Positions 1 to 58,229 of a stretch of 58,229 nucleotides of DNA are shown here, one piece after another. Under the pieces are notes generated by a model, which made no database searches, had not been told where the DNA came from, and saw only the letters and a program-made list of their open reading frames with translations. A program made the position numbers and the translations under genes. The number at the start of each line of letters is the position of its first letter. Position 1 is the first letter of the stretch. The stretch is from a virus (lineage: Duplodnaviria; Caudoviricetes), in the IMG/VR virus record IMGVR_UViG_3300043434_000302, positions 1 through 58,229 of that record, one strand, 5' to 3'.

Positions 1-127
1 AGCGTGTAGTTTCCGTTTTGGACGTTCTGCGGGTATTCAACAGCACCTGATGGAGCCGCGCCAGATACCCAGCCAGTTCCGTCACTTGTCAGGACGTTAC
101 CCGCTGCGCCCGATGATGTAAGCCCAG
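1..127. repeat. 127-bp terminal overlap (left copy); circular assembly
   Basis: Bases 1-127 are identical to 58103-58229, and a reading frame runs through the junction. Confidence 0.97.
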
Positions 128-254
128 TGCCGCCTGATGTTGCTGGCGTGATGTTGCCACCAGCCCACACAGTGCCATCCCATACCCATGAACCACCATT
201 GGCGGTATAGACTTGGCCTACAGTCGGGCTGGTCGGGAAATCGAGTGCTGCCAT
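1..254 (-). CDS. 5' part of Gly-rich tail fibre-like protein spanning the circular junction (joins 57064..58102; 430 aa total)
   Basis: ATG at 254 gives MAALDFPTSPTVGQVYTANGGSWVWDG..., in frame across the junction into ORF 57064..58002. Confidence 0.85.
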   Translation of the reverse strand, partial: MAALDFPTSPTVGQVYTANGGSWVWDGTVWAGGNITPATSGGTGLTSSGAAGNVLTSDGTGWVSGAAPSGAVEYPQNVQNGNYT

Positions 255-294
255 TGCTAATTCCTATGCAAATGTAATCATTACAGTGCTGACC

Positions 295-1752
295 TTAGAA
301 AAAGGTAATCGAGCCTGATGAGTTGAAAATGTATACCGTGTTGCCACCTACAGATGAAATCGTTGGAGAGCCTGTGGTTGATGTCGCTGCAATAGGCGAT
401 GATATAATAACAACGCCCGAACCGCCTGCGCTTCCCACATATCCGCCGCCGCCACCACCGCCGCCGCCTGTGTTTGCAGTGCCTGATGTTGCGCTGAGAT
501 TGCCGCCACCAGTGCCACCTCCGCCAGTGCCGCCAGTAGCGGAAAGCTGACCAGAGGGATTGCCACCACCACCACCACCACCGCGAACAACGGCAGAACC
601 TGTGATAGAAGATGACAGACCGTTACCCCCAGTTGACCCAGCACCAAAATTAGCACCAACTGCTCCAGCGCCACCGCCCCCAGCGCCATTATATGCAGAG
701 GCAGATGAACCACCCGCATTACCTTGGCCTAATGTGCCAGCACCAGCAATGTTTGGCGACCCTGCACTGCCGCCACCAGATCCGCCTTGAAGTAGTGCGA
801 CGCCACTATTAGCACCACCACCACCGCCGCCGACAGCAGTTGTAGTTCCAGTAATTGAAGTATTTGCGCCATTAGAACCGTTGGTAAAATTCGGCCCACC
901 GTTGCCACCCGCCCCAACCGCTACTGAAAGCGTTGTCGGAAATGGGCTGATATTGCTAGAGCCAGCAACATACCCACCAGCACCACCACCACCGCCGCCG
1001 TAGCCACCACCGCCGCCACCGCCTGCGATACTAAGAAACGTAAACGCAAAAATTTGATTTGCTATAGTTCCAGTCGTGCTTTCCCAGATATTAGTTCCGG
1101 TTTTAAGCAGTTGCACTGAATTATTTGGTTGCAAGCTAGGGTATGGCAAAGCAGACGCCGAACCGTTGGGAATTACCGAAACACCAGAAGCACTTAAAAT
1201 TATTTGCGTTGTTCCCCTGTTCACAATCGTAATCAAAGTGCCAATGGGGAATGCCACCGATGCGTTTGTTGGGATGGTGATTGTCTGTGCGCCAGTGTTG
1301 GCAGAATAAATGTGCTTACCAGCGTCAGCTAAAACAAGCGTGTAGTTGCCATTTTGCACATTTTGCGGACAGGTAACTGCCCCAGATTCACCTTGTGGGC
1401 CTTGTGGCCCTTGCTCCCCTGTCGGCCCCGCTGGGCCTGTCGCGCCAGTTTCACCTATGCTAAACGACACCCATTGCGCGGTGTTGCCATCATCATAATA
1501 AATATATGAAGCGCCGGTGTCGCTATCCCACCAAACTGTTCCTGCTGTTGGAGATGCTGGTGCAGTTTCGCTGATCACAACGCTTGCGCCACCGCCCGAA
1601 GCAGGGCTTGATACCCAGCCATCACCATCGCTGGTCAATACGTTACCAGCAGTGCCAGCGGAAGTTAAGCCCGTGCCGCCTTTGGTTGAAGGCAGTGTGC
1701 CTGACGCCGTCGATACGTTTACCGGAGGGAGAATGCTTGAGAGGGTTGCCAT
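295..1752 (-). CDS. Gly-rich tail fibre-like protein with short collagen-like repeat
   Basis: 485 aa with a GxxGxx tract (GPAGPTGEQGPQGPQGE) and a Gly-rich C-terminal domain; paralogous to the junction-spanning gene; lies in the tail module. Confidence 0.75.
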   Translation of the reverse strand: MATLSSILPPVNVSTASGTLPSTKGGTGLTSAGTAGNVLTSDGDGWVSSPASGGGASVVISETAPASPTAGTVWWDSDTGASYIYYDDGNTAQWVSFSIGETGATGPAGPTGEQGPQGPQGESGAVTCPQNVQNGNYTLVLADAGKHIYSANTGAQTITIPTNASVAFPIGTLITIVNRGTTQIILSASGVSVIPNGSASALPYPSLQPNNSVQLLKTGTNIWESTTGTIANQIFAFTFLSIAGGGGGGGYGGGGGGAGGYVAGSSNISPFPTTLSVAVGAGGNGGPNFTNGSNGANTSITGTTTAVGGGGGGANSGVALLQGGSGGGSAGSPNIAGAGTLGQGNAGGSSASAYNGAGGGGAGAVGANFGAGSTGGNGLSSSITGSAVVRGGGGGGGNPSGQLSATGGTGGGGTGGGNLSATSGTANTGGGGGGGGGYVGSAGGSGVVIISSPIAATSTTGSPTISSVGGNTVYIFNSSGSITFF

Positions 1753-1753
1753 G

Positions 1754-2020
1754 TTACTCTCCGGTTGATGGCGACACGGGCCATGCGATGTTAGATGGGT
1801 CGGTCTGCGTCGTGATGTCGAGCAAGGTTTGGTGGTTTACCTTCGATGCAGCGGCGTCTGCCGAAGCGTCAGGACGCAGGTCTACAAACTCACCATCAAT
1901 ATAAGCCCAGCCAATGCCAGCGCCTTTTGGGAGCAAAACCCAGCCTTGTTCAGCGGCGTAATCCGCCTCTGCTTCGACCGAGTTAATAACCAAGGTATTT
2001 TCAATGATTGCATAGCTCAT
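1754..2020 (-). CDS. small tail fibre-associated (assembly/chaperone-like) protein
   Basis: 88-aa ORF tightly packed between two fibre genes; YAIIEN..VIN...GIGW.Y.DGEF pattern. Confidence 0.55.
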   Translation of the reverse strand: MSYAIIENTLVINSVEAEADYAAEQGWVLLPKGAGIGWAYIDGEFVDLRPDASADAAASKVNHQTLLDITTQTDPSNIAWPVSPSTGE

Positions 2021-2023
2021 AGG

Positions 2024-4096
2024 TTAATACTCAATTATCACAACGCCAGCGGCCCCATCGCCACCGGTGCCACTTGAAGTATAAATACGCGACCCGCCGC
2101 CGCCACCGTATAATCCGCCGTCGGTGCCGAGTGTAGACATTGCGGGTGCTCCACCGCCAAGTATAGAGTTACCGCCTTGACCCACGCTCCATCCACCATT
2201 AGCGCTTGATTGCGAACCACCTTGACTAGCGCCGCCGCGGATGTTCAAATCCCCGCCACTTCCAACACCGCCAGTGGACCCTTGAAGCGAACCATTGGAT
2301 CGTCCGCCAGCTCCACCAGTTGCAGATATTGTAGTTATGGTCTCCGTGCCAGATGCAAGACTGGACGATCCACCACTCCCTCCGGTAGAAGTATATGCAG
2401 ACCCATTCCCGCCAGAACCAACTGTGACCGTTAATGTATTGCTAGGCGTTAAACCACTTAGAATTTTTATAGCGGCCCCTCCGCCAGCGCCACCCCCACT
2501 AGAGCCAGTGCCGTTTGCGCCGCTTGCGCCGCCGCCGCCACCGACAACAGTTACTTTAATCTTGGTGATGCCAGCAGGAATGGTAAACGTGCCAGATGAT
2601 GTGAATACTTCAATATTGCTAAACCCGCCAGCGGCGGTGGGTGCTGCGCTTGTCCATCCCGTACCATCACTAGTCAGGACGTTACCAGTAGCACCAGCCG
2701 ACGTTAAGCCAGTGCCGCCTTTGTTTGCGGGTATCGTGCCTGTCAGGTCACTCGTTGGGATTGTGGCTGAAGCGGTAAAGGGTGAAGTGCCGTTACCCTT
2801 AACGTAGCCGGTGAGGGTCGACACGCCCGTTCCGCCATCAGATACCTCAAGGGTTCCAGCAGTTGCGCCTCCAGCTCCGCCAGCTTGTGCGAATACGTCC
2901 CAAGTCGTACCGCTGTAAACAAACTGCACGCTGACGCCAGAGATGTCGCAGATAAGGTCGCTGGCATCGCCTTCAATGGTCGAGCCGTTACGCCCAATCG
3001 TCAAGTTATTTGTGGCCCATGATCCTACGCTATCAGTAACAATAACCTGATCGCCCACCGCTGGAGTGGCAGGAAGGGTAACTGTGAAGGATCCGCCGCT
3101 AGTGCTGGTTTGCACACCGTCATTTGCGGAAGCTGTATAGTTAGACGTCTTGACCGTAGTGTATGTTATGCCACCGGCTGCGGGGGGTTGCGATGACCAC
3201 GCCGTGCCATCGCTGGTCAGCACATTCCCAGCAGCGCCAACCGAAGTTATGCCGGTCCCGCCACTTCCTGCAGGCAGGGTACCAGTGACGTTCGTTGTGA
3301 GGCTTACGGTCGAAAGATACCCGCTTGGGTTTGATGCGTTGTAAGGCGTGTATCCAAGCGCCGTTACAATTGACTTGTTTTCCCACAGACTTGTCGATGT
3401 GTTGTAAAACAGGCCATCGTTGTTTGATGGAGTTTGAACCGCCACATCGTGCAACTCATCCATCTCATAGCCGTTTTGGACTTTGACAAATAACTTGCCC
3501 TGCGATGGGTGAGCGTGTTCCACCACAGCCATGTAAACCATGTGGCTTGGGGCATGTGGCTTGGTCGCCGTCAGTGTCCCAGCCGTTGTGGGGCTGAGGT
3601 ATAGTTGCTGCCCATCCGTGTAAGCAGACGTATCGATATTAGTGATGGTTCCGATCAGCGTGACGTTGCCATTGGAATTGTTGGCGATGTTGGCTGTGAC
3701 CAACCCAAGCGTCTGTGCTGACGTTGCATCGCTGGTTGCGATTGCCTTGCTGACAGTGGAAAGTTGACCAGTAGCGCCGCTAATATAGACAGCAGTGCCT
3801 TTTGTAAGCGTTGCGCCAGTGGTGTTACGAACAGGCAAAACAACATTGGATGTTGATCCAGCGACGGCAACAGATAGGTCGATGTTTGTCGTTCCAGTCA
3901 CGGCAATAGAGCCATCAGCCGATCCTATGGTCGGCTTTCCAGTCAGATCTGCATACGCGCCAGTAGTTGCTACGGTAGCGAGGGACGAGGTATCAGCCTT
4001 CGTCCCCAGCTCCGTATTCAGATTCGTGAAGTTTGCATCAACTTCATCGTTGGTAAGAGGCGAGCCTTTTCCAGACCGCGTAACAATAGTAGCCAT
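2024..4096 (-). CDS. Gly-rich tail fibre protein
   Basis: 690 aa; fibre-type N-terminus (TRSGKGSPLTNDEVDANFTNL), two GGTG...GNVLTSDG modules, Gly-rich C-terminus. Confidence 0.75.
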   Translation of the reverse strand: MATIVTRSGKGSPLTNDEVDANFTNLNTELGTKADTSSLATVATTGAYADLTGKPTIGSADGSIAVTGTTNIDLSVAVAGSTSNVVLPVRNTTGATLTKGTAVYISGATGQLSTVSKAIATSDATSAQTLGLVTANIANNSNGNVTLIGTITNIDTSAYTDGQQLYLSPTTAGTLTATKPHAPSHMVYMAVVEHAHPSQGKLFVKVQNGYEMDELHDVAVQTPSNNDGLFYNTSTSLWENKSIVTALGYTPYNASNPSGYLSTVSLTTNVTGTLPAGSGGTGITSVGAAGNVLTSDGTAWSSQPPAAGGITYTTVKTSNYTASANDGVQTSTSGGSFTVTLPATPAVGDQVIVTDSVGSWATNNLTIGRNGSTIEGDASDLICDISGVSVQFVYSGTTWDVFAQAGGAGGATAGTLEVSDGGTGVSTLTGYVKGNGTSPFTASATIPTSDLTGTIPANKGGTGLTSAGATGNVLTSDGTGWTSAAPTAAGGFSNIEVFTSSGTFTIPAGITKIKVTVVGGGGGASGANGTGSSGGGAGGGAAIKILSGLTPSNTLTVTVGSGGNGSAYTSTGGSGGSSSLASGTETITTISATGGAGGRSNGSLQGSTGGVGSGGDLNIRGGASQGGSQSSANGGWSVGQGGNSILGGGAPAMSTLGTDGGLYGGGGGSRIYTSSGTGGDGAAGVVIIEY

Positions 4097-4118
4097 CTTA
4101 AACTCGCCTCAAAGAAAA

Positions 4119-4568
4119 TTATGCAGCGCCGATGGTCACAGTCCAAGTGATCGACATCGTGTCCGTTGCCTCTTTGTTTACAACACCAAAGACGGTGCGG
4201 CAAAGCATTGTTCCGTTGCTGGCTGCGTTGAACAAACCTGCTTCAGTCACTGCCCCAGTACCAACACCAGCGCCAAAAGTCGCAACATATGCAACGGCAT
4301 TGTCGGTGACCGTAGTCGAAACTAAAGCTGCGCGACCAAGCTCAGTGCCAAGTGCTGTGTTTCCACCCGCAGCAGCAGCAGTACCTGAACCAATAGCCAT
4401 GTTAGACATTGCTGCAGCAGTTGCATCTTTCATGCGGCTTGCAATGAAGCCAAGGCCAGTGCTGACAACTAGGTTGTCGACGGTCTGTTCTTGTTTGATT
4501 GTGCCATCAATATCAATGACTTGGATATTCAGTCGGCCAGTGGCCTTAATTATTTCGTTCGTGTTCAT
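4119..4568 (-). CDS. virion structural protein
   Basis: 149 aa; NLVV.TG...MAIGSGT...TEAGLFN pattern typical of tail-associated proteins; structural context. Confidence 0.6.
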   Translation of the reverse strand: MNTNEIIKATGRLNIQVIDIDGTIKQEQTVDNLVVSTGLGFIASRMKDATAAAMSNMAIGSGTAAAAGGNTALGTELGRAALVSTTVTDNAVAYVATFGAGVGTGAVTEAGLFNAASNGTMLCRTVFGVVNKEATDTMSITWTVTIGAA

Positions 4569-4576
4569 GTTTAACC

Positions 4577-5587
4577 TCAGAATGTTCTTGTAGCGCCAAC
4601 GTAATCTTCCATGAAGTAACTTATATCGCAGTACCCTTGGCTTCTAACAAAGCCTGAGTCGGATGTCACCGCATGATCTACACGCGATTTACCGAAGGCC
4701 TTTGTCGACACCTCTGAGGTATACGCTGCATCGCTATACACTCTTGAGAAGGTTGAGACAATCGCGATGATGTCTTGAGTTACAGCTATGTCGGATCGTG
4801 ACTTAAAGAACTGAATTATTTGGTCATCGCCTACAGACGCGCCGTTAACGTCATCTGTCGCATAAGCCAAATCCGATAGAGCTTTATTAACTACGAGCGA
4901 GCGAACATCAAACGATTGCACGCCATCTACTTGCGTTTTTCCAAACGCCTTGCTTGAAACATCAGCGATAACAGGGTTGTCGGAAAATGTCCGCGCAAAG
5001 ATCGTTGTTTTTGATAGCACATCCATTGCAGCGGTCGATTCAGATAACGATCTTCCAATCGACTTGATCGAGATATCCGACACCGACAATGTATCCACTT
5101 TGCTTTTAGTGGTACTTTTGTGCGCATAATCCACTCCGGTTAACGCCTCTGTGAGCGATTTACCGGAACTTCGAAACATAGCTTCGCTTGCAGCCGCTGC
5201 ATCGTTTCTTGTGCGACCAAGTGACTTTACGGCTGTGTCGGTTACTGCCGCATTGTCCGACACTGTCTTGCCAAAAGCGCGGCGAACTTGATCAATGACA
5301 CCTGCCAAATCCGCAAATGTTCGAAAGATTAAGAACTGACCAAAGGCAGTGGTAATGTACGGACGAATTGAGGAGGTTGTGGCAGTGAGACGTCTGTAGG
5401 CTTGCTGGGCAGTAAGCAATACGTATTGGCTTGCGGACGACAGAAGCCTGTAACGAGCCTGCGCCTTAAGCTCTACGTGCTCAGTGGTGGCTGACAGCTC
5501 CGTGTACTCGAGTGGTGTTACCTCTAGCTTTCGGACATCTACTGAGTTGTCGCCAGTACCACCAGCTCTGATACCGGCATCTGCCAT
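4577..5587 (-). CDS. repetitive virion structural protein
   Basis: 336 aa with recurring D-x5-D-x5-(F/L)GK units; lies between structural genes. Confidence 0.55.
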   Translation of the reverse strand: MADAGIRAGGTGDNSVDVRKLEVTPLEYTELSATTEHVELKAQARYRLLSSASQYVLLTAQQAYRRLTATTSSIRPYITTAFGQFLIFRTFADLAGVIDQVRRAFGKTVSDNAAVTDTAVKSLGRTRNDAAAASEAMFRSSGKSLTEALTGVDYAHKSTTKSKVDTLSVSDISIKSIGRSLSESTAAMDVLSKTTIFARTFSDNPVIADVSSKAFGKTQVDGVQSFDVRSLVVNKALSDLAYATDDVNGASVGDDQIIQFFKSRSDIAVTQDIIAIVSTFSRVYSDAAYTSEVSTKAFGKSRVDHAVTSDSGFVRSQGYCDISYFMEDYVGATRTF

Positions 5588-5596
5588 TGGTTACTC

Positions 5597-5971
5597 CTAA
5601 GAAAACTGCTCGCGGATCTGCAGCTTAATCAGGTCATATACCGTTTGAATTCCACCACCAGCTTCGGTGTATTCGATCTCACCCTCAAATGTACCAGAGG
5701 TATCCAGAGTTGTGGCGTTAAATATGAAGACAACCTCACCTGCCACAGCATTGGTGTTTGTTCCGACAAGCGTTGACTTGGTGCTAGATCCGCCGATCTC
5801 GCGCACGCGCAGGCGAACGGTGGCTCCTGTAAGATTGACCGGAGCCCACGTAGTAGGATCATCTAGGTCAAGAGTCTTACCGGCTGCAGCCTGATTACGG
5901 TCACGCACAGTGATCTTGAGCTGGGGTAGCGTATCGCCCTGAACGAGATATAGGGTTTCTGAATAAGCCAT
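5597..5971 (-). CDS. BppU N-terminal-like virion protein
   Basis: LVQGDTLPQL...VNLTGATVRL...GEIEYT...IQT motif pattern. Confidence 0.6.
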   Translation of the reverse strand: MAYSETLYLVQGDTLPQLKITVRDRNQAAAGKTLDLDDPTTWAPVNLTGATVRLRVREIGGSSTKSTLVGTNTNAVAGEVVFIFNATTLDTSGTFEGEIEYTEAGGGIQTVYDLIKLQIREQFS

Positions 5972-6591
5972 TAGATGAACTCTCTTGCTTTAACCGTAAG
6001 TGCAGCGCCACTGTGGCCGAACTTAGCCTGACGCATAGCTGCAGCAACACCGCGCTCGTAAAGCTGCCTATTAGCACCGGCAGCAGCGCCATCCATCCAA
6101 GGCTGTCCAGACATCATCTGCAGTCGGAACAGGGCTCCAGCTACGAGCGTCTCACGATGCTCAAGGCCAATGGTGTCCGGAATCGACGTCGAGGACTGTG
6201 TAGGCTTAAGCGTGTACAGAACCTTAAGGTTCTCCCGTCCCTCTGGCTTAGGGCCAATTAAGACGTTTCGGTTGTCGTACTGTGAGAAGTACGTTGCGGG
6301 ACCGAAATCAGACAGCTCAATCTTCATGAAGGCGTCTTCATAAGGGACAGCCTCCAGCGGTCGACCGTCACGCAAGATCGACTTCACATGATTGGGCTCA
6401 GTGCCAGCGGGTGCGTCGAGCTCATAGTCCGTCACACCCCTTGTTACAGTCAGCGTCTGGGGCTCTGCACGATACAGATCTGTGCGTCCACAGAAGTCTA
6501 TGCAAGTGTCTCTGATAGCCCTCTCAGCGGTAAACTCAGGGCAGGACGGAGCCTCGCTCAGGACGTAGACGAAGAGGTCGCTGTACTTCAC
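5971..6591 (-). CDS. head-tail adaptor-like protein
   Basis: 206 aa (P.CP....RAIRD..IDFC); downstream of the capsid gene; coupled to its neighbours. Confidence 0.6.
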   Translation of the reverse strand: MKYSDLFVYVLSEAPSCPEFTAERAIRDTCIDFCGRTDLYRAEPQTLTVTRGVTDYELDAPAGTEPNHVKSILRDGRPLEAVPYEDAFMKIELSDFGPATYFSQYDNRNVLIGPKPEGRENLKVLYTLKPTQSSTSIPDTIGLEHRETLVAGALFRLQMMSGQPWMDGAAAGANRQLYERGVAAAMRQAKFGHSGAALTVKAREFI

Positions 6592-7259
6592 TGGGCGGTA
6601 CGCCGTGGTTTCTGAGCTTCCATGCTTTCAAGTAAGCCGCCATCTGCCTGCGACTTGATGCCAAGAGACGTTGTGAACGCCTGATAGTACACAGCGGCGC
6701 GGTTGAGATTGGCGAACTCGCTGTCTTTCTGGTAAGCGCGGTACATCATGTAGTCCATCAGCGCGTTTGCGTAGATGTCGTCAATGCCGATCACTTGCGT
6801 GTCAGTCGTGTAGTTCGAAACAACGATATCAACCGGTGCCATCGCGTAGATGATATCGATCTCGTCGTCAGCAGCAGGCTTAGGGAAGACGTAAAAGTTC
6901 TTCGGGTCTAGCGCGTCGTAGACGTAGTGCTTTATGCCGTCACCGCCCACGGGAGTTTCGTACCACGTCGGAAGCTGGACATCGAGAATGCTGCGGTCGA
7001 CCTTAGTGATTGCTCGACCTTCAGTGTTGCGAAGCACGCTTATCAGGCGAAGTCCGTCTGCAGGCAATGTCTGTTTTGCAGCATTCACACATGTAAACGG
7101 AGCGTTAACTGCCTTCGCATCTGGGCGAAACAGCACGACCTGCCGCTGTGCATCATTAAGGTAGTTCAGCAACTCACTCTGAGTCCAACGAACAAACGTA
7201 GGATCTTGGAGTGTGATGCTAACCCGATTGATTAGATCAACAGCTTTGGTCGTCGCCAT
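6588..7259 (-). CDS. adaptor protein, DUF6682-like
   Basis: LQDP.FVRWT..ELL.YLNDAQ....RPDA and ALMDYMMYRAY.KDSE motifs. Confidence 0.7.
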   Translation of the reverse strand: MATTKAVDLINRVSITLQDPTFVRWTQSELLNYLNDAQRQVVLFRPDAKAVNAPFTCVNAAKQTLPADGLRLISVLRNTEGRAITKVDRSILDVQLPTWYETPVGGDGIKHYVYDALDPKNFYVFPKPAADDEIDIIYAMAPVDIVVSNYTTDTQVIGIDDIYANALMDYMMYRAYQKDSEFANLNRAAVYYQAFTTSLGIKSQADGGLLESMEAQKPRRTAQ

Positions 7260-7264
7260 TTAGT

Positions 7265-7534
7265 TTATTCCCACTCAATAACTTCAAGGTCTGGATTGCC
7301 CTTATATAGAGGACTCCAGAACCATTCTACACCCGTTTTCAAATGGCGCACGATTTTTGGTTGGCGATCAGCTTTGACTTTAGCCTCAACAACCTTGCCC
7401 TTGTTATTTACGAGCGTTTTTACGTGCTCAACAAGATCTTCAATGCGGCGACGCTTGTCGAGCTCTACGGCGAACTTGTCTCGTGCGTAGATGTCGAGCT
7501 CGTCTTTGCTCATGTCTTCAATAGATTTTTCCAC
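7265..7534 (-). CDS. hypothetical protein
   Basis: 89-aa ORF with GAGG RBS in the late operon. Confidence 0.65.
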   Translation of the reverse strand: MEKSIEDMSKDELDIYARDKFAVELDKRRRIEDLVEHVKTLVNNKGKVVEAKVKADRQPKIVRHLKTGVEWFWSPLYKGNPDLEVIEWE

Positions 7535-7590
7535 GGTGTACCTCGTTCTCTACAGAGTAGAGGGCGGTATCTGCTCCGCCCTCACCTATG

Positions 7591-7618
7591 AAGAGAGGGG
7601 CAGGGTTTCCCCCGCCCC
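7591..7618 (-). terminator. probable leaky terminator after the capsid gene
   Basis: GGGGCGGGG-GAAA-CCCTGCCCC followed by weak TCTCTT; a second hairpin lies at 7560-7583. Confidence 0.5.
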
Positions 7619-7625
7619 AATCCTA

Positions 7626-8486
7626 TTAGGCAGTCGTCTTGAGCTTCATGGTGACGAGGGCGTTAGGAACAACGACCTTGTAACCGTAAACCTTCAGACC
7701 GCGAACGCCGTCGCCGAACGTGTCGGTCAAGCGAACTGTTTCAGTCTTCACGAACTGCGAAGCGAAGCAGGTAGCTTTAGGGTGACCAGCAAGGCAGAAC
7801 GTCTTGCCAGCGTCGCCACCCGAACCAATCGAAAGCAAGTTCGACTGATAGATGGTGAAGCGGTCAACCTGACCAACCTTACCGTTGCGGAGTGGCGAAG
7901 CTGCGTCACCGGTCAAGTAAGCTTGACGCAGTTCCGACTTCTTCAACATCTCGATGTAGAGAGGCGAGAGAACGAGAAAACGATCCGAATCAGGGATGTT
8001 CAATTCGTCCAGCTTGCGGCCAGCTTCGAGGATGTGGTTCAGAAGGGTTGTTTCTGAAACCGACGCCTTGTCCAAAATGGTCGTTGCAGCGGTAGGGATG
8101 TTGCCGAGAACGTCGGTCTCAACAGCAATACGCATCTGCTCAGCAGCATCCTTCGATGCTTCATTCTGGAACGCGATGTCGGACTGAACCTTGAGGATGT
8201 CGTCTACCTTGAAGGCATACGACTTCGCCTTGTCGATGTTCAGCTCGACGATTTGAGTGGTGACATCAGCATACGAAACTGAGCCAGTGTAGTCGCCTAC
8301 AGTGACGTTAGGAACGGTGCGGATGTTTACCTTGTTACCCTGACCCGAGATTTCACCTTCATATTCGGTGTTCGAGATCGATGGGAGTACTGACGAGGCA
8401 TAAAACTTCGCTTGAAGCTTCTTCGAGAAAATTTCAGGAATGAAGTTCGCAGCGGAGTTTGAACCAGCGGTAGGAAAAGCAGGCAT
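7626..8486 (-). CDS. major capsid protein
   Basis: 286 aa; FIPEIFSKKL...YEGEI...G.KV.I and GLKVYGYKVV.P motifs; follows portal and scaffold. Confidence 0.9.
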   Translation of the reverse strand: MPAFPTAGSNSAANFIPEIFSKKLQAKFYASSVLPSISNTEYEGEISGQGNKVNIRTVPNVTVGDYTGSVSYADVTTQIVELNIDKAKSYAFKVDDILKVQSDIAFQNEASKDAAEQMRIAVETDVLGNIPTAATTILDKASVSETTLLNHILEAGRKLDELNIPDSDRFLVLSPLYIEMLKKSELRQAYLTGDAASPLRNGKVGQVDRFTIYQSNLLSIGSGGDAGKTFCLAGHPKATCFASQFVKTETVRLTDTFGDGVRGLKVYGYKVVVPNALVTMKLKTTA

Positions 8487-8517
8487 ATTAAATTGACCTT
8501 ATTACAACAGGATTGAA

Positions 8518-9432
8518 CTAACGGACTCGTCCCTCTAGATACGCCTGATCGATCTCTGCCGAACGTCGCTCGAATTCATCGAGTGGCATGCGGGTGATCT
8601 CTTGGCGGCTCCAAATTCGCTTGCCCGAGCTTGGGTCCGGTCGTCGGGCTTTGGGGAGCGTGGGTTCTGCAACCCGTCGCGCCTTCTCAACCTTTGAGAC
8701 CGGCTGTTGCGGCTGTGTATCGAAGACTTCCTTATAACGATTGATAAGCTCGACTACCTCATGGGCGCTGCCGTCATTGGCTACACGCTGCCATACAGGC
8801 GTCTGACGCTCTAACCATCCAACAAAGTCATCTGACGTGACGATATCGTCCATATCAGGGTGCGACTCGCGAATAGTGTCAAAGTGCTCGTTAAGAGTGC
8901 TCTGACTTTCAGTCGTTTTAACTTGGTCTCTATACTGTGTGACTGTCTGCTCTAGCTTTGCCAGCTTCTTCAGAAGCGGTGCAGCGATGTCTGGATATTC
9001 CTCAGCGAGGGTTTTCAGATCATCATCTTCACCGTCTCCTCTGTGCTGGACATTTTCCAGTTCAGAGCTCAGCTCCGCATTCCGCTGACGTAGCGCGATT
9101 ACTTCTTTGCGCAAATCCGCCGCTTCTTGCGTCGCCTTTGTCATTCGAGCCTGAGCATTCTTGATACGCTCGTTAGCGAGTTTGATCTGCTGCTGCAGGT
9201 CACCATCGCTTTCATCAGGATCTTGATCGCCGCGATCTTCTTCCTGTGGAATCTCTTCGCCGTCTTCCCCAGTGTCCGTCGATTCTACGGGTGGGTTTTC
9301 ATCTTCCTCTGGCTGCGGCGGGGTGTCGGTTTCTTCAGCATTCTGCTGATTCTCCGGTCCGTCCTGCTCTGCCATCATCTGTTTCAAAAGTTCGTCGGCT
9401 TCTTGCTCAAGCTTCTCAGGGTCTACCTTCAT
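8518..9432 (-). CDS. capsid scaffolding protein
   Basis: Acidic N-terminus, coiled coil, basic C-terminal tail (EIDQAYLEGRVR); lies between portal and capsid. Confidence 0.8.
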   Translation of the reverse strand: MKVDPEKLEQEADELLKQMMAEQDGPENQQNAEETDTPPQPEEDENPPVESTDTGEDGEEIPQEEDRGDQDPDESDGDLQQQIKLANERIKNAQARMTKATQEAADLRKEVIALRQRNAELSSELENVQHRGDGEDDDLKTLAEEYPDIAAPLLKKLAKLEQTVTQYRDQVKTTESQSTLNEHFDTIRESHPDMDDIVTSDDFVGWLERQTPVWQRVANDGSAHEVVELINRYKEVFDTQPQQPVSKVEKARRVAEPTLPKARRPDPSSGKRIWSRQEITRMPLDEFERRSAEIDQAYLEGRVR

Positions 9433-9496
9433 ATCTCACCAATGTTTGCGGGTCCGCTACGGAGTGTCCGCGTTTCGTTTAGAAGACGGGTGTCTC

Positions 9497-9742
9497 TTAC
9501 GAGGTCGTCTTCGCGCTTAAAACCGCTTGTGCGGTATCTTCTAGTTCAAGGATGAAGCGCAACTCTGCTGCTCTACCTTGATCAAATTTGTGGTCCGGAA
9601 CGGTCTCCAACTTGTCCCTGCAAGCCTCCAGCCGCTCCATTAGAAAGATCATCAAGTCCTTCCACTGGGGCTGCGCCGCCAGTTGGATCACCGCCTGCGC
9701 CGCTTGCGGCGAGCATCTGCTGCTGTTGTGCTTGCGCTTCAA
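9497..9742 (-). CDS. small portal-adjacent protein overlapping the portal 3' end
   Basis: TTG start with AAGGAG 7 nt upstream; helical QPQW..L......QGRAAELR pattern. Confidence 0.65.
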   Translation of the reverse strand: MKRKHNSSRCSPQAAQAVIQLAAQPQWKDLMIFLMERLEACRDKLETVPDHKFDQGRAAELRFILELEDTAQAVLSAKTTS

Positions 9743-11618
9743 TTTGCAGCTCCTTGTCAGTCTTGATTACTTCGTCTGGGTTAATATCCATACTCTTTGC
9801 AATCTCTGTTAGCAACTCTTTACGTTTTGTTATAGCAACGTCCATAGGATTACTTATCAGAGACATAAATTGCAACAAGCGTTGCGAGCGAACTTCACGC
9901 TGAATGAGTGAAGTACTACCTCGAGCGGTCACATTAAGGTCGCCCTTAGCCTTCTCGTTGTCGCTCCACTCCATGTTCCAGTGATACAGAGACTTGATCA
10001 GAGGAATGATTAGGTAGTCGTCGACGTTCTTTAGTGTCGACTTCAGCGCGACGTTGGCGTTGCCCATCAGGATGGACATACCAGTGGCTGTCTTGTTGAG
10101 CTGTTGGCCTGCATCACCGTGCGTGTATGACGGCAAAGAGGTAGTTTCGTCGGCAAACTTGCGGAACATCTCGATGATGCTGGTCAGTCCATTAGCGTTT
10201 GCCACCGGCTGGTTAAAGCGGACAGCAGGGGCGTTGGGATCGCCGCCACTACGCAGGAAGACTTTCCAAGGATGCAGATCGGTTGGATCTTCACCGGCCT
10301 CTAGGAAGTCCATGTTGACTTCGACCATTGGTCCAGAGGAGATCGCCATGTTGTCGATAAAGATACGGGTCGCCGCGTTCATCGTCGACTGCGAATCGCG
10401 CATCATGCGAGGCACGCCTGTACCCCAGAACTGGTGCGGGTTACGCTCGTATGGGAAGCAATTGTAAGGAATGCGACCATCCGGAATCGGGTTCAGCGTG
10501 GCGCGGATTACTTTGCCAGCACAGATCCAAATGTTTGCGTCGTAGTCGTCGTCTTCTTCAGAACCCTCTGGCAGCTCTGCGCCTGCCTCAAGAAGGTCGG
10601 TTCCGTTGATGGATCCCCAGTACTCAAGCACTTCGAACCGATTGTTTGGCCCAGACTGCAGCTTGATGTTGGCGACTTCACGACGAATGCGCTCGTGATC
10701 TTCTTCAACGTGGTTACCACGAGGACTATCAGAGAGGATCTCTTCAATTGCGTCGCTGTCGAAGCCGTCAAGGTCACGCAGATCGCGGAACTGGCGGCGG
10801 GTAAGAACGTGGCGGCGGAACAAACCATGAAGGTCTTCGTTCGACGTCGCGTAAGGATCTGGATATATGTCGAAAATCGATACCGACTCGATGTCAGGCT
10901 TGACCTGCTCGACGACAGTAAGAGAGTGCGCCTGTACGCCGTTGACGTAGCTACGCTTCCAGCGCTTGTTGCGCTCGATTCTAACGGTGCCGCCCTTGAT
11001 GCAGCCGGTGCCGAAGATGCAGGACTCCATGATGGCTTCCTTAATCTTCTGCTCAGCATTGGCTTCGCCAAGTTGATCGCGGACAAGGATGGTCATTTCT
11101 GAGGCGGCTAGCTTGGCGCGGCGTCGAACCTCATCACGCACCTGATCCATGAGCTCATCGCGACGCTCATTGATGATATCGAGAACCATCGTTGGTGAAG
11201 CTACACCAGACGCCTGCATAATTTCAGCAGTGGCTTCTTTGGTGATCGCAGCCATCTCGAGCGGGTCCAGCTCAGGTATTGCTGTGGGATCGATGCTGTA
11301 GAAGTCCTGACCACTCTGGAAAAGAAGGTCAACCAGACGCGAAAACGCCGACATCACCTTAGTGCGGGTGAGGCCGACGAATACTTTCGAGCGTGTACCG
11401 GTTAGTTTGGCGAGGACGTCGGGGTCATACTCCCCCAAAAATTGGCGGAAACTCGAGAGCCACTCATCCTCAATATCATTACGGGCGTCTTTGTACTCAG
11501 TGAACAAAGATTGCAGACGCGGACCCAGACCCTGAAACTCTTCAAGGTCTTCCTCACGCTTCTCTACTGGTGCGAATTCTCCATTGTCTTCGTCTTCTAT
11601 TTCGTCTTCGTACATCAA
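9582..11618 (-). CDS. portal protein (P22-like)
   Basis: 678 aa immediately after TerL; DIYPDP, FWGTGVP.MMRDSQ...N...R...DN and ADETT.LP.Y motifs. Confidence 0.9.
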   Translation of the reverse strand: MMYEDEIEDEDNGEFAPVEKREEDLEEFQGLGPRLQSLFTEYKDARNDIEDEWLSSFRQFLGEYDPDVLAKLTGTRSKVFVGLTRTKVMSAFSRLVDLLFQSGQDFYSIDPTAIPELDPLEMAAITKEATAEIMQASGVASPTMVLDIINERRDELMDQVRDEVRRRAKLAASEMTILVRDQLGEANAEQKIKEAIMESCIFGTGCIKGGTVRIERNKRWKRSYVNGVQAHSLTVVEQVKPDIESVSIFDIYPDPYATSNEDLHGLFRRHVLTRRQFRDLRDLDGFDSDAIEEILSDSPRGNHVEEDHERIRREVANIKLQSGPNNRFEVLEYWGSINGTDLLEAGAELPEGSEEDDDYDANIWICAGKVIRATLNPIPDGRIPYNCFPYERNPHQFWGTGVPRMMRDSQSTMNAATRIFIDNMAISSGPMVEVNMDFLEAGEDPTDLHPWKVFLRSGGDPNAPAVRFNQPVANANGLTSIIEMFRKFADETTSLPSYTHGDAGQQLNKTATGMSILMGNANVALKSTLKNVDDYLIIPLIKSLYHWNMEWSDNEKAKGDLNVTARGSTSLIQREVRSQRLLQFMSLISNPMDVAITKRKELLTEIAKSMDINPDEVIKTDKELQIEAQAQQQQMLAASGAGGDPTGGAAPVEGLDDLSNGAAGGLQGQVGDRSGPQI

Positions 11619-13201
11619 TACCCCACGACGCTATCGAACGGCTCGTACCTTGTCGCCGCAACTTTTGACTTGCGGTTACGCGGCATCGAGTTAAGTCCGA
11701 ATAGAGCTATTGCATATGACATTACTCTGTCATCAAAGCAACCCGACTTAGCATTCGTAATGCCTTTGTCATCAATAACGTAGTTACGCAACTCTTTTAC
11801 AAGTTCTACGTCCGCTATTCCACTATCACGCTTACGCAAAAGCGCTGCAAGATTATCGATAATCAATGGTTTTGTCTTACTAGACGTATAAAAACCTGCA
11901 CGCTTAGTCATTCTGTCTGCATACGCATCATCGACTGTATGTTCAACATAAAGATTTGGATAGCCCAGATCCTGCATGCGGCGGATTGTGGTCAGACCGT
12001 GGTTGTTTCGCTCAGGAATAATGTAGGCGCGGTTGAACATCTTGCCCAATGCGGCAAGCTGATCACCCAATTCATATGGATCGATGTGCAAGTGCCACGT
12101 CGCAACCTGCCTACCAAGCGAATCCAGCACCTGAGCAACTGTGTAGTCTCCATGCGCCAGACCTTCAGCTACGTCGACGCCGATGCAGTAGCGCTCATCT
12201 GGATCGATGCGCTTGATCCACTGCTTGTATGATCCCTTTTCGTGCGGCGTGACATTGCCGTCCTTGAAGCTGCCTTCTAGCTCTGGTGTGTAGCAGTTAC
12301 GCTCCGCGTCCATGAGGCAGTCTTCTTCAACAAAGCTGCGGCCAGAGAACAGGAACGCTTCTTCGGGCGTGCAGGGATACTCCTGCTTGAATAGATCCAG
12401 AGATCCAAGCTCGTCTATCTTCGACCGCCGCCAGTTCAACTTCTCGTTCGAGAGGCTGTATAGCGCAGCGAGCTTTGCTTCCTCTGCCGTGACGGCGAAA
12501 TACGGATCGCACTTCTTCTCGTACTCTGGAAGCCAGAACCACGGAATAAAGATGACAATCCAGTCGCTGTCGCCTCTTAGCGCCTTCATCACCTGTTCGT
12601 AGAACCAGCCGCCTGCGCCGTTCGCCGTGGACTCAACGATAACTTCGGAGTTTTCGGCGGGGACAGACTGCAGTAGACCTGCCACAATCTCGCCACTGTT
12701 TGGATAGAATGCTGCCTCAGATGCATGCACGTAGCGGTTTGTCATACCGCGACCAATGTTTGTGGATCGCGCAGTACCAATACGATACTGGGAATTCAGC
12801 TTGTCGAACTCAAGCGATGTGGTGGTGCTCGACTTCAGGGCTGGCTTAAAGATTGGGTGAGCCGCGTTGTCGTAGAAGAACTTGACCATGCGGAAGATGG
12901 CGGTGGTGGACTCAGCAAGGTGAGAGAGCACGAAGGCGTTGGCGTTCTTGGTCTTTGTGGTCTTCCAGTAAAAGCGGCCTTCCACGTATGTGGAGATGCC
13001 CATCTGACGGCCCTTAATGACCAGAGCTCGAATACGACCGGTTTCTGCTAGCTGCGTCTCGAGCTTATCGTGCAGGATAAGTTGACCGCGATTGAGCTTG
13101 AACGGCTTGATCTCGCTCTTCTTGTCGACAATGCGCAGCACGTTCTTTGCGTACATGGGGAAGTCCCCCATTAGCTTCTTTGCGACATCCTCTATTTCCA
13201 C
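11615..13201 (-). CDS. terL: terminase large subunit
   Basis: Walker A-like KGRQMGIST, Walker B VHASE, ESTANG, nuclease IGVDVAEG...DDRVM; GTG start at 13201 preferred (ORF is open from 13231). Confidence 0.93.
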   Translation of the reverse strand: MEIEDVAKKLMGDFPMYAKNVLRIVDKKSEIKPFKLNRGQLILHDKLETQLAETGRIRALVIKGRQMGISTYVEGRFYWKTTKTKNANAFVLSHLAESTTAIFRMVKFFYDNAAHPIFKPALKSSTTTSLEFDKLNSQYRIGTARSTNIGRGMTNRYVHASEAAFYPNSGEIVAGLLQSVPAENSEVIVESTANGAGGWFYEQVMKALRGDSDWIVIFIPWFWLPEYEKKCDPYFAVTAEEAKLAALYSLSNEKLNWRRSKIDELGSLDLFKQEYPCTPEEAFLFSGRSFVEEDCLMDAERNCYTPELEGSFKDGNVTPHEKGSYKQWIKRIDPDERYCIGVDVAEGLAHGDYTVAQVLDSLGRQVATWHLHIDPYELGDQLAALGKMFNRAYIIPERNNHGLTTIRRMQDLGYPNLYVEHTVDDAYADRMTKRAGFYTSSKTKPLIIDNLAALLRKRDSGIADVELVKELRNYVIDDKGITNAKSGCFDDRVMSYAIALFGLNSMPRNRKSKVAATRYEPFDSVVGY

Positions 13202-13656
13202 AAACCCATACCTTTGACGATATCTAAGCACCAGTCGAGCAACTCATCGTCGTTCATGCGGCGCTTCATATAATTAACTGCAACGCAGACCAACCTTACA
13301 TTTCCGGCAGAGTACGGCTTGTTGGAGTCGATACGATCAATGCTGACATTAGTACCAACCGCATTACCTTCGAAGGTAAATCTCTTGCGGGTGACTGCGC
13401 ATCGCCCATCCTGTTTCTTTAGGAGCTCGAGCAAGTGATCGAGCGTGAAACAATCTGATGCGAACCCACCGCCTTTTGTTCTTCGCTTTGCATCTAGATA
13501 GCGGTGCTTGAGGTAGGCCTCAACGGAATCATATTTGCTGTGACGTCGCGCAGGTGGGCATGACGCGCAGCGGGAAGAGTACCGCCCAGTTTTAGGGTTT
13601 AGGCGGTACTCTGATTGGGGCTTTGATTGGCCGCAGTTGGTGCAGTTTCTCTGCAC
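13192..13656 (-). CDS. His-Me finger (HNH-like) endonuclease with Zn ribbon
   Basis: CxxC pairs; QDGRCAVT...SIDRIDS...Y..GNVRLV....N.MK. Confidence 0.8.
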   Translation of the reverse strand: MQRNCTNCGQSKPQSEYRLNPKTGRYSSRCASCPPARRHSKYDSVEAYLKHRYLDAKRRTKGGGFASDCFTLDHLLELLKKQDGRCAVTRKRFTFEGNAVGTNVSIDRIDSNKPYSAGNVRLVCVAVNYMKRRMNDDELLDWCLDIVKGMGLWK

Positions 13657-13672
13657 CTGTCCACTTTCTTGC

Positions 13673-13843
13673 TTACTTCTTCTTTGCCTTCATGAGCATC
13701 TTCATCTTGCCAGCCATTTCCTTGGCTTTGCCTTTATACTCTTTGATTTCACCCTTGGCGTAAGCAGCTTTGCCGCCCTTTTTCTTTTCCATCTTTTCTT
13801 CCATCTTGGATTCTTTACCCTTGAACGGCATTGGCTTCTTCAT
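13673..13843 (-). CDS. small Lys/Met-rich basic protein
   Basis: MKKPMPFKGKESKMEEKMEKK...; GGAG RBS; ATGA overlap with the spanin gene. Confidence 0.6.
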   Translation of the reverse strand: MKKPMPFKGKESKMEEKMEKKKGGKAAYAKGEIKEYKGKAKEMAGKMKMLMKAKKK

Positions 13844-14088
13844 TTGATTTCTCCACAAGCGGCCAACATGGCCTGTAACTTAGCCTCGTACCCCTTGCGG
13901 AGTTCTCGCTCCGCAAGCAGTACCTTTACTCTTTCAAATATTCCAGCGCTTTCTGCGACTGTTGGATAGATCGGGGCGACTGGCTGCTCTTTGATGCAAG
14001 GCACCGCCACTGGGATCTTGATTTCAATTGGTGGCTTGGACGCACAGCCAAGCAAGAGCAGGACTGGCAGCAGGGCTAAGGCACGCAT
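13840..14088 (-). CDS. o-spanin lipoprotein (Rz1-like)
   Basis: MRALALLPVLLLLG-C lipobox and Pro-rich segment; follows the i-spanin. Confidence 0.8.
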   Translation of the reverse strand: MRALALLPVLLLLGCASKPPIEIKIPVAVPCIKEQPVAPIYPTVAESAGIFERVKVLLAERELRKGYEAKLQAMLAACGEIK

Positions 14089-14438
14089 TACTGGTACTCC
14101 TTCAGTAGATCGAGGGCAGCAATGCATTCATCGCTGTTGGTCGGCACGGACACGAGGATGCGGGTTGCCTTACCGGCGTGCCACTTCTCCACGACGCGAG
14201 CCTCCTTGAGCGCCTTCTCTGCGGCAGCAGCCGATTTTTTTTCAACTACTTTGTATGCTTCGATCTGCGCATTCTGCTTCTCGACCTGAGCAGTCAAGTC
14301 TGTGTAGCGGATCTTCTGCTTGAGGAGATCATTCTCAAGCCCAGCGTTGGACACCCACAACCAGCCGATGACGGCCACAAGAATGGCGTACCCAAAAAAT
14401 CGGCGGAAACTCCACGCAACCCTCAACGCCTCAATCAT
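14088..14438 (-). CDS. i-spanin (Rz-like)
   Basis: N-terminal TM helix, coiled coil and C-terminal Cys; in the lysis cluster. Confidence 0.75.
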   Translation of the reverse strand: MIEALRVAWSFRRFFGYAILVAVIGWLWVSNAGLENDLLKQKIRYTDLTAQVEKQNAQIEAYKVVEKKSAAAAEKALKEARVVEKWHAGKATRILVSVPTNSDECIAALDLLKEYQ

Positions 14439-14685
14439 TTCCTGACCCCTTAATCTTGCCCCATTCCCTCACAGCAAACGCAGCGGCAATGGCGGTAACC
14501 AATAGAGACAGCCCAGTCATATCACTGGGAGCCTCACCTTTTGCAAAGAGCATGTACAGCGGAGCGACGACGCCATGCACCGCCATAGTTCCAGCGATCC
14601 AGATGCAGGTCATAGGCCTCCACCACTTGCGGATCACGCACAGCGCTACAGCTTCAAAGTCTAGAAGGCGTTGCTTCAAGCTCAT
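14431..14685 (-). CDS. holin
   Basis: 84 aa with two hydrophobic segments, WRP motif and basic C-terminus (REWGKIKG); next to the endolysin. Confidence 0.7.
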   Translation of the reverse strand: MSLKQRLLDFEAVALCVIRKWWRPMTCIWIAGTMAVHGVVAPLYMLFAKGEAPSDMTGLSLLVTAIAAAFAVREWGKIKGSGND

Positions 14686-15155
14686 GCCTCGTTGTCCGAA
14701 ACTGGAGCATTGGAAGCTACGTGGACAGGACCACCGGTTACCGGTACGCCCTTCGGCCAGCGGATCGCTACACAGCGGCTCTTGGCAATACGCATCACGT
14801 TGACGGCGTTCTGTTGATTGCCGCCCAGTACACGGTAGTAGAAGCGGTCCTCGCCTACATAGAAGCCGACGTGACCACCGCCACTACGAGCGAACACAAG
14901 GATCGCGCCTTCACACACATGAGTGGGACGCAGGTTGGAGCCATATTCCTTCCACGCCAGTGCGCGATACCAATGCTGAGGAACGGGTAGACCTGCTTCA
15001 CGCAGGCAGTGGGCAACGAACGTGCCGCACCAAGGCGTCTCATCATCCTTCCACCAAGCACCAAGCTTGGCGAGCCACGCCTGAATTTTCGTATTGTGTT
15101 TTGGGCCAGCGACTTCCTTTAGGCCGATAGACTCACGAGCTATCTTCATCCACAT
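14682..15155 (-). CDS. endolysin, NlpC/P60-CHAP type (TIGR02594-like)
   Basis: DDETPWCGTFV...GGGHVGFY...LGGNQ catalytic Cys/His motifs. Confidence 0.88.
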   Translation of the reverse strand: MWMKIARESIGLKEVAGPKHNTKIQAWLAKLGAWWKDDETPWCGTFVAHCLREAGLPVPQHWYRALAWKEYGSNLRPTHVCEGAILVFARSGGGHVGFYVGEDRFYYRVLGGNQQNAVNVMRIAKSRCVAIRWPKGVPVTGGPVHVASNAPVSDNEA

Positions 15156-15307
15156 TATTTTTTCTTTCGTGCAGCTCGCATGTTGTCCACGAGATTAGGA
15201 TAAGGTCGACCCGCTTTCTTGGCTGCAGCCTTAGCGCTCGCCTTCTGGCTATCAGTCAACGGTGTCGACTTCTTCTTTGGATTCGGCTTGTCCCATACTT
15301 TCTTCAT
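15155..15307 (-). CDS. small basic phage protein (50 aa, not in ORF track)
   Basis: MKKVWDKPNPKKKSTPLT...GRPYPNLVDNMRAARKKK; GAGG RBS; TAATG coupling to the endolysin. Confidence 0.7.
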   Translation of the reverse strand: MKKVWDKPNPKKKSTPLTDSQKASAKAAAKKAGRPYPNLVDNMRAARKKK

Positions 15308-15316
15308 GTCCGCACC

Positions 15317-15943
15317 TCAGTAGTGGTATTCGTCCACGTCTCCATAGCGTGTAAAGTCGTGGTTTTCTACTGCAAAGAACTCACCAGACGCCTTAAAGTC
15401 TGGAGTGAGGACCACCTCTGGTGTCAGCGAGATGTCGTAAACGCGCATCCGATTATTGGGATAGGCGCAGAACTGGCCGTTCTCGAGCGCCAAGACGTTC
15501 ATAGCCTTGTGCTCAGACGGGATCTCAGACGTGCCGCAGTCGACCACGTCGTTGTCTGGATGGTAGTTGTCCAGTGTGAATAGATACTCCGCCTTCACAG
15601 TATCCCCGCTACGCAGACGCGCCTCGTACTGCATGCTGGCGATGAACTGCTTGCAGATCGAAACTACACCATAGTCCATGCAGTTCCAGAACTGTAGATC
15701 CGAAAGCGGGTAATCTGGCTTCGGCGTTTCCGGCCTCGACACAAAAGCGGAAATCGGAAGCTTATCGAAGAAGGCACCATACTCTGGAAGGTACGTCTCG
15801 AAGTACAGGGCTCGACCAGCAATGGACTTAGCCGTCACCCACACGCCTTTGACAAACTCGCCGTGGCCGTCCTTCATGTCGCGCAGATACTCTTTGCGCA
15901 CCCACACAGCTTGAGATGGGATGTTTACTAGGAGAGTGCTCAC
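15317..15943 (-). CDS. conserved phage hypothetical protein
   Basis: About 208 aa from the GTG overlapping the upstream stop; VRKEYL, DKLPISAF, YLFTLD and YPNNR motifs. Confidence 0.75.
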   Translation of the reverse strand: MSTLLVNIPSQAVWVRKEYLRDMKDGHGEFVKGVWVTAKSIAGRALYFETYLPEYGAFFDKLPISAFVSRPETPKPDYPLSDLQFWNCMDYGVVSICKQFIASMQYEARLRSGDTVKAEYLFTLDNYHPDNDVVDCGTSEIPSEHKAMNVLALENGQFCAYPNNRMRVYDISLTPEVVLTPDFKASGEFFAVENHDFTRYGDVDEYHY

Positions 15944-16611
15944 CACTTCACCTTGTCGGCGTTGTGAATAGCGACAGCCCTGCACCAGCGAATAAATTCC
16001 CCATTTGGCATGTTGCGCTTCATCATGTTGAGTTGCTTGTGGATCAACTGCACATTGTCCTCAGTGTACCCGTGACTACTGTCGATCCGGTCAATAGAAA
16101 CCGTCTCGTCCTTGTAGCCGTTAAGCAGCGGTATTCCAGACAGCGCACAGCAGCCTTCCTGCCGTTCCCACAGCCCATTCACAAAGTCCGCCGATAGCTC
16201 CCACTTAAGCCCCCGCTGTCTCGCGGATACCTCGAACTTCCGTAGCCAACCGACCCTTACGTTGCCATCGAAGCCAGTTGCCTCAGCAGTGAACGCCTTA
16301 TCTGCAGCGGCGCACGCCTTGCAACGCCATCCACTCGAACTACTGGTCTTGGCGTGATCCATTCTGGTGTACGCCTGCTCAGTTCCACACGAAGCACAGG
16401 AGCTACACCATTTGCCGTCATCGTTCTTGTAAACAGCATCCTTAGGCAGGTCTTTCGCTCGGTAGTCGATGCGGCAGTTTCTGCAGTTTTCCCTTTTCAG
16501 TGCGGCCAGTGCACCCGCCCGTGACGCGTAGTCGACTTCGCGTTCGCAACCTTTGCACGAAATAACGAAGCGGTCACCGCGTTCGTGTATGGGGGCGTCG
16601 ATCACTACCAT
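15940..16611 (-). CDS. free-standing His-Me finger homing endonuclease with Zn ribbons
   Basis: Four CxxC; QEGCCALSG...SIDRIDS..GY..DNVQL.HK..N.MK; ATG at 16611 overlaps the upstream stop. Confidence 0.8.
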   Translation of the reverse strand: MVVIDAPIHERGDRFVISCKGCEREVDYASRAGALAALKRENCRNCRIDYRAKDLPKDAVYKNDDGKWCSSCASCGTEQAYTRMDHAKTSSSSGWRCKACAAADKAFTAEATGFDGNVRVGWLRKFEVSARQRGLKWELSADFVNGLWERQEGCCALSGIPLLNGYKDETVSIDRIDSSHGYTEDNVQLIHKQLNMMKRNMPNGEFIRWCRAVAIHNADKVKW

Positions 16612-16868
16612 TTCGTCTTCGAAGCCCAATAAGCCGCCGACATCTTTCCCTTGTCGATGTTCTTCGCGTGACGTGCCTTGAATGACTCATTGCGTTTGGA
16701 GCCATCCGGAGATCCCTTAACGCCCTGCTGGCCGAAGCGGATCGTCTTCACTGTGTCGCCAGACTTAGCAACGACCACATGAGACTTAGTTGGATGAGAT
16801 GGAGTCGCCTTGGGCTTGTTGTAGCCAGACACACCTGCCTTCTCGAGACGTGGATCTTTCTTACTCAC
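16605..16868 (-). CDS. small basic conserved phage protein (DUF6321-like)
   Basis: KTIRFGQQG...SFKARH...SAAYW motifs. Confidence 0.75.
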   Translation of the reverse strand: MSKKDPRLEKAGVSGYNKPKATPSHPTKSHVVVAKSGDTVKTIRFGQQGVKGSPDGSKRNESFKARHAKNIDKGKMSAAYWASKTKW

Positions 16869-16880
16869 CGAATTCCCCTT

Positions 16881-16985
16881 CTACCGCCATTGCTCCTTTA
16901 TGGCCTGTGACTCATTCAACACCCGCTCAAGAGGATACTTCGGCTTCCTCTCCTTGCGAGCCTTCTTCTTTATCTTTCGATCCAT
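16881..16985 (-). CDS. possible 34-aa basic peptide
   Basis: MDRKIKKKARKERKPKYPLERV...; fills a gap in the late operon. Confidence 0.35.
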   Translation of the reverse strand: MDRKIKKKARKERKPKYPLERVLNESQAIKEQWR

Positions 16986-17122
16986 GCCACTACGCATCCA
17001 AGGCGGATGAGGAAGGCTCCTTCGTAGATCTCAATGCCGAAGCTGAAGACGTTGAAGGACAAGCAGAGGTTAAAGCTGGTTGCCCCGCTGCCAATTGATA
17101 GACCTGTAAGTTTCTCTCGCAT
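16970..17122 (-). CDS. possible 50-aa hydrophobic protein
   Basis: MREKLTGLSIGSG...VVAWIER; same strand as the late operon; weak RBS. Confidence 0.3.
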   Translation of the reverse strand: MREKLTGLSIGSGATSFNLCLSFNVFSFGIEIYEGAFLIRLGCVVAWIER

Positions 17123-17354
17123 GCAGCGTAACTACTGACATTGTGAGGGATAGGCAACAGTCAATCATTCTTCGCATAATTCTTATGGGGTAAACATGAT
17201 TTGTTTATTTTTATTTTTTTTGGGTTGGGTTCCTAAAAAGACCCCCCCGTCTGTTATGGATGGGGTTGGGGAGTAGGGGTACGAAACATAGGGCTACACA
17301 TTGAGATAGGTCTTATGGAACCGTGCAGGTCGAGGCGGGGTCGCGGCACCACGT

Positions 17355-17377
17355 CCCCCCCCCCTCCCCCTCCCCCC
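17355..17377. repeat. C10-T-C5-T-C6 homopolymer tract
   Basis: Read directly; lies in the ~420-bp non-coding stretch downstream of terS. Confidence 0.9.
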
Positions 17378-17542
17378 TATACACACACGCGCCGCACAGG
17401 AGGCATGCCACCTACGATCCGCAGCCGTTTTCTATGGGGAAAAGCCCAAGGCCTACGCAAAATCCAAAGCCCCAGAAAAAAACCCAAGAAAAACAAAGGG
17501 CAAACGACGACAACCTAGTCAGGGTCGTGGTCGTATGCTCAC

Positions 17543-18007
17543 CTATTGCAGCGTGTCGCTGTCGTCTTCGTCCGTCATGTCTAGGTTTGCGAGGAAGTCG
17601 CCGCCATTGATGGTCTCTATCTGTTTCTTCTCCGGTGCAAAGATCCCTTCGACCTTGCCCAGTAGCTCGAGCGCACGGATACGGGCGGCTGCAGGGCTGT
17701 CATCGTCCTTGGCCTCAGCCATGAGCTTGGAGACGATCCAATCAGCATCGAGAGAGAGCCTCTCCTTCTGCTCTGTCAGCGTTGGCTTCAGCCTCTTCTG
17801 TATCTTCTCCATTTTGAGCAGGTCACATGCGGTCACTCGCGAACCTTTCGGTGCATAACCTGCTGTGATGGCTGCTTGCGATCCGTTGCCACCATTAGCG
17901 ATGTAGGCGTGGATAAACGCCTGTTGCTTTGGCGTGATGTAGTCAGGGTTCTGGCTAGCCATGATCCGTGCCTTACCCTCTGGGCTGAGCTCTTTCTCTT
18001 TAGTCAT
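17543..18007 (-). CDS. terS: terminase small subunit
   Basis: ITPKQQAFIHAYIANGGNGSQAAITAGY HTH and RIRALELLGK motif. Confidence 0.9.
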   Translation of the reverse strand: MTKEKELSPEGKARIMASQNPDYITPKQQAFIHAYIANGGNGSQAAITAGYAPKGSRVTACDLLKMEKIQKRLKPTLTEQKERLSLDADWIVSKLMAEAKDDDSPAAARIRALELLGKVEGIFAPEKKQIETINGGDFLANLDMTDEDDSDTLQ

Positions 18008-18100
18008 TCAATTGATCCTCATTGCAGTCTGTCTGCTGTCTCTCCCTATACAGTCTTACCCCTCTATTGGAAAGAACATGACGGGATCGCCGCCCTCTGG

Positions 18101-18128
18101 GTTTTTCCGCCGAATTTTTGGGGATGGC
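18101..18128 (+). repeat. 28-bp direct repeat, copy 1 (GTTTTTCCGCCGAATTTTTGGGGATGGC)
   Basis: Identical to 18459-18486. Confidence 0.95.
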
Positions 18129-18157
18129 TTGACGCCTTCATCTCCCCTGATTATTGG
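18129..18157 (+). promoter_or_regulatory. putative sigma70-type promoter
   Basis: TTGACG-N17-TATTGG; same pattern as 22396-22424. Confidence 0.5.
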
Positions 18158-18189
18158 CGGCTCGTTCACTACACAAAGGAGGCATGAAC

Positions 18190-18405
18190 ATGTACACGCG
18201 AAACGATCCGATCATCGATAAGGTCTCATCCAATCTGTACCTTGTCGATATCAACGAGAAGTCTTTTGAGCTGGGGCGCTGGCCCTACGGACACAAGCGT
18301 GGATCGATCTGGAAAGCTTACGAAGTGACTGAAGACGAAGTCCGGTTCATCGAGACTTTCACCACCATGAAGGACGCTATGAGAGTCATGAAGGCTATGG
18401 CTTAG
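18190..18405 (+). CDS. small hypothetical protein in a moron-like cassette
   Basis: AGGAGG 7 nt before ATG 18190; has its own promoter and terminator; opposite strand to its neighbours. Confidence 0.75.
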   Translation: MYTRNDPIIDKVSSNLYLVDINEKSFELGRWPYGHKRGSIWKAYEVTEDEVRFIETFTTMKDAMRVMKAMA

Positions 18406-18431
18406 TCTCTCCCCTACTACAGGGAGATAAC

Positions 18432-18464
18432 AGGGGGTCGGCATCGCTGGCCCCTTTTGTTTTT
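18432..18464 (+). terminator. intrinsic terminator
   Basis: GGGGTCGGC-ATC-GCTGGCCCC followed by TTTTGTTTTT. Confidence 0.75.
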
Positions 18465-18486
18465 CCGCCGAATTTTTGGGGATGGC
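18459..18486 (+). repeat. 28-bp direct repeat, copy 2 (overlaps the tRNA 3' GCCA)
   Basis: Identical to 18101-18128. Confidence 0.95.
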
Positions 18487-18559
18487 GAAGGTGGCAGGAT
18501 TCGAACCTGCGCTCGCGGTTTTGGAGACCGCTGCTTTAGGCCAGCTAAGCTACACCAAC
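18483..18559 (-). tRNA. tRNA-Trp(CCA)
   Basis: D stem GCTT/AAGC; anticodon arm GCGGT-CTCCAAA-ACCGC; T arm GCAGG-TTCGAAT-CCTGC; G73 and encoded CCA; two U.U pairs in the acceptor stem. Confidence 0.88.
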
Positions 18560-18669
18560 ACAGTGACCCCGCTAGTGTGCTTCACTACTCAGTCGATCAG
18601 GCTTTTCACATCGAGAGGCCAGCGGGGTCTATCTCTCCCCATTACCTTCTATCGCCTACATGATCAACA

Positions 18670-18710
18670 GACGGGATCGCGGCCCTTGGATTTTTCCGCC
18701 GAAATTTTAG
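18670..18710 (+). repeat. third copy of the GACGGGATCGC...TTTTTCCGCCGAA motif
   Basis: Shares GACGGGATCGC with 18080-18090 and the TTTTTCCGCCGAA core. Confidence 0.85.
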
Positions 18711-18970
18711 GCGAAATTGATCAGGGCCAAGCCTACTGTCACCGCCAACCAGATCACCCGCTCTGCCATCTTGACCGCACCAGACTGATTCGTCGCTGCC
18801 TTCTCGAGCAGCCTCAAACGATCCTCATGATCGTCGATGGCGTCCCTGTGTCCATGCAGGCGTTCATCCACCCGCGACAGAAGCTTCAGCGCATCTGCAA
18901 TGGATTTCATCTCATCTTCTATGCGCCCAAGGCGATGGTCAATTGCTGGCAAATCCACTGCGGTTCTCAC
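18707..18970 (-). CDS. coiled-coil protein with C-terminal TM helix
   Basis: 87 aa; heptad pattern followed by VIWLAVTVGLALINFA. Confidence 0.65.
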   Translation of the reverse strand: MRTAVDLPAIDHRLGRIEDEMKSIADALKLLSRVDERLHGHRDAIDDHEDRLRLLEKAATNQSGAVKMAERVIWLAVTVGLALINFA

Positions 18971-19059
18971 TGGTTAATCACTGCGTCTTCCATATCATCG
19001 AGCGCTCTTTTACGCGAGAACAAACAAAGTTTTTTCGAAACTTTTTCAATACGTTATTC

Positions 19060-19130
19060 GTCATGCCATAAAAAAATACAAAAAAATGTTTGGGGGTGGG
19101 TTGACACATCAAAATACCTTCGACTATTAA
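19060..19130 (+). promoter_or_regulatory. putative strong early promoter with upstream A-tracts
   Basis: TTGACA (19101-06)-N18-TATTAA, with phased A-tracts at about 19070-19086. Confidence 0.6.
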
Positions 19131-19134
19131 CTAG

Positions 19135-19175
19135 GTCGTCGGCAGCGACACAAAACACTGACCCGCTCTTTGACA
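19135..19175 (+). promoter_or_regulatory. rrn-type antitermination leader (boxB-like hairpin + boxA)
   Basis: Hairpin GTCGT-CGGCA-GCGAC, then CGCTCTTTGACA (19164-75), close to boxA TGCTCTTTAACA. Confidence 0.6.
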
Positions 19176-19187
19176 TTGTGAAACGCT

Positions 19188-19223
19188 TGATACCTACGGG
19201 GGCTCCGGTCCCCGCTAGGATCA
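19188..19223 (+). ncRNA. leader hairpin, divergent variant of the repeated junction motif
   Basis: TGAT-A-CCTA-CGGGGGC-TCCG-GTCCCCG-CTAGGATCA; GCTAGGAT matches GCGAGGAT at 6 of... the same position relative to the inner stem, differing at one base. Confidence 0.45.
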
Positions 19224-19272
19224 TCACACCGCAGTCCGCTGCCGTCTGGTGATTTTAGCAAGGAGAAAGTAA

Positions 19273-19491
19273 ATGAATAAACAAGTTCTAATCGACGCCG
19301 TCCGCGATCATGCACTGGCGAACTACAACAGCAACGGCTGGGATTATCTGGTTGAGTGCTGGGAAGACGGAGACATCCTCGAGGTGATCGAGGGTGCCAC
19401 CAGCGAGAAGCAGGCCATCGCCAAGGCCAAGAAAGCTCTCGCACCGCTCGACGAATATCGGAGTGAGGTTCGATCATCCGGCGAGTGGTGA
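19273..19491 (+). CDS. early hypothetical protein
   Basis: 72 aa; AAGGAG RBS. Confidence 0.8.
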   Translation: MNKQVLIDAVRDHALANYNSNGWDYLVECWEDGDILEVIEGATSEKQAIAKAKKALAPLDEYRSEVRSSGEW

Positions 19492-19495
19492 TCCA

Positions 19496-19545
19496 CTGAC
19501 TTCCCCAGACCGTGGGGTTCTGCTCCACGGCGAGGATGAATTCAG
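19496..19545 (+). ncRNA. unrecognised junction hairpin, copy A
   Basis: CTGACTTCCCCAGA-CCGTGGGG/TTCTG/CTCCACGG-CGAGGATGAATTCAG. Confidence 0.75.
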
Positions 19546-19560
19546 CAAAGGAGAAAGTAA

Positions 19561-19743
19561 ATGCGTTACCCAATCATCGATACCACCCGCAGCTACACCG
19601 TCGAGCGCAACGTCTACGGCGACGAGTACGCTGGCTGGACTGTAGTTGAGCACTGCCCAGTACATGGCCTGCAGCCGTGGGAGTTTGTCCACGCAACATA
19701 CGATGAGGCGAAGGACAGTCTGGAAGCGTTCTTCGCGGACTAA
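19561..19743 (+). CDS. early hypothetical protein
   Basis: 60 aa; AAGGAG RBS. Confidence 0.75.
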   Translation: MRYPIIDTTRSYTVERNVYGDEYAGWTVVEHCPVHGLQPWEFVHATYDEAKDSLEAFFAD

Positions 19744-19794
19744 TCATTAACGGGGGGGGCTTCGGCCCCCAATAATCCAAGGAAGGTAATTAAT

Positions 19795-20004
19795 ATGACC
19801 AACATTGAAGCAATTATGCGCACAGCCGATCAATTGATCTTTGCAGCCGATGGCTATGCAGACGACGAAATGGTCTGGTTCGACAACGAACGATGGTTCG
19901 CAGGACGGCTGCGCGAGATGGCCGATGATCTTATCGATGACAACATCGAAAGCTGGGCCGTCTTCCAGCTAAACAAGGCGCACGCCGCTGGCTTCAATTA
20001 CTAA
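19795..20004 (+). CDS. early hypothetical acidic protein
   Basis: 69 aa; GGAAGG RBS. Confidence 0.75.
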   Translation: MTNIEAIMRTADQLIFAADGYADDEMVWFDNERWFAGRLREMADDLIDDNIESWAVFQLNKAHAAGFNY

Positions 20005-20048
20005 CACCACCAGACGGCGGAGCGATCCGCCGCGAGGATGGCGCTAGT
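20000..20048 (+). ncRNA. unrecognised junction hairpin, copy C
   Basis: ACTAACACCACCAGA-CGGCGGA/GCGA/TCCGCCG-CGAGGATGGCGCTAGT; same core, different stems. Confidence 0.7.
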
Positions 20049-20070
20049 GCCAAATACGAAAGGAATGTTT

Positions 20071-20445
20071 ATGTCTTTGAATTGGGATGTCTCGAAGATC
20101 GAGAACAACAAGGAAGTCTGCTTCACAGGTGAGGGCGACAATCGCTGCCTCGATCCCGTGACCAACACGTTGATCTGGTACACGTTGTGCCTTGGCATTG
20201 GCGAGATCAGCGAGAAAACCGTCGATGAGTTCTACATTCGCATGAACCTGTTCGACAGGCTCAGCACCGGACCCATGCACTGGGAGGCTGCAGGCTATCG
20301 CTCGATCACTCTCGAGGAGCTGCGGCAGCACATTGGCCTACACACCAACGTAGGTCGCGGTGAAGCACGCAGCAAATGGTTCAAGCGCAAGGTCGACGGC
20401 GTTGTCCGCGATCTCGAGTATGACCTGCGCAAGCAAGTCGCATAG
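20071..20445 (+). CDS. early hypothetical protein
   Basis: MSLNWDVSKI...; AGGA RBS 6 nt before ATG 20071 (ORF is open from 20038). Confidence 0.8.
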   Translation: MSLNWDVSKIENNKEVCFTGEGDNRCLDPVTNTLIWYTLCLGIGEISEKTVDEFYIRMNLFDRLSTGPMHWEAAGYRSITLEELRQHIGLHTNVGRGEARSKWFKRKVDGVVRDLEYDLRKQVA

Positions 20446-20504
20446 TCGAAACCCCTTCGGGGGTCTGGTACGGACTGACCGCCTGCCACTGATGAGACTG
20501 GTCG
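20443..20504 (+). ncRNA. type II hammerhead ribozyme HH1 (predicted cut after C20465)
   Basis: GTC-GAAA-CCCC/TTCG/GGGG-TC|TGGTA...TGCCA-CTGATGA-GAC; complete catalytic core. Confidence 0.9.
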
Positions 20505-20517
20505 AATGGAGATCAAC

Positions 20518-20691
20518 ATGATTGACGGATTAAAAACATTTTGTGCTGGCTTGGTCGTTCTGATCATTGCCAGCCTCATCATCGTCCAGCCCCGCTACAT
20601 TGGCTATGGCTGCAAGAACGCAGATGTTCCGCTGTTCGCTAAGTACGAAAGCGACTTCCCCACATGTGAGCGGATCGAACCAATTTTCTAA
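20518..20691 (+). CDS. small membrane-anchored early protein
   Basis: N-terminal TM segment and two further Cys; GGAG RBS. Confidence 0.7.
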   Translation: MIDGLKTFCAGLVVLIIASLIIVQPRYIGYGCKNADVPLFAKYESDFPTCERIEPIF

Positions 20692-20703
20692 GGGAGAGCA
20701 CCA

Positions 20704-21033
20704 ATGACACAAGTTATCGATCTTGAACGCTTCGCCACCAAGGGCGAGGTCACTGTAGTGAAACGTCTGGTCCGCATCGTGCTCGAGCGCGGATACATTG
20801 TCAGCATCAATGACGGCGAAGAGTGGACCGTCAAGCTCAGCACTGACCGCAAAGAGATTCTGTCCGCCCTTGGAACCACTGGCGAGGACATCATCCGCCT
20901 TTACAAGGACGGCGAACGGGCCGGATCGATCTGGCTGGTCTACGGCAACGCTGAGGACGGCAGCGAGCTGATCGCGGATCACAGTGACAACGAGGCATGC
21001 CACAGCATCTACGCTGAGGTGTACCCCAACTGA
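20704..21033 (+). CDS. early hypothetical protein
   Basis: 109 aa; GGAG RBS; V..NDGEE...WLVYGN....ELIADHS pattern. Confidence 0.8.
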   Translation: MTQVIDLERFATKGEVTVVKRLVRIVLERGYIVSINDGEEWTVKLSTDRKEILSALGTTGEDIIRLYKDGERAGSIWLVYGNAEDGSELIADHSDNEACHSIYAEVYPN

Positions 21034-21080
21034 CTTCCCCAGACTGCGGTTCTTCGGAGCCGCAGCGAGGATGAATTCAG
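21030..21080 (+). ncRNA. unrecognised junction hairpin, copy B
   Basis: CTGACTTCCCCAGA-CTGCGGTTC/TTCG/GAGCCGCAG-CGAGGATGAATTCAG; flanks identical to copy A, inner stem different. Confidence 0.75.
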
Positions 21081-21094
21081 CAAGGAGAAAGTGA

Positions 21095-21277
21095 ATGACC
21101 GAAGAGAAACTGGATGACTACACCGCCGTCATGATCTGCGAAGGCGTCGAAGATGCGGACTATGACCGCACCGTCGAAGCTTGGCAGTACCTGCATGACA
21201 CTGGCCTTGCCTACCGCCTCCAAGGATGGTTTGGCCGCTACGCTCAGTCGCTGATCGAACAAGGGATCATTGGCTAG
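21095..21277 (+). CDS. early hypothetical protein
   Basis: 60 aa; AWQYL.DTGLA..LQGWFGR.A..LIE.G motif; AAGGAG RBS. Confidence 0.8.
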   Translation: MTEEKLDDYTAVMICEGVEDADYDRTVEAWQYLHDTGLAYRLQGWFGRYAQSLIEQGIIG

Positions 21278-21278
21278 C

Positions 21279-21340
21279 AGTCGAAACGCCTTCGGGCGTC
21301 TGCGATGGGATGGCCTCCCCGCACTGATGAGACAGGCCAT
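21279..21340 (+). ncRNA. type II hammerhead ribozyme HH2 (predicted cut after C21300)
   Basis: GTC-GAAA-CGCC/TTCG/GGCG-TC|TGCG..GGG-ATGGCCT-CCC-CGCA-CTGATGA-GAC-AGGCCAT. Confidence 0.93.
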
Positions 21341-21354
21341 ATATGGAGAATGAC

Positions 21355-21618
21355 ATGGATGATGATGATTATATGGAACTTGGTGGCCTAATCGGCGAGT
21401 ACGGGATTACAAACGTCTTTAGCGCCGCGCTGGCCCATCAAGAGCAGTACTTCGAAGAAAGGCTGGCTGATTTGCTAAAGGCTGCTTCTAATGCCTTAGC
21501 CGATCTTGAAGGCATCATGCCGGAGTTTGAGCCAAGCGGTGATCGCGAGCATCCCGCATGGCAAACCATCACCGATCTTCGAAATGCAATTGAAATGGCG
21601 AAGGCAGGCTTTGAATAG
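21355..21618 (+). CDS. early hypothetical acidic protein flanked by identical ribozymes
   Basis: GGAG 6 nt before ATG 21355; the stop TAG overlaps HH3. Confidence 0.75.
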   Translation: MDDDDYMELGGLIGEYGITNVFSAALAHQEQYFEERLADLLKAASNALADLEGIMPEFEPSGDREHPAWQTITDLRNAIEMAKAGFE

Positions 21619-21678
21619 TCGAAACGCCTTCGGGCGTCTGCGATGGGATGGCCTCCCCGCACTGATGAGACAGGCCAT
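21617..21678 (+). ncRNA. type II hammerhead ribozyme HH3 (predicted cut after C21638)
   Basis: 62/62 identical to HH2. Confidence 0.93.
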
Positions 21679-21694
21679 GTAAGGAACAAGAATA

Positions 21695-22069
21695 ATGAAA
21701 ATCGTGTCTATACATTTTGACGGGGCAACCCGTTTCCAGAAGCCGTATGCCTACCTAACCGACATCGACGATATCAGTGTCGGTGATACCGTTGTCGTGG
21801 ACTCTCCGCATAACGGATTCGCATGCGTGAAGGTTGTAAGCATCGGGGAAACTGCTGAGCAGATCGAGAAGGCCCACAAGTGGATCGTCTGCAAAGTTGA
21901 TACCACATCGTATCTTGAGCGCTTGGAACGCGAAGAAAGGCGTAAGACCGTTATCGCAAAGCTCAAGAAGCTCGAGCAGCACCTTGTCGAAGAGGATCGT
22001 TTCGCGATGCTGGCTAAGCTCAGCCCAGAGGCATCCGCCCTACTCGAGGAGCTCAAAACGCTGAAGTAG
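21695..22069 (+). CDS. early hypothetical protein
   Basis: 124 aa; Y.Y.TD....VGD.VVV...KWIVCKVD followed by a coiled coil; AAGGA RBS. Confidence 0.8.
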   Translation: MKIVSIHFDGATRFQKPYAYLTDIDDISVGDTVVVDSPHNGFACVKVVSIGETAEQIEKAHKWIVCKVDTTSYLERLEREERRKTVIAKLKKLEQHLVEEDRFAMLAKLSPEASALLEELKTLK

Positions 22070-22128
22070 TCGAAACGGGCTCAGGCCCGTCTGGCGGGGT
22101 TGCCTCCCGTCACTGATGAGACAGGCAA
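22067..22128 (+). ncRNA. type II hammerhead ribozyme HH4 (predicted cut after C22091)
   Basis: GTC-GAAA-CGGGC/TCAG/GCCCG-TC|TGGCGGG-GTTGCCT-CCCGTCA-CTGATGA-GAC-AGGCAA. Confidence 0.93.
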
Positions 22129-22139
22129 AGGAGACTGAA

Positions 22140-22220
22140 ATGACTGACAACAAACTGCACGTAGCAATACGCTGCGGCATCTTCGCGATCATCGTGATTG
22201 CCGCCAACATTTGCGCATAA
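22140..22220 (+). CDS. 26-aa hydrophobic peptide
   Basis: AAGGAG RBS directly after HH4; MTDNKLHVAIRCGIFAIIVIAANICA. Confidence 0.55.
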   Translation: MTDNKLHVAIRCGIFAIIVIAANICA

Positions 22221-22223
22221 GCC

Positions 22224-22382
22224 ATGCAGTGGCGCGTGATCCTGATGGCGGATGGCAAAAGCGCTGTCCGCCACGTCAAAGCCAACAGCGCAGCCCTCGC
22301 GAGATGGAACGCTATCGGCGACTACAAACTAGAGACGGGACTAGATGCCACGGTGGCTCACATCGTGCGTACCAACCGTTAA
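22224..22382 (+). CDS. 52-aa hypothetical protein
   Basis: MQWRVILMADGKSAVRHV...; begins 3 nt after the previous stop. Confidence 0.5.
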   Translation: MQWRVILMADGKSAVRHVKANSAALARWNAIGDYKLETGLDATVAHIVRTNR

Positions 22383-22395
22383 TGTATTTATATGC

Positions 22396-22424
22396 TTGAC
22401 GCATAAAACCAGCGTCATTATGGG
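22396..22424 (+). promoter_or_regulatory. putative promoter with overlapping inverted repeat
   Basis: TTGACG-N17-TATGGG; TGACGC-N9-GCGTCA at 22397-22417. Confidence 0.55.
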
Positions 22425-22446
22425 CATTTATAGAAGGGAATCGATT

Positions 22447-23316
22447 ATGAAACAGGACGTTTACGAAACGGTCACCAACAAGGTGCTCGAGATGATGGAG
22501 ACACATGGCGCGAACTGGATCAACCCGTTCGCTCGCAAGGGCAAAGCCCTCCAGCCACACAACATCATCAGCAAGAAGCCATACCGTGGCATCAACCACA
22601 TGATGCTGCTCTGGTCACCATATGAAACGTCTGCTTGGGGAACCTTCAAGCAGTGGAACGAGAAGGACTGCAAAGTCCGCAAGGGTGAGAAGTCCACCCC
22701 CATCGTTTTCTGGCAGTTCATCGAGAAGGAAGACGACAAGGGCCAGAAGGTCACCATCCCTTTCCTTCGTCAGTACTATGCATTCAACGTAGCTCAGGTA
22801 GAGGGTGACTTTGCTGAGCGTCTATTGACCTGTACAGATAATGGTACAGGTGCAGAGGATATCGCGGCGGCTGAGGATTTTTTCCGCCAAATCCCTGCGG
22901 ATGTACATCACACACCAACTGGTCGTGCGTACTACAACCCCATGAACGACTTCATCAGCATGCCAAGCAAGGATGTCTTTGAAGATACGCCGACAAGCAC
23001 TGCGACTGAGAGCTACTACAGCACACTGTCACATGAGCTGACGCACTGGACGGGTCACACGTCACGTCTGGATCGCCTCACCAAGTCGCGCTTCGGTGAC
23101 GAAAGCTATGCACGGGAAGAGCTGGTCGCTGAGATCGGGGCCGCATTGCTGTGCGCCCACCTCGAGATCAGTTCCTCGCCTCGCCCAGATCATGCCCAGT
23201 ACCTCAACGGATGGATGAAGGCGCTGTCAGATCACAAGAAGGAATTCGTATCAGCAGCAGCGGCTGCATCTAAAGCAGTCGATTTCGTAATTGAAGCAGC
23301 AGGAAAGGAAGCCTAA
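22447..23316 (+). CDS. ardC: ArdC-family antirestriction protein (ssDNA-binding + zincin-like domain)
   Basis: YRGIN, WGTFKQW....VRKGEK, YYSTL.HELTHWTGH..RL.R and YAREELVAE motifs. Confidence 0.92.
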   Translation: MKQDVYETVTNKVLEMMETHGANWINPFARKGKALQPHNIISKKPYRGINHMMLLWSPYETSAWGTFKQWNEKDCKVRKGEKSTPIVFWQFIEKEDDKGQKVTIPFLRQYYAFNVAQVEGDFAERLLTCTDNGTGAEDIAAAEDFFRQIPADVHHTPTGRAYYNPMNDFISMPSKDVFEDTPTSTATESYYSTLSHELTHWTGHTSRLDRLTKSRFGDESYAREELVAEIGAALLCAHLEISSSPRPDHAQYLNGWMKALSDHKKEFVSAAAAASKAVDFVIEAAGKEA

Positions 23317-23711
23317 TGATTACCAGAATTACACCGCACAAAAGCAAGTTGCGCATTTCTTCGGACAGTGTCTGGCCCCTACGCAGTGCAACGGGGCGGA
23401 CGTTTGCTGAGGAACGGAAAAACAGCATAGGAGGAAAGACTGTGACATTGAATGACCACGTAGCATCCGCCATCAAATCATTGGAGGCGGCGAACGAGAT
23501 CAGAGCAGCCCATGCGTCTCTGCCCTACAGCCAGCAGCCACAGGTTCATGACGAACTACTGATCCAATTGCTGGAGGCGATGATCGAGTTCGACGAAGCA
23601 CCGCAGGGAACCATCGAAGAGCTCACCCGCGAGGATGAACAGTACACAACCCGTTTCCCTCTGCCAGACGATGCTGAGTGGGATTACGCCGTTGCCATAG
23701 GTGCAGCATGA
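23316..23711 (+). CDS. hypothetical protein
   Basis: ORF in the early run; true start uncertain (an internal GGAGG near 23430 suggests a later GTG). Confidence 0.6.
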   Translation: MITRITPHKSKLRISSDSVWPLRSATGRTFAEERKNSIGGKTVTLNDHVASAIKSLEAANEIRAAHASLPYSQQPQVHDELLIQLLEAMIEFDEAPQGTIEELTREDEQYTTRFPLPDDAEWDYAVAIGAA

Positions 23712-23842
23712 GCGACTACTTCAAGCTACTAGCCAAGTATGTGCCGCCAATGCCTGAGCAGCATTTGTTAAAGCTCAATAGTGAGCAGCTACGTGCATAT
23801 GAGAAGTCCCGCAACAAGCTATCAGAGGAGCGGCACAAATGA
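23708..23842 (+). CDS. 44-aa hypothetical protein
   Basis: ATGA overlaps at both ends. Confidence 0.6.
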   Translation: MSDYFKLLAKYVPPMPEQHLLKLNSEQLRAYEKSRNKLSEERHK

Positions 23843-24288
23843 GCGACATTGAAACCGAAAAGTTTAGGCAAATTGGCATAGACCTGATTAACGAATATCG
23901 TCAGCAACGTGGGATTAGGCTACTCGATTGGCTGGTAATCGACACCCCTGAAACTAGTGCCTTTATCCGCTCCATCCAACTGCACGAAAAAACCAAGCAG
24001 GAACTTGCCGACTGCAAGCAGGAACTTAGCGACTTCCGGCAAGAGGTGAGCGATGCGGTTGTGTCAGTTTGCGCACAGCGCTTCTGTGAAAACTCTTGGA
24101 CTGTTGGCGATAGGCAAGACCACGTTGATATGCTTCACCGCTTCATCATCCCCAAGCCCAAGCCTGACCCGCTGGTGGCTGCGCTAGAGGGTGTGACGTT
24201 TGACCATTACCCACTTAACGACGCCAAGACCATCCGCGCCGTGCTGGACGCCGCTGGCTTTGAGATAAGGGAAAAGAACGATGTGTAA
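23839..24288 (+). CDS. hypothetical protein
   Basis: 149 aa; GAGGAG RBS; internal 21-bp tandem duplication (KQELADC/KQELSDF). Confidence 0.7.
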   Translation: MSDIETEKFRQIGIDLINEYRQQRGIRLLDWLVIDTPETSAFIRSIQLHEKTKQELADCKQELSDFRQEVSDAVVSVCAQRFCENSWTVGDRQDHVDMLHRFIIPKPKPDPLVAALEGVTFDHYPLNDAKTIRAVLDAAGFEIREKNDV

Positions 24289-24631
24289 TGAACACGAACG
24301 CTTTTACAAAACCGTTCCAATAGTCGGCACGATACCGGCGAACAGCAGCGGCGGAGGCGGCACTGGTTTGCAGACTGTGGTCTGCGGCAAAGTTGCAGCG
24401 GCTGGCACTGACCGAATTGGTGGGGCTGGCGTTGTGATGCATACTGTTGTCGTGGACGCACAGAGCAATGCGCTGCGTGAGGAGAACGAACGGCTGCGTG
24501 AGCATTTAATCAGCGCACTTGATACGTTGAAAGACGCAGAGGTCTGTGATGACAACTGCGGCCCCTGCAATGAAGCCCGTGCAGAACTGGAAGCCCGTGG
24601 GCTGGAGATAAGGGAAAAGAGCGATGACTGA
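24281..24631 (+). CDS. hypothetical protein
   Basis: 116 aa; overlaps its neighbours; CxxxCxxC. Confidence 0.65.
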   Translation: MCNEHERFYKTVPIVGTIPANSSGGGGTGLQTVVCGKVAAAGTDRIGGAGVVMHTVVVDAQSNALREENERLREHLISALDTLKDAEVCDDNCGPCNEARAELEARGLEIREKSDD

Positions 24632-24971
24632 ATATGGACGCATACACACAGACGGAAGCCGCTCCGGTGGGCAGCCTTTGATCAAGACAGAAGCAATGGA
24701 CAACCTGATTGCACAGGATGCAGACTTGATTGACGTTGCCTCCAAGGTGACGGAAGCAGACCGTGAAGTTCTTATTCGCATCAGCAATTCAGATGACGAA
24801 ACTGCCCAGCGCATCCGGCGCGGACTGATATACACATGGGAAGTCGGAGAGATTGCCCGTCACCGCCTAGAAGAACGCGCAAAGATTGTGGCGTGGCTGC
24901 GAGAGCAAGATGGGCATGGATACGACGCGATGCGGGCCGACTGCATTGAAGCAGGGGAGCATTTGAAATGA
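24624..24971 (+). CDS. hypothetical protein
   Basis: 115 aa; ends ERAKIVAWLR...ADCIEAGEHLK. Confidence 0.7.
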   Translation: MTEYGRIHTDGSRSGGQPLIKTEAMDNLIAQDADLIDVASKVTEADREVLIRISNSDDETAQRIRRGLIYTWEVGEIARHRLEERAKIVAWLREQDGHGYDAMRADCIEAGEHLK

Positions 24972-25405
24972 CCGACGATTTAGTGCAGCGATTGCGGGAA
25001 TATAACCAGCAGTGTGCGTATAGCTCCCTTATTAATCCAGACGGATACGAAGCAGCCAACCGCATCGAAGCCCAAGCGACGGAGATTGAACGGCTTAAAG
25101 TTCAACTGTCAGTGGAAACTGAGCCTTCACCCTACTGCCCTATCTGTGGGTCTTGCGGAGACGAAGGGTGTTGCGGGTCAAAGCGGTGTCTTTATCCAGC
25201 AGCCGAATGGCGAGCAGGATGGCGAGCAGGTTATGAAGATGGCGTTCAGGCGTGTGTTTGGGCGCTAGAGGCCGACGCCAAACTATGCGATTGCGCTGCG
25301 CTTGAAGCGAATGAGTGCGCTTGTGGCGCATGGGATGATTACAAGACTATAACATCAGATAGGGCGATTGAGATCGTCCGCGCATTACAGGAGCAAAGCA
25401 AATGA
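24968..25405 (+). CDS. Cys-rich hypothetical protein
   Basis: MTDDLVQRLR...EAANRIE N-terminus; YCPICGSCGDEGCC. Confidence 0.7.
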   Translation: MTDDLVQRLREYNQQCAYSSLINPDGYEAANRIEAQATEIERLKVQLSVETEPSPYCPICGSCGDEGCCGSKRCLYPAAEWRAGWRAGYEDGVQACVWALEADAKLCDCAALEANECACGAWDDYKTITSDRAIEIVRALQEQSK

Positions 25406-25590
25406 TGATTGATATAAAACTAAATGTAGATCAGCTAGACGGCATTGTCCGCGCATGGTTGAAGGAAACACTAAAGTCAGTGCAGTACAACGCAGCGGCG
25501 CATTATGTCCATCCAGAAGATGCCAAGCATTACAGGAAAGACATAAAGGCGCTTAAGTACATATTGGATTACATTGGGGATGGTGAATGA
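25402..25590 (+). CDS. hypothetical protein
   Basis: 62 aa; AGGAG RBS; ATGA coupling. Confidence 0.65.
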   Translation: MMIDIKLNVDQLDGIVRAWLKETLKSVQYNAAAHYVHPEDAKHYRKDIKALKYILDYIGDGE

Positions 25591-25655
25591 TCCGCCGCAT
25601 CATCGACTGGCTCATAGAGCGCATGTTTATAAACGAAAAGGATTGGGATCAATGA
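25587..25655 (+). CDS. 22-aa peptide
   Basis: ATGA-coupled on both sides; MIRRIIDWLIERMFINEKDWDQ. Confidence 0.45.
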   Translation: MIRRIIDWLIERMFINEKDWDQ

Positions 25656-25729
25656 CCCTGCGCCAGTTCCTGATGGACAACTTCGGCTGGGACGTTTACG
25701 AATGGGCTCCAGACGAAATTAGATTTTAG
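25652..25729 (+). CDS. 25-aa peptide
   Basis: ATGA-coupled; MTLRQFLMDNFGWDVYEWAPDEIRF. Confidence 0.45.
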   Translation: MTLRQFLMDNFGWDVYEWAPDEIRF

Positions 25730-25764
25730 AAATACCCCACCTCAGCTCCTTTCAATCTCGACAA

Positions 25765-25860
25765 CTACGGCGGGATAGACGGCTAGACAGCGGAAGTATC
25801 AAACACCTTTGAGGAACGGGGATCGGACATAAAGTAAGGTGTGAATGTCTAGCAACGTAG
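25765..25860. ncRNA. candidate structured RNA with three nested helices
   Basis: CTACG/CGTAG, GCTAGACA/TGTCTAGC and ACACCTT/AAGGTGT nested in non-coding DNA; strand unresolved. Confidence 0.5.
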
Positions 25861-26010
25861 AAGTTTTCGCTCTGCGGCGAACAGAAAAATAACAGCCGCA
25901 ACTCACCCGAAAAACACAACTAATTTTTTCGACTGATGCTTAGACATTAGTTGAAGCACCGCTGCTTTAGCCGTATGGCTGGAGGTTCCACCTATGTAAT
26001 GGAGATTACA

Positions 26011-27948
26011 ATGCAACTACCAACTGACTACCAATCCTATATTCACAAGTCCCGCTACGCCCGTTTCATTGATGAGAAAGGCCGTCGTGAACACTGGGAC
26101 GAAACCGTGTCTCGCTACTTCGACTTCTTCGAGGAAGAGCTCGAGACCCACAACGGACACAAGGTGTCTGCTGGCCTGCGCAGTGAGCTCGAGGACGCTG
26201 TCCTAAGCCTCGCCGTCATGCCATCTATGCGTGCTTTGATGACCGCAGGAGAGGCGCTGCGCCGTGAGAGCGTGGCTGGATACAACTGCAGCTACCTGCC
26301 CATAGATCGGCCCAAGGCTTTCGCTGAGGCGCTCTACGTGCTTATGTGTGGCACAGGCGTTGGCTTCTCTGTCGAACGTCAAGAGATCAGCAAGCTGCCA
26401 GTAGTGCCTGAGCACTTCGACCGCACCGCATTCGACATTGTTGTTGGTGACAGCAAGATTGGTTGGGCTGAGGCATATCACACGCTACTGACATGCCTAT
26501 TCGCTGGCACTATTCCTAATGTGGACTACAGCCAGATTCGCGCAGCAGGCGAGCGGCTCAAGGTATTTGGTGGACGTGCGTCTGGCCCTGATCCTTTGCG
26601 CGACCTGTTTGAATTCACGATCCGCACCATGCGCAATGCCGCTGGCCGGAAGCTGAACAGTCTCGAGGTTCATGAGATCGTTTGCAAGATCGGTGAGATC
26701 GTTGTTGTTGGTGGCGTCCGCCGTTCCGCTGAGATCAGCCTTTCGAATCTGTCCGACCAGCGCATGCGTGACGCCAAGTCTGGCAACTGGTGGATCGAGA
26801 AGCCTTACCTCGCCTTGGCAAACAACTCAGCCTCTTACACTGAGAAGCCAGAGGTCGGTCAGTTCATGGACGAATGGTCTGCACTGTACCGCTCGCGGTC
26901 TGGTGAGCGTGGCATCTTCAATCGTGAGGGAGCCATCAATAAGATACTGCGCCTTGGTCGTCGTGACCATCGCTATGACTTCGGCACTAACCCATGTGGT
27001 GAGATCGTGCTTCGCCCTCGCGGCTTCTGCAACTTGACTGAGGCAGTGGTGCGTGAGAACGATAGCCTTGGAGATCTAAAAGAAAAGGTGCGCCTCGCAT
27101 CGATCCTTGGCACATGGCAGTCCACCCTCACCCGCTTCAACTTCATCGAGCCAGAGTGGCGGCGTAACGCAGAGGAAGAACGCCTGCTTGGCGTGTCCCT
27201 AACTGGCATCTATGACAATGCACTGATGCGTGGTGACAACGGTCTTGATCGTCTTGGCACAGCACTTGAGAAGCTGAAGGCAACCGCCATCAAGGCAAAC
27301 CGTCTCGAGGCGCACGACATTGGTATCAACCCATCTGTCGCCGTCACTACGGTTAAGCCGTCCGGCACTGTGTCGCAGTTGGTGAACAGCCCAAGCGGAA
27401 TCCACCAAGGTCATGCCCAGTACTACATCCGGCGCGTGACTGGTGACAACAAAGATCCAATCACCGCCTTCATGGGTGATGCTGGCATTCCTAACGAGCC
27501 ACACGCATCCAAGCCACAAGGCATGACGGTCTTTGCGTTTCCTGTGAAGCTTGGTGATGGTACTACCACTCGCGATGACGTGACTGCGTTGCAGCATCTC
27601 GAGCTAGTCCGCACCTACAATACGCATTGGTCAGAGCATGCGGTGTCCTGCACCATCAGCGTGAAGGAACCAGAGTGGCCTAGCGTTGGCGGTTGGGTGT
27701 TCGATCACTTCGATGACATCTGTGGCCTGTCGTTCTTGCCTCATTTCGAGGGCGACAGCTCATACACGCAGATGCCTTACGAGACGATCTCAAAGGCTGA
27801 GTACGAGCAACGGCTCGCTGCTATGCCAAAGGAGATCGATTGGTCTGGCCTCGCCTTCTATGAGAAGGGGATCGACACAGTAACCGGCACACGCGAACTG
27901 GCCTGTGTTGGCAACACCTGCGAGATCGTTGACGCACAGTCTTTATAA
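26011..27948 (+). CDS. nrdJ: class II (adenosylcobalamin-dependent) ribonucleotide reductase
   Basis: MPSMRAL, NCS, VGGVRRSA, TNPCGEI, KPSGT and C-terminal ACVGNTCE; no beta subunit present; GGAG RBS before ATG 26011. Confidence 0.93.
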   Translation: MQLPTDYQSYIHKSRYARFIDEKGRREHWDETVSRYFDFFEEELETHNGHKVSAGLRSELEDAVLSLAVMPSMRALMTAGEALRRESVAGYNCSYLPIDRPKAFAEALYVLMCGTGVGFSVERQEISKLPVVPEHFDRTAFDIVVGDSKIGWAEAYHTLLTCLFAGTIPNVDYSQIRAAGERLKVFGGRASGPDPLRDLFEFTIRTMRNAAGRKLNSLEVHEIVCKIGEIVVVGGVRRSAEISLSNLSDQRMRDAKSGNWWIEKPYLALANNSASYTEKPEVGQFMDEWSALYRSRSGERGIFNREGAINKILRLGRRDHRYDFGTNPCGEIVLRPRGFCNLTEAVVRENDSLGDLKEKVRLASILGTWQSTLTRFNFIEPEWRRNAEEERLLGVSLTGIYDNALMRGDNGLDRLGTALEKLKATAIKANRLEAHDIGINPSVAVTTVKPSGTVSQLVNSPSGIHQGHAQYYIRRVTGDNKDPITAFMGDAGIPNEPHASKPQGMTVFAFPVKLGDGTTTRDDVTALQHLELVRTYNTHWSEHAVSCTISVKEPEWPSVGGWVFDHFDDICGLSFLPHFEGDSSYTQMPYETISKAEYEQRLAAMPKEIDWSGLAFYEKGIDTVTGTRELACVGNTCEIVDAQSL

Positions 27949-27991
27949 CAACAGGGAGGGGCTTCGGCCCCTCCAATACAAGGAGGTAAGT

Positions 27992-28282
27992 ATGTTTTTA
28001 GGTGAAATTAAAGCGGAAGCACTTCGGATCTGGGACATCCGCGACAGGGATCTGATTGGCGACAATCGCTTTGTTGAGATGACCCGTCCCCGCATGGCGC
28101 TGTACAAGGTCTATCGAGATCGGGGTATGTCACTGTCGCAGATCGGTCGCTACTTAAAGCGTGATCACTCAACTGTTCTGAGTGGCCTGCGCAGGATCGA
28201 AGTTGTTATGGCAGAAGACCCGACCTACAGGGAGCAGGTCGAGTCTCTCGCTTCATTTTCTATGAATGATCTTAAACTCTGA
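27992..28282 (+). CDS. DnaA C-terminal-like HTH DNA-binding protein
   Basis: SLSQIGRYLKRDHSTVLSG; AGGAGG RBS. Confidence 0.82.
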   Translation: MFLGEIKAEALRIWDIRDRDLIGDNRFVEMTRPRMALYKVYRDRGMSLSQIGRYLKRDHSTVLSGLRRIEVVMAEDPTYREQVESLASFSMNDLKL

Positions 28283-28714
28283 TATCGGAACCTCAATCAT
28301 AGGTTCCTTATCCTCCCAGTCCCCGCGCTTGGTTGTTCCACCGAACACGATATTGATGGGGGCTGGGACATTGATGTAACCAACGCAGTCCTGCCACTCC
28401 ACGATCAACATCGATCTGATGTCCGTGTCTCGAGATAGCGACAGCAGGTTCATGTATTTGTGCAGCGAGACTTGATAGGTGGGGTACGTGTGTATCGGAT
28501 TCCCCCGCGACTTGAGCTCAGCCCAAGACATGATCTCCTTCCCCCGCAGCAGCGCAAAGTCTGCTGAGTAGCGGCGAGGAAGCTTTACAACCTCCACCCC
28601 CCACTTATCCGCCAGCACAGTGATGACGGCTCGCTCATTAGCTAGTGTTGTTTCGTTCTCATATATCAACTGACCATCTTTCTCTGCTGTTTCCAAAGGG
28701 ATAATACTAAGCAC
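28253..28714 (-). CDS. PD-(D/E)xK-type nuclease-like protein
   Basis: E...YSADF.......AELKSR motif. Confidence 0.6.
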   Translation of the reverse strand: MLSIIPLETAEKDGQLIYENETTLANERAVITVLADKWGVEVVKLPRRYSADFALLRGKEIMSWAELKSRGNPIHTYPTYQVSLHKYMNLLSLSRDTDIRSMLIVEWQDCVGYINVPAPINIVFGGTTKRGDWEDKEPMIEVPISEFKIIHRK

Positions 28715-28974
28715 TCGACTAGTGAACGCGACCAGTAAGGATCAGCATCAAGCGGTATGTCGTCGATAGCCGCTCTCCGACCTTCCTTAGTTGGTATCGC
28801 AAATATTCTCTCCGCAAGACAACCCACCATGTGATCTCTGACCAGAGCGCGGAACTCTTCCGGCACATGGCGGTTAATCCACTGCATTCTTTCTTCATGT
28901 GTATTCCCCCTTGCTGCTTGCTCTGCCCAAACCATCGACTTCAGTCGCGTCGCCTTCGGCCCCACCTTCTTCAC
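28666..28974 (-). CDS. hypothetical protein
   Basis: 102 aa; GTGA overlap with the resolvase gene. Confidence 0.65.
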   Translation of the reverse strand: MKKVGPKATRLKSMVWAEQAARGNTHEERMQWINRHVPEEFRALVRDHMVGCLAERIFAIPTKEGRRAAIDDIPLDADPYWSRSLVECLVLSLWKQQRKMVS

Positions 28975-29276
28975 TGCATAAGGCCTAACAATGTAGTAAG
29001 CGGAATGACGGCCACTGACTTCTCGTTGTCGGCACGCAGGATCAGGCCAGCGTTCTCACCCAAAGCCTCCAGCATCCAAGCTGGTAATTCTTTTCTGCGC
29101 TTAGCTTCAAAAACCCACGGCTTGTCACTGAAGGACGGCGTGATCTCCACGTCACCCTTGGCATAGCTGGTTGCGCCAGACAGGGGTACGCGCTGAGCAA
29201 ACAAGCCATACTCCTTGGCCTGATTAACTAGCTCGCGCTCATACACCGCGCCCTTCGTTCTCGAAAGTTTTCCCAT
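28971..29276 (-). CDS. Holliday junction resolvase (Hjc-like)
   Basis: SRTKG..YERE...RVPLSGA....GD....EAKRR. Confidence 0.8.
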   Translation of the reverse strand: MGKLSRTKGAVYERELVNQAKEYGLFAQRVPLSGATSYAKGDVEITPSFSDKPWVFEAKRRKELPAWMLEALGENAGLILRADNEKSVAVIPLTTLLGLMQ

Positions 29277-29824
29277 TAGTTAACATGCCTCCACGTAATT
29301 TGGTTAATGATTTGCCGTACCGTTCCCTCCGATACTTTGTATCGTTTAGCTATGGATCTAATCTGCCCATGAATGCCACTAAAGTCTCCGCGAATGCTCC
29401 GGACTAACTCATCATTCAGAATGCTGTTTCCGTTGCGCTCACCCTCACATGTTGTTCCGTGCCTCACTCGATCTTGCTGGTTCTCTTTTTGAGTACACCA
29501 TCTAAGATTGCTGTAGTGGTTGTTAGTTTTGTCGTTATCCCAGTGCGCCACAACAGGGCGCATTGCGTCTAGCGGCCCATGCCATGCCTCGCACACCAGT
29601 CGATGAGCAAGAACCTCCTTCCTTCTTCCGTCTTGCCAAAGACCGTATCTGATATACCCAACCGATTGCTTTGATGGCTTCAGCAGACGCCCCTCTCTCC
29701 TGACGCGCCCCGACTCAGAGATTTCGTAGTTAGGGAAATGCGGAACTGGTCGCCACTCTTCCTCTGCCACACCACTATCCCCGTTCAAACGTGTATTTGA
29801 TTTCTTGCCAGATCGTCCGTCCAT
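29276..29824 (-). CDS. NUMOD4-HNH homing endonuclease
   Basis: EEWRPV..FPNYEIS..GRV; HRLV......H.D.DKTNN...NLRW.T..EN; likely start is the GTG at 29770. Confidence 0.88.
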   Translation of the reverse strand: MDGRSGKKSNTRLNGDSGVAEEEWRPVPHFPNYEISESGRVRREGRLLKPSKQSVGYIRYGLWQDGRRKEVLAHRLVCEAWHGPLDAMRPVVAHWDNDKTNNHYSNLRWCTQKENQQDRVRHGTTCEGERNGNSILNDELVRSIRGDFSGIHGQIRSIAKRYKVSEGTVRQIINQITWRHVN

Positions 29825-30068
29825 CGAAGACCCTGCGCAGGATGTAGCCCCTAGCTACAGAGACCACCGTGAATATTCCGGTGATGATCAGGTTCTGTGT
29901 CCATGTGACGGGGATATCCATTGCCGTCGCGACGAAGTACCAAGTGATCAGAGATATAAAGAAGCCAACCGTCGTGTTGGTCACCGCCTCAAACAAACTA
30001 TCCAAGCGATGCTGTCTATCCGCTTTACGATGGTGGCTATCGCTTAGCTCTATTGATTTCTTTTTCAT
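29775..30068 (-). CDS. small membrane protein (DUF7220-like)
   Basis: S..EAVTN..VGF.IS...NL.IT.IFT.VS..RGY..RR.F; AGGAG RBS before ATG 30068. Confidence 0.7.
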   Translation of the reverse strand: MKKKSIELSDSHHRKADRQHRLDSLFEAVTNTTVGFFISLITWYFVATAMDIPVTWTQNLIITGIFTVVSVARGYILRRVFDGRTIWQEIKYTFERG

Positions 30069-30652
30069 TAATTCACTCCTACAAATGCCGGAGCCGCTAA
30101 TTCCGCAATGATTGCAGCTCCCTTTGACATGTTTTCGTTGGCCGTAATAATCCGCAGGTTCCAAGGAACGTGCAAACCACACACCGTTTTTCCCTGCATT
30201 GGAACGATATGATCAACGTGATACTGAACGCCTGTTTGTTTGGTCATTGAGCTGGCCTGCTCATAAATAGAGGTCATCTCAAGATGCTGCTGCTCTGTAA
30301 GCCTCATGGTCCTACGCTTCTTCGCTGCGTAGCGCCTTGCGTTCATCTCCGCGACACGACCAGCATTACTCCGCTTCCACTCAGCCAACTGTGCTGCCCG
30401 TTTTTCGGCGTTGTTTTGACGGTAAAGGCGATTTGCTTCACTGTTCTCGTTGTAACGCTGCCTATTCTTCTCTCTTAGCGCCTCCGCATTTTGTTTGTAG
30501 TACTCCTGCCTATACTCCTTGGCTTTAACTGCATTGCTTTCACTCCATGCTTTGTACCGAAGGCGCGTGCAATCCCTGCAGTGACGTCCGCATGCCGTAA
30601 AATCGTCGACCGTTTTTGTAACACCACACTTGCGACACAGCTTGCTTGTCAT
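30068..30652 (-). CDS. HNH endonuclease
   Basis: N-terminal CxxC pairs; HVDHIVP.QG..VCGLHVPWNL......N..K (ORF is open from 30763). Confidence 0.88.
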   Translation of the reverse strand: MTSKLCRKCGVTKTVDDFTACGRHCRDCTRLRYKAWSESNAVKAKEYRQEYYKQNAEALREKNRQRYNENSEANRLYRQNNAEKRAAQLAEWKRSNAGRVAEMNARRYAAKKRRTMRLTEQQHLEMTSIYEQASSMTKQTGVQYHVDHIVPMQGKTVCGLHVPWNLRIITANENMSKGAAIIAELAAPAFVGVN

Positions 30653-30674
30653 AGGCTGTCCATCTTGTGTTGTT

Positions 30675-31019
30675 TCATGATCCCGACTCCAATAGATCAC
30701 AGACCTTTTGAAGCGCGGACCTGTGACGCACCCTGAGATCGTCGTACCAAGCACAATCGACATTTGCCAACTCGACTATGCGTCGCACAACCTCTGGCGA
30801 CGATTCTTCCGGAGCCCACTGCCCCTCTAAGCCCTCACAAGAGCAGTGACTACCCTCTACTAACCAAAGCTTGTCGTCGCGCTTGAAAAGCACGAGAGCT
30901 TCTCCACTGTAATTCTCGTATTCATAGGCGGCGAATAGAACCTCTGGCTCAGGCTCGCTCATGATAAAATTGTTCTGCACGTCCCCCCAATTAGAGAAGA
31001 TGTCAAAGTAAACGCTCAT
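30675..31019 (-). CDS. conserved phage protein with GSHCSC motif
   Basis: YSGEA.VL......L..V.GSHCSC.GLEGQW; start at MSVYF. Confidence 0.7.
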   Translation of the reverse strand: MSVYFDIFSNWGDVQNNFIMSEPEPEVLFAAYEYENYSGEALVLFKRDDKLWLVEGSHCSCEGLEGQWAPEESSPEVVRRIVELANVDCAWYDDLRVRHRSALQKVCDLLESGS

Positions 31020-31020
31020 A

Positions 31021-31932
31021 TCAAATCCCTTTATCCTTGATCGTGTAGTGGTGCGGGTTCTTGTCGCCGTGGATCTCGACGTTTTGCCGTGCCAATTCAT
31101 TCATGTGTGAATAGAAGTTGACGCTGCGCGGTGGACGATCATCCTCACACTTGTCTTGGATCATCGCGTCACGCAGCACGACCAGCGAGCAGATCGCTTT
31201 AGTCACATGGCTGAGCTGAGAGTCCGGATCGATGTCTTCACCCTCCCACCAACTGAACAGGTGACGGATAGTTGCGTCGTAATAGACAGATGCCCTTACG
31301 CCTACACCGCGATAGTTGTGGCGACCGTACTTCAGTGCGCCTTCGAGCATCCCTACTCCTACCTCAGCTAGTACTGCTGCTGATACGGTGGACATGGGAG
31401 CTTTCTTTATTCCGACAGCGTCTTTCGGGTTCGTTGGCTTCTGGGTTTTTTCCGCCGAATTTTCGGGGATGACTATTGGGAACGTGTCGTCATCAATCTC
31501 TTGGGCATGCCGCCAGAAAACGATGTCGCCATCTTTACCGGAGTGCTTCCAGTAAAGCTTAGCTGCATCCCTCTCCATCAGTGCTTGACCGCCACGCAAA
31601 ACAACATCGACCTTGCCAGAAGGTCGCGGCTCATGCTTCTTTGCGCCGTTCCATGCCGTCCAACAGACTGTTGGGTTCTCTTCGATGGAACGCCACGCAA
31701 TGATGCTGGTATCCGATAAGCCATTGCCCCAAAAGAACGAACGAACATCGCCCTCTTTTTTCTCTCCACTGCCATACAGCACCTCAACATTGCCCAAAAG
31801 CGGACTCTCTGGTGCGTCTGTGTTCCAGCCATGAGGTACACGCACATTCTGATTCCGACTCTCTAGAACGTCCCCGTACATATATAAGCGCTCGTTCTCC
31901 TTCATCTTGCGCATATAGTCGTGCTCATCCAT
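31021..31932 (-). CDS. DUF5664 (dATP/dGTP diphosphohydrolase-like) domain protein with N-terminal tandem repeat domains
   Basis: TNPKD..G..K......GALKYG.HN.R....RH...W.EGED.DPDS...H. Confidence 0.8.
   Translation of the reverse strand: MDEHDYMRKMKENERLYMYGDVLESRNQNVRVPHGWNTDAPESPLLGNVEVLYGSGEKKEGDVRSFFWGNGLSDTSIIAWRSIEENPTVCWTAWNGAKKHEPRPSGKVDVVLRGGQALMERDAAKLYWKHSGKDGDIVFWRHAQEIDDDTFPIVIPENSAEKTQKPTNPKDAVGIKKAPMSTVSAAVLAEVGVGMLEGALKYGRHNYRGVGVRASVYYDATIRHLFSWWEGEDIDPDSQLSHVTKAICSLVVLRDAMIQDKCEDDRPPRSVNFYSHMNELARQNVEIHGDKNPHHYTIKDKGI
31441..31471 (+). repeat. distant copy of the 18.1-kb motif, inside a CDS
   Basis: CTGGGTTTTTTCCGCCGAATTTTCGGGGATG versus CTGGGTTTTTCCGCCGAATTTTTGGGGATG at 18097-18126. 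Confidence 0.85.
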
Positions 31933-32236
31933 TATCGCTCTCCTTAACTAGGAGCTGGCACTCAGCCAGTAACTCCTCTTGTGTTCCAAACATCTCTTCG
32001 AACCTACGCTTCCAAGGGTGAACCGAAACGAACTCCCCCTTGCCGTCACCACCTTGGTGGTGCAGGTAGCAGAGCGGAATCGTTTTGAAGTGAGCGCCGG
32101 TTTTCGTGCGCCCATCCATATGATGGATCGAGATCTCTGGCTGATGAAAGCCGATCTTCTTGCACGCGACACAGCCAAGCTGGCCGACTGCATCCATCCA
32201 TTTCCGCTCTGCAGGTGTCGGCGTCCGTCCCTTCAT
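31925..32236 (-). CDS. Ref-like (RecA-dependent) HNH nuclease
   Basis: LGCVAC......IHH..GR...AH...IPLC..HH...HP.KRRFE..FGT..ELL. Confidence 0.8.
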   Translation of the reverse strand: MKGRTPTPAERKWMDAVGQLGCVACKKIGFHQPEISIHHMDGRTKTGAHFKTIPLCYLHHQGGDGKGEFVSVHPWKRRFEEMFGTQEELLAECQLLVKESDNG

Positions 32237-32238
32237 GC

Positions 32239-32658
32239 TCAGTACTTCTTGCCGCCATCTCGCATGCGATTTTCAATCTTATGATCTTCGCGGCTCATGT
32301 TGTAGAGGATCTTCTCCATGATGGCATCACCAATGTCGAAGCCCTTTGCTGCCGCCAGATCAAAGATCCGGATGACTGCATCAGCGAGCTCAACCTCGAG
32401 ACCTGAGCGATGAGGAAGCTTGTCGTCCATCAATCCCTTGCGGTCAGCCTCCATCGCCTCTGCGACTTCGCTGACGATGAGCATCAGCACCTCGCCCACA
32501 TTGCGCGTTTCATGAGTAGACTGACCCGTCTTGAGATCAGTCCACCAGCCAGCGGCTTTGTTGATGTCGAAGATTGTGCGGGACAGGGCCGTCACTACAG
32601 AGGCGTAAATAACGATGCCCTCTTCCGACTTATTCCTGTCAGTGAATGGATTATTCAT
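32239..32658 (-). CDS. MazG-like nucleotide pyrophosphohydrolase
   Basis: LIVSEVAEAMEADRK...ELADAVIRIFD...K..YN..R.DH. Confidence 0.85.
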   Translation of the reverse strand: MNNPFTDRNKSEEGIVIYASVVTALSRTIFDINKAAGWWTDLKTGQSTHETRNVGEVLMLIVSEVAEAMEADRKGLMDDKLPHRSGLEVELADAVIRIFDLAAAKGFDIGDAIMEKILYNMSREDHKIENRMRDGGKKY

Positions 32659-32996
32659 GTGTTGTATGCCTTTCGTTCTAAGCGTAGCGTTGCTGCCTTT
32701 GTTCTCCAATACTCGAAAGCGATCTCTCTCGCCTTCAGCTCTGCCTTGGCATAGGCAAGGTCGCCCTTAGCTACACCGTGGTCGAGTCGCGCCGTATAGA
32801 CCGCATCACTTTCGTCTGCGTACCGTGCTTGCGCGGCTGCACTTTTATTACCGTTCATTTCACCCTCGAGCATTGCCTTAGCAATAACCCGTTTGACGTC
32901 AGCCTCTGTCTTTAGGACGCGATACTCCGCATCCCTCAACATGACAGCTACCTCGCGGATGGCTTGGGCGAAGTTTTCTTCAGTCATCTTCGCCAA
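32655..32996 (-). CDS. helical hypothetical protein
   Basis: 113 aa; coupled to its neighbours; SAAAQ...WRT motif. Confidence 0.7.
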   Translation of the reverse strand: MAKMTEENFAQAIREVAVMLRDAEYRVLKTEADVKRVIAKAMLEGEMNGNKSAAAQARYADESDAVYTARLDHGVAKGDLAYAKAELKAREIAFEYWRTKAATLRLERKAYNT

Positions 32997-33234
32997 CCAT
33001 CATGCGGATGTGTTCCATCTTTGCGATCTCCAGTGTCGAAATGATGTCTGGGATGTAGGCCTCAGTCGACGCCATGAACAAGCCACCATTCTTCCTCCAG
33101 CCGACAAGCATTAACGTGTCGAACGACTCCGCCTCCTCAAGCGCTGCGGTTAGGATTACTGCAGGCGGTATAGTTTCGTAAGTAACATCCGGCCCACCTT
33201 TGGGAAAACGGATCACATTGTCTTGGTCGCTCAT
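32980..33234 (-). CDS. hypothetical protein
   Basis: 84 aa; ATGA overlap with the helicase gene; NVIRFP N-terminus. Confidence 0.7.
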   Translation of the reverse strand: MSDQDNVIRFPKGGPDVTYETIPPAVILTAALEEAESFDTLMLVGWRKNGGLFMASTEAYIPDIISTLEIAKMEHIRMMVGEDD

Positions 33235-35063
33235 ATAAATTCCTCTTCCATTTCAACTGGCACTGGTGGCTGTGAAAATTGCACATACTTTCGCGGCTGC
33301 TCCCCGCGCTTTCCAATGAACTGCATTGCCTTTCCGCCCCAGTAGGTTCCGACATAGCCTTCCCACTCACCATTGCGCTGCTTACTGCAGGTAAGGCGTG
33401 AGTCTGGTACTGCCAAAAGTTCAGGAGGGACTGGCTCATATTCTGAGAGCTCCGATATCTCGCGTTCCTTCTTCTTGTTGCGCCAGATCGTGAGGACGGT
33501 GTCCGCCAAGTCGGTAATAGAGCCCGAGCCCTTCACATCCATCTTGCCTGTTGGGGTTTCCTCGTTCTCGCCCTTGCGCGAGTGCGTGACTAAGAACACT
33601 GTGGTTCCAGTCGTGTTTTTGAAGTCGCATAGTTCCTCCATGAACCTCTTCTGAGCACTATAGTCGTCGTCGTCGATACCACATTTGGACATGTTGTCTA
33701 TGAAGAAAACATCAATGCCGTATTTTTTCCGTGCATAACGGAAGACCTCGAGCATCTTCGTTGTCTTCGCTGTGCCGACAAGATCGAACAGCCAAAGCTT
33801 CTGCGCATACCAGTCGATGCATGCGTTGGCATACGCCAGCGTAGGATCTCCCGTCGCTATACCCGCAGCTTGTCTGGTCAGACGTGTAAGCAAACGACGT
33901 GCTGGCATTTCCATCGAGGCGATGCACACGCGCTTGCTCTGGAGCATTGCGTCCAGCGCGAACTGACCAGCGAGCTGTGACTTGCCGTGTCCGTTAACAC
34001 CATTGAGGATCACAAGCTCCGCATCGCGGAACCGAAGGTTGCCTTCAAGATCTTCGATCAACGGCTGGAAGCCACGGCTGTCTTGGTCGTTGTTGTACAG
34101 CTCGCGAAGGATGTCCTCGCGATACTCCGTTGCGCAGCGCAGCTCCTGCGGATCGTAGCCAGCAGCCAGATCGCGGATCGCTTTGATCTCCACACCAGCC
34201 AACAGGCAGTCGTTCATATCCTTATGCGGCAGTGATGCGCGGATGCAGCGGTGAATGCCAAGTCGGTCGGCAATCTCTCTAGCAGCGAGCTCGCCCTCTT
34301 CGTCCATGTCCAGAGCCAGCACGATGGTTTCGAATCGCTCGAGGTTGTCGTACTCGTTCTCGATCCATTGCTGCTTCGCGCCCTTGCCTCCGCCGAATGG
34401 AACAGACAGCGCCGACACACCCATCTGGTACGCAGCCATCGCGTCGAACTCACCTTCAGTGATCCATATCTCACGAGCATTTGGATCAACCGCTTGCCAG
34501 CCGAAGAGGCATGGCATCTGACCTGCGGATGTCGGCCCCTGCTTTTTCTTGTCGTTCATGTCGCGGAACTTAATCATCCGCGCTTCGCCAAGTGGATCGA
34601 TGAAGGGAAACAGGATGCGGTCACCGTCAACAGCGATCCGAAACGCCTTCAGCGTGTTAGAAGTTAGGCCACGTTTTTCTAACAGGGAGGTCTCTATTGG
34701 AGTCGCCTCGACCTTGCGTGTCCGCTCTGGTCTGACCGGCGATTGGTACTCCTTCTGCGTCGTGACGAACGACGGTCGCTCCACACCCAGCCACGAGCGA
34801 ACCTCATCCATCGCCTCGATCAGACTTAGGCTATGCACCGCACGCCAAAGGTCGATCAAGTCGCCGCCACTCTCACCTGTTGAGAAGTCGCTCCATACAC
34901 CAGCCTTCGGACCAGTCATGTGGATGCGCAGTGACTGCCCCTTCTCACCACCAAGCCCACCGACGCAGTACTCAGATCCATTAACGATTCCCGCTGGCAG
35001 CAAGTGCCGTAGCGCTGGAAGCATGTTGCCGTTAAGGCGCTCCGATAATTCCCGTAAATCCAT
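33231..35063 (-). CDS. DNA primase-helicase (TOPRIM + SF4 helicase, T7 gp4/Twinkle-like)
   Basis: ITEGEFDAM, LALDMDEEG, Walker A GVNGHGKS, SMEM, FFIDN, LVTHSRK, KGSGSI and KQRNG. Confidence 0.92.
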   Translation of the reverse strand: MDLRELSERLNGNMLPALRHLLPAGIVNGSEYCVGGLGGEKGQSLRIHMTGPKAGVWSDFSTGESGGDLIDLWRAVHSLSLIEAMDEVRSWLGVERPSFVTTQKEYQSPVRPERTRKVEATPIETSLLEKRGLTSNTLKAFRIAVDGDRILFPFIDPLGEARMIKFRDMNDKKKQGPTSAGQMPCLFGWQAVDPNAREIWITEGEFDAMAAYQMGVSALSVPFGGGKGAKQQWIENEYDNLERFETIVLALDMDEEGELAAREIADRLGIHRCIRASLPHKDMNDCLLAGVEIKAIRDLAAGYDPQELRCATEYREDILRELYNNDQDSRGFQPLIEDLEGNLRFRDAELVILNGVNGHGKSQLAGQFALDAMLQSKRVCIASMEMPARRLLTRLTRQAAGIATGDPTLAYANACIDWYAQKLWLFDLVGTAKTTKMLEVFRYARKKYGIDVFFIDNMSKCGIDDDDYSAQKRFMEELCDFKNTTGTTVFLVTHSRKGENEETPTGKMDVKGSGSITDLADTVLTIWRNKKKEREISELSEYEPVPPELLAVPDSRLTCSKQRNGEWEGYVGTYWGGKAMQFIGKRGEQPRKYVQFSQPPVPVEMEEEFI

Positions 35064-35064
35064 T

Positions 35065-35940
35065 TCAGTAGCTCCGTTCGCTCTTACCGTTTACTGCTTG
35101 CTCTAGCGCTTCGATATCCGCCTTCATCACCTTCAGTGAATCCCAAAGATCTTGATTGTCTTTCTCCAGCTTGCACCTATCGAGCAACATCTCCTTCTTA
35201 TAGCGAAGGTCACTAAGTTTCTCGCGTGCTTGCTTAAAGGATAGTCCCGCCATTGGACTGACTACAGCATTAGCCTTACCCTTCGGCACGAACATGCCTG
35301 TCCATCCGCCATTGATGTTGTGGTCAATGATCTGGCGAACGGACCACCCTGCATCCACGCCTTCACGTAGGACATTGATTGCCAGCTTCCTCGCCTGATC
35401 GGTAAGCGGTTTTTTGATTTGCTTGCGCTGCTCTTCCCAATCCGACCATGCATCTGCATCAATCCAATCTGGGATAGAGAAGGCGTCAGCCTTCTTACTA
35501 TTCCCTTTATTCTCTTCCTTATCTTTATTCCCTTTATTGTTCTGTGTCGCGGTGGTGTCGCGGTCCTGTCGCGCTGCTGTCGCGGTCCTGTCGCTCTGCC
35601 CTTTAGGATCGAGCTGGAAAGCATTGTAATTGTTGATAGAAATGATGGTGACACCTGTCGCGCTATCGACTGACACCATGTCGCGGTCAACGAGACGTGT
35701 GAGAAAGCGATTTGCCCAATCTTTGCTGCGTTCTAGGTGCGTCGCCATGTCCCGTACCGACATTGCAAGCTGTCCACGCTGCAGTTTTATGGGGCGATCT
35801 TTGTAGCGCACATCCACTTCTCTCCACGATGCTCGCAGCACCATCCACGCAAAGGCCATAGCCTCCGCATCAGTGCGAAAGATCGAGTGATCCAATAGAC
35901 GGCGGTAAATTAGGACGTACCCGCCCAACTCATGTGACAT
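35065..35940 (-). CDS. replication initiation protein (lambda O-like layout)
   Basis: GYVLIYR.L N-terminus, LQRGQ, TIISINNY..FQ, IPDWI...AW.DW...R...KKP; internal iterons. Confidence 0.8.
   Translation of the reverse strand: MSHELGGYVLIYRRLLDHSIFRTDAEAMAFAWMVLRASWREVDVRYKDRPIKLQRGQLAMSVRDMATHLERSKDWANRFLTRLVDRDMVSVDSATGVTIISINNYNAFQLDPKGQSDRTATAARQDRDTTATQNNKGNKDKEENKGNSKKADAFSIPDWIDADAWSDWEEQRKQIKKPLTDQARKLAINVLREGVDAGWSVRQIIDHNINGGWTGMFVPKGKANAVVSPMAGLSFKQAREKLSDLRYKKEMLLDRCKLEKDNQDLWDSLKVMKADIEALEQAVNGKSERSY
35491..35595. promoter_or_regulatory. putative replication origin (iterons + AT-rich tract)
   Basis: TGTCGC(G/T) at 35545, 35556, 35567, 35578 and 35589 (11-bp period), next to a strand-asymmetric AT-rich tract. 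Confidence 0.7.
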
Positions 35941-36300
35941 TCAAAACCTCCAATCTCTGCGGTCCTTCACCGCTCTTGTTCGTTCGCTTAAAAATGTGAC
36001 GGCAGGGCTAATGCGAAATTTGGAGGTTTCGCACAAGCGAACATTAGCCGGTTCCCGTCGCGATACGGTAGCCGTCACAAGCTGTACATATTTCCGCTTT
36101 TCTTTTTGCGCAAGGGAAAATGTGTTGTCGTCCTATATCTGCTGTGGAGATTTTTTCTACGCAGCTTTATATGCGCCGCGCACAGATGACACATGGCTAA
36201 TCTTTTTCCACATGTTTCGAAACACAGGAATTGACGCAGCGAAATTAGTCTCTATGTTGTGCATCGACACGGCAGTACGTGTTCGCAGAAAGGAATGTAT

Positions 36301-36942
36301 ATGGAGACTGTTTCGAATCCCAAGACGAAGAGCGTCTGGGAAACTCTTTCAGCCATAAACGTCAACGACCACATCGAGAAGAAGAGTGGCTTCTCATATC
36401 TGTCTTGGTCGTGGGCGTGGGCAACATTGATGGATCACTATCCCGACGCTGAATTCTATTTTGAGAATCAGACGGGAGAGCACGGCCTTCTAAACAACGA
36501 TGGCGTCATCCGCTATCCGGATGGAACCGCAGAAGTTCGTTGCGTGTTGACTGTCGACGCCACCACACACACGATGTGGTTGCCGGTGATGGACTACAAG
36601 AACCAAGCCATCAAGAATCCAAACGCACGCGACATCAATGACGCAAAGATGCGTTGCCTCGTGAAGTCAATGTCTCTGTTTGGCCTTGGCCTATACATCT
36701 ACGCTGGTGAAGATTTGCCAGACGCAAACAAGCAGAAGCCTGCTCCTGCAGCAGACCCCGTAGTTGGCCTCGCTGATGAAAAGTCTCAGCTACTTAAGGC
36801 TGTGACTGATGCAGCAACGCTCGATGATCTGAAGGCCGCTTTCACCAAGGCAAGCAAGTACGCACGCAATCGCAATGATGACGTGCTCTTGGCCGAAATC
36901 ACGAAGACCAAGGACGCACGCAAAGCCGCGCTCTCCAAGTAA
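36301..36942 (+). CDS. Sak/DUF1071 single-strand annealing protein
   Basis: EKK....YLSW.WAW...LPVMDYKN......DIN...MRCLVK....GLGLYIYAGEDLP. Confidence 0.88.
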   Translation: METVSNPKTKSVWETLSAINVNDHIEKKSGFSYLSWSWAWATLMDHYPDAEFYFENQTGEHGLLNNDGVIRYPDGTAEVRCVLTVDATTHTMWLPVMDYKNQAIKNPNARDINDAKMRCLVKSMSLFGLGLYIYAGEDLPDANKQKPAPAADPVVGLADEKSQLLKAVTDAATLDDLKAAFTKASKYARNRNDDVLLAEITKTKDARKAALSK

Positions 36943-36953
36943 GGATCTATCGA

Positions 36954-37856
36954 ATGGAACAGAGAAGTGACGAATGGTTTAAGGCGCGTGTAGGCGTCAT
37001 CACCGGAAGCCGTGTTGGCGGAATCCTTGGTGTTAACCCATTCCAGAAGACTGACGATGTGATGCGTGACATGGTTCGTGAGCACTTCGGAGCCGCTCGT
37101 GAATTCACTGGCAACGCCGCCACCAATCACGGTGAGCGCATGGAGCCTGTGGCATTAGCGTTCTACGAGTCCGTGGCTGGCGTCACAGTTACCCAGACTG
37201 GCATCGTTATGCACGATGACTACGGCTGGCTTGGTGCATCACCTGATGGGCTGATCGGTTTTGACGGTGGCTTGGAGATCAAGTGTCCGTTCTGGGCGAA
37301 GCAACCGTATTCGGTGCATGATAAACCAAGTTACTACGCACAGTGCCAACACGTCATGGAGGTGTGTGATCTCAAGTGGATGGATTTCTTCTGCTACATA
37401 CGGGAGGACTTATATCTTCTCGAGCGGCTGGAGCGTCACCCCACTTGGTTCGCCAACAACCTTCCAAAGCTTGAAGCGTTTCGCAAAAAGTACCTCGAAA
37501 TAATCGGGGACGAAACCAAAGCTAAGGCATACCTAGATACGGAGGTCGCTGTCGTATCAAACGTGCGCACTGAGTTGATGTCGGATCTCTTTCTTGAGAT
37601 CAAGGCGAAAGAGGCAGAGATTGCTCCGTTAAAGGATGCATACGAAGCTCTCAAAAAAAAACTGGGCTCTGAGTTCGGTTCTTTCCAGACGGGCCGCATT
37701 ACGGTTCAGAAGGTTGAGAAGAAGGGTGCGGTAGACCATGCCGCTGTTTACAAAACCGTAGACGTTGACGGTCTCTTAGCCGCAAAAGGCAAGTCCATCG
37801 AGGACTTTAGAAAAGAGAACGTCACCAGCTACAACGTGAAAATCATAGAGGACTGA
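36954..37856 (+). CDS. YqaJ/lambda-exonuclease family protein
   Basis: QRSDEWF.AR.G.ITGS, LGASPDG, LEIKCP and YYAQ.Q. Confidence 0.9.
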   Translation: MEQRSDEWFKARVGVITGSRVGGILGVNPFQKTDDVMRDMVREHFGAAREFTGNAATNHGERMEPVALAFYESVAGVTVTQTGIVMHDDYGWLGASPDGLIGFDGGLEIKCPFWAKQPYSVHDKPSYYAQCQHVMEVCDLKWMDFFCYIREDLYLLERLERHPTWFANNLPKLEAFRKKYLEIIGDETKAKAYLDTEVAVVSNVRTELMSDLFLEIKAKEAEIAPLKDAYEALKKKLGSEFGSFQTGRITVQKVEKKGAVDHAAVYKTVDVDGLLAAKGKSIEDFRKENVTSYNVKIIED

Positions 37857-37857
37857 T

Positions 37858-38040
37858 ATGGGACGGCCTAGAAAAGATAACCAGAACCGTCTGGTTCAAA
37901 CAACGATTGACGACGTGATGTATCGCGCACTGTGCGAGATGTCGATTAAGGAAGACAGGCCTATCGCTGGCGTCGTGCGGCAGGCAATCAATCTCTACCT
38001 TGCGCACATTGATCGTATGCGCAAAGTTGAACTATCATAA
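37858..38040 (+). CDS. ribbon-helix-helix DNA-binding protein with GRPRK N-terminus
   Basis: Alternating beta strand (LVQTTID) followed by two helices (VVRQAINLYL). Confidence 0.65.
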   Translation: MGRPRKDNQNRLVQTTIDDVMYRALCEMSIKEDRPIAGVVRQAINLYLAHIDRMRKVELS

Positions 38041-38052
38041 GAAAGGCACAGG

Positions 38053-38355
38053 ATGGCTTACGAACAAAAACCAAATACATTTTCTCTTTTCCGCGACAGC
38101 GAGGAACGGATTGAGGAGCGCAAGAAGTTCTATCGCGAGAAGGATTGGGACCCTGAAGGCGTTCCTATCTACAGCGGCAGGATGCTGCTCGAGAACGGCG
38201 AAGAGCTGAACATCGAAGCTCGCGTTATCGATGGAGCAAAGGGCAAGTTCTTTGCTGGTCGCGTGTGGAAGAAGAAGTTGGTTGACGGACCAGCACAGGC
38301 GCAGCGTCAGGCTCCGCCAGCACAAGACGATCTGGACGACGACGTACCGTTTTAA
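38053..38355 (+). CDS. SSB-like protein
   Basis: P.YSG...GKFFAG core and acidic tail DDLDDDVPF; recombination context. Confidence 0.7.
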   Translation: MAYEQKPNTFSLFRDSEERIEERKKFYREKDWDPEGVPIYSGRMLLENGEELNIEARVIDGAKGKFFAGRVWKKKLVDGPAQAQRQAPPAQDDLDDDVPF

Positions 38356-38370
38356 TGACAAATAAATACG

Positions 38371-38398
38371 GAAGGGGTGGCTTTGGTCACCCCTTCTT
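38371..38398 (+). terminator. hairpin, possible weak terminator
   Basis: GAAGGGGTGGC-TTTG-GTCACCCCTTC-TT. Confidence 0.45.
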
Positions 38399-38454
38399 AG
38401 GTAAATGGAACGACACTGCTAAGTGGTTCCTTAAATATTGGGGTTCTTTAACTG

Positions 38455-38802
38455 ATGTTGGTAATTGTTAGAAATGAAGGATCTCTTGTTTATGGAGGCA
38501 CGAGTCTTGATGAAGATCTTGAACACACCTTTGATCACGCTATCTGTGTTCAGAAGGTAGGTCAGGATATTGGCGGCGAGTTTGCTGAGATCTCTGTTAA
38601 GCGCAGTGATGGCTCAGAGGAGCTGTTCCAACTTGATCATAGGAATAAGGAGCACACCATCGACGGCGTTGTCGTGGTTGCCCTCATTGGCTTTATCAAG
38701 TGGAAGACAGATGACCAGCGCCTGCCAGCGGTAAGGCTTGGTTTTGATGCTCCTCGAAGCTACAGACTGGTTCGAGATAACGCGATCAAGCGTACTGAAT
38801 AA
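38455..38802 (+). CDS. CsrA/RsmA-like protein (elongated)
   Basis: N-terminus MLVIVR..G and C-terminus VRLGFDAPRSYRLVR resemble CsrA MLILTR..G / VRIG..AP....HR. Confidence 0.6.
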   Translation: MLVIVRNEGSLVYGGTSLDEDLEHTFDHAICVQKVGQDIGGEFAEISVKRSDGSEELFQLDHRNKEHTIDGVVVVALIGFIKWKTDDQRLPAVRLGFDAPRSYRLVRDNAIKRTE

Positions 38803-38818
38803 GTTAAATTGAAAGGTT

Positions 38819-39709
38819 GTGGTCGATATGGATATGATGACGACTGTTAGTGCCTCCAACCACTCACCGACTGGAGGGTTTGTGGAAGGCAAGACTTGGA
38901 ACGAAGCCGCAAGGCGGTGGCTGGACGGACGGACCACTAAGTGGACCAAGCAGGAGCAACACTATATAGAGGTGCTCTCGCAATACTTAGGTGGCCTGCC
39001 TCTTGGCCGCATTACAAAGGGCGTGTTGGCGGATCTTCGCGACGACATGCTCAAGACCCGCGCTGCGTCTACCGTCAACCGTTACTTGACAGTGCTGCGG
39101 TCAGTGCTGAATATGGCGCGGGACGAGTGGGAATGGATCGACACCGTACCCAAGATCAAGAGGATGGAAGAAGCCTCAAGGGTCAGGTACATCGATAAGG
39201 ATGAAGCTCGCCGCCTGATCAGGGAGCTGCCGTCACATTTGAAGGACAAGGTTATCTTCGCCCTCACCACTGGACTTCGAGACGCCAACGTCCGCGAGCT
39301 TCGCTGGGAAGAGGTCGACCTTCAGAACAGGATGGTGACAATCGATGGGGTTCGGATGAAGAACGGGAAGCCGCTTTCTATTCCTCTGAACGATACCGCA
39401 TACGACGTAGTCTGGAAAAGGTTCAGGGCGAAGGACAGGAACACTGAGTGGGTGTTTGCGTATGGCGGCAAGCCAGTACAGCGCAGCAACACGAAGGCTT
39501 TCAGGAATGCTCTAAAGAGAGCTGGGATCGAGAACTTCAGATGGCACGACCTGCGGCATACGTGGGCCTCATGGCATATCCAGAAGGGTACTCACACCGC
39601 TGCCGTTCGTGAGATGGGTGGCTGGTCTGATGACCGGATGGTTCAACGCTATGCGCATTTGTCGACAAAGCACCTGCGTCAAGCTGCGGATAACGTAGGT
39701 TCTCTATAA
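38819..39709 (+). CDS. int: tyrosine recombinase/integrase
   Basis: TGLR, KNG, HDLRHTWASW, GGW and RYAHL catalytic set; STVNRY motif. Confidence 0.93.
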   Translation: MVDMDMMTTVSASNHSPTGGFVEGKTWNEAARRWLDGRTTKWTKQEQHYIEVLSQYLGGLPLGRITKGVLADLRDDMLKTRAASTVNRYLTVLRSVLNMARDEWEWIDTVPKIKRMEEASRVRYIDKDEARRLIRELPSHLKDKVIFALTTGLRDANVRELRWEEVDLQNRMVTIDGVRMKNGKPLSIPLNDTAYDVVWKRFRAKDRNTEWVFAYGGKPVQRSNTKAFRNALKRAGIENFRWHDLRHTWASWHIQKGTHTAAVREMGGWSDDRMVQRYAHLSTKHLRQAADNVGSL

Positions 39710-39800
39710 GAAAACCTCTTGTAGCTTCAATGCTTACGCGATAAACCTAACGGGACTGTGATGCGCTTTGGAAGTCAGTGTATCACAGTCATTTTCTAGA

Positions 39801-39842
39801 ATAAAAAGCCCCCGATCCTTATGTGGTCAGGGGCTTTTTTAT
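39801..39842. terminator. bidirectional intrinsic terminator
   Basis: AAAAAGCCCC...GGGGCTTTTTT between convergent genes. Confidence 0.85.
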
Positions 39843-42800
39843 TAGCGCTTCTCCGCCTCTTCGATGAGGTCGTTGAACTCCGTCATGATGGCGGTGATCT
39901 CGTCGTCAAGCTTCTGCGTCTCTGACGGCTTAGCCCCTTCAAGGATCATCTTGCGACGCTCCCTGCGTAGGTCAGATACGTCACGGTAGTAAGACCCAAC
40001 GGAGTCGATAAGTTCTGCCTTCGGGTTCTCATCAAAGACCTCCGTGGTGTCCTGATCATTCTCTTCCCTAAGCTTGACCGTCTTCTTGAGCTCGTTGACG
40101 GCCTTGACGTTGTCGTAGAACTTGCCTCCTTCAGACGTCTTCCCACCGACTTCCCCATAGAAGCGCCTCACGAAGGCTATGTCGTTTGCTTCTATCTGCT
40201 CGCCACTGGATCCCTTCTCGAGAGTTGCTGTACTGCGGTACAGGAATTGCATGGGTGGCAGAACTTGCTCTACGAAGAACTTGATCTCTTCTGGGGTTGG
40301 TGACATGCCTCCAACCTCATACTCATCGCCGCCAGTGACATAGTTAATGACCTCCGCCGCCCTGCTGTACATGGCGTACATGACGGTGGTATCTCCCCGT
40401 GCGCGGCTCATGCCGGTGGTTGGGTTCAGGTCGTTGAAGTCCTTGTTGTAAATACGACGACCAAGACCATCTTCGTTCATCGCGTATTGGACGAACATAT
40501 CGAAGACTGATGGTGAGACAAACTCAATGAACCCAGCGCCGTAGGCAATTGGGTTGACGGAGTTAATCATGACCTTCGCTGAGCCACCAACAAACTGTCC
40601 GAATGAAAGCTGTCCTCTTGCTGCCTCAACCATGCGCCGACCAATGGCAGGGAACATGTTGTAGAAGTACGGCATTGGGATAGCGACATACTTGTCGGTG
40701 TCTGCGAACAGGCCAAGAGGGATAATGAAGGCGTGGTCCTTCACCCACTCTGGTATGTCGTCCTCGTCGTAACCAGCAGCGGCAAGTGCCAAGCCTTGAA
40801 TGACGCCCAGTCCAACGCCGCCAATCAAGATCTTCTTTCCAGCCTTACCCAGCATGGTCTTAATGTTGCGGTCAGTCGATGCGATAGAAGCGTTGGCAAA
40901 GCCGTACAGAGAATTGATCTCGCGTGTCCATTGGCCCTTCTGGTTGAAGTTCACCGTAATGTTCTTCGCGATCTCCGCCGCCTGCGCGTCTGTCATTCCC
41001 TTGTCGATAGCAATCTTAAAGGTGGCAAGACGTGTGGCATTTTCGAGCGCATCATTCCACGCCGTCACATAATCAACGACGACCTTTGGAGCACTCGTCT
41101 TTCCTGTAGACAACTGCTTGACTGCCTTCTGCAACTCCGCCTCCAGTTTTTCTGGATCGCGGTCGAAGTTCTTGAAAAACGACTCTCGAATAGCGGTGCG
41201 TCCACCGGCCTTCTCGAATCTATCGAACAGGTCAGCAACTTCCTGAGATCCAGCAGGCGTAGGCTCGCCACTATCAGTAGCGCGTATGACTCGCACCAGC
41301 TTCTTTGCATACAAAGGAGCCTTAGCCATGATCTTGAATTGCTCACCGTCCAGCGGCGTGCTGGTTAGGTTGACCATCACACCCCAGATGTCGCGTGTGA
41401 AGTTGACCGGTCCAAATTCTGGCATGTATTGAGTGCGCAACTGCGACCACATGCGCGTAATTCGTCCGACATTATTGATAAATGCTGCAGACGCGCCCTC
41501 GAGTGTTGGTAGATCCTCGTTCTTCAATACTGCAGCGATGTCTGTAGCCATCTTCTCGTCAGGATTAAAGACGATGAACTTGTCCGTTCCATCAACGCGA
41601 GTAGCAAAGACGTTTGGCTGGCGCTTGAAGGCGGTGTCGACGATGGTGTCTACGTTGCCAGTGCGTTTGTTGTACGCCCTCTTCGTTGGCGACTTGAAGA
41701 TGTCGTCAGCAAGATCAGGGTCCATGCCCATCGAAACCAACTGCTTGCGCACTTGATCAAGAGTGGCCGTCGACGGATCGATGACCATCCAGAAAGTCTG
41801 GTCCTTGTTTTCCAGCGCAGCCTGAAACACCGTATTGCCAAGACGGTTTGCCTCAGCGCGATTGATAGCCGCCTCCCGCTGCGTAACGATGTTGGCGATA
41901 ATGCTGCTGACCGGCTTGCTTGAGCCAACCGCTGCCTTCAAGGCTGATCCCTCTACGCTTGCGCCACGAGTGCCGAGTGCATGACCACCATCGACACCTT
42001 CGCGGAACAGAGGGACGTAGAACTTATAAGCATTGCGCAGGTTACGAACCGTCTCCGCTGACTCTATGCCAGAGTCCTGCAGTACTTGCAGCGTTCCGTT
42101 TGTTATAACGTCCAGCTTCTTGGCTACAGTCTCAAGGCGGTTACGCTTGGCGGGAGACAGTGCAGCTAAGTAAGCTTTGGCTGCGGCGTCGTTGATGCCA
42201 GAGCCACCATCTTTGAATGCGTCGTTGCGCTGGCGGATAATAGCGTTGCGCTCTACCGCATGCCGGTTGTGCATGTAGGTTTCTACTTCATTGATAGACA
42301 GCGCTTGTTTGCTGATCTCCTTCAGCACTGGCTGCAGTTCATTGAGGTGGAACTCTTGCGTTGTGTATGCAGCACGACTGCCCATCAACTGCTCAGCGCG
42401 GTCGATGTTTGTCTTATCGTTATAGAAGTCGTCGATGTTCTTTGTAAGCTGCTTAACAGAGCGCGTCCTGTTTACGAGTTTCTCGTACCAGTTAACAAGC
42501 CTTGGGAATCGCTCAGCCATTGGGTCCACGCCAAGAACAGCGGGGCCGGTCTTAAACTTAGGTGCGTTCGGACGGATGCTTGGCTTGGTTGCTTTGCCAC
42601 CAATGTTCAGATTGGCTGGACGGCGGACACCAGAGAAACGAATGCCTTCGCCGCTCATCATCTCACGAATACGGCCAGCGTTTGCATAGTTAAACGGCAC
42701 CGCTTCAGACAAGACGGTATTAGTGTCGCCGCTGTTGTACTGATCACTGCGACCTCCACGTTGCGGGGCAAGCGTGAAGTTGTTCAGATCCTCGAGCTGA

Positions 42801-45800
42801 CCGGCACGCCCATCCTGTCGCCGCAGAATAACTGGAACCTGCTCTATGCCAGCAGCCTTGAACGCAGCCATACGGTGACGGCCTTCATGACCCATCACGC
42901 GACGAGGCTGCTCCTTGCCCGAAGCCATGTAAGGTTCAGCGATCTCAAGGAACAGTGGCTGGTCTACTCGACGCAACTCATCAACATTCAATGTGCGAGC
43001 GCGAGTCTTTTCTGGATCCATCGTTGCGAGGAGATCACGCCCCTTGCTCGACAGGGTAAGACCAAGGAACTGATCTGGAGACATGAAGGTGATCCAAGCC
43101 TTAGTCTTGTTATCATCATCAGGATAGGACAGATCCTGCAGCAGTAGATCGGTACGCTCTGGTGTGTAGACCGCACGATTAGTTCGGCCAGAGTACTGGA
43201 CGTTACCAGCCTTGCTCGATTGAGCTGCTACGGCGTCATCGTACTGGTCGAAGTACTCGCCCTCGCCCTTCGTATAGAAATCGCTGCGTGCAGGATCATG
43301 GTACATGAAGACAACGTCTGGCTCTCCGTTGTTGAAGGCGGAGAACTCAGTCTTGTCCCAGTTATCTGAAGCTGCCTCATCGCTCCATTTGACTCTCGAT
43401 GCGACCTTAAAGCCAGCCGTCGAGTACAGGTAAGGCAGGACAGTGTCGTATGCGTCAAGTCGGCGAGCGCCTAACCAAACCGCCATGCGTGCGAGCGGGA
43501 TAGCAACACCCCTAGCTTCTGATGTCGGATGCTTGAACACCGACACAAGGTCATCGCCCTTAATAGCAAAGCCAGTGAGCCCATCCTCAGTGAGGAACAG
43601 GCGCATGTCGGCGTAATCTTTCTTATCGTAGACGTAGACTGCAGCACCAGCCTTATTGGCCTTCTGCGCTTCAGATATCAGTCGATGGTAAAGCTTGGCG
43701 GAAGCTTGTCCAGCAGTTAGTTCGAGGAACTTTGGAGCATCAACACCCGCCACAGCGAGTGCGTTCTTTACCTTTACTGAGTGGCTGTATGTAGCAACTA
43801 CAGGTGTGCGGCCCTCTATGCTCCGCGCAAGGTTTCCACCAGCTTTTCTGCTGACATGTTCGGATGGTCTTCCAGAAGTTGCTGACCCAGCGCCATCAAG
43901 AATGGGGAATTCTTTATTGAGTCTGGTAACGACTGAATCTTGGATGAAGCGTCTGGCGTCTCTGGGCGCGAATTCATTAGCGGCCCCAGATTGTCCGTTA
44001 GCGTTTTGATTGACGGCTCCTCCGCCCAGAACGCTTCCTGATCCTTGTCCCCGTCCCCCCTTGGGTTGAATGGCGGTACTGATTTGCCCATCTGTAAATC
44101 CTCTTTTCTTGGCAATGCGAACAAACTCGTCGTAGTAGCTGGTTTCGCCAGCACTACCCGCATCGTCTGCGCCCTTACCCTTTTCCCGTACACCAAACTT
44201 CTTAGACCACAGTCGCTTCTCTGGATACCAGAGAACGGCCTGAAGATCAGCATTCGTAATGTTAATACTATCGCCTTGCAAGATCTGCTGCGACTTAGCA
44301 ACAATATCCCGTATCCAAGTGCGCTGCCAATCAGCCTTCGGTGCATCCTTTGTGTCTTCAAAGCTGGCAAGAAGGCGCTGTGCAGCAAGCGCGGTCTCTG
44401 GCTTAACCTTCTCTCCGCTGTCATAGGCGGCGCGGTTAACCTTAAAGTCCTTCTCGAAGGCCTTGGACTCAGCCTGCGCAACCTCAAGCAGCTCTGGTCC
44501 ATATGCGTTTGTCGGACGACCATCATCAGCCAGCGCTTTAGTAAGACGCTCTTCCTGCTGCTGAATAAGCTCAGGATCCGCACCAATAAGGTCACCAGTC
44601 ATGCGGCCCCACGTCCGCATAAACCACATGTCGATGGTTACGGGATCGTAGCGACCATTGAGGTTTGAGTAGAAGCCAAAGCCAATCTTTGGGCCAAGCA
44701 CTGCGCTGCCGTAGACCATCTCTTCGGATGCGCCAGACACATTGCTAAAGCCAGCGGCTCGCAGCTCGCGGACTGTGAACTTGGTGGCAAAGAACTTCGA
44801 GACTGCCTCAGCGCCATACTTTTCAACGATTGAGTTGAAGAGTTTCGCGTTGGAGATAATCGAGGATGCGGCCTTGCCCCAACCTTCGTTCTCAGGGAAC
44901 TTACCATTCTTCTTATAGTGCTCGTACCAGCGCTCAGCAAACACAGCATTGGCATCGACAGATTGATTCTGCGAAGTAATAGCAAGAGCTGCAGTAAAGT
45001 GCAGTTGAGCGCCTACATCAGTAGCGATCTCAGGGTGGATCATGGAGGCGACGGCAGTGGCTTTGCGCATCTCCTCTGTGTACCAGCCAGAAGCGTTTCG
45101 CTTGCCAGAACGAGCCAGCTCAGACTTAACTTCATGGGCTACGGTTTGCGCAAGAAGGTCATCCTTTTGACCGGCTGCAGTAATAGGCCGCCCAAGAATA
45201 GAAAGCGTGCGTTTTTGGATTTCAATCGCAGCTTCAGTGACACCCATCGTCCCTTGCTTAACGTCTGGCTGGGCGAACAGTTCGTCAGCAGAAAGCTTTG
45301 ATGCCTTAATGTTCTTTTTGAACTCGCCTGTGGCGCTGTCTTTCTTGCGCCCAGAGTACTGGATCTGCTGTTCGTCATCTCTGAGCGGAGCAGCCTCAGT
45401 CATGTTCTCCTGAGCCTTGCCGGTGCGGTAGCCCTCAAAGATTTCGGCGACAGACTCAACGCCATTGATGCGGAAGATGTTGCGGAAGCCGCGAAGCATG
45501 TCGCTGATGAAGTCGACAACGCGAATGAAGCTGGCCTTTAGCCCCTTCATGTCAACGCCACGGTCTTTAGCGTCTACGAGAGCACCAAAGGCTACGGCCT
45601 GAGCCTCGAAGCGAGACAGTGGTGTGTCGCCCAAGCTGGCAATGAGGCCGTCATATACACTGCCTTCGCCATCCGTCGTCAGCGTCTTCAGCTTGCGCAG
45701 GATGCTTGGGTCGAGATCGTCAATCCGCATATCGTCGCGGAACGAATTATTAAGAAGCTTGAATGCGTCTGGATCGTAGGCGCGTAGCATGTCCTGAATA

Positions 45801-48800
45801 ACGTGGAACGCCTCATGCGCAGCGTTTTCTCTGGATGCGCCCGTTACGTTATCGCTTAGGGAAAGGGTGATCAGGCCACGGAATCCATTAGGGCTAATCT
45901 TATAGGCGTCATACGAACCACCGGCTTCTTCGCCAAGATCTACACCACTTGCTGCCGCAGCTTTTGCATCACTTGCCGTTATGCTTGGAACAAAAAGGAT
46001 ATCTACCTTTGCGTTTTTTGGCAGAACGCGAGATACAACTTCGCCCATCTGGAAGGCGTAGTAGAGCTGCGTTACATCGTAGTTGTTTTGCTTCAGTAAT
46101 GAACGAAGACGGCTGGCAACGACTTTGCCTTGCGCCCCGCGAGCAGCAATCTTGTCGAGCCTGTCTTGAATGACGGCGTCATAATCTATGTCTGGCTTAG
46201 ACACCTCTTCGCTATCAGCGGTCTTGTCCTTGCTTAGCGGGGTGTCGCGAACAACGTCACTGGCCTTCTTGCGTGGAGCACGGACAGTTTCGCGACGGCC
46301 AGAGTAGCGTGTACCGCCATCATCCCGCTTAGTGTTGAGCTGGCTGATGAGCTCTGGGCCAATATCCTCAGCTCCCATGTCCTTGTCCTTGGACATGCGC
46401 TTGATCTCAGCAAGGTCTGCGTCGTCGATAAGACCTTCTTTATGAACCTTGGTGGCGTAGCGAACAACACCGTTGCGGTCGTCGTTAAGGATCTTGTCTT
46501 CGATACTTTCGACGTGCTTTTCAACCTTGCCGCCATCATCTTGGACAGGCTTCTTCGGCGCAGGTTCTTGGTCAGCTTCGGCTGGCGCTGCTTCTTCGGC
46601 AGGGGCTTCTTCGGTAGGAGCTGTTTCCTCAGCAGGTGCGGTCTGGACTTCCGGTGCCTGCAGTCGAGGCGTGGCAGGAGGACCACTGATTTCGTTTGGA
46701 CCCTCTACATTGCCCTCTACGTTTGGCGCACGCTCTTGCTGTGGATTAACCTGCGCGTTCTGCGCCTGTTGTTCCACCGGCAACTGGTCGGTGTTTGCCT
46801 CAAAGCCCGTCATGCGGGTAGGCGAGATCGTGGTAGGCAGTCCTGCGTCCTGTGTAGGCACCAGAGCTCGCGTACTAGTGCGATCTACTGACTGACGCGG
46901 GTTGAGGTCTGTACCTGTACCCTTGCGTGGCTTGCGCAGATCTCCAGCAAGCTCTTGCGACATGCGCGGCGTGCCACGAACGACGCGATCAAACATTGCG
47001 TTCGGATCAACATCCTCTGAGATAATGACAGGAGTACCGTTGCCATCTACTTCTGTGGGTGACTCGTACTGAATGCGAACCTTGCCACCTTCTGCGCCAA
47101 CAATGGTTGCAGCAATGCCGCCAAGATCCTCGCCGTAGACGGCTGGGTTGAGGAAGAACTGGCTCTCTGGTTCCGGAGCACCTGCACGCAGATCTTCGCG
47201 CTGTGTGAGCTCGCCTGTGGCTGTGTCAAATCGGCGTTGACGAACGTCCGCCAAGCGGAATGCTTGCTGAGCCTCACGTTCCCGCTGAGCTTCATTGGTC
47301 ACATCTTCTTGTGACATGACAACACTGCCTTCACCGCCTCGTTCTGGGCGTGCAAAAAGAGTGCCGGTCTGAGCAGTTGGTTGATAGTTGCTGACGGCGT
47401 TACGCAGGCCGCTGACGAACTGCTTGCCGGTCGACTCTAACGACTTTGCGATGGATGAGAGGGTTGGGCTTTCAGCAATGACGGCTGGGTTAATCTTTGC
47501 CAGCTCGTCGCCAATCATCTGCTTTGAAGTGCTGACAGAGTTGGTGCCGCCAAACATTCCAGAGATACGACGAACGGCTTCAGGCTCGACTCGAGATGCC
47601 TCTTCCTGATTAAGGATGCGAGCAACCTGCTCGACCTTCGTCACGTCGCTCACCGGCTGCGACATGATGTCGGCAATGCGCGGGTTCGACTCGTTGTTAC
47701 GAGCAATATCAAGGATCTGCTCTGGCGTGTAATTCATGCCGCCACCACCGCCGCCGCCTTCACGAGGTGGTGTTGCTTCGCCTCGAGCGGAGAGTGCTGA
47801 GACCAGCTCTTCATCTTCCATTGGTCGTGGCTGGTCGTCAGGAGCATTTCCAGTCAGTCGATTAACAGCGCTCGCACCAGCGCCGATACCACCACCCATT
47901 AATCCGCCAACAATTGCGCCTTCGCCAGCAGCTTTAGCAACGCCTTCTAATGTACCTACATTAGAGCCAACACGCTGCATTGAGACGTTGTTGATGAGCT
48001 GCTCAGATCCTGACTGTGGAGCTTCTTGAGCGGACTCCGCAGCGGTACCTATGCCAAGTTCTTTTAGTGTGCCTCGCCCAGCACTGCCACTTAAAATTCG
48101 AGCCTCAAACACAGAGGCGGGAATCGACATCAGGGCAGTGGTGGCTCCAGTGCTTAGTGCAGCGGCGCGACCCACTTGATTTGCTGCTGCATTCTTTGCC
48201 GCCTCAAAGTCGCCATTGTTTTCAGCAAGAAGCTTTTTACCTAAAGTGCTTTGAGCAAATGCCTCTGGATCGCTATTGATCTGCTCGAGGGCTTGGGCAG
48301 TAACATCTGAACCTGCACTCAAGCCAGCCTGCGTACCTTCTACACCCATGCCAGCAACCGTCATGATTGCTCGTTTACCGACAACTTGAGCCGCCTCTCG
48401 ACCACCCATAGCCGCAGTCGCACCAAACAACTTTGCCAAGCGCGGCGTTTGCGAAATGATCTTTGCGCCAATTGCAGCGACAGCCGCTTCTGGAGCCAAG
48501 GCACCTACTGCTGCAGTTGCAATAGCCCCGCCTACAAGCTCAGGAATTGACTCTGCTACGCCAAGCATGGCGGCGTATGCACGCTGACCAAGGCCCATGT
48601 CCTTGCCAAGAACGCCTTTTTCACGAGCCTCGCGACCGTAGTCAGTCATTTCTGCACTGGCTATTTTCTGGGTGCGGCGAGCTTGATTCTGGAGCCTTGC
48701 GTTTCCAGTTGCGTACCCAATGCGCTTGTCAATATTTGCCATACGAGATGACATGGCGCTGCCAATGTCGCCAAGAAAGCTTTCGTTTTTACCACTTGCT

Positions 48801-49147
48801 GCCTTTGCAACAAGCCGATCCCTATTCAACTGCAAAACTCGCAACTGCTGATCGCGAGTCCCAGCCATGCCTGTCTGCCTCGATGCTCGCAGACCGGCCT
48901 CGTTGTTTGGAAGTGACTTTAGCAAGTTGATCTTCTGGTCAACTTGGGCAATTTCTTGGTTCAACAAATTGGAAAGATTGCTGTTACCTGATGGGCGGTT
49001 TCTGACCTGTGCCTGTGAACTTGCCTGCCCAGTACGCTGAGACACTGGCTGCGCTCTTTGTGCTGGTGGTGGTGTGTCTTTTACCTGATCCCACTGGATG
49101 CTCTGCGCCCAAAGTTGCGCACTTCTCTCATAATTCTTTTCAGCCAT
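39842..49147 (-). CDS. giant polyvalent internal virion/ejection protein (3101 aa)
   Basis: HEAFH zincin motif, GPK...VTIDMW segment, GNAT-like segment, ParB-like EGRHR and LPD38-like C-terminus; last gene of the late operon. Confidence 0.85.
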   Translation of the reverse strand: MAEKNYERSAQLWAQSIQWDQVKDTPPPAQRAQPVSQRTGQASSQAQVRNRPSGNSNLSNLLNQEIAQVDQKINLLKSLPNNEAGLRASRQTGMAGTRDQQLRVLQLNRDRLVAKAASGKNESFLGDIGSAMSSRMANIDKRIGYATGNARLQNQARRTQKIASAEMTDYGREAREKGVLGKDMGLGQRAYAAMLGVAESIPELVGGAIATAAVGALAPEAAVAAIGAKIISQTPRLAKLFGATAAMGGREAAQVVGKRAIMTVAGMGVEGTQAGLSAGSDVTAQALEQINSDPEAFAQSTLGKKLLAENNGDFEAAKNAAANQVGRAAALSTGATTALMSIPASVFEARILSGSAGRGTLKELGIGTAAESAQEAPQSGSEQLINNVSMQRVGSNVGTLEGVAKAAGEGAIVGGLMGGGIGAGASAVNRLTGNAPDDQPRPMEDEELVSALSARGEATPPREGGGGGGGMNYTPEQILDIARNNESNPRIADIMSQPVSDVTKVEQVARILNQEEASRVEPEAVRRISGMFGGTNSVSTSKQMIGDELAKINPAVIAESPTLSSIAKSLESTGKQFVSGLRNAVSNYQPTAQTGTLFARPERGGEGSVVMSQEDVTNEAQREREAQQAFRLADVRQRRFDTATGELTQREDLRAGAPEPESQFFLNPAVYGEDLGGIAATIVGAEGGKVRIQYESPTEVDGNGTPVIISEDVDPNAMFDRVVRGTPRMSQELAGDLRKPRKGTGTDLNPRQSVDRTSTRALVPTQDAGLPTTISPTRMTGFEANTDQLPVEQQAQNAQVNPQQERAPNVEGNVEGPNEISGPPATPRLQAPEVQTAPAEETAPTEEAPAEEAAPAEADQEPAPKKPVQDDGGKVEKHVESIEDKILNDDRNGVVRYATKVHKEGLIDDADLAEIKRMSKDKDMGAEDIGPELISQLNTKRDDGGTRYSGRRETVRAPRKKASDVVRDTPLSKDKTADSEEVSKPDIDYDAVIQDRLDKIAARGAQGKVVASRLRSLLKQNNYDVTQLYYAFQMGEVVSRVLPKNAKVDILFVPSITASDAKAAAASGVDLGEEAGGSYDAYKISPNGFRGLITLSLSDNVTGASRENAAHEAFHVIQDMLRAYDPDAFKLLNNSFRDDMRIDDLDPSILRKLKTLTTDGEGSVYDGLIASLGDTPLSRFEAQAVAFGALVDAKDRGVDMKGLKASFIRVVDFISDMLRGFRNIFRINGVESVAEIFEGYRTGKAQENMTEAAPLRDDEQQIQYSGRKKDSATGEFKKNIKASKLSADELFAQPDVKQGTMGVTEAAIEIQKRTLSILGRPITAAGQKDDLLAQTVAHEVKSELARSGKRNASGWYTEEMRKATAVASMIHPEIATDVGAQLHFTAALAITSQNQSVDANAVFAERWYEHYKKNGKFPENEGWGKAASSIISNAKLFNSIVEKYGAEAVSKFFATKFTVRELRAAGFSNVSGASEEMVYGSAVLGPKIGFGFYSNLNGRYDPVTIDMWFMRTWGRMTGDLIGADPELIQQQEERLTKALADDGRPTNAYGPELLEVAQAESKAFEKDFKVNRAAYDSGEKVKPETALAAQRLLASFEDTKDAPKADWQRTWIRDIVAKSQQILQGDSINITNADLQAVLWYPEKRLWSKKFGVREKGKGADDAGSAGETSYYDEFVRIAKKRGFTDGQISTAIQPKGGRGQGSGSVLGGGAVNQNANGQSGAANEFAPRDARRFIQDSVVTRLNKEFPILDGAGSATSGRPSEHVSRKAGGNLARSIEGRTPVVATYSHSVKVKNALAVAGVDAPKFLELTAGQASAKLYHRLISEAQKANKAGAAVYVYDKKDYADMRLFLTEDGLTGFAIKGDDLVSVFKHPTSEARGVAIPLARMAVWLGARRLDAYDTVLPYLYSTAGFKVASRVKWSDEAASDNWDKTEFSAFNNGEPDVVFMYHDPARSDFYTKGEGEYFDQYDDAVAAQSSKAGNVQYSGRTNRAVYTPERTDLLLQDLSYPDDDNKTKAWITFMSPDQFLGLTLSSKGRDLLATMDPEKTRARTLNVDELRRVDQPLFLEIAEPYMASGKEQPRRVMGHEGRHRMAAFKAAGIEQVPVILRRQDGRAGQLEDLNNFTLAPQRGGRSDQYNSGDTNTVLSEAVPFNYANAGRIREMMSGEGIRFSGVRRPANLNIGGKATKPSIRPNAPKFKTGPAVLGVDPMAERFPRLVNWYEKLVNRTRSVKQLTKNIDDFYNDKTNIDRAEQLMGSRAAYTTQEFHLNELQPVLKEISKQALSINEVETYMHNRHAVERNAIIRQRNDAFKDGGSGINDAAAKAYLAALSPAKRNRLETVAKKLDVITNGTLQVLQDSGIESAETVRNLRNAYKFYVPLFREGVDGGHALGTRGASVEGSALKAAVGSSKPVSSIIANIVTQREAAINRAEANRLGNTVFQAALENKDQTFWMVIDPSTATLDQVRKQLVSMGMDPDLADDIFKSPTKRAYNKRTGNVDTIVDTAFKRQPNVFATRVDGTDKFIVFNPDEKMATDIAAVLKNEDLPTLEGASAAFINNVGRITRMWSQLRTQYMPEFGPVNFTRDIWGVMVNLTSTPLDGEQFKIMAKAPLYAKKLVRVIRATDSGEPTPAGSQEVADLFDRFEKAGGRTAIRESFFKNFDRDPEKLEAELQKAVKQLSTGKTSAPKVVVDYVTAWNDALENATRLATFKIAIDKGMTDAQAAEIAKNITVNFNQKGQWTREINSLYGFANASIASTDRNIKTMLGKAGKKILIGGVGLGVIQGLALAAAGYDEDDIPEWVKDHAFIIPLGLFADTDKYVAIPMPYFYNMFPAIGRRMVEAARGQLSFGQFVGGSAKVMINSVNPIAYGAGFIEFVSPSVFDMFVQYAMNEDGLGRRIYNKDFNDLNPTTGMSRARGDTTVMYAMYSRAAEVINYVTGGDEYEVGGMSPTPEEIKFFVEQVLPPMQFLYRSTATLEKGSSGEQIEANDIAFVRRFYGEVGGKTSEGGKFYDNVKAVNELKKTVKLREENDQDTTEVFDENPKAELIDSVGSYYRDVSDLRRERRKMILEGAKPSETQKLDDEITAIMTEFNDLIEEAEKR

Positions 49148-49174
49148 TTGTGTACTTTCTTAGAGAGAAGCGAA

Positions 49175-50353
49175 TTAATACCGGCTCTGTTCCTGACGAG
49201 CCAAGCCCTTTAACAAAAACTCTGTTATGTAGCGAGGGTCATTTTCAGTGAGTGCGGCATAAGTATTTGCCAGCTTTTGATAATCTGCCGTATTAACATC
49301 TCCGCCTCTTACCTTCACTGTGTCTTTGCCCTGCAACTTCATGTTCTTCATTCGCTGCTCAACAAAACTTATTTCACTTTCAATGATCTCTCTCGCCTGC
49401 ACTGGCTGAGATGCAATGAACTGCTTTGCTATGTCGGCCTTTGCCTCATTGCTGTTTGCAATCTGATTGAATACGCTGGCGTAACCAGAGCCCTTGCCCA
49501 AAAACGTATCAACGTCTTGCCTGCCGGTATATGTTTCTTTCTTTCCCGTTTTAGCGTTAACGCCGCTGAAGGTAATGATAAATTCATTCTTGTTCTTGGG
49601 GTTAATGTCCATGCCAACAACCGTTGAGTTTTTATAACCCTTTTTCTGCTCAGTTTTCTGAATGCTGAGCCCTGCATAAGGAAGTATTTTTCTAAGAACC
49701 TTCGGGTCTTTGCGCCATTCACCAAATGGATCTTGAAGAGCTCTGGCAAAGTCTGGTGCGCCGATAACTAGGGCGGCCTCTTGTGCCTGCCTTCTTCCAA
49801 TGAGAGCAGTTACTGAAGGTGGGGCAACTTCACCACGCGCTCTTTTTGCAGCGTAAATCATGAAGGCTTGGTTCTCTCTGCTGAGTCCACCACCACTGCC
49901 ATCGCTACCACCACCACGATTAGAGCGGTTATAAGCGCCCGTCTGCGCCTGTATTTGCCCAATCTGCGCCCCCTTGTACCGTAGGTCCATCTGCTTGTCG
50001 CGTTCTGCGTACTTCGCATTAATGGTCGCGACTTCGGAAGTACTTTTTGCTGTCGACAGCTCGAGTGCTTGCATTTGTTGCCTATACTCGACTTGTGCTG
50101 GGCTCCAATACTCTTCATTCACCCTCAGCGTATTTGCGCCGATCTTCATTTGCTGGCTGTGCTCGTCTGTTCGCATGCCAAGCTCTTTCTCGCGCATGCC
50201 AAGCTCTACATCGAGCCGCTTGTCAGCCTTCTCGCGAAGCTGACGGCTGAATGCCATCTCTTCTTCGTCCCGCGCTTCATCGCGATACGACTTCATAATG
50301 CCAAGGCCTTGGCCTAGAGCGTTTGAGAATGATTGTGCTGGATCAATTGCCAT
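49175..50353 (-). CDS. internal virion (ejection) protein
   Basis: 392 aa, helical; precedes the giant protein. Confidence 0.6.
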   Translation of the reverse strand: MAIDPAQSFSNALGQGLGIMKSYRDEARDEEEMAFSRQLREKADKRLDVELGMREKELGMRTDEHSQQMKIGANTLRVNEEYWSPAQVEYRQQMQALELSTAKSTSEVATINAKYAERDKQMDLRYKGAQIGQIQAQTGAYNRSNRGGGSDGSGGGLSRENQAFMIYAAKRARGEVAPPSVTALIGRRQAQEAALVIGAPDFARALQDPFGEWRKDPKVLRKILPYAGLSIQKTEQKKGYKNSTVVGMDINPKNKNEFIITFSGVNAKTGKKETYTGRQDVDTFLGKGSGYASVFNQIANSNEAKADIAKQFIASQPVQAREIIESEISFVEQRMKNMKLQGKDTVKVRGGDVNTADYQKLANTYAALTENDPRYITEFLLKGLARQEQSRY

Positions 50354-50364
50354 GAACTAATGCC

Positions 50365-50880
50365 TTAAAAGATGTCGAACACTGAGTCGAGAAGTAACGC
50401 TGCGCCAGCACCAATAAGAAGAGGCGTTGCGATTGCTCCAATACCAGCTAGTGCTCCGGTTGATGGTGCTGCGGTTACTGCTAGCTCTGGCGCGACGGTG
50501 GCAGCAATTTCTGGTGCGACGGTGGCAGCAATCTCTGGTGCAGCAGTTGCGACAACTTCCGGTGCAACAGTTGCGACTACTTCCGGTGCAACAGTTGTAG
50601 CGGCTTCCTGTGCAGCCAGCTTACTTATTCCATCAATGCCAATCCTTTGACCGAAGCTCTCAATACCTTTTTGAGTAGCAGCGTTAGCCATATAGTTGTT
50701 CACACCAATGGATCCGCCAAGACCTGCGCCGGTAGTCACCATGCTTGAGCGCTGTGCAGCTCGTGCTGCATCAAGCTGCTGCTGTGCGGCATTACGGTTT
50801 GCTTCTAGGCCTGCGCTCTGCTGAAAGCCAACAGACGCCTGCCCAAGAGTGTTACGGCCTACGCCAATAAGACCAGCCAT
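50365..50880 (-). CDS. small Ala/Gly-rich internal virion protein with 8-aa repeats
   Basis: (A/V)T(V/A)APE repeats; hydrophobic C-terminus. Confidence 0.6.
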   Translation of the reverse strand: MAGLIGVGRNTLGQASVGFQQSAGLEANRNAAQQQLDAARAAQRSSMVTTGAGLGGSIGVNNYMANAATQKGIESFGQRIGIDGISKLAAQEAATTVAPEVVATVAPEVVATAAPEIAATVAPEIAATVAPELAVTAAPSTGALAGIGAIATPLLIGAGAALLLDSVFDIF

Positions 50881-51596
50881 TATTGACCTCCTCCTGCGGG
50901 TTGCCCTGATCCAGACATAAGTGAAAGAGCACGCTCTTCATCTGCCATACGGGCTTGGTTCATTGCGGCTACTCGACCGCCAGTAATATCGTTCGAGTTT
51001 GCAATAGATGGTCCGCTGTATTGAAGTCCGTAGCGACCCATTGAACGCTGTTGCTGACCCTGCATGTTTACGCCTGCGTTCGTCACTGACTGGTTTGCTC
51101 GAGCAACGTCAAAGCCAAGATCTCTGGTATTGCGACCATCAATTTGTCCAACAAGATAATCTTCTACGGGAGCAAATCGGTTCAGGTAATCCTGATACTG
51201 AGCTCGCGTAACGGCAGCGCTTAGGTTTGAAGCACCCTCTTTTTTATCCATTAAATAGTTGGATGGATCGATGTTTCCGTATGCGCTGCTTGTTGGGTTG
51301 TAACTTACGTTACCTCCATACAAGCCACCACCTGCACCAGTAGTGATTGTGTTTGGATCAGCCGCAGTAAAATTAGTGATTGGATAAGTGAACTCCGTTC
51401 CCAAGCCAAGCGGTAGCCTGCGCTGGGTGAATACATTATTTGATGGTTGAGTGGCAGGTGAGGTGCTCATCGTAGCTGGAGCAGCCTGCTTTGACGCAAC
51501 GCTGTAATCGTTTAATTCCGAAAACGCAGTACGAAACTGTTGCGGGACTTGATCTTCACCGCCCATGATCGTTGCAAGGTTGTCAAAAAAGCTCAT
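50880..51596 (-). CDS. putative internal virion protein
   Basis: TRAQYQDY..RF.P.E motif; late-operon context. Confidence 0.6.
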   Translation of the reverse strand: MSFFDNLATIMGGEDQVPQQFRTAFSELNDYSVASKQAAPATMSTSPATQPSNNVFTQRRLPLGLGTEFTYPITNFTAADPNTITTGAGGGLYGGNVSYNPTSSAYGNIDPSNYLMDKKEGASNLSAAVTRAQYQDYLNRFAPVEDYLVGQIDGRNTRDLGFDVARANQSVTNAGVNMQGQQQRSMGRYGLQYSGPSIANSNDITGGRVAAMNQARMADEERALSLMSGSGQPAGGGQ

Positions 51597-51599
51597 TTG

Positions 51600-52217
51600 T
51601 TATCCGCCCGTTGAACTAGTTGTGCCGCTGAAGGTCGGCGAAGGAGACCGTGGCCTCTGGAGTCTGCTGTCTACAGCAGGTGCAGCAGCGTAGCCAAGGC
51701 CAGCCGATACACCAGAGCGGATTGCACTGCTTTTATTAAACGCAGACTCTGCTGAGGCAGTAGCTCTTTCCTGCGACTGACGAGCAAGCCCAGCCATACC
51801 TTCAATTGCATCGGCTGACTGACCCTGACCAATCGCCATCACGCCACGCAGGCCTTGATAGAAGCGATCTGTGTTGGCGACCTTTGCGCCAGATACGCCG
51901 ACACCCTGCCCGACTGCTTGAGCACGCCGCAAAGCTGCACTGTTTTCTTGGAATGCGCCAGAGGATGGATCGACGCCCTGCTGGATCATCTGATCTGTAA
52001 GCTTATCCTGACCTGTCTGGAACTCTTTCTGGAACTGCGCAGCAGCATTGCCGCCAGCGGTTTCATAGTTCGACTGATTGCGAACATCGAAGACCTGCTG
52101 AATGTACTGGTCCTCAAGTGGAGCAAAGACTTCCCTATACCGATTGAACCGCTGTGCAGCGATTTCAGCTAGAGCTCTTTCTTGCTCTGTCTCGTCTACT
52201 TTGGAACCCTTACCCAT
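51600..52217 (-). CDS. putative internal virion protein
   Basis: MGKGS.V.ET.QE.ALAE.A; G.DPSSG; AIGQGQ motifs. Confidence 0.6.
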   Translation of the reverse strand: MGKGSKVDETEQERALAEIAAQRFNRYREVFAPLEDQYIQQVFDVRNQSNYETAGGNAAAQFQKEFQTGQDKLTDQMIQQGVDPSSGAFQENSAALRRAQAVGQGVGVSGAKVANTDRFYQGLRGVMAIGQGQSADAIEGMAGLARQSQERATASAESAFNKSSAIRSGVSAGLGYAAAPAVDSRLQRPRSPSPTFSGTTSSTGG

Positions 52218-52615
52218 TACAGTTTCTTCCTATACGTCGTGCAGACATTTTGGTAACCATGTTTTTCGGCTACTCTCTTGAATCCCGCACGCGGGGAAGA
52301 GAATTCGATATAGCCTGATTCCGCAGCTTTTGCTAGCTCTTCTAGCTCATGCTGGTGCAGGTCTATCGCATTACCCGTTTTACTGTACGCAACGTCAACA
52401 ACAAGCACAGTGCGGTCCAGATACGGATGTTTGTATTGGCTCAATACAACAAAACTCTCACTATCAAAAGAATGCATAAACAAAAATGCTTTTCCTGCCA
52501 AGAGCGCGTTATAAATATCTTCCGGCGTCCACTCAGCATCCGTCTTTTCTGCCACCTCGAGCAGCGCTGTGAGAATGAATTCCCTACATTCACGGACATC
52601 TATACTGCTCATCAT
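52217..52615 (-). CDS. GNAT-like protein of the ejection module
   Basis: WTPEDIY......F.S.R.GF.R.....GY pattern. Confidence 0.5.
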   Translation of the reverse strand: MMSSIDVRECREFILTALLEVAEKTDAEWTPEDIYNALLAGKAFLFMHSFDSESFVVLSQYKHPYLDRTVLVVDVAYSKTGNAIDLHQHELEELAKAAESGYIEFSSPRAGFKRVAEKHGYQNVCTTYRKKL

Positions 52616-53307
52616 AAGTACGTTACATCCACGATTAAGGCTTGGCCGTTGTTGTCGATTGCGGCGTTGTTATCTCGAGACGCAAGTGACCTTTGGTCAA
52701 CCGTCAACGTCACAGATCCGGTGTTGTTCTTCACGTATACTGATGACGTTGGTATTTCGTACAGGGCTTCGCCACGGTTATTTACGCCCAAAAACACAGA
52801 GGCATCTTCCCATCCAAGTTGCGCAGACGGAATGACGGCATAGTTTCTGCTCGCGCTTAGGCTAATAGTTCCGCCGCCATATCCACGGGTGACGTTGATC
52901 AACTCTCTGATTGCCATTGGCTTGGTGCTGAGGCTAAAGGCGATTGTCCCACTTGGTGTGTAGATATCGAAGCCAGCGCCGTTGCTTTGACCTTGAACGG
53001 CAGGCTCGAACCGATACCAGTTAACAACCGTACCAATAGGACCAAGTACCCATATGCGGTAGTTACGTGTAGTTCCATTTAGCCATTGTCGGCGTATATG
53101 CACACCGGCTGTGTCGCAGCGGAATGCGTAGAGGGAGTAAGCATCTACGGTAAAAGATGCCACGACGGTGCTGCCGTATATCACTCCCTGCGCAATTATG
53201 TTGCTACTCGTCGTAACAGTACCAGAGCCGGTACAGTTGTAGTGAATTCCTTCGCCGTCAATTTGGATTGCGCCGGAATTGTTGTAGATCGTCATGCCTG
53301 CTGGCAT
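52612..53307 (-). CDS. tail tip-associated protein
   Basis: Two G..IYN..G repeats; follows the tip protein. Confidence 0.55.
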   Translation of the reverse strand: MPAGMTIYNNSGAIQIDGEGIHYNCTGSGTVTTSSNIIAQGVIYGSTVVASFTVDAYSLYAFRCDTAGVHIRRQWLNGTTRNYRIWVLGPIGTVVNWYRFEPAVQGQSNGAGFDIYTPSGTIAFSLSTKPMAIRELINVTRGYGGGTISLSASRNYAVIPSAQLGWEDASVFLGVNNRGEALYEIPTSSVYVKNNTGSVTLTVDQRSLASRDNNAAIDNNGQALIVDVTYL

Positions 53308-53588
53308 CAGCGCACTCCGTAAATTAGCGTTCCAGACACAGGAACCGACGACCAGCTCATGGTCGATCCACTAAATGTCACGGATGGCATTGTGGTTGGG
53401 CCAGTAACAGCCTCCTCTGTCGATGGTATCCACACGAAGAAAGGTGTTCCGCTTTGCAGAAGTACGTTCGTTGTTGATCCAGCAGTGTTTGCGGCAACGG
53501 CTGCGGAGCCTGCGAGACGGCCAAGCCAATCACCAAGATCAACTAACAGACGACCCTGATCGTCCCACACCTGCAGGCCTTGCGGCAT
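53307..53588 (-). CDS. small tail tip-associated protein
   Basis: MPQGLQVWD..G.L.VD...GTPF...YGVR. Confidence 0.6.
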   Translation of the reverse strand: MPQGLQVWDDQGRLLVDLGDWLGRLAGSAAVAANTAGSTTNVLLQSGTPFFVWIPSTEEAVTGPTTMPSVTFSGSTMSWSSVPVSGTLIYGVR

Positions 53589-54901
53589 TACCAGACACCC
53601 ATACGAACACGCATAGTGCCGTTTGCGTCATAGACCCTGATCTGATTGCTTTCAATCTCGAGCCTTGCGCCAGACGCTGCAGTGCGCAGAAGGCCAATGT
53701 TTGCAGTGATGGCTGAAAGGCTGTTTGCTACGATCTTGTCTGCGTTGACGCTAACGATCTTTGCGGATTCGATGGTGGCGTTGCCGATCTTGGCATTCGT
53801 GATCGAGCCGTTTTGGATCGTTGCAGAATCTATGTAGACACCAGCCGGAACACTAACGCCATTTACTGTTGTCGTCGTTGTTGTAACGATGAACGGCGTC
53901 TTTGGCGGAATGCTTGGTCCAGATGGGCTGGAAATTGAAAAGCGATCTGCGCGGACAATGAAGCTTGAAAATGGCGTTGCATTGTTTGCTGTCGACGCAA
54001 GACCAAAACCTGAGACGTATCCATTGGTATCTATCTTTACTGTGTACTGAGCATTAAGTCCGTTGGTAGTCGAAGTCAGCGTCTGGATTGAAGTCGTGTT
54101 GCCACTGACCGTTGAGGTCAACTGGCTGATTGATGTCGCTTGATTAGCCGTTGTTGTCTGGAGGTTAGTAATGTTGCTTTCAGCGACTCCAGTACGTGTG
54201 CCAAGAGAAGTAATCTGTGTGGCCTGCGATGCGTTCACATCCTGAACACTTATAATGGCGGAGCCGTTTGCAGTTATCTGTGTCTGCAAGTCAGTCTGCA
54301 CTGCGTTAAGGCGTGCATTTACGCTTCCTGTTAGCGTGCTCGCGCCATCAATGAGATTGATGCGAGTTCCAAGCGTTGAATAAAGCTGGGACTCCGTAAT
54401 AGAATTGGTTAGCAGGTCCAGAATGAACTGTGTATTTGGTAACGTAACTCCCACAACGCCAGCAGATTGGCTTGTAGCAGACTCGATTCCATTTTCGTTT
54501 ACGTTAGCTATCCAGTAGTAGTACGTCTTACTTGATCCAACTAAGTCCGAATAAATCCGTCCTTCGATGTTTGCCAATACCTCTGCGTCAGCAAAGACGT
54601 TTGTGTTTGAGCGATAGATGCGAGTGTTGCTGTGACCTACGTAGTCTACGTAGTCCCACGTCAGAACAACGGTCTCGAATGCTCCATCCGCTTGAAGGTT
54701 AGTTGGGACGGACGGAGCTTGCACTTCACCTGTAGCAGTACTGCTACCGACATTAATTCCATTGCGTTCAAAGAAGCCAGCGCTGCGCATGTCGGCAACG
54801 GTAACAGCACTATCCTCGACGCTCTCAACCCTCTGGCGAACAGCTTCAAGAAAACGCCTAGTCTCCGGATCTCCTTTAATAGGAGTCTTTGGTAAGCTCA
54901 C
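53588..54901 (-). CDS. tail tip fibre protein (FN3-like + coiled coil + DUF1983-like)
   Basis: PTNL.A.G.F..V.LTWD, YTVKID.NG.VSGFGL, F.VRADRF, VYID.A.I.NGSITNAKI and RVRMG.W. Confidence 0.75.
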   Translation of the reverse strand: MSLPKTPIKGDPETRRFLEAVRQRVESVEDSAVTVADMRSAGFFERNGINVGSSTATGEVQAPSVPTNLQADGAFETVVLTWDYVDYVGHSNTRIYRSNTNVFADAEVLANIEGRIYSDLVGSSKTYYYWIANVNENGIESATSQSAGVVGVTLPNTQFILDLLTNSITESQLYSTLGTRINLIDGASTLTGSVNARLNAVQTDLQTQITANGSAIISVQDVNASQATQITSLGTRTGVAESNITNLQTTTANQATSISQLTSTVSGNTTSIQTLTSTTNGLNAQYTVKIDTNGYVSGFGLASTANNATPFSSFIVRADRFSISSPSGPSIPPKTPFIVTTTTTTVNGVSVPAGVYIDSATIQNGSITNAKIGNATIESAKIVSVNADKIVANSLSAITANIGLLRTAASGARLEIESNQIRVYDANGTMRVRMGVW

Positions 54902-56577
54902 TGGAATTCCTCCGGCGACTCCGCAATCAGCACTTGGTTCACATCATTAGAACCAGTGATACGGAACTGAAATTCTTTTGAAAGATAGCCAGACGGTAGG
55001 CGGAACATGGATCCGCTTGTCACAGACTGCGTGTGCTTTTGTACGCCATCGGCGTATAGCGTGAAGGTTACCGGATAAGCTTCCGCATCAACGATTCCGC
55101 AGGATGGGTTGATGGGCTTCTCCATCCGCACTTCTTTTGACTGCCATATATATGGTGACGCAGATCCTGCATCGAACTTGCGGACAGTACTGACCCCTGC
55201 TGTTTCGATCACTAGATACAGAGCATCGTCTGTCGGATCGTTATAACCGGCCTTGGCGTAGTAGTTTAGGGTTGAGATCTGTGGGTACTCACCGCGACCG
55301 TCGAAGACGTAACCGCCGCTCTGGGCTCCGTTCTGCCAGAAGAAGATGTACCGACCTTCGTAATGGTAGCCGTGAATGCTCGATGGGTTCAGGGCCTGCC
55401 ACTGGTCGCGTGTGAAGATTCCTTCAGTGATTAGGCTAACGCCACTCTCTCCCGCCGCCACAATCCCGTCAGGCGAGGCATACAGCGCAACCTCGCCCAT
55501 GTCGGCTATAGACCTACCAGAGACGCAAGCTTGGTTGTTGTCGATCTCTGTAGCCGTCATAGCAGCAGGTGAGGATCCAGTCATCAGGACAGGCTTACCT
55601 GTCGTCATAACCATCAAGCCAATGCTGATACTGGCGAGGCCAACGACTCGAGACTTAGTAGTCAACGAGTAGGCTTTGGGAAATGCATGAGGAAGGTATG
55701 CTTCAGAGAAAAATACAGACCGTCCAGAGAAACCTGCAAGAATGCCGTTGGGCATCGACGTCAGCCCAAGCATGGGGCCGTCAGGATGGTTACCAGTGTT
55801 CTCGTCAGGCGGAGGATTCCAATTGGTCGATGGAATTATTTCTCCCAGATCTTCGTCTAAGATTGCGTCGGTAGTCGACGTGGCGCTGTACGCCATATCC
55901 TTAACGAACTGGAACTCTCCGTTTACGTTGGTGCGGTAGACACGGCGAAGGGCTGGCTTCGATACGGTGTTGTAGATATGGGCTGGGACAGCTCCTGTCA
56001 TCGATATCGTTACAGTCTCCCCTGTTTTTACCTCGATGATAGAAGAGGCAGGAGAAGGACCAGACTCCTCGCCAAGACCCGACACCCACGTATAAACGTA
56101 AGAGCGAGACAGTGCGGTGATCGTGGCGTCGGTTATCGGTGTCGTTACTGAAACAGTAGGCGCGTCCGTAGGTGTAGGCACGCCAAGCTTTCGAGTTACC
56201 GAAGGCTCATATGTAGGCGCAACAGATCCAGTGACCTCAGTACCAATCGCCATGCGAGGAAATAGCTGACCCGTCCAATACAGACGGTCGTATGGATCTT
56301 CAGCAATTGGCGATGGAACGGCGTGGACATCTGTGGTCCACACAAGCCAGTAAGAATTGCCCTGCCGGTCGCGATGTTTGTAGATCGTGCGAGTGGTGTT
56401 TGGAACAACGAAAGCGACGTTGTTGTGGTCAAGTCCAGCAAGAGGAGCACGCCAAGCAGATAGACGGCCAGAATCAAAGCGTGCGTTCTCAGCAATCGTT
56501 GCCGCTGTGTCCGGCAATAGGCGCGAAGAAACTTGAGGTAACACACCACCAAACGTCTGCAGTTTAATACTAGCCAT
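54898..56577 (-). CDS. tail nozzle/stabilisation protein
   Basis: F.G..P....LLP...A..A.N; RSYVYTWV...EES.PSP; FSE.YLPHA.P; CVS.RS; YASPDG. Confidence 0.75.
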   Translation of the reverse strand: MASIKLQTFGGVLPQVSSRLLPDTAATIAENARFDSGRLSAWRAPLAGLDHNNVAFVVPNTTRTIYKHRDRQGNSYWLVWTTDVHAVPSPIAEDPYDRLYWTGQLFPRMAIGTEVTGSVAPTYEPSVTRKLGVPTPTDAPTVSVTTPITDATITALSRSYVYTWVSGLGEESGPSPASSIIEVKTGETVTISMTGAVPAHIYNTVSKPALRRVYRTNVNGEFQFVKDMAYSATSTTDAILDEDLGEIIPSTNWNPPPDENTGNHPDGPMLGLTSMPNGILAGFSGRSVFFSEAYLPHAFPKAYSLTTKSRVVGLASISIGLMVMTTGKPVLMTGSSPAAMTATEIDNNQACVSGRSIADMGEVALYASPDGIVAAGESGVSLITEGIFTRDQWQALNPSSIHGYHYEGRYIFFWQNGAQSGGYVFDGRGEYPQISTLNYYAKAGYNDPTDDALYLVIETAGVSTVRKFDAGSASPYIWQSKEVRMEKPINPSCGIVDAEAYPVTFTLYADGVQKHTQSVTSGSMFRLPSGYLSKEFQFRITGSNDVNQVLIAESPEEFQ

Positions 56578-56694
56578 CTATAAGCCTATCTGCTTACCTC
56601 CTCACCTCCATGCATGGAGAGGCGTTAAATTAAGTTTCTATTTTATCTAATGCTTCATCGCTAATGATGAGCCAAAAAGCAAGTTAGATCACTT

Positions 56695-57054
56695 CTATGC
56701 CGCAGTTACATCGGTTACCTGTTCCCATGCCAATGCAGCTTCGTCCCAAAGGTACAGATTTCCGTCATCAGGACGTGGCGTTGGAGCATCCCAAAGGCAA
56801 GTGTCATCGTTTAGTATCCATGACGGAAATGGCTGTGGCGCGTAAAAAGCATCGCGATCTGCGTCATAGGTGAAACCAATGCCAGCATAGTTCATACGCA
56901 GCGGACGGCCTTCTGGATGCTGACCGCCATAAGTGTTGTATGATGTCTGCACCCAAAGCGATGGGTCGCCAAATGCGCCTGTATCGATAACGTCCTGTTC
57001 AATGACCAGAACCTCTGTGACGGTGCCGTCAATAACTTTTGCAAAATGTGTCAT
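56695..57054 (-). CDS. tail fibre-associated small protein
   Basis: HFAK...WVQTSYN...R.NYAGIG.TYD...DAF..PQPFPSW motifs; follows a Gly-rich fibre. Confidence 0.7.
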   Translation of the reverse strand: MTHFAKVIDGTVTEVLVIEQDVIDTGAFGDPSLWVQTSYNTYGGQHPEGRPLRMNYAGIGFTYDADRDAFYAPQPFPSWILNDDTCLWDAPTPRPDDGNLYLWDEAALAWEQVTDVTAA

Positions 57055-57063
57055 GATGTTTCC

Positions 57064-58102
57064 TTAGAATGTAATCGTGCCAGATGATGTGAATTTGTAA
57101 ATCGTGTTAATCCCTGATGTTGTAATTGTTGGTGAGCCTGTGGTTGAAGCTGCCACAATAGGGGTTGAGACAATTACCACACCAGAGCCTCCATTTGCGT
57201 TAGAACCAGCGCCGCCACCTAAGTTTGTGCCGCCATTAGTTCCAACTCCCGAAGAGCCATTACCGCCGCCGCCAACGCCACCTACACCAGAGCCGTAATC
57301 GGCTCCACCAGCACCACCGCCAGCATAAAAGATTGAAGTGCCTGTAATTGATGATGCAAGACCCGCGCCACCGTTTTGTGGCGTCCCATTACCCGAACCA
57401 ATTGCTGCTGCGCCAGCACCGCCGCCGCTTCCTCCTGCAATACGGCTAAAATCATCTGCATATGAGCCATTACCCCCAGCATTACCTTGCCCAGCAGTGC
57501 CTGTTCCTCCTCCTCCGAGCCACCAGCCTCCGCCACCAGAACCACCATTTCCAGCAGCTCCGCCGCCACCGCCGCCGCCGCCACCTACCGCAGAAGTTAC
57601 TCCCGTAAGTGTAGAATTAGCGCCATTTGAACCAGCAAGGTCGCCTGACCCAGTGGCTGCAGTTCCGCCAGCGCCAACAGTAACTGTGAGTGTTGAACCG
57701 ATAGGTATAGCAGTTGCACCGCTTACGAAGCCACCTCCACCGCCACCGCCGCCGCCGCGACCTTGGCTGGAATATCTCCCGCCGCCACCACCGCCTGCGA
57801 CTACCAAGTAAGATAGCAATGCGTTGGTCAATGCCCCAAACGTGGAAACCCAAGAATTTGTCGCGGTTTTAAGTAGTTGTAGGGATGTATTTGGCACTAT
57901 GATAGGCGCGGACAAAGCTGTCCCGTTACCGTTTACGTAAATTGATAAACCAGATGCGCCCAAAAGTATGTTGTTTGTCCCAAAGTTCACAATCGTAATC
58001 ACCGTCCCAATCGGAAACGCAACTGATGCGTGGGTCGGAATTGTGATGGTTTGTGAACCAGTATTGGTGGAATAGATTTGCCTGCCTGCGTCCCCAAGAA
58101 CT
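57064..58102 (-). CDS. 3' part of the junction-spanning Gly-rich tail fibre-like protein
   Basis: Continues from 254..1; YLVVAGGGGGG...GGSGVVI...YKFTSSGTITF. Confidence 0.85.
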
Positions 58103-58229
58103 AGCGTGTAGTTTCCGTTTTGGACGTTCTGCGGGTATTCAACAGCACCTGATGGAGCCGCGCCAGATACCCAGCCAGTTCCGTCACTTGTCAGGACGTT
58201 ACCCGCTGCGCCCGATGATGTAAGCCCAG
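58103..58229. repeat. 127-bp terminal overlap (right copy)
   Basis: Identical to bases 1-127. Confidence 0.97.

Follow-up and report, generated by a model that had tools for sequence, protein, structure and literature searches.

Ten small genes stand in a row on the plus strand at 19188–22220 of the window, i.e., the whole stretch of DNA analysed (58,229 nucleotides), and the transcript of this operon is probably built for cutting into gene-length mRNAs by two kinds of RNA module, type II hammerhead ribozymes and a hairpin family named here JM, with the modules acting also as patches for gene exchange. The window is the complete 58-kb genome of a freshwater, temperate, podovirus-like phage that encodes the Sak annealing protein, the YqaJ exonuclease and an integrase; the latter, the sole one, is of the phage type (PF00589 with Int_N) and lies 17 kb from the operon. 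The row sits upstream of an ArdC-type anti-restriction gene, and with ten proteins scanned the only function assigned was that of this ArdC-like gene, just downstream of the operon. Gene orientation, ribosome-binding sites and the strand of the ribozymes point to transcription of the plus strand; the position of the row and the neighbouring ArdC gene suggest early timing and a role in host takeover. The initial annotation stated that eight of the nine gene junctions are structured, which was borne out, the exception being an unstructured 12-nt spacer between 20691 and 20704 (Table 1). Its view of nearly every junction as punctuated by a ribozyme went too far, as a recognisable ribozyme occupies only four of the nine, and the motifs it had called A, B and C have no Rfam match.

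Upstream of gene 1, the promoter-like site is kept in six of eight aligned relatives and was not listed by a consensus promoter scan, since its −10 hexamer lacks T at position 6. The second TTGACA box and the stretch downstream of it, invariant in 8/8 relatives, may be a second promoter or an operator. The two leader hairpins fold at −37.3 kcal/mol (z −4.0 against shuffles), the long one ending 4 nt 5′ of the ribosome-binding-site module; the leader is near-invariant in eight relatives, and L160 carries two compensatory changes. The UUCG hairpin of the initial annotation does exist, but the 60-nt junction around it gives no better fold than its shuffles do (z −0.58). Terminator-like sites were absent from 18457–22682, where the UUCG hairpin was not called as one, and JM and the UUCG hairpin were rejected as intrinsic terminators because neither combines a GC hairpin with a U-tract; the JM hairpin is followed by conserved CGAGGAUG.

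Table 1. Features of the operon and its upstream region, in order of position.
Feature	Position	Strand	Description
Promoter-like site	19101..19130	+	TTGACA, 18-nt spacer, TATTAA; read by eye, low confidence
Second TTGACA box and invariant stretch downstream	19170..19196	+	−10 element poor
Leader	19198..19259	+	short hairpin 19198–19213, long ~20-bp hairpin 19214–19259
Gene 1	19273..19491	+	72 aa, no family
JM copy A	19494..19547	+	covariance model R1 67.7 bits
Gene 2	19561..19743	+	60 aa, no family
UUCG hairpin	19755..19770	+	GC hairpin, 6 bp, cUUCGg loop, no U-tract
Gene 3	19795..20004	+	69 aa, acidic, no family
JM copy C	19999..20049	+	R1 59.8 bits, fold z −2.5; UAA stop in basal helix, GNRA loop
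Gene 4	20071..20445	+	124 aa, no family
HH1, type II hammerhead	20444..20506	+	RF02276 26.3 bits; predicted cut after C20465
Gene 5	20518..20691	+	57 aa, N-terminal half hydrophobic, no family
Gene 6	20704..21033	+	109 aa, phrog_22565 (function unknown)
JM copy B	21028..21082	+	R1 67.2 bits, fold z −3.1; UUCG loop
Gene 7	21095..21277	+	60 aa, DUF7417 / phrog_3908
HH2, type II hammerhead	21279..21341	+	RF02276 39.6 bits; predicted cut after C21300
Gene 8	21355..21618	+	87 aa, N-terminus very acidic, no family; alternative start 21343
HH3, type II hammerhead	21617..21679	+	RF02276 39.6 bits, repeat family D1; predicted cut after C21638
Gene 9	21695..22069	+	124 aa, phrog_3489 (function unknown)
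HH4, type II hammerhead	22068..22130	+	RF02276 49.1 bits; predicted cut after C22091
Gene 10	22140..22220	+	26-aa peptide, hydrophobic

Type II hammerheads between the genes

By every test of sequence and structure applied, save the gathering score in HH1, HH1–HH4 are true type II hammerheads. In an Rfam cmscan, HH2, HH3 and HH4 exceeded the gathering score of Hammerhead_II (RF02276; 37 bits), the best E in the search of 18900–22500 being 2.7e-8, and HH1 stayed below it (E 0.025, 3.6-kb search) with an intact core and a 2-nt bulge in stem I, for which the model imposes a penalty. The alignments span model positions 1–66 of 66, and beyond these four copies hammerhead matches are absent from the whole 58,229-bp genome. 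The initial annotation was right on several points: CUGAUGA, GAAA and GUC are read in all four copies, the cleavage sites that it predicted are the same as those counted from the RF02276 alignments, and each copy starts in the upstream TAG or within 2 nt of it and ends just 5′ of the next ribosome-binding site. In detail, the A of that TAG is the first base of HH1, HH3 and HH4, HH2 starts 2 nt past the codon, and the copies end 3–14 nt 5′ of a GGAG/AAGGA ribosome-binding site.

HH2 and HH3 are 97% identical across 69 nt, and the pseudoknot between loop I and the 3′ tail covaries in all four (UGACC/GGUCG in HH1, AUGGCC/GGCCAU in HH2, UUGCC/GGCAA in HH4). The window and relatives together gave 27 distinct copies, chosen by a core-requiring regular expression and a 3-bp stem II filter; all have CUGAUGA, a block on which the expression insisted, and their stems I–III and pseudoknot are paired in 99.3% of cells (23–41% in slid controls). 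The five pseudoknot pairs are 100% paired, with both-side changes at two of them (GC/UA/CG/GU and AU/GC); the outer pairs of stem I are 97.2% paired and changed on both sides at 3/4, the A15.1–U16.1 pair (alignment columns 9–26) is present in every copy, and stem II GUC/GAC, being invariant, is uninformative on covariation. Minimum free energy folds were no better than shuffles for HH1 (z +0.38) and HH2 (z +0.23) and reached only z −1.62 for HH4, which is expected of pseudoknotted ribozymes and was not counted as support.

At these junctions the hammerhead would self-cleave after the GUC triplet, with the upstream stop codon pairing in stem II with bases 3′ of CUGAUGA and loop I forming a 5–6 bp pseudoknot with a 3′ tail ending at the next ribosome-binding site. 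The upstream mRNA would then finish, with a 2′,3′-cyclic phosphate, in the hairpin of stem III, which is GC-rich; the 5′-OH of the downstream one would lie within the hairpin of stem I, only a few bases ahead of the ribosome-binding site, and such cleavage in vivo may act on mRNA stability and translation. The only candidate RNA runs, deposited as contigs, resemble DNA. RiboJ, an engineered ribozyme insulator, also consists of a hammerhead and then a hairpin upstream of the ribosome-binding site; like RiboJ, the window hammerheads would give each gene the same 5′ end, whatever lies upstream, but RiboJ and processing-based operon design use engineered parts, unlike the modules described here.

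The initial annotation was not aware that this architecture had been characterised. However, clusters of hammerheads flanking individual prophage genes were described and assayed by Perreault et al. (2011; PMC3088659), who proposed that long phage transcripts are processed into gene-length mRNAs. According to their account, three prophage clusters were cleaved in vitro and one, that of A. tumefaciens (flanking ardA), in E. coli (PMC3088659). As described there, the clusters, with those of Azorhizobium caulinodans and Clostridium scindens among them, share with the window several close hammerheads, each between genes of one phage transcript, the type II topology with the loop I/3′-tail pseudoknot, flanked genes that vary, an anti-restriction gene in or beside the cluster, and the proposed role. 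The window differs from that description in having four hammerheads rather than three, in their alternation with a second, non-hammerhead module, in the stop codon built into stem II of all four copies and in the cassette-level exchange shown between relatives. Hammerhead-separated phage genes have thus been known since 2011, and what is new here is JM.

The JM hairpin family

Motifs A, B and C proved to be real and to constitute one family, the next best match of covariance model R1 in the genome scoring 15.8 bits. JM is an imperfect hairpin of 51–63 nt, in which a basal helix CUGAnnUC/GAnnUCAG holds the upstream stop codon (in copy B, the UGA of gene 6) and is followed by a 1x2 loop, CC/GG, a 3x3 loop (AGA/CGA) and a variable hairpin, giving helices of 8, 2 and 7–11 bp. 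Among 45 distinct copies 92.8% of cells are paired, with both-side changes at 13/18 pairs; this pairing was reached by none of 500 shuffles (slid controls, 28–46%), and RNAalifold, unaided, predicts the same fold. Eleven positions, clustered in and around the two internal loops between covarying helices, are invariant in these copies, whose phages range in G+C from 52% to about 70%, an invariance partly built in, since most copies were retrieved by core-requiring patterns or the model.

JM is an element newly found here. The three motifs gave no match among the 4227 families of Rfam 15 even at E≤10, and the ten matches returned at that threshold for 18900–22500 include no twister, twister-sister, pistol, hatchet, HDV-like or hairpin ribozyme; none of these classes appeared at E≤0.1 in L097 and L114 or at gathering score in 12 distant loci. 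JM was likewise rejected as an integron attC site, the sole integrase being of the phage type and attC cores being not seen in alignment A4.

JM takes the place of the hammerhead at three other junctions, where it would serve as a nuclease-dependent cut site or a stabiliser of 3′ ends; this reading, to which we give slightly less than an even chance, is suggested by a build like that of the RNase III processing signals of T7. Those signals of the T7 early operon were reportedly set out by Dunn and Studier in 1983. Folding of the early intergenic regions of T7 gave a lower stem that includes the UGA stop, then an internal loop and an upper stem of 9–13 bp; the RNase III sites are taken here to lie at their accepted places. 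JM and the T7 signals are both irregular intercistronic hairpins of about two helical turns, in which a lower stem with the upstream stop codon is separated by an internal loop from an upper stem rich in GC; in both cases copies inside one genome resemble each other, and the operon is early (here presumably so) and led by anti-restriction. However, there is no sequence similarity between them, and the JM loop sequence is invariant across very different phages. RNase III has little sequence requirement, and the eleven invariant positions, even allowing for the way in which the copies were retrieved, would be easier to reconcile with a particular protein or with a catalytic core. Five signals are described at which RNase III cuts the polycistronic early RNA of T7 (about 7000 nt), and where only one strand is cut, 3′ hairpins with a stabilising effect are left (PMC3867540); JM, by contrast, is a putative substrate.

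JM may also remain uncut, as a structural intercistronic element that blocks 3′ exonucleases, binds a host or phage RNA-binding protein, or loops the spacer away and thereby leaves the terminating ribosome, at the stop codon, beside the next ribosome-binding site. In 47/52 distinct contexts the upstream ORF ends in frame at the U(G/A)A of JM, a ribosome-binding site and start codon follow within 45 nt 3′ in 51/52, and the 3′ strand carries an invariant, Shine-Dalgarno-like GAGGA paired to the CC of a CUCC-like 5′ strand, all of which suit such a device. JM is found as a single copy, without hammerheads, in five complete distant phage genomes, hence its role need not be operon-wide processing, and the plain UUCG hairpin indicates that an uncut hairpin can hold a junction here. 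Yet a self-cleaving ribozyme found at the same junction in relatives suggests a common cutting function, and an invariant loop sequence would be superfluous for a mere stabiliser; an uncut JM is possible but rather unlikely.

Module interchange and mosaic edges in related phages

The two modules replace one another at the same junction. In the window and in L177, L142, L154 and L174, the module ahead of the gene with the MSLNW start is JM, and in both L133 and L160 it is a hammerhead; a start homologous to that of gene 10 comes after a hammerhead in L130. Homology blocks from BLAST of the window against 12 relatives end at 19277, 19495, 20000, 20442–20444, 21097–21100, 21337–21342, 21613–21617, 22065–22067 and 22134–22139, all of them module edges, which fits the proposal of the initial annotation that the repeats double as recombination joints. 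Upstream gene families keep their own 3′ module and the downstream gene varies: four different genes were found next to the ...QGIIG gene with its hammerhead, and four next to the ...YPN/D gene with its JM. One metagenome contig has 21277 fused to 21616 (shorter side 100 nt), so that gene 8 is lost between the 97%-identical HH2 and HH3.

Since a few near-identical modules of 50–70 nt recur, one with each gene, these would serve also as homology patches, via which related phages may acquire, drop and swap genes. The recombination machinery of the phage (Sak, YqaJ) was counted in favour of module-based gene exchange. PeSL cassettes of T4-like phages carry promoters, and the integron integrase acts on attC sites; in both systems, as in the window, small accessory genes are delimited by short structured repeats, at which exchange takes place, but neither PeSL promoters nor an integron integrase were found in the window.

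Could the modules be mainly cassette boundaries at the DNA level, homologous or site-specific in an integron-like manner, with RNA cleavage secondary? The blocks that stop at module edges, the 3′ module that stays with its upstream family, the contig lacking gene 8 and the presence of Sak, YqaJ and integrase all agree with it. However, hammerhead core and pseudoknot are intact in 27/27 copies (selected, as above, on the core and on stem II), and the G-U pairs of JM fit the sense strand only (e.g., 15 GU and 3 UG at one pair), which argues for selection on RNA; the integrase is of the usual phage kind, and JM is without attC core sites, as we take these to be. This reading is unlikely, and it is compatible with the processed transcript, not a replacement for it.

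Possible self-cleavage of JM and its meaning

If JM were a new class of small self-cleaving ribozyme, seven of the nine junctions would be self-processing, which is the initial annotation taken at its word. The hammerhead that holds the same junction in relatives, the eleven invariant positions around two internal loops with covarying helices on either side, and the lone occurrence in five complete, unrelated-looking phage genomes, where no co-occurring protein is needed, speak for it, and other ribozyme classes are reported to have come from searches near hammerheads (PMC5737381). On the other hand, JM matches no ribozyme family of Rfam 15 at E≤10, and it is a single irregular hairpin lacking the multi-stem junction, pseudoknot or conserved loop given as typical of self-cleavers (PMC10085705); all ten comparable candidate motifs assayed in that report did not cleave (PMC10085705). 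A JM ribozyme is quite doubtful. That the hammerhead matches themselves are inactive relics or chance look-alikes is scarcely credible: HH1 does fall below the gathering score, and 4/18 consensus-conforming hammerheads were inactive in vitro in the account of Perreault et al. (PMC3088659), but all four copies share a strand and a span of 1.7 kb, each fits exactly into the gap from a stop codon to a ribosome-binding site, the lowest E is 2.7e-8, and stems and pseudoknot covary.

There is a small chance that JM represents a class of self-cleaving ribozyme that is new and very small, or else that a processing activity so far unrecognised has JM as its dedicated substrate. If so, phages would use JM and type II hammerheads interchangeably to cut their operons at stop codons, and operons of freshwater phages would offer a natural test bed, in which two unrelated RNA-cutting devices swap at one site.

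Hammerhead ribozymes in a row of small genes

Ten small open reading frames with good ribosome-binding sites stand in succession at 19273-22220, and the elements found at their junctions and in the leader are collected in the table below. Four of the junctions had been read in the initial annotation as hammerheads with the full CUGAUGA/GAAA/GUC core. The Rfam models match all four, three above threshold and HH1 below it, the core is present in each, and the cut sites predicted after 20465, 21300, 21638 and 22091 agree exactly with the scissile bonds counted along the alignments. The four copies, all of type II, lie within 1.7 kb, each bounded upstream by a stop codon and downstream by a ribosome-binding site, and no further hammerheads were found with the Rfam models in the rest of the window genome.

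Elements at the gene junctions and in the leader of the operon
Element	Position	Strand	Basis or remark
Leader hairpin	19214-19259		long, conserved
Ribosome-binding-site module	19250-19276		after leader
JM-A, junction motif	19494-19547		
Ribosome-binding-site module	19538-19564		after JM-A
UUCG hairpin	19755-19770		plain, 6 bp; remaining junction
JM-C, junction motif	19999-20049		
HH1, type II hammerhead	20444-20506	+	26.3 vs 37 bits, E 0.025, below threshold
JM-B, junction motif	21028-21082		
Ribosome-binding-site module	21072-21098		after JM-B
HH2, type II hammerhead	21279-21341	+	Rfam covariance model, above curated threshold
HH3, type II hammerhead	21617-21679	+	Rfam covariance model, above curated threshold
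HH4, type II hammerhead	22068-22130	+	Rfam covariance model, above curated threshold
Bare spacer			12 nt; remaining junction

Stem II of these hammerheads is GUC/GAC, and its 5′ strand overlaps or directly abuts the upstream stop codon (TAGUC in three copies, TAG-CAGUC in HH2). Loop I pairs with the 3′ tail that follows stem II and ends at the next GGAG, the pseudoknot pairings being AUGGCC/GGCCAU in HH2 and HH3, UUGCC/GGCAA in HH4 and UGACC/GGUCG in HH1. Copies from the window and its relatives were collected with a regular expression demanding the core blocks and with a filter for a 3-bp stem II; one false positive of the expression (L133, 10486-10538, inside a gene, with CUGAGGA and no stem II) was removed before the 27 distinct copies were counted. 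The stems and pseudoknot are paired in 99.3% of cells in this set, compared with 23-41% when the partner strand is slid, and the pseudoknot is paired in all 27 copies, with changes on both sides at two of its five pairs. On all criteria other than cleavage itself, the four elements are hammerheads. HH2 and HH3 also form 69-nt direct repeats (21279-21347 and 21617-21685, 97% identical) around one gene of 87 aa.

A second junction module and its spread

Three further junctions had been described as separate motifs A, B and C. They are indeed structured, but represent a single family, termed here JM (junction motif). Its basal helix is CUGAnnUC/GAnnUCAG (CUAACACC/GGCGCUAG in the C form), above which there follow, 5′ to 3′, one unpaired base opposite AU, the CC/GG pairs, a 3x3 loop AGA/CGA and a closing C-G, and the terminal hairpin has 7-11 bp and a loop of free sequence. 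Relatives were first gathered by exact-pattern scans of IMG/VR and of JGI metagenomes (17 stretches from the latter), and L010, L065 and L136 were excluded from the set as chance hairpins that lack the JM flanks. A covariance model (R1) was built from 24 copies, and its search gave 55 matches, 45 of them distinct, from 35 sources; low scores were those of L136 (22.8 bits) and L058 (20.7 bits). Part of the core's invariance stems from the scans, which demanded the core words; the search with R1 yielded the variants CCGGAC and CGC and a closing pair in swapped form (G...C).

Across the 45 distinct copies the helices are paired in 92.8% of cells, against 76% after shuffling and 28-46% after sliding, and both sides have changed at 13 of 18 pairs, on an alignment fitted to the model and hence biased in favour of the structure. 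A similar result came from the initial MAFFT alignment (93.4% paired, 12/18 pairs), and RNAalifold reproduced the fold unaided. In 47 of the 52 distinct contexts the upstream ORF is terminated in frame by the U(G/A)A of the basal helix, and a ribosome-binding site with a start codon follows within 45 nt of the motif in 51 of 52, a lenient count, since in the C-form copies a GTG within the motif was scored as the start. No U-tract was seen at the motif, and a comparison with Rfam 15 at E<=10 returned no match. The JM is a conserved, covarying RNA motif absent from Rfam 15, although a similar motif may be present in lists of ribozyme-associated candidates (RAGATH, others) that were never entered there.

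Several other identities were considered for the JM and rejected. A K-turn or tandem sheared G-A motif was considered by eye, and the strands do not seem to fit the K-turn pattern; a SECIS-like element is contradicted by the C-type copies, which have UAA and not UGA; and a mini-ORF by the AUG in GAGGAUGA, which stands without spacing from the Shine-Dalgarno-like bases and in a frame that is not conserved. Neither the CUGANGA nor the GAAA blocks of a permuted hammerhead are present (cf. PMC10085705).

The motif is also found in a second set of carriers, G+C-rich phage and prophage contigs without hammerheads. No Rfam match at gathering was obtained in 12 JM loci of this set, its five complete genomes have exactly one JM each and no hammerhead, and the motif always lies between two small genes that belong to no common family. 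The distant JM-bearing contigs L157, L126, L140 and L097 contain no other repeated junction elements. In L157 the gene ending at the JM (5931-6425) has about 23 tandem 15-nt units that encode pentapeptide repeats, a fold found in some proteins that act as DNA mimics. The ORF upstream of the single JM of the L097 provirus (2308-3009) contains the stretch DGNYPDWRRVIP, which we take to be typical of beta sliding clamps, and the neighbours of the JM are therefore presumably not all tiny accessory genes. A blastn search with JM-B and its flanks gave chance-level matches only (E >= 0.7). The search for a host through the JM in genome contigs gave at least 120 stretches, and among the matches listed none was a real JM by the closing-hairpin check; one stretch had five closing pairs and no JM flanks.

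Pairing of the leader hairpin is kept through two double changes in the related contig L160. The JM model gave a weak minus-strand match here (19213-19260, 15.8 bits, E 0.015), and the 3′ arm of the hairpin reads ...AAUCACCAGACGGC... in reverse complement. The match is probably due to a generic hairpin with a CCAGAC word, and would be either chance or the relic of an inverted JM. The ribosome-binding-site module AGCAAGGAGAAAGUAAAUG recurs with small changes in the window, and in relatives it stands also in front of unrelated genes, thus the context of translation start is standardised together with the junction module.

Interchange of modules and exchange of genes

Both modules occur mixed, together with genes of the operon, in a group of freshwater contigs (including L130, L133, L138, L142, L149/L160, L154, L167/L177, L174, L304, L307, L313, L314 and L318). 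The gene whose protein begins with MSLNW is preceded by a JM in the window, L177, L142, L154 and L174 and by a hammerhead in L133 and L160, which argues that both modules do the same job. The 3′ module tends to stay with its gene family, and the gene after it varies: four different genes follow the ...QGIIG family with its hammerhead, and four follow the ...YPN/D family with its JM. In BLAST comparisons of the window with 12 relatives, the matching blocks start and stop at module edges, and one metagenome contig has a joint (21277>21616) at which exactly the gene unit between HH2 and HH3 is missing; in L130 an HH2-type ribozyme leads directly to the homologue of gene 10. Several metagenome joints with <30 nt on one side or match likeness <95% were set aside. 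The four possible RNA runs X15, X16, X17 and X20 offer contigs only, with no starts, ends or strand and hence no information on transcription or cleavage, and three of them, labelled 'METAGENOMIC RNA-Seq', are DNA-like. The bins without cover (19585-19701 and 21340-21456) are no evidence of anything.

The exchange of genes could proceed simply through the repeated modules, aided by annealing and exonuclease functions that the phage itself encodes. The region 36259-39709 holds, side by side, the genes of a Sak protein for single-strand annealing, of a YqaJ exonuclease and of a tyrosine integrase, and the phage is probably temperate, with its own short-homology recombination system. Its record of 58,229 bp has direct terminal repeats and is rated 100% complete (IMG/VR), and its DNA is present in 21 sequencing runs, mostly freshwater metagenomes. 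The encoded proteins include a portal/head-tail adaptor, the large terminase, tail fibres, an internal virion protein, a primase-helicase and ribonucleotide reductase. The portal protein shares 33-35% identity with portals from podophages of Pelagibacter, Roseobacter and Sinorhizobium, and blastn of the operon DNA against 50,697 phage records found no cultured phage that matches it.

ORFs left of ~18970 are on the minus strand and long ORFs occupy the plus strand from 19273 to ~29000, so the operon opens a rightward-directed block and lies directly beyond a divergent control region. A tRNA-Trp gene (CCA; 18483-18559, minus strand) adjoins this region, as it does in L167 and L177. Downstream of the small genes lies an ArdC-type (MPTase-PolyVal) gene at 22447-23316, preceded by a promoter-like stretch noticed by eye (TTGACG ... 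TATGGG, 22383-22446), and ArdC may therefore be a transcription unit of its own. An ORF of 3101 aa (39842-49147, minus strand) carries an LPD38 domain ('large polyvalent protein') towards its C-terminal end and is likely a multi-domain protein that is injected; with the ArdC-like gene added, it suggests heavy investment in counter-defence. The putative 'early' timing and 'host takeover' role proposed for the operon in the initial annotation are suggested by its position and by the ArdC-type gene.

Possible action of the modules and its meaning

The established mechanism of hammerheads is internal transesterification, and self-cleavage after the GUC triplet is predicted here. The upstream product would end in the GC-rich hairpin of stem III, and the downstream product would begin with a 5′-OH that is paired in stem I, a few bases before the ribosome-binding site. 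Going by what is established on 5′-end-dependent RNA decay in bacteria, such an end would probably be poorly attacked. According to a 2011 report on prophage hammerhead clusters, three of the clusters cleaved in vitro and one in E. coli, and the role proposed was the division of long phage transcripts into gene-length mRNAs (Perreault et al., 2011; PMC3088659). The belief that this architecture was uncharacterised thus fails, since clusters of this kind were described there. The JM and its interchange with hammerheads were not found in Rfam or in the literature searched, a search made other than by sequence and exclusive of candidate-motif supplements.

The best-supported reading of the JM is a nuclease-dependent processing or stabilising hairpin that takes the ribozyme's place at the same junction. 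More specifically, it may well be an RNase III-type site, a tentative assignment suggested by its likeness to the early intergenic regions of T7, which when folded here also gave an irregular helix of two turns whose lower stem contains the stop codon; the places of the T7 sites were assumed, the record used being without such annotation. In T7, RNase III cuts the early polycistronic RNA at five signals, and where an internal loop is cut on a single strand a stabilising 3′ hairpin remains (PMC3867540). However, RNase III does not need the invariant loop sequence of the JM, and this invariance leaves room for a specific protein partner or for catalysis by the RNA itself. A JM that is left uncut and has a structural or protein-binding role is worth considering, but rather unlikely, and a self-cleaving JM is improbable.

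A 2019 review (PMC6765202) still regards the biological role of hammerheads in bacteria and phages as unresolved, and the locus provides a dense natural example for this question. Interchange of hammerhead and JM amounts to a natural swap experiment, a direct way to ask what their shared job is. If the JM is an RNase III-type site, the ribozymes would seem to replace nuclease sites in a host-independent manner; if it self-cleaves, it would constitute a new ribozyme class. Module-bounded exchange, in turn, illustrates the way in which phages reassort small accessory genes, which may be anti-defence genes.

Follow-up and report, generated by a model that had tools for sequence, protein, structure and literature searches.

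A covarying hairpin motif between cistrons of Sphingomonadaceae phages and its possible part in messenger processing

What is a short hairpin doing when it recurs three times between the small genes of a phage, in an array that also holds hammerhead ribozymes? This question is raised by the window, that is, the whole stretch of 58,229 nucleotides of viral DNA analysed here (Caudoviricetes; IMG/VR record IMGVR_UViG_3300043434_000302), in which a first-pass annotation had drawn the hairpin from the letters alone and proposed a small self-cleaving RNA, an RNase III site or a protein-binding operator. As set out below, the motif probably acts in cis, as an RNA element within polycistronic phage messages that reaches from a stop codon to just before the next ribosome-binding site, and, as judged from sequence, the long messenger RNA is probably cut or insulated there.

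Three copies in the window and their fold

The three copies lie on the + strand at 19496-19545 (copy 1, type A outer stem), 20000-20048 (copy 2, type B outer stem) and 21030-21080 (copy 3, type A), and score 77.7, 68.5 and 77.4 bits, respectively, with a covariance model built from these same three. They share a common hairpin, in which a 12-pair imperfect outer stem (P1) leads through CC/GG pairs to a 3x3 internal loop with RGA facing CGA; next come a bulged A and the inner stem (P2), which varies. Just as had been noticed initially, the three copies, read directly, do not differ in CCAGAC or GCGAGGATG, and the pattern CCAGAC-N(8-38)-CGAGGATG finds three matches in the window against a shuffle mean of 0.05, with none of 100 shuffles reaching three. 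For copy 1, P1 is formed by the pairing of CTGACTTCC to GAATTCAG, followed by the CC/GG pairs, the loop of AGA versus CGA, the bulged A and a P2 of eight pairs with a loop of about 5 nt; here, ORF 19273-19491 stops 5 nt upstream and the next ATG is at 19561. The type B P1 of copy 2 has CTAACACCA paired with GGCGCTAG and contains the stop codon TAA (20002-20004) of the upstream gene, while its P2 has seven pairs and a GCGA loop. Copy 3 has a P2 of nine pairs with a TTCG loop, and its upstream stop codon TGA (21031-21033) is the TGA of CTGA in P1. The inner stems are thus fully paired yet different between the copies, and the outer stem covaries as well (CTGA/TCAG twice, CTAA/TAG once), both of which bear out the original description.

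Folding energies for copies 1, 2 and 3 are -23.1, -24.4 and -25.8 kcal/mol (z-scores of -2.1, -3.3 and -3.4), and the folds are those drawn previously. However, the reverse strands of the three copies fold equally well or better (-25.4, -33.2 and -29.8), and so the strand is not given by folding alone. An unfiltered run of the three-copy model across the entire window returned the three copies alone at 68-78 bits, and the next-best score (21.7 bits) fell on the reverse strand of copy 2. The repeated structured motif is real. A supposed variant at 19188 does correspond to a real 5'-leader hairpin of like outline (19188-19223, + strand; z-score of -2.55 in a fold of 19170-19250), but ordinary pairs replace the internal loop and there is no + strand model match at E ≤ 10; this hairpin resembles the motif in architecture, yet is not a member.

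Covariation, database comparison and hosts

Covariance-model searches gathered 82 copies (73 distinct) from related viral contigs and from prophage-like regions of seven Sphingomonadaceae genomes, and across these the structure, conservation, strand, position, modularity and distribution of the motif can be observed directly. Both stems covary, in that 19 of the 21 pairs show compensatory changes among the 73 distinct copies, and 85.7% of the cells are paired versus 66.9% in shuffles, a value that none of 500 shuffles attained, while slid pairing registers leave only 28-44% of cells paired. By stem, 79.8% of cells are paired in P1 (12 pairs) and 93.8% in P2 (7-10 pairs), with P2 plus its loop spanning 17-26 nt. 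P2 is capped by stable tetraloops and its loop sequences vary freely, and in P1 two or three mismatches (C.U or A.C) are fixed. Counted over both stems, wobble-type cells number 61 G.U versus 82 A.C, where those of P2 favour the + strand (45 G.U versus 7 A.C) and those of P1 the other strand (16 versus 75, the latter A.C cells pairing better on the opposite strand); wobble pairs do not settle the strand of the motif.

At the core, G15, A16 and C56 are invariant in the 73 distinct copies, and G57, A58, A61 and U62 are nearly so, with A58 replaced by C in four of the 73 and the bulged A replaced by C in one, plus three further copies. The core as first drawn needs small corrections: A and G are equally common as the first loop base, the bulge can be C, and the C and G beside the loop form a base pair that flips to G-C. 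Pair 13-59 changes from C-G to G-C in two copies, and pair 12-60 is U-A in one copy. Scanning the collection with the bare core pattern gave at least 120 stretches, and among the matches listed none forms a hairpin, the longest end-stem having 5 pairs.

Is this core one of the known classes? A cmscan search against Rfam 15 with lax filters, covering 18900-22400 plus single motif copies, placed no family on the motif at E ≤ 10, whether twister, twister-sister, pistol, hatchet, hairpin, HDV-like or the RAGATH families held in Rfam 15, in keeping with the initial remark that no known ribozyme core fitted. By this comparison, the motif represents what appears to be a previously undescribed RNA family, backed by covariation and missing from Rfam (with RAGATH compared as in Rfam 15). 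Several other identities were considered and rejected. Hammerhead models (clan CL00010) match only at 20444, 21279, 21617 and 22068, and the motif consists of two helices with no three-way junction. Freshwater-2 RNA (RF02980) reached 11.6 bits and an E-value of 8.7 against a gathering score of 49.9, in an alignment that covers a ribosome-binding site and start codon, not the core. As for an intrinsic terminator, no T run follows any copy and the terminator scan was empty, and for a promoter, no promoter-like site lies on the motif. Selenocysteine insertion was dismissed as well, the stop codon of type B being TAA and the read-through of copy 3 giving 26 codons into another frame. There is a likeness to kink-turns in the N-G-A found on both strands beside a helix, where sheared G15.A58 and A16.G57 are possible in a shifted register. 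K-turns are described as having a three-base bulge on one strand, and then tandem G.A/A.G pairs between the C and NC helices (PMC8191799), whereas the motif has one spare base per strand only, and because covariation fixes pairs 13-59 and 12-60, there is no room for the 3b.3n pair of a k-turn.

Turning to hosts, all seven named genomes with strong matches are Sphingomonadaceae (one genome each for 185,579 species was scanned), and the carriers of the motif are freshwater and Sphingomonas-type phages. The host genomes searched hold 1-3 motif copies each, all in phage-like regions, and the remaining pattern counts equal the control; by pattern, there is one hairpin-forming match per sphingomonad genome, the other matches being non-hairpin. 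With the covariance model, five sphingomonad genomes gave 0-3 copies when 150 of about 4500 candidates were scored, with one known copy missed. In being an imperfect palindrome right after stop codons in operons, with conserved bases at the stem foot, the motif recalls REP/BIME elements. REPs, however, number hundreds per host genome, and the 1-3 phage-like copies per genome, against the tens to hundreds required, exclude a genome-wide repeat of this type. For the window phage itself, the best cultured phage is just 35% identical in the large terminase, and relatives of this terminase with 41-43% identity occur in two of 301 Sphingomonadaceae genomes, neither of which has a hairpin-forming motif match (pattern counts equal the control).

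Position between cistrons and the hammerheads alongside

In all copies examined, the motif is oriented with the sense strand of the flanking genes. Among 44 distinct copies, 35 have the TGA or TAA of a long upstream ORF within P1, and in eight others of the 44 this ORF stops 1-15 nt ahead of the motif. On the other side, the next ribosome-binding site is within about 30 nt downstream, and the next start codon of the window copies is 12-21 nt past the match. In type A copies, this ribosome-binding site is free, 4 nt outside P1, which rules out its sequestration as a general rule; the TCAG of the 3' strand continues directly into GGAGG in several of the prophage copies. The genes upstream of the motif are unrelated (capsid genes, a pentapeptide-repeat gene and small genes of no known function), and the 51-nt type B element is near-unchanged across many unrelated contexts. 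No dedicated partner protein emerged, the commonest family within ±6 kb occurring in 7 of 44 loci, which favours a host factor or autonomy.

The array in the window, which is early and probably anti-defence, has no terminator-like site in a scan of 18900-22500 (3.5 expected), and a long transcript is thus expected. Three weak promoter-like sites were found in the same interval, none of them coincident with the motif, and by eye there is also a promoter-like TTGACA with an 18-nt spacer and TATTAA upstream of the array (19113-19142, + strand), which is absent from the consensus-scan list. One slot, between ORF 19561-19743 and ORF 19795-20004, is occupied by a plain G+C hairpin (19755-19770, + strand, read directly) of six pairs and a TTCG loop, without the conserved loop. 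An arrangement of a promoter and then ORFs each trailed by an imperfect palindrome offers an analogy with integron attC sites, which have paired R/L boxes and lie in arrays beside an intI gene and attI; the sole integrase seen in the window is of phage type (38819-39709) and about 17 kb from the array.

Four type II hammerheads accompany the motif on the + strand. The one at 20444-20506, found by cmscan below the Rfam threshold (26.3 bits versus 37), overlaps with its first bases the stop codon TAG of ORF 20071-20445, and that at 21279-21341 (39.6 bits) lies between ORF 21095-21277 and the next gene, while those at 21617-21679 (39.6 bits) and 22068-22130 (49.1 bits) overlap the stop codons of ORF 21343-21618 and ORF 21695-22069, respectively. 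Type II hammerheads (RF02276) are like the motif in slot, strand, length (about 50-63 nt), end-closing helix and the marking of break points, but the motif is without the hammerhead core blocks, and two helices stand in place of the three-way junction. The first-pass claim that both occupy the same slots is right for the window clade, where the stretches from stop codon to ribosome-binding site are shared with the four hammerheads, as also in seven related loci, but it does not extend to more distant motif loci. There, no hammerhead at the Rfam threshold was found in 17 motif-bearing loci (145 kb), nor any in 39 loci reached via a neighbouring gene family, though nine of these hold the motif. 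ORF 20704-21033 has homologues in 39 contigs of greater distance, and directly downstream of these lies neither motif nor hammerhead, while those of ORF 20071-20445 are found in three near-identical contigs only.

Candidate functions of the motif

Our preferred reading, put forward tentatively, is that the motif is a processing and stabilising site for a host RNase III-type endonuclease. Here, the two stems would stack coaxially (12 plus 8-10 pairs, about two helical turns) on either side of the fixed purine-rich internal loop and bulge, and a host double-strand-specific endonuclease would cut, with the loop and bulge confining cutting to one strand near the loop. The upstream mRNA would then be closed by a protective hairpin, with the downstream mRNA beginning just ahead of a free ribosome-binding site; this would uncouple the neighbouring cistrons, an effect also ascribed to the hammerheads in adjacent slots. 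That the motif is cut, by which agent and at which point, is what we infer. An ideal RNase III substrate is described as two helical turns (22 bp), and internal loops or bulges as restricting RNase III to one phosphodiester and leaving RNA-protecting 3' hairpins (Nicholson; PMC3867540, PMC1540722). In the motif, P1 and P2 around the 3x3 loop likewise give about two turns of coaxial helix, and the internal loop and bulge have an intercistronic place in an array with no terminator-like site. In T7, the early polycistronic RNA of about 7000 nt carries five RNase III signals, and cutting leaves a protective 3' hairpin (PMC3867540, PMC1540722). The R1.1-type signals among these are like the motif in being hairpins of about two turns with a central internal loop, intercistronic and several per operon, but the loop of the motif is invariant across unrelated phages of one host family, and its cleavage is a prediction. 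In favour of such processing, too, are the restriction to Sphingomonadaceae, the variety of upstream genes, the lack of a dedicated partner protein and the slots shared with hammerheads in this clade. RNase III needs little sequence, and the invariance of G15, A16 and C56, like the near-invariance of G57, A58, A61 and U62, is therefore unexplained by RNase III processing. The fixed mismatches of P1, with the 75 A.C cells that favour the opposite strand, also count against it, as does the low number of copies in host genomes (1-3, all phage-like); we know of no host substrate shaped like the motif. T7 RNase III sites share a conserved sequence box that is dispensable for cutting. RNase III is also described as binding a bulge-helix-bulge motif without cutting (PMC1540722), and thus the anatomy seen here also fits an uncut site.

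An uncut regulatory hairpin seems to us rather doubtful; it could couple or insulate translation, or be bound by a protein, for instance an RNA-binding dimer encoded by host or phage. For coupling, a ribosome stopping at TGA could melt P1, not P2, and so expose the 3' strand together with the ribosome-binding site close by; otherwise, the hairpin could block a 3' exonuclease or hold a repressor. The stop codon sits exactly in the base of P1 in the 35 of 44 copies, and P1 covers the 13 nt between this codon and P2, a distance close to the reach of the entry channel of a ribosome. TCAG adjoining GGAGG in several prophage copies would suit a regulatory role, as would the one array slot (19755-19770) that has a plain hairpin alone, and N-G-A on both loop strands makes a two-fold symmetric site, as would suit a dimer. 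However, the type A ribosome-binding site is free beyond P1, and hammerheads overlap stop codons equally tightly, so the juxtaposition with the stop codon may only reflect compaction. Moreover, no candidate protein co-occurs, and since a plain hairpin suffices for coupling or protection, the fixed loop is unexplained unless protein-bound. Those invariant unpaired bases, beside freely varying stems and a tetraloop-capped P2, typify a small core for catalysis or binding, and accord with a new class of small self-cleaving ribozyme, which sphingomonad phages would use interchangeably with hammerheads to make single-gene messages. We consider this unlikely, and just as unlikely its more specific form, in which the RGA/CGA loop, the bulge and the flanking pairs would be the active site, with P1 and P2 merely holding it together. 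That the motif shares its slots with type II hammerheads, four of them in the window, and does so again in seven related loci, speaks for it, as does the lack of a partner protein in common and of host copies. Hammerhead-context logic is what led to twister sister, pistol and hatchet, though further motifs from such contexts failed to cleave when tested (PMC6765202). Here, only about seven unpaired bases are fixed, with no sign of tertiary contacts and P2 loops that vary freely, and the replacements of A58 and the bulged A by C count against catalysis, as do the distant members without hammerheads (0 in 17 and 0 in 39 loci) and a distribution limited to phages of one bacterial family, unlike that of known classes. 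The leadzyme, which is artificial, in-vitro-selected and lead-dependent, has a loop in which one strand, opposite G-A, repeats a four-base run found in the 3' strand of the motif. Very small internal-loop self-cleavers of 28-29 nt are reported from human (2026 preprint), and are set beside the motif by description, not by sequence. Hammerheads that flank single prophage genes have been proposed to process long transcripts (Perreault et al. 2011; PMC3088659). Cutting at the motif, whether through self-cleavage or through a host enzyme, would mean that one operon is punctuated by two or three unrelated devices (hammerheads, motif and plain hairpin), and the long-open purpose of phage hammerheads would be directly testable in one transcript; if the motif is self-cleaving, a new, very small natural ribozyme class would be added. 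Either way, it is a compact RNA family whose hosts form a clear group (Sphingomonadaceae), and lysogens that carry it are in culture, among them Sphingomonas laterariae LNB2, Sphingobium sp. YR768 and Sphingomonas parapaucimobilis NBRC 15100.

A role mainly in DNA, as a crossover repeat for the gain, loss and exchange of small gene cassettes with the RNA structure secondary, we regard as improbable, even though the motif does mark seams where the early, probably anti-defence, gene array is reshuffled. Compared by blastn with six relatives (L121, L125, L126, L127, L128 and L231), the window has homology blocks that start or stop at 19495, 20000, 20442, 21029/21094, 21279, 21613, 22065 and 22139, and the 51-nt type B copy is near-identical where the neighbouring protein is just 41-50% identical. 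The phage also encodes a Sak-like annealing protein and a RecE-like exonuclease (36259-37856). Still, compensatory changes in 19 of 21 pairs show that selection acts on the fold of a single strand rather than on identity of sequence. The homology is interrupted by the variable P2, the orientation always matches the genes, and break points fall equally at the hammerheads, themselves RNA elements, as they would at any repeat. A similar picture is known from T4-type phages, where PeSL cassettes, short repeats between small non-essential genes, bound indels and replacements and are shuffled (Arbiol et al. 2010; PMC2839356). Indel break points between related phages likewise fall at the motif, but a PeSL is a promoter plus a terminator stem-loop, and the motif coincides with neither a promoter-like nor a terminator-like site. 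Motif and hammerhead repeats thus mark, as a by-product, the break points of cassette gain and loss between related phages. Joints with 18-30 nt on the shorter side, in contigs from four runs that are labelled RNA but may be DNA, were left out of the evidence. In one metagenome contig, 21277 is joined to 21616 with 100 nt on that side.

Architecture and covariation of the hairpin

The first-pass annotation had described a three-copy RNA motif, and every described feature was found when the sequence was read at 19496-19545, 20000-20048 and 21030-21080 on the plus strand. Here, the two conserved blocks flanking the hairpin have three occurrences where chance predicts 0.05, and none of 100 shuffles got to three. 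The three copies fold as drawn (z-scores between -2.1 and -3.4), folding of the opposite strands is equally good or better, and an unfiltered search of the whole genome with a three-copy covariance model gave only these copies at 68-78 bits, the runner-up being at 21.7 bits. As for the proposed variant at 19188, its outline matches the motif, but ordinary pairs stand in place of the loop and the model does not score it.

Based on 82 matches, 73 of them distinct, the outer stem (P1) has 12 pairs, with 79.8% of cells paired and C.U or A.C mismatches at two or three fixed places. Stacked above P1 are C12-G60 and C13-G59, which we regard as true pairs because they are replaced by U-A in one copy and by G-C in two. 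Next is an internal loop of R14 G15 A16 opposite C56 G57 A58, its closing pair being C-G (56 copies) or G-C (17), and then an inner stem (P2) that with its loop spans 17-26 nt and commonly ends in TTCG or a GNRA-type loop, while A61 bulges between G60 and U62. Among the 73 distinct copies, G15, A16 and C56 show no variation, G57 (72/73), A58 (69/73, C in four), A61 (72/73) and U62 (68/73) are near-fixed, and R14 is divided between A (36) and G (37). In line with the earlier claim that both stems covary, compensatory two-sided changes are present in 19 of the 21 pairs; moreover, 85.7% of cells are paired, versus 66.9% in shuffles (none of 500 reaching that level) and 28-44% when the registers are slid. 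Since each loop strand has N-G-A adjoining a helix, two cross-strand G.A pairs are possible and the loop has two-fold symmetry. A kink-turn, defined in the available text of PMC8191799 by a three-base bulge, was rejected, as the motif has one spare base per strand.

Several smaller features were noticed in the motif alignment (A5). The rare C58 always accompanies A14 (4/4) and never G14 (0/37), numbers too small to call, and columns 14 and 58 close as G-C in no copy. Wobbles are lopsided, with 45 G.U and 7 A.C cells in P2 and 16 G.U and 75 A.C in P1, the P1 skew implying that P1 either would pair better on the other strand or has A.C oppositions in set positions. The fixed 3' block (19530-19538, 20032-20040 and 21065-21073) contains a Shine-Dalgarno-like GAGG run with an AUG immediately after it, both enclosed by the stem, and could serve as a standby or decoy site after P1 melting; in copy 2, whose P1 is of the second kind (type B), this AUG shares its frame with the gene that follows (ORF 20038-20445), though with no usable spacing. 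Degenerate look-alikes of the 3' half, scoring 10-20 bits, also lie in the 5' leaders of the small-gene array (19213-19260, and 3674-3723 of the compared locus L130), immediately before the first ribosome-binding site.

Distribution, novelty and gene context

At gathering scores, the only Rfam 15 hits within the window are one tRNA and three hammerheads; at E<=10 a fourth hammerhead is added and no Rfam family falls on the motif, in agreement with the earlier view that its core matches no known ribozyme. With the laxest filters and single copies, the top match was freshwater-2 (11.6 bits, threshold 49.9), aligned at 21047-21097 only through the ribosome-binding site and start that both have in common (AAGGAGAAA..AAUG); freshwater-2 may itself be a further intercistronic element, carried by related freshwater phages. 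No description of the motif was found in the full-text literature on RAGATH, hammerheads in phage intergenic regions and new ribozyme classes, subscription papers and supplements lying outside this scope. The family is apparently new to description.

Loci fetched with the ArdC-like neighbour protein gave 29 more matches (E<=1.3e-11, all on the gene strand), confined to the 9 of 80 loci with ArdC identity of at least 67%, and pattern scans with a second covariance model added copies in unrelated viral contigs. Because the search patterns themselves imposed the core, two relaxed control scans were run. With the 5' loop free, all 19 new hairpin-forming matches had GGA there and six stemless matches were random; with the 3' loop free, the four new hairpin-forming matches had CAA, CGC, CGA (with a C bulge) and CGC. 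A pattern-free route, with loci fetched by protein only, yielded nine more copies that keep the core, the bulge being A or C. Among 185,579 species (one genome each), seven genomes gave strong matches, each from the family Sphingomonadaceae (Sphingomonas laterariae, S. parapaucimobilis, Sphingomonas sp. Leaf32, Sphingobium jiangsuense, Sphingobium sp. YR768, a Sphingobium MAG and an Allosphingosinicella MAG), besides two weaker, doubtful ones. The host genomes searched carry just 1-3 copies each, which rules out a REP-type repeat. The motif is a real, well-supported RNA family of Sphingomonadaceae-type phages. In the Sphingobium sp. YR768 locus (L282), a DUF3800-VII RNA (RF02967, 59.7 bits) lies at 6830-6916 on the minus strand, in a prophage-like region 1.2-2 kb from two motif copies on the same strand.

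Of 44 distinct copies examined, 35 have the foot of P1 formed by the TGA or TAA that terminates a long ORF; in eight the upstream ORF ends 1-15 nt before the motif, and one truncated copy has no upstream ORF end. When the stop is TAA, its partner base switches as well (G-C to A-U at pair 5-68, eight copies), and CTGA is retained even where the actual stop is further upstream. Downstream, the following gene begins no more than about 30 nt away (in the window, 12-21 nt past the match). The motif follows genes of unrelated kinds (capsid genes in two cases, genes for a pentapeptide-repeat protein and a clamp-like protein, and small unknowns), and no protein family occurs within 6 kb in more than 7 of the 44 loci.

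The window is a complete virus record (58,229 bp) encoding a portal or adaptor protein, large and small terminase, tail fibres, internal virion protein, primase-helicase, ribonucleotide reductase, Sak-like annealing protein, RecE-like exonuclease, HNH endonuclease and integrase; neither an RNA polymerase nor a ribonuclease was found among 25 ORFs scanned. Its large terminase is only 35% identical to that of the nearest cultured phage, and pieces of 19100-22400 are present in freshwater, lake and drinking-water metagenome runs from several studies. The array of plus-strand small genes (19273 to ~22340) lies upstream of the ArdC-like gene (22345-23316), is preceded by a promoter-like TTGACA-18-TATTAA at 19113 (by eye), and showed no terminator-like site in a scan of 18900-22500. 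The ArdC-like gene, together with a 3101-aa polyvalent protein (39842-49147, minus strand; sole Pfam match LPD38, residues 2796-2993), suggests that the array serves anti-defence or host takeover. Directly upstream of the array, on the minus strand, is a tRNA gene (18486-18559, 57.1 bits) that by BLAST is 78-90% identical to tRNA-Trp genes from phages of Caulobacter and Streptomyces.

Hammerheads and mosaic seams

The proposal that the motif occupies the same slots as hammerheads holds in the window, where the order is gene, motif, gene, plain hairpin, gene, motif, gene, hammerhead, two genes, motif, gene, hammerhead, gene, hammerhead, gene, hammerhead. The fourth type II hammerhead (20444-20506) scores 26.3 bits, below the Rfam threshold of 37, but aligns with a full core, is placed like the other three and has near copies in two compared loci (L125 ~3524-3585 and L127 ~1948-2010). 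Hammerheads and motif copies overlap stop codons equally tightly, and within the clade each gene family retains its own 3' element. Outside the clade the motif is present without hammerheads, which are in none of 17 loci and none of 39 (nine with the motif), so the shared-slot argument is only local.

In blastn against six relatives, block ends coincide with the edges of motif copies and hammerheads, and one metagenome contig bridges two hammerheads (100 nt on the shorter side). The type B copy is nearly letter-identical across contigs while the adjoining protein is just 41-50% identical. Its summed depth in metagenome contigs is very high (628 and 151), unlike sequence begins on either side of it (at 20001 and 20053), and it resembles a cassette boundary that has spread recently. 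Together with the ribosome-binding site downstream (19999-20053), this copy also recurs near-identically in many otherwise unrelated contexts (compared loci L121, L125, L128, L256, L294, L341, L345-L348 and L361). As the phage carries Sak and RecE-like genes, the repeats are plausible crossover points, a role shown for PeSLs of T4-type phages (available text of PMC2839356), which they resemble in lying at mosaic break points.

Candidate functions

Compared with the processing signals in the available text of PMC3867540 and PMC1540722, the motif is best, if tentatively, read as a predicted RNase III-type processing and stabilising signal in a phage operon, with putative cleavage. This reading would suit its size of two helical turns, its central loop and bulge, its intercistronic place in an operon without a terminator, its independence of any gene or partner protein and its restriction to one host family. 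It leaves the invariant loop unexplained, which keeps three others alive. That the hairpin stays uncut and has a putative protein-binding or coupling role is doubtful. A new minimal self-cleaver seems unlikely: ribozymes of 28-29 nt with the same outline, reported in a 2026 preprint, make it less far-fetched, but other motifs found by the hammerhead-context method failed to cleave in tests, according to the available text of PMC6765202. A DNA recombination module would account for homology blocks breaking at motif and hammerhead edges, but is highly improbable as the main role, since compensatory change reflects selection on the folded strand and hammerheads mark seams likewise; hence, we read the break-point role as a by-product.
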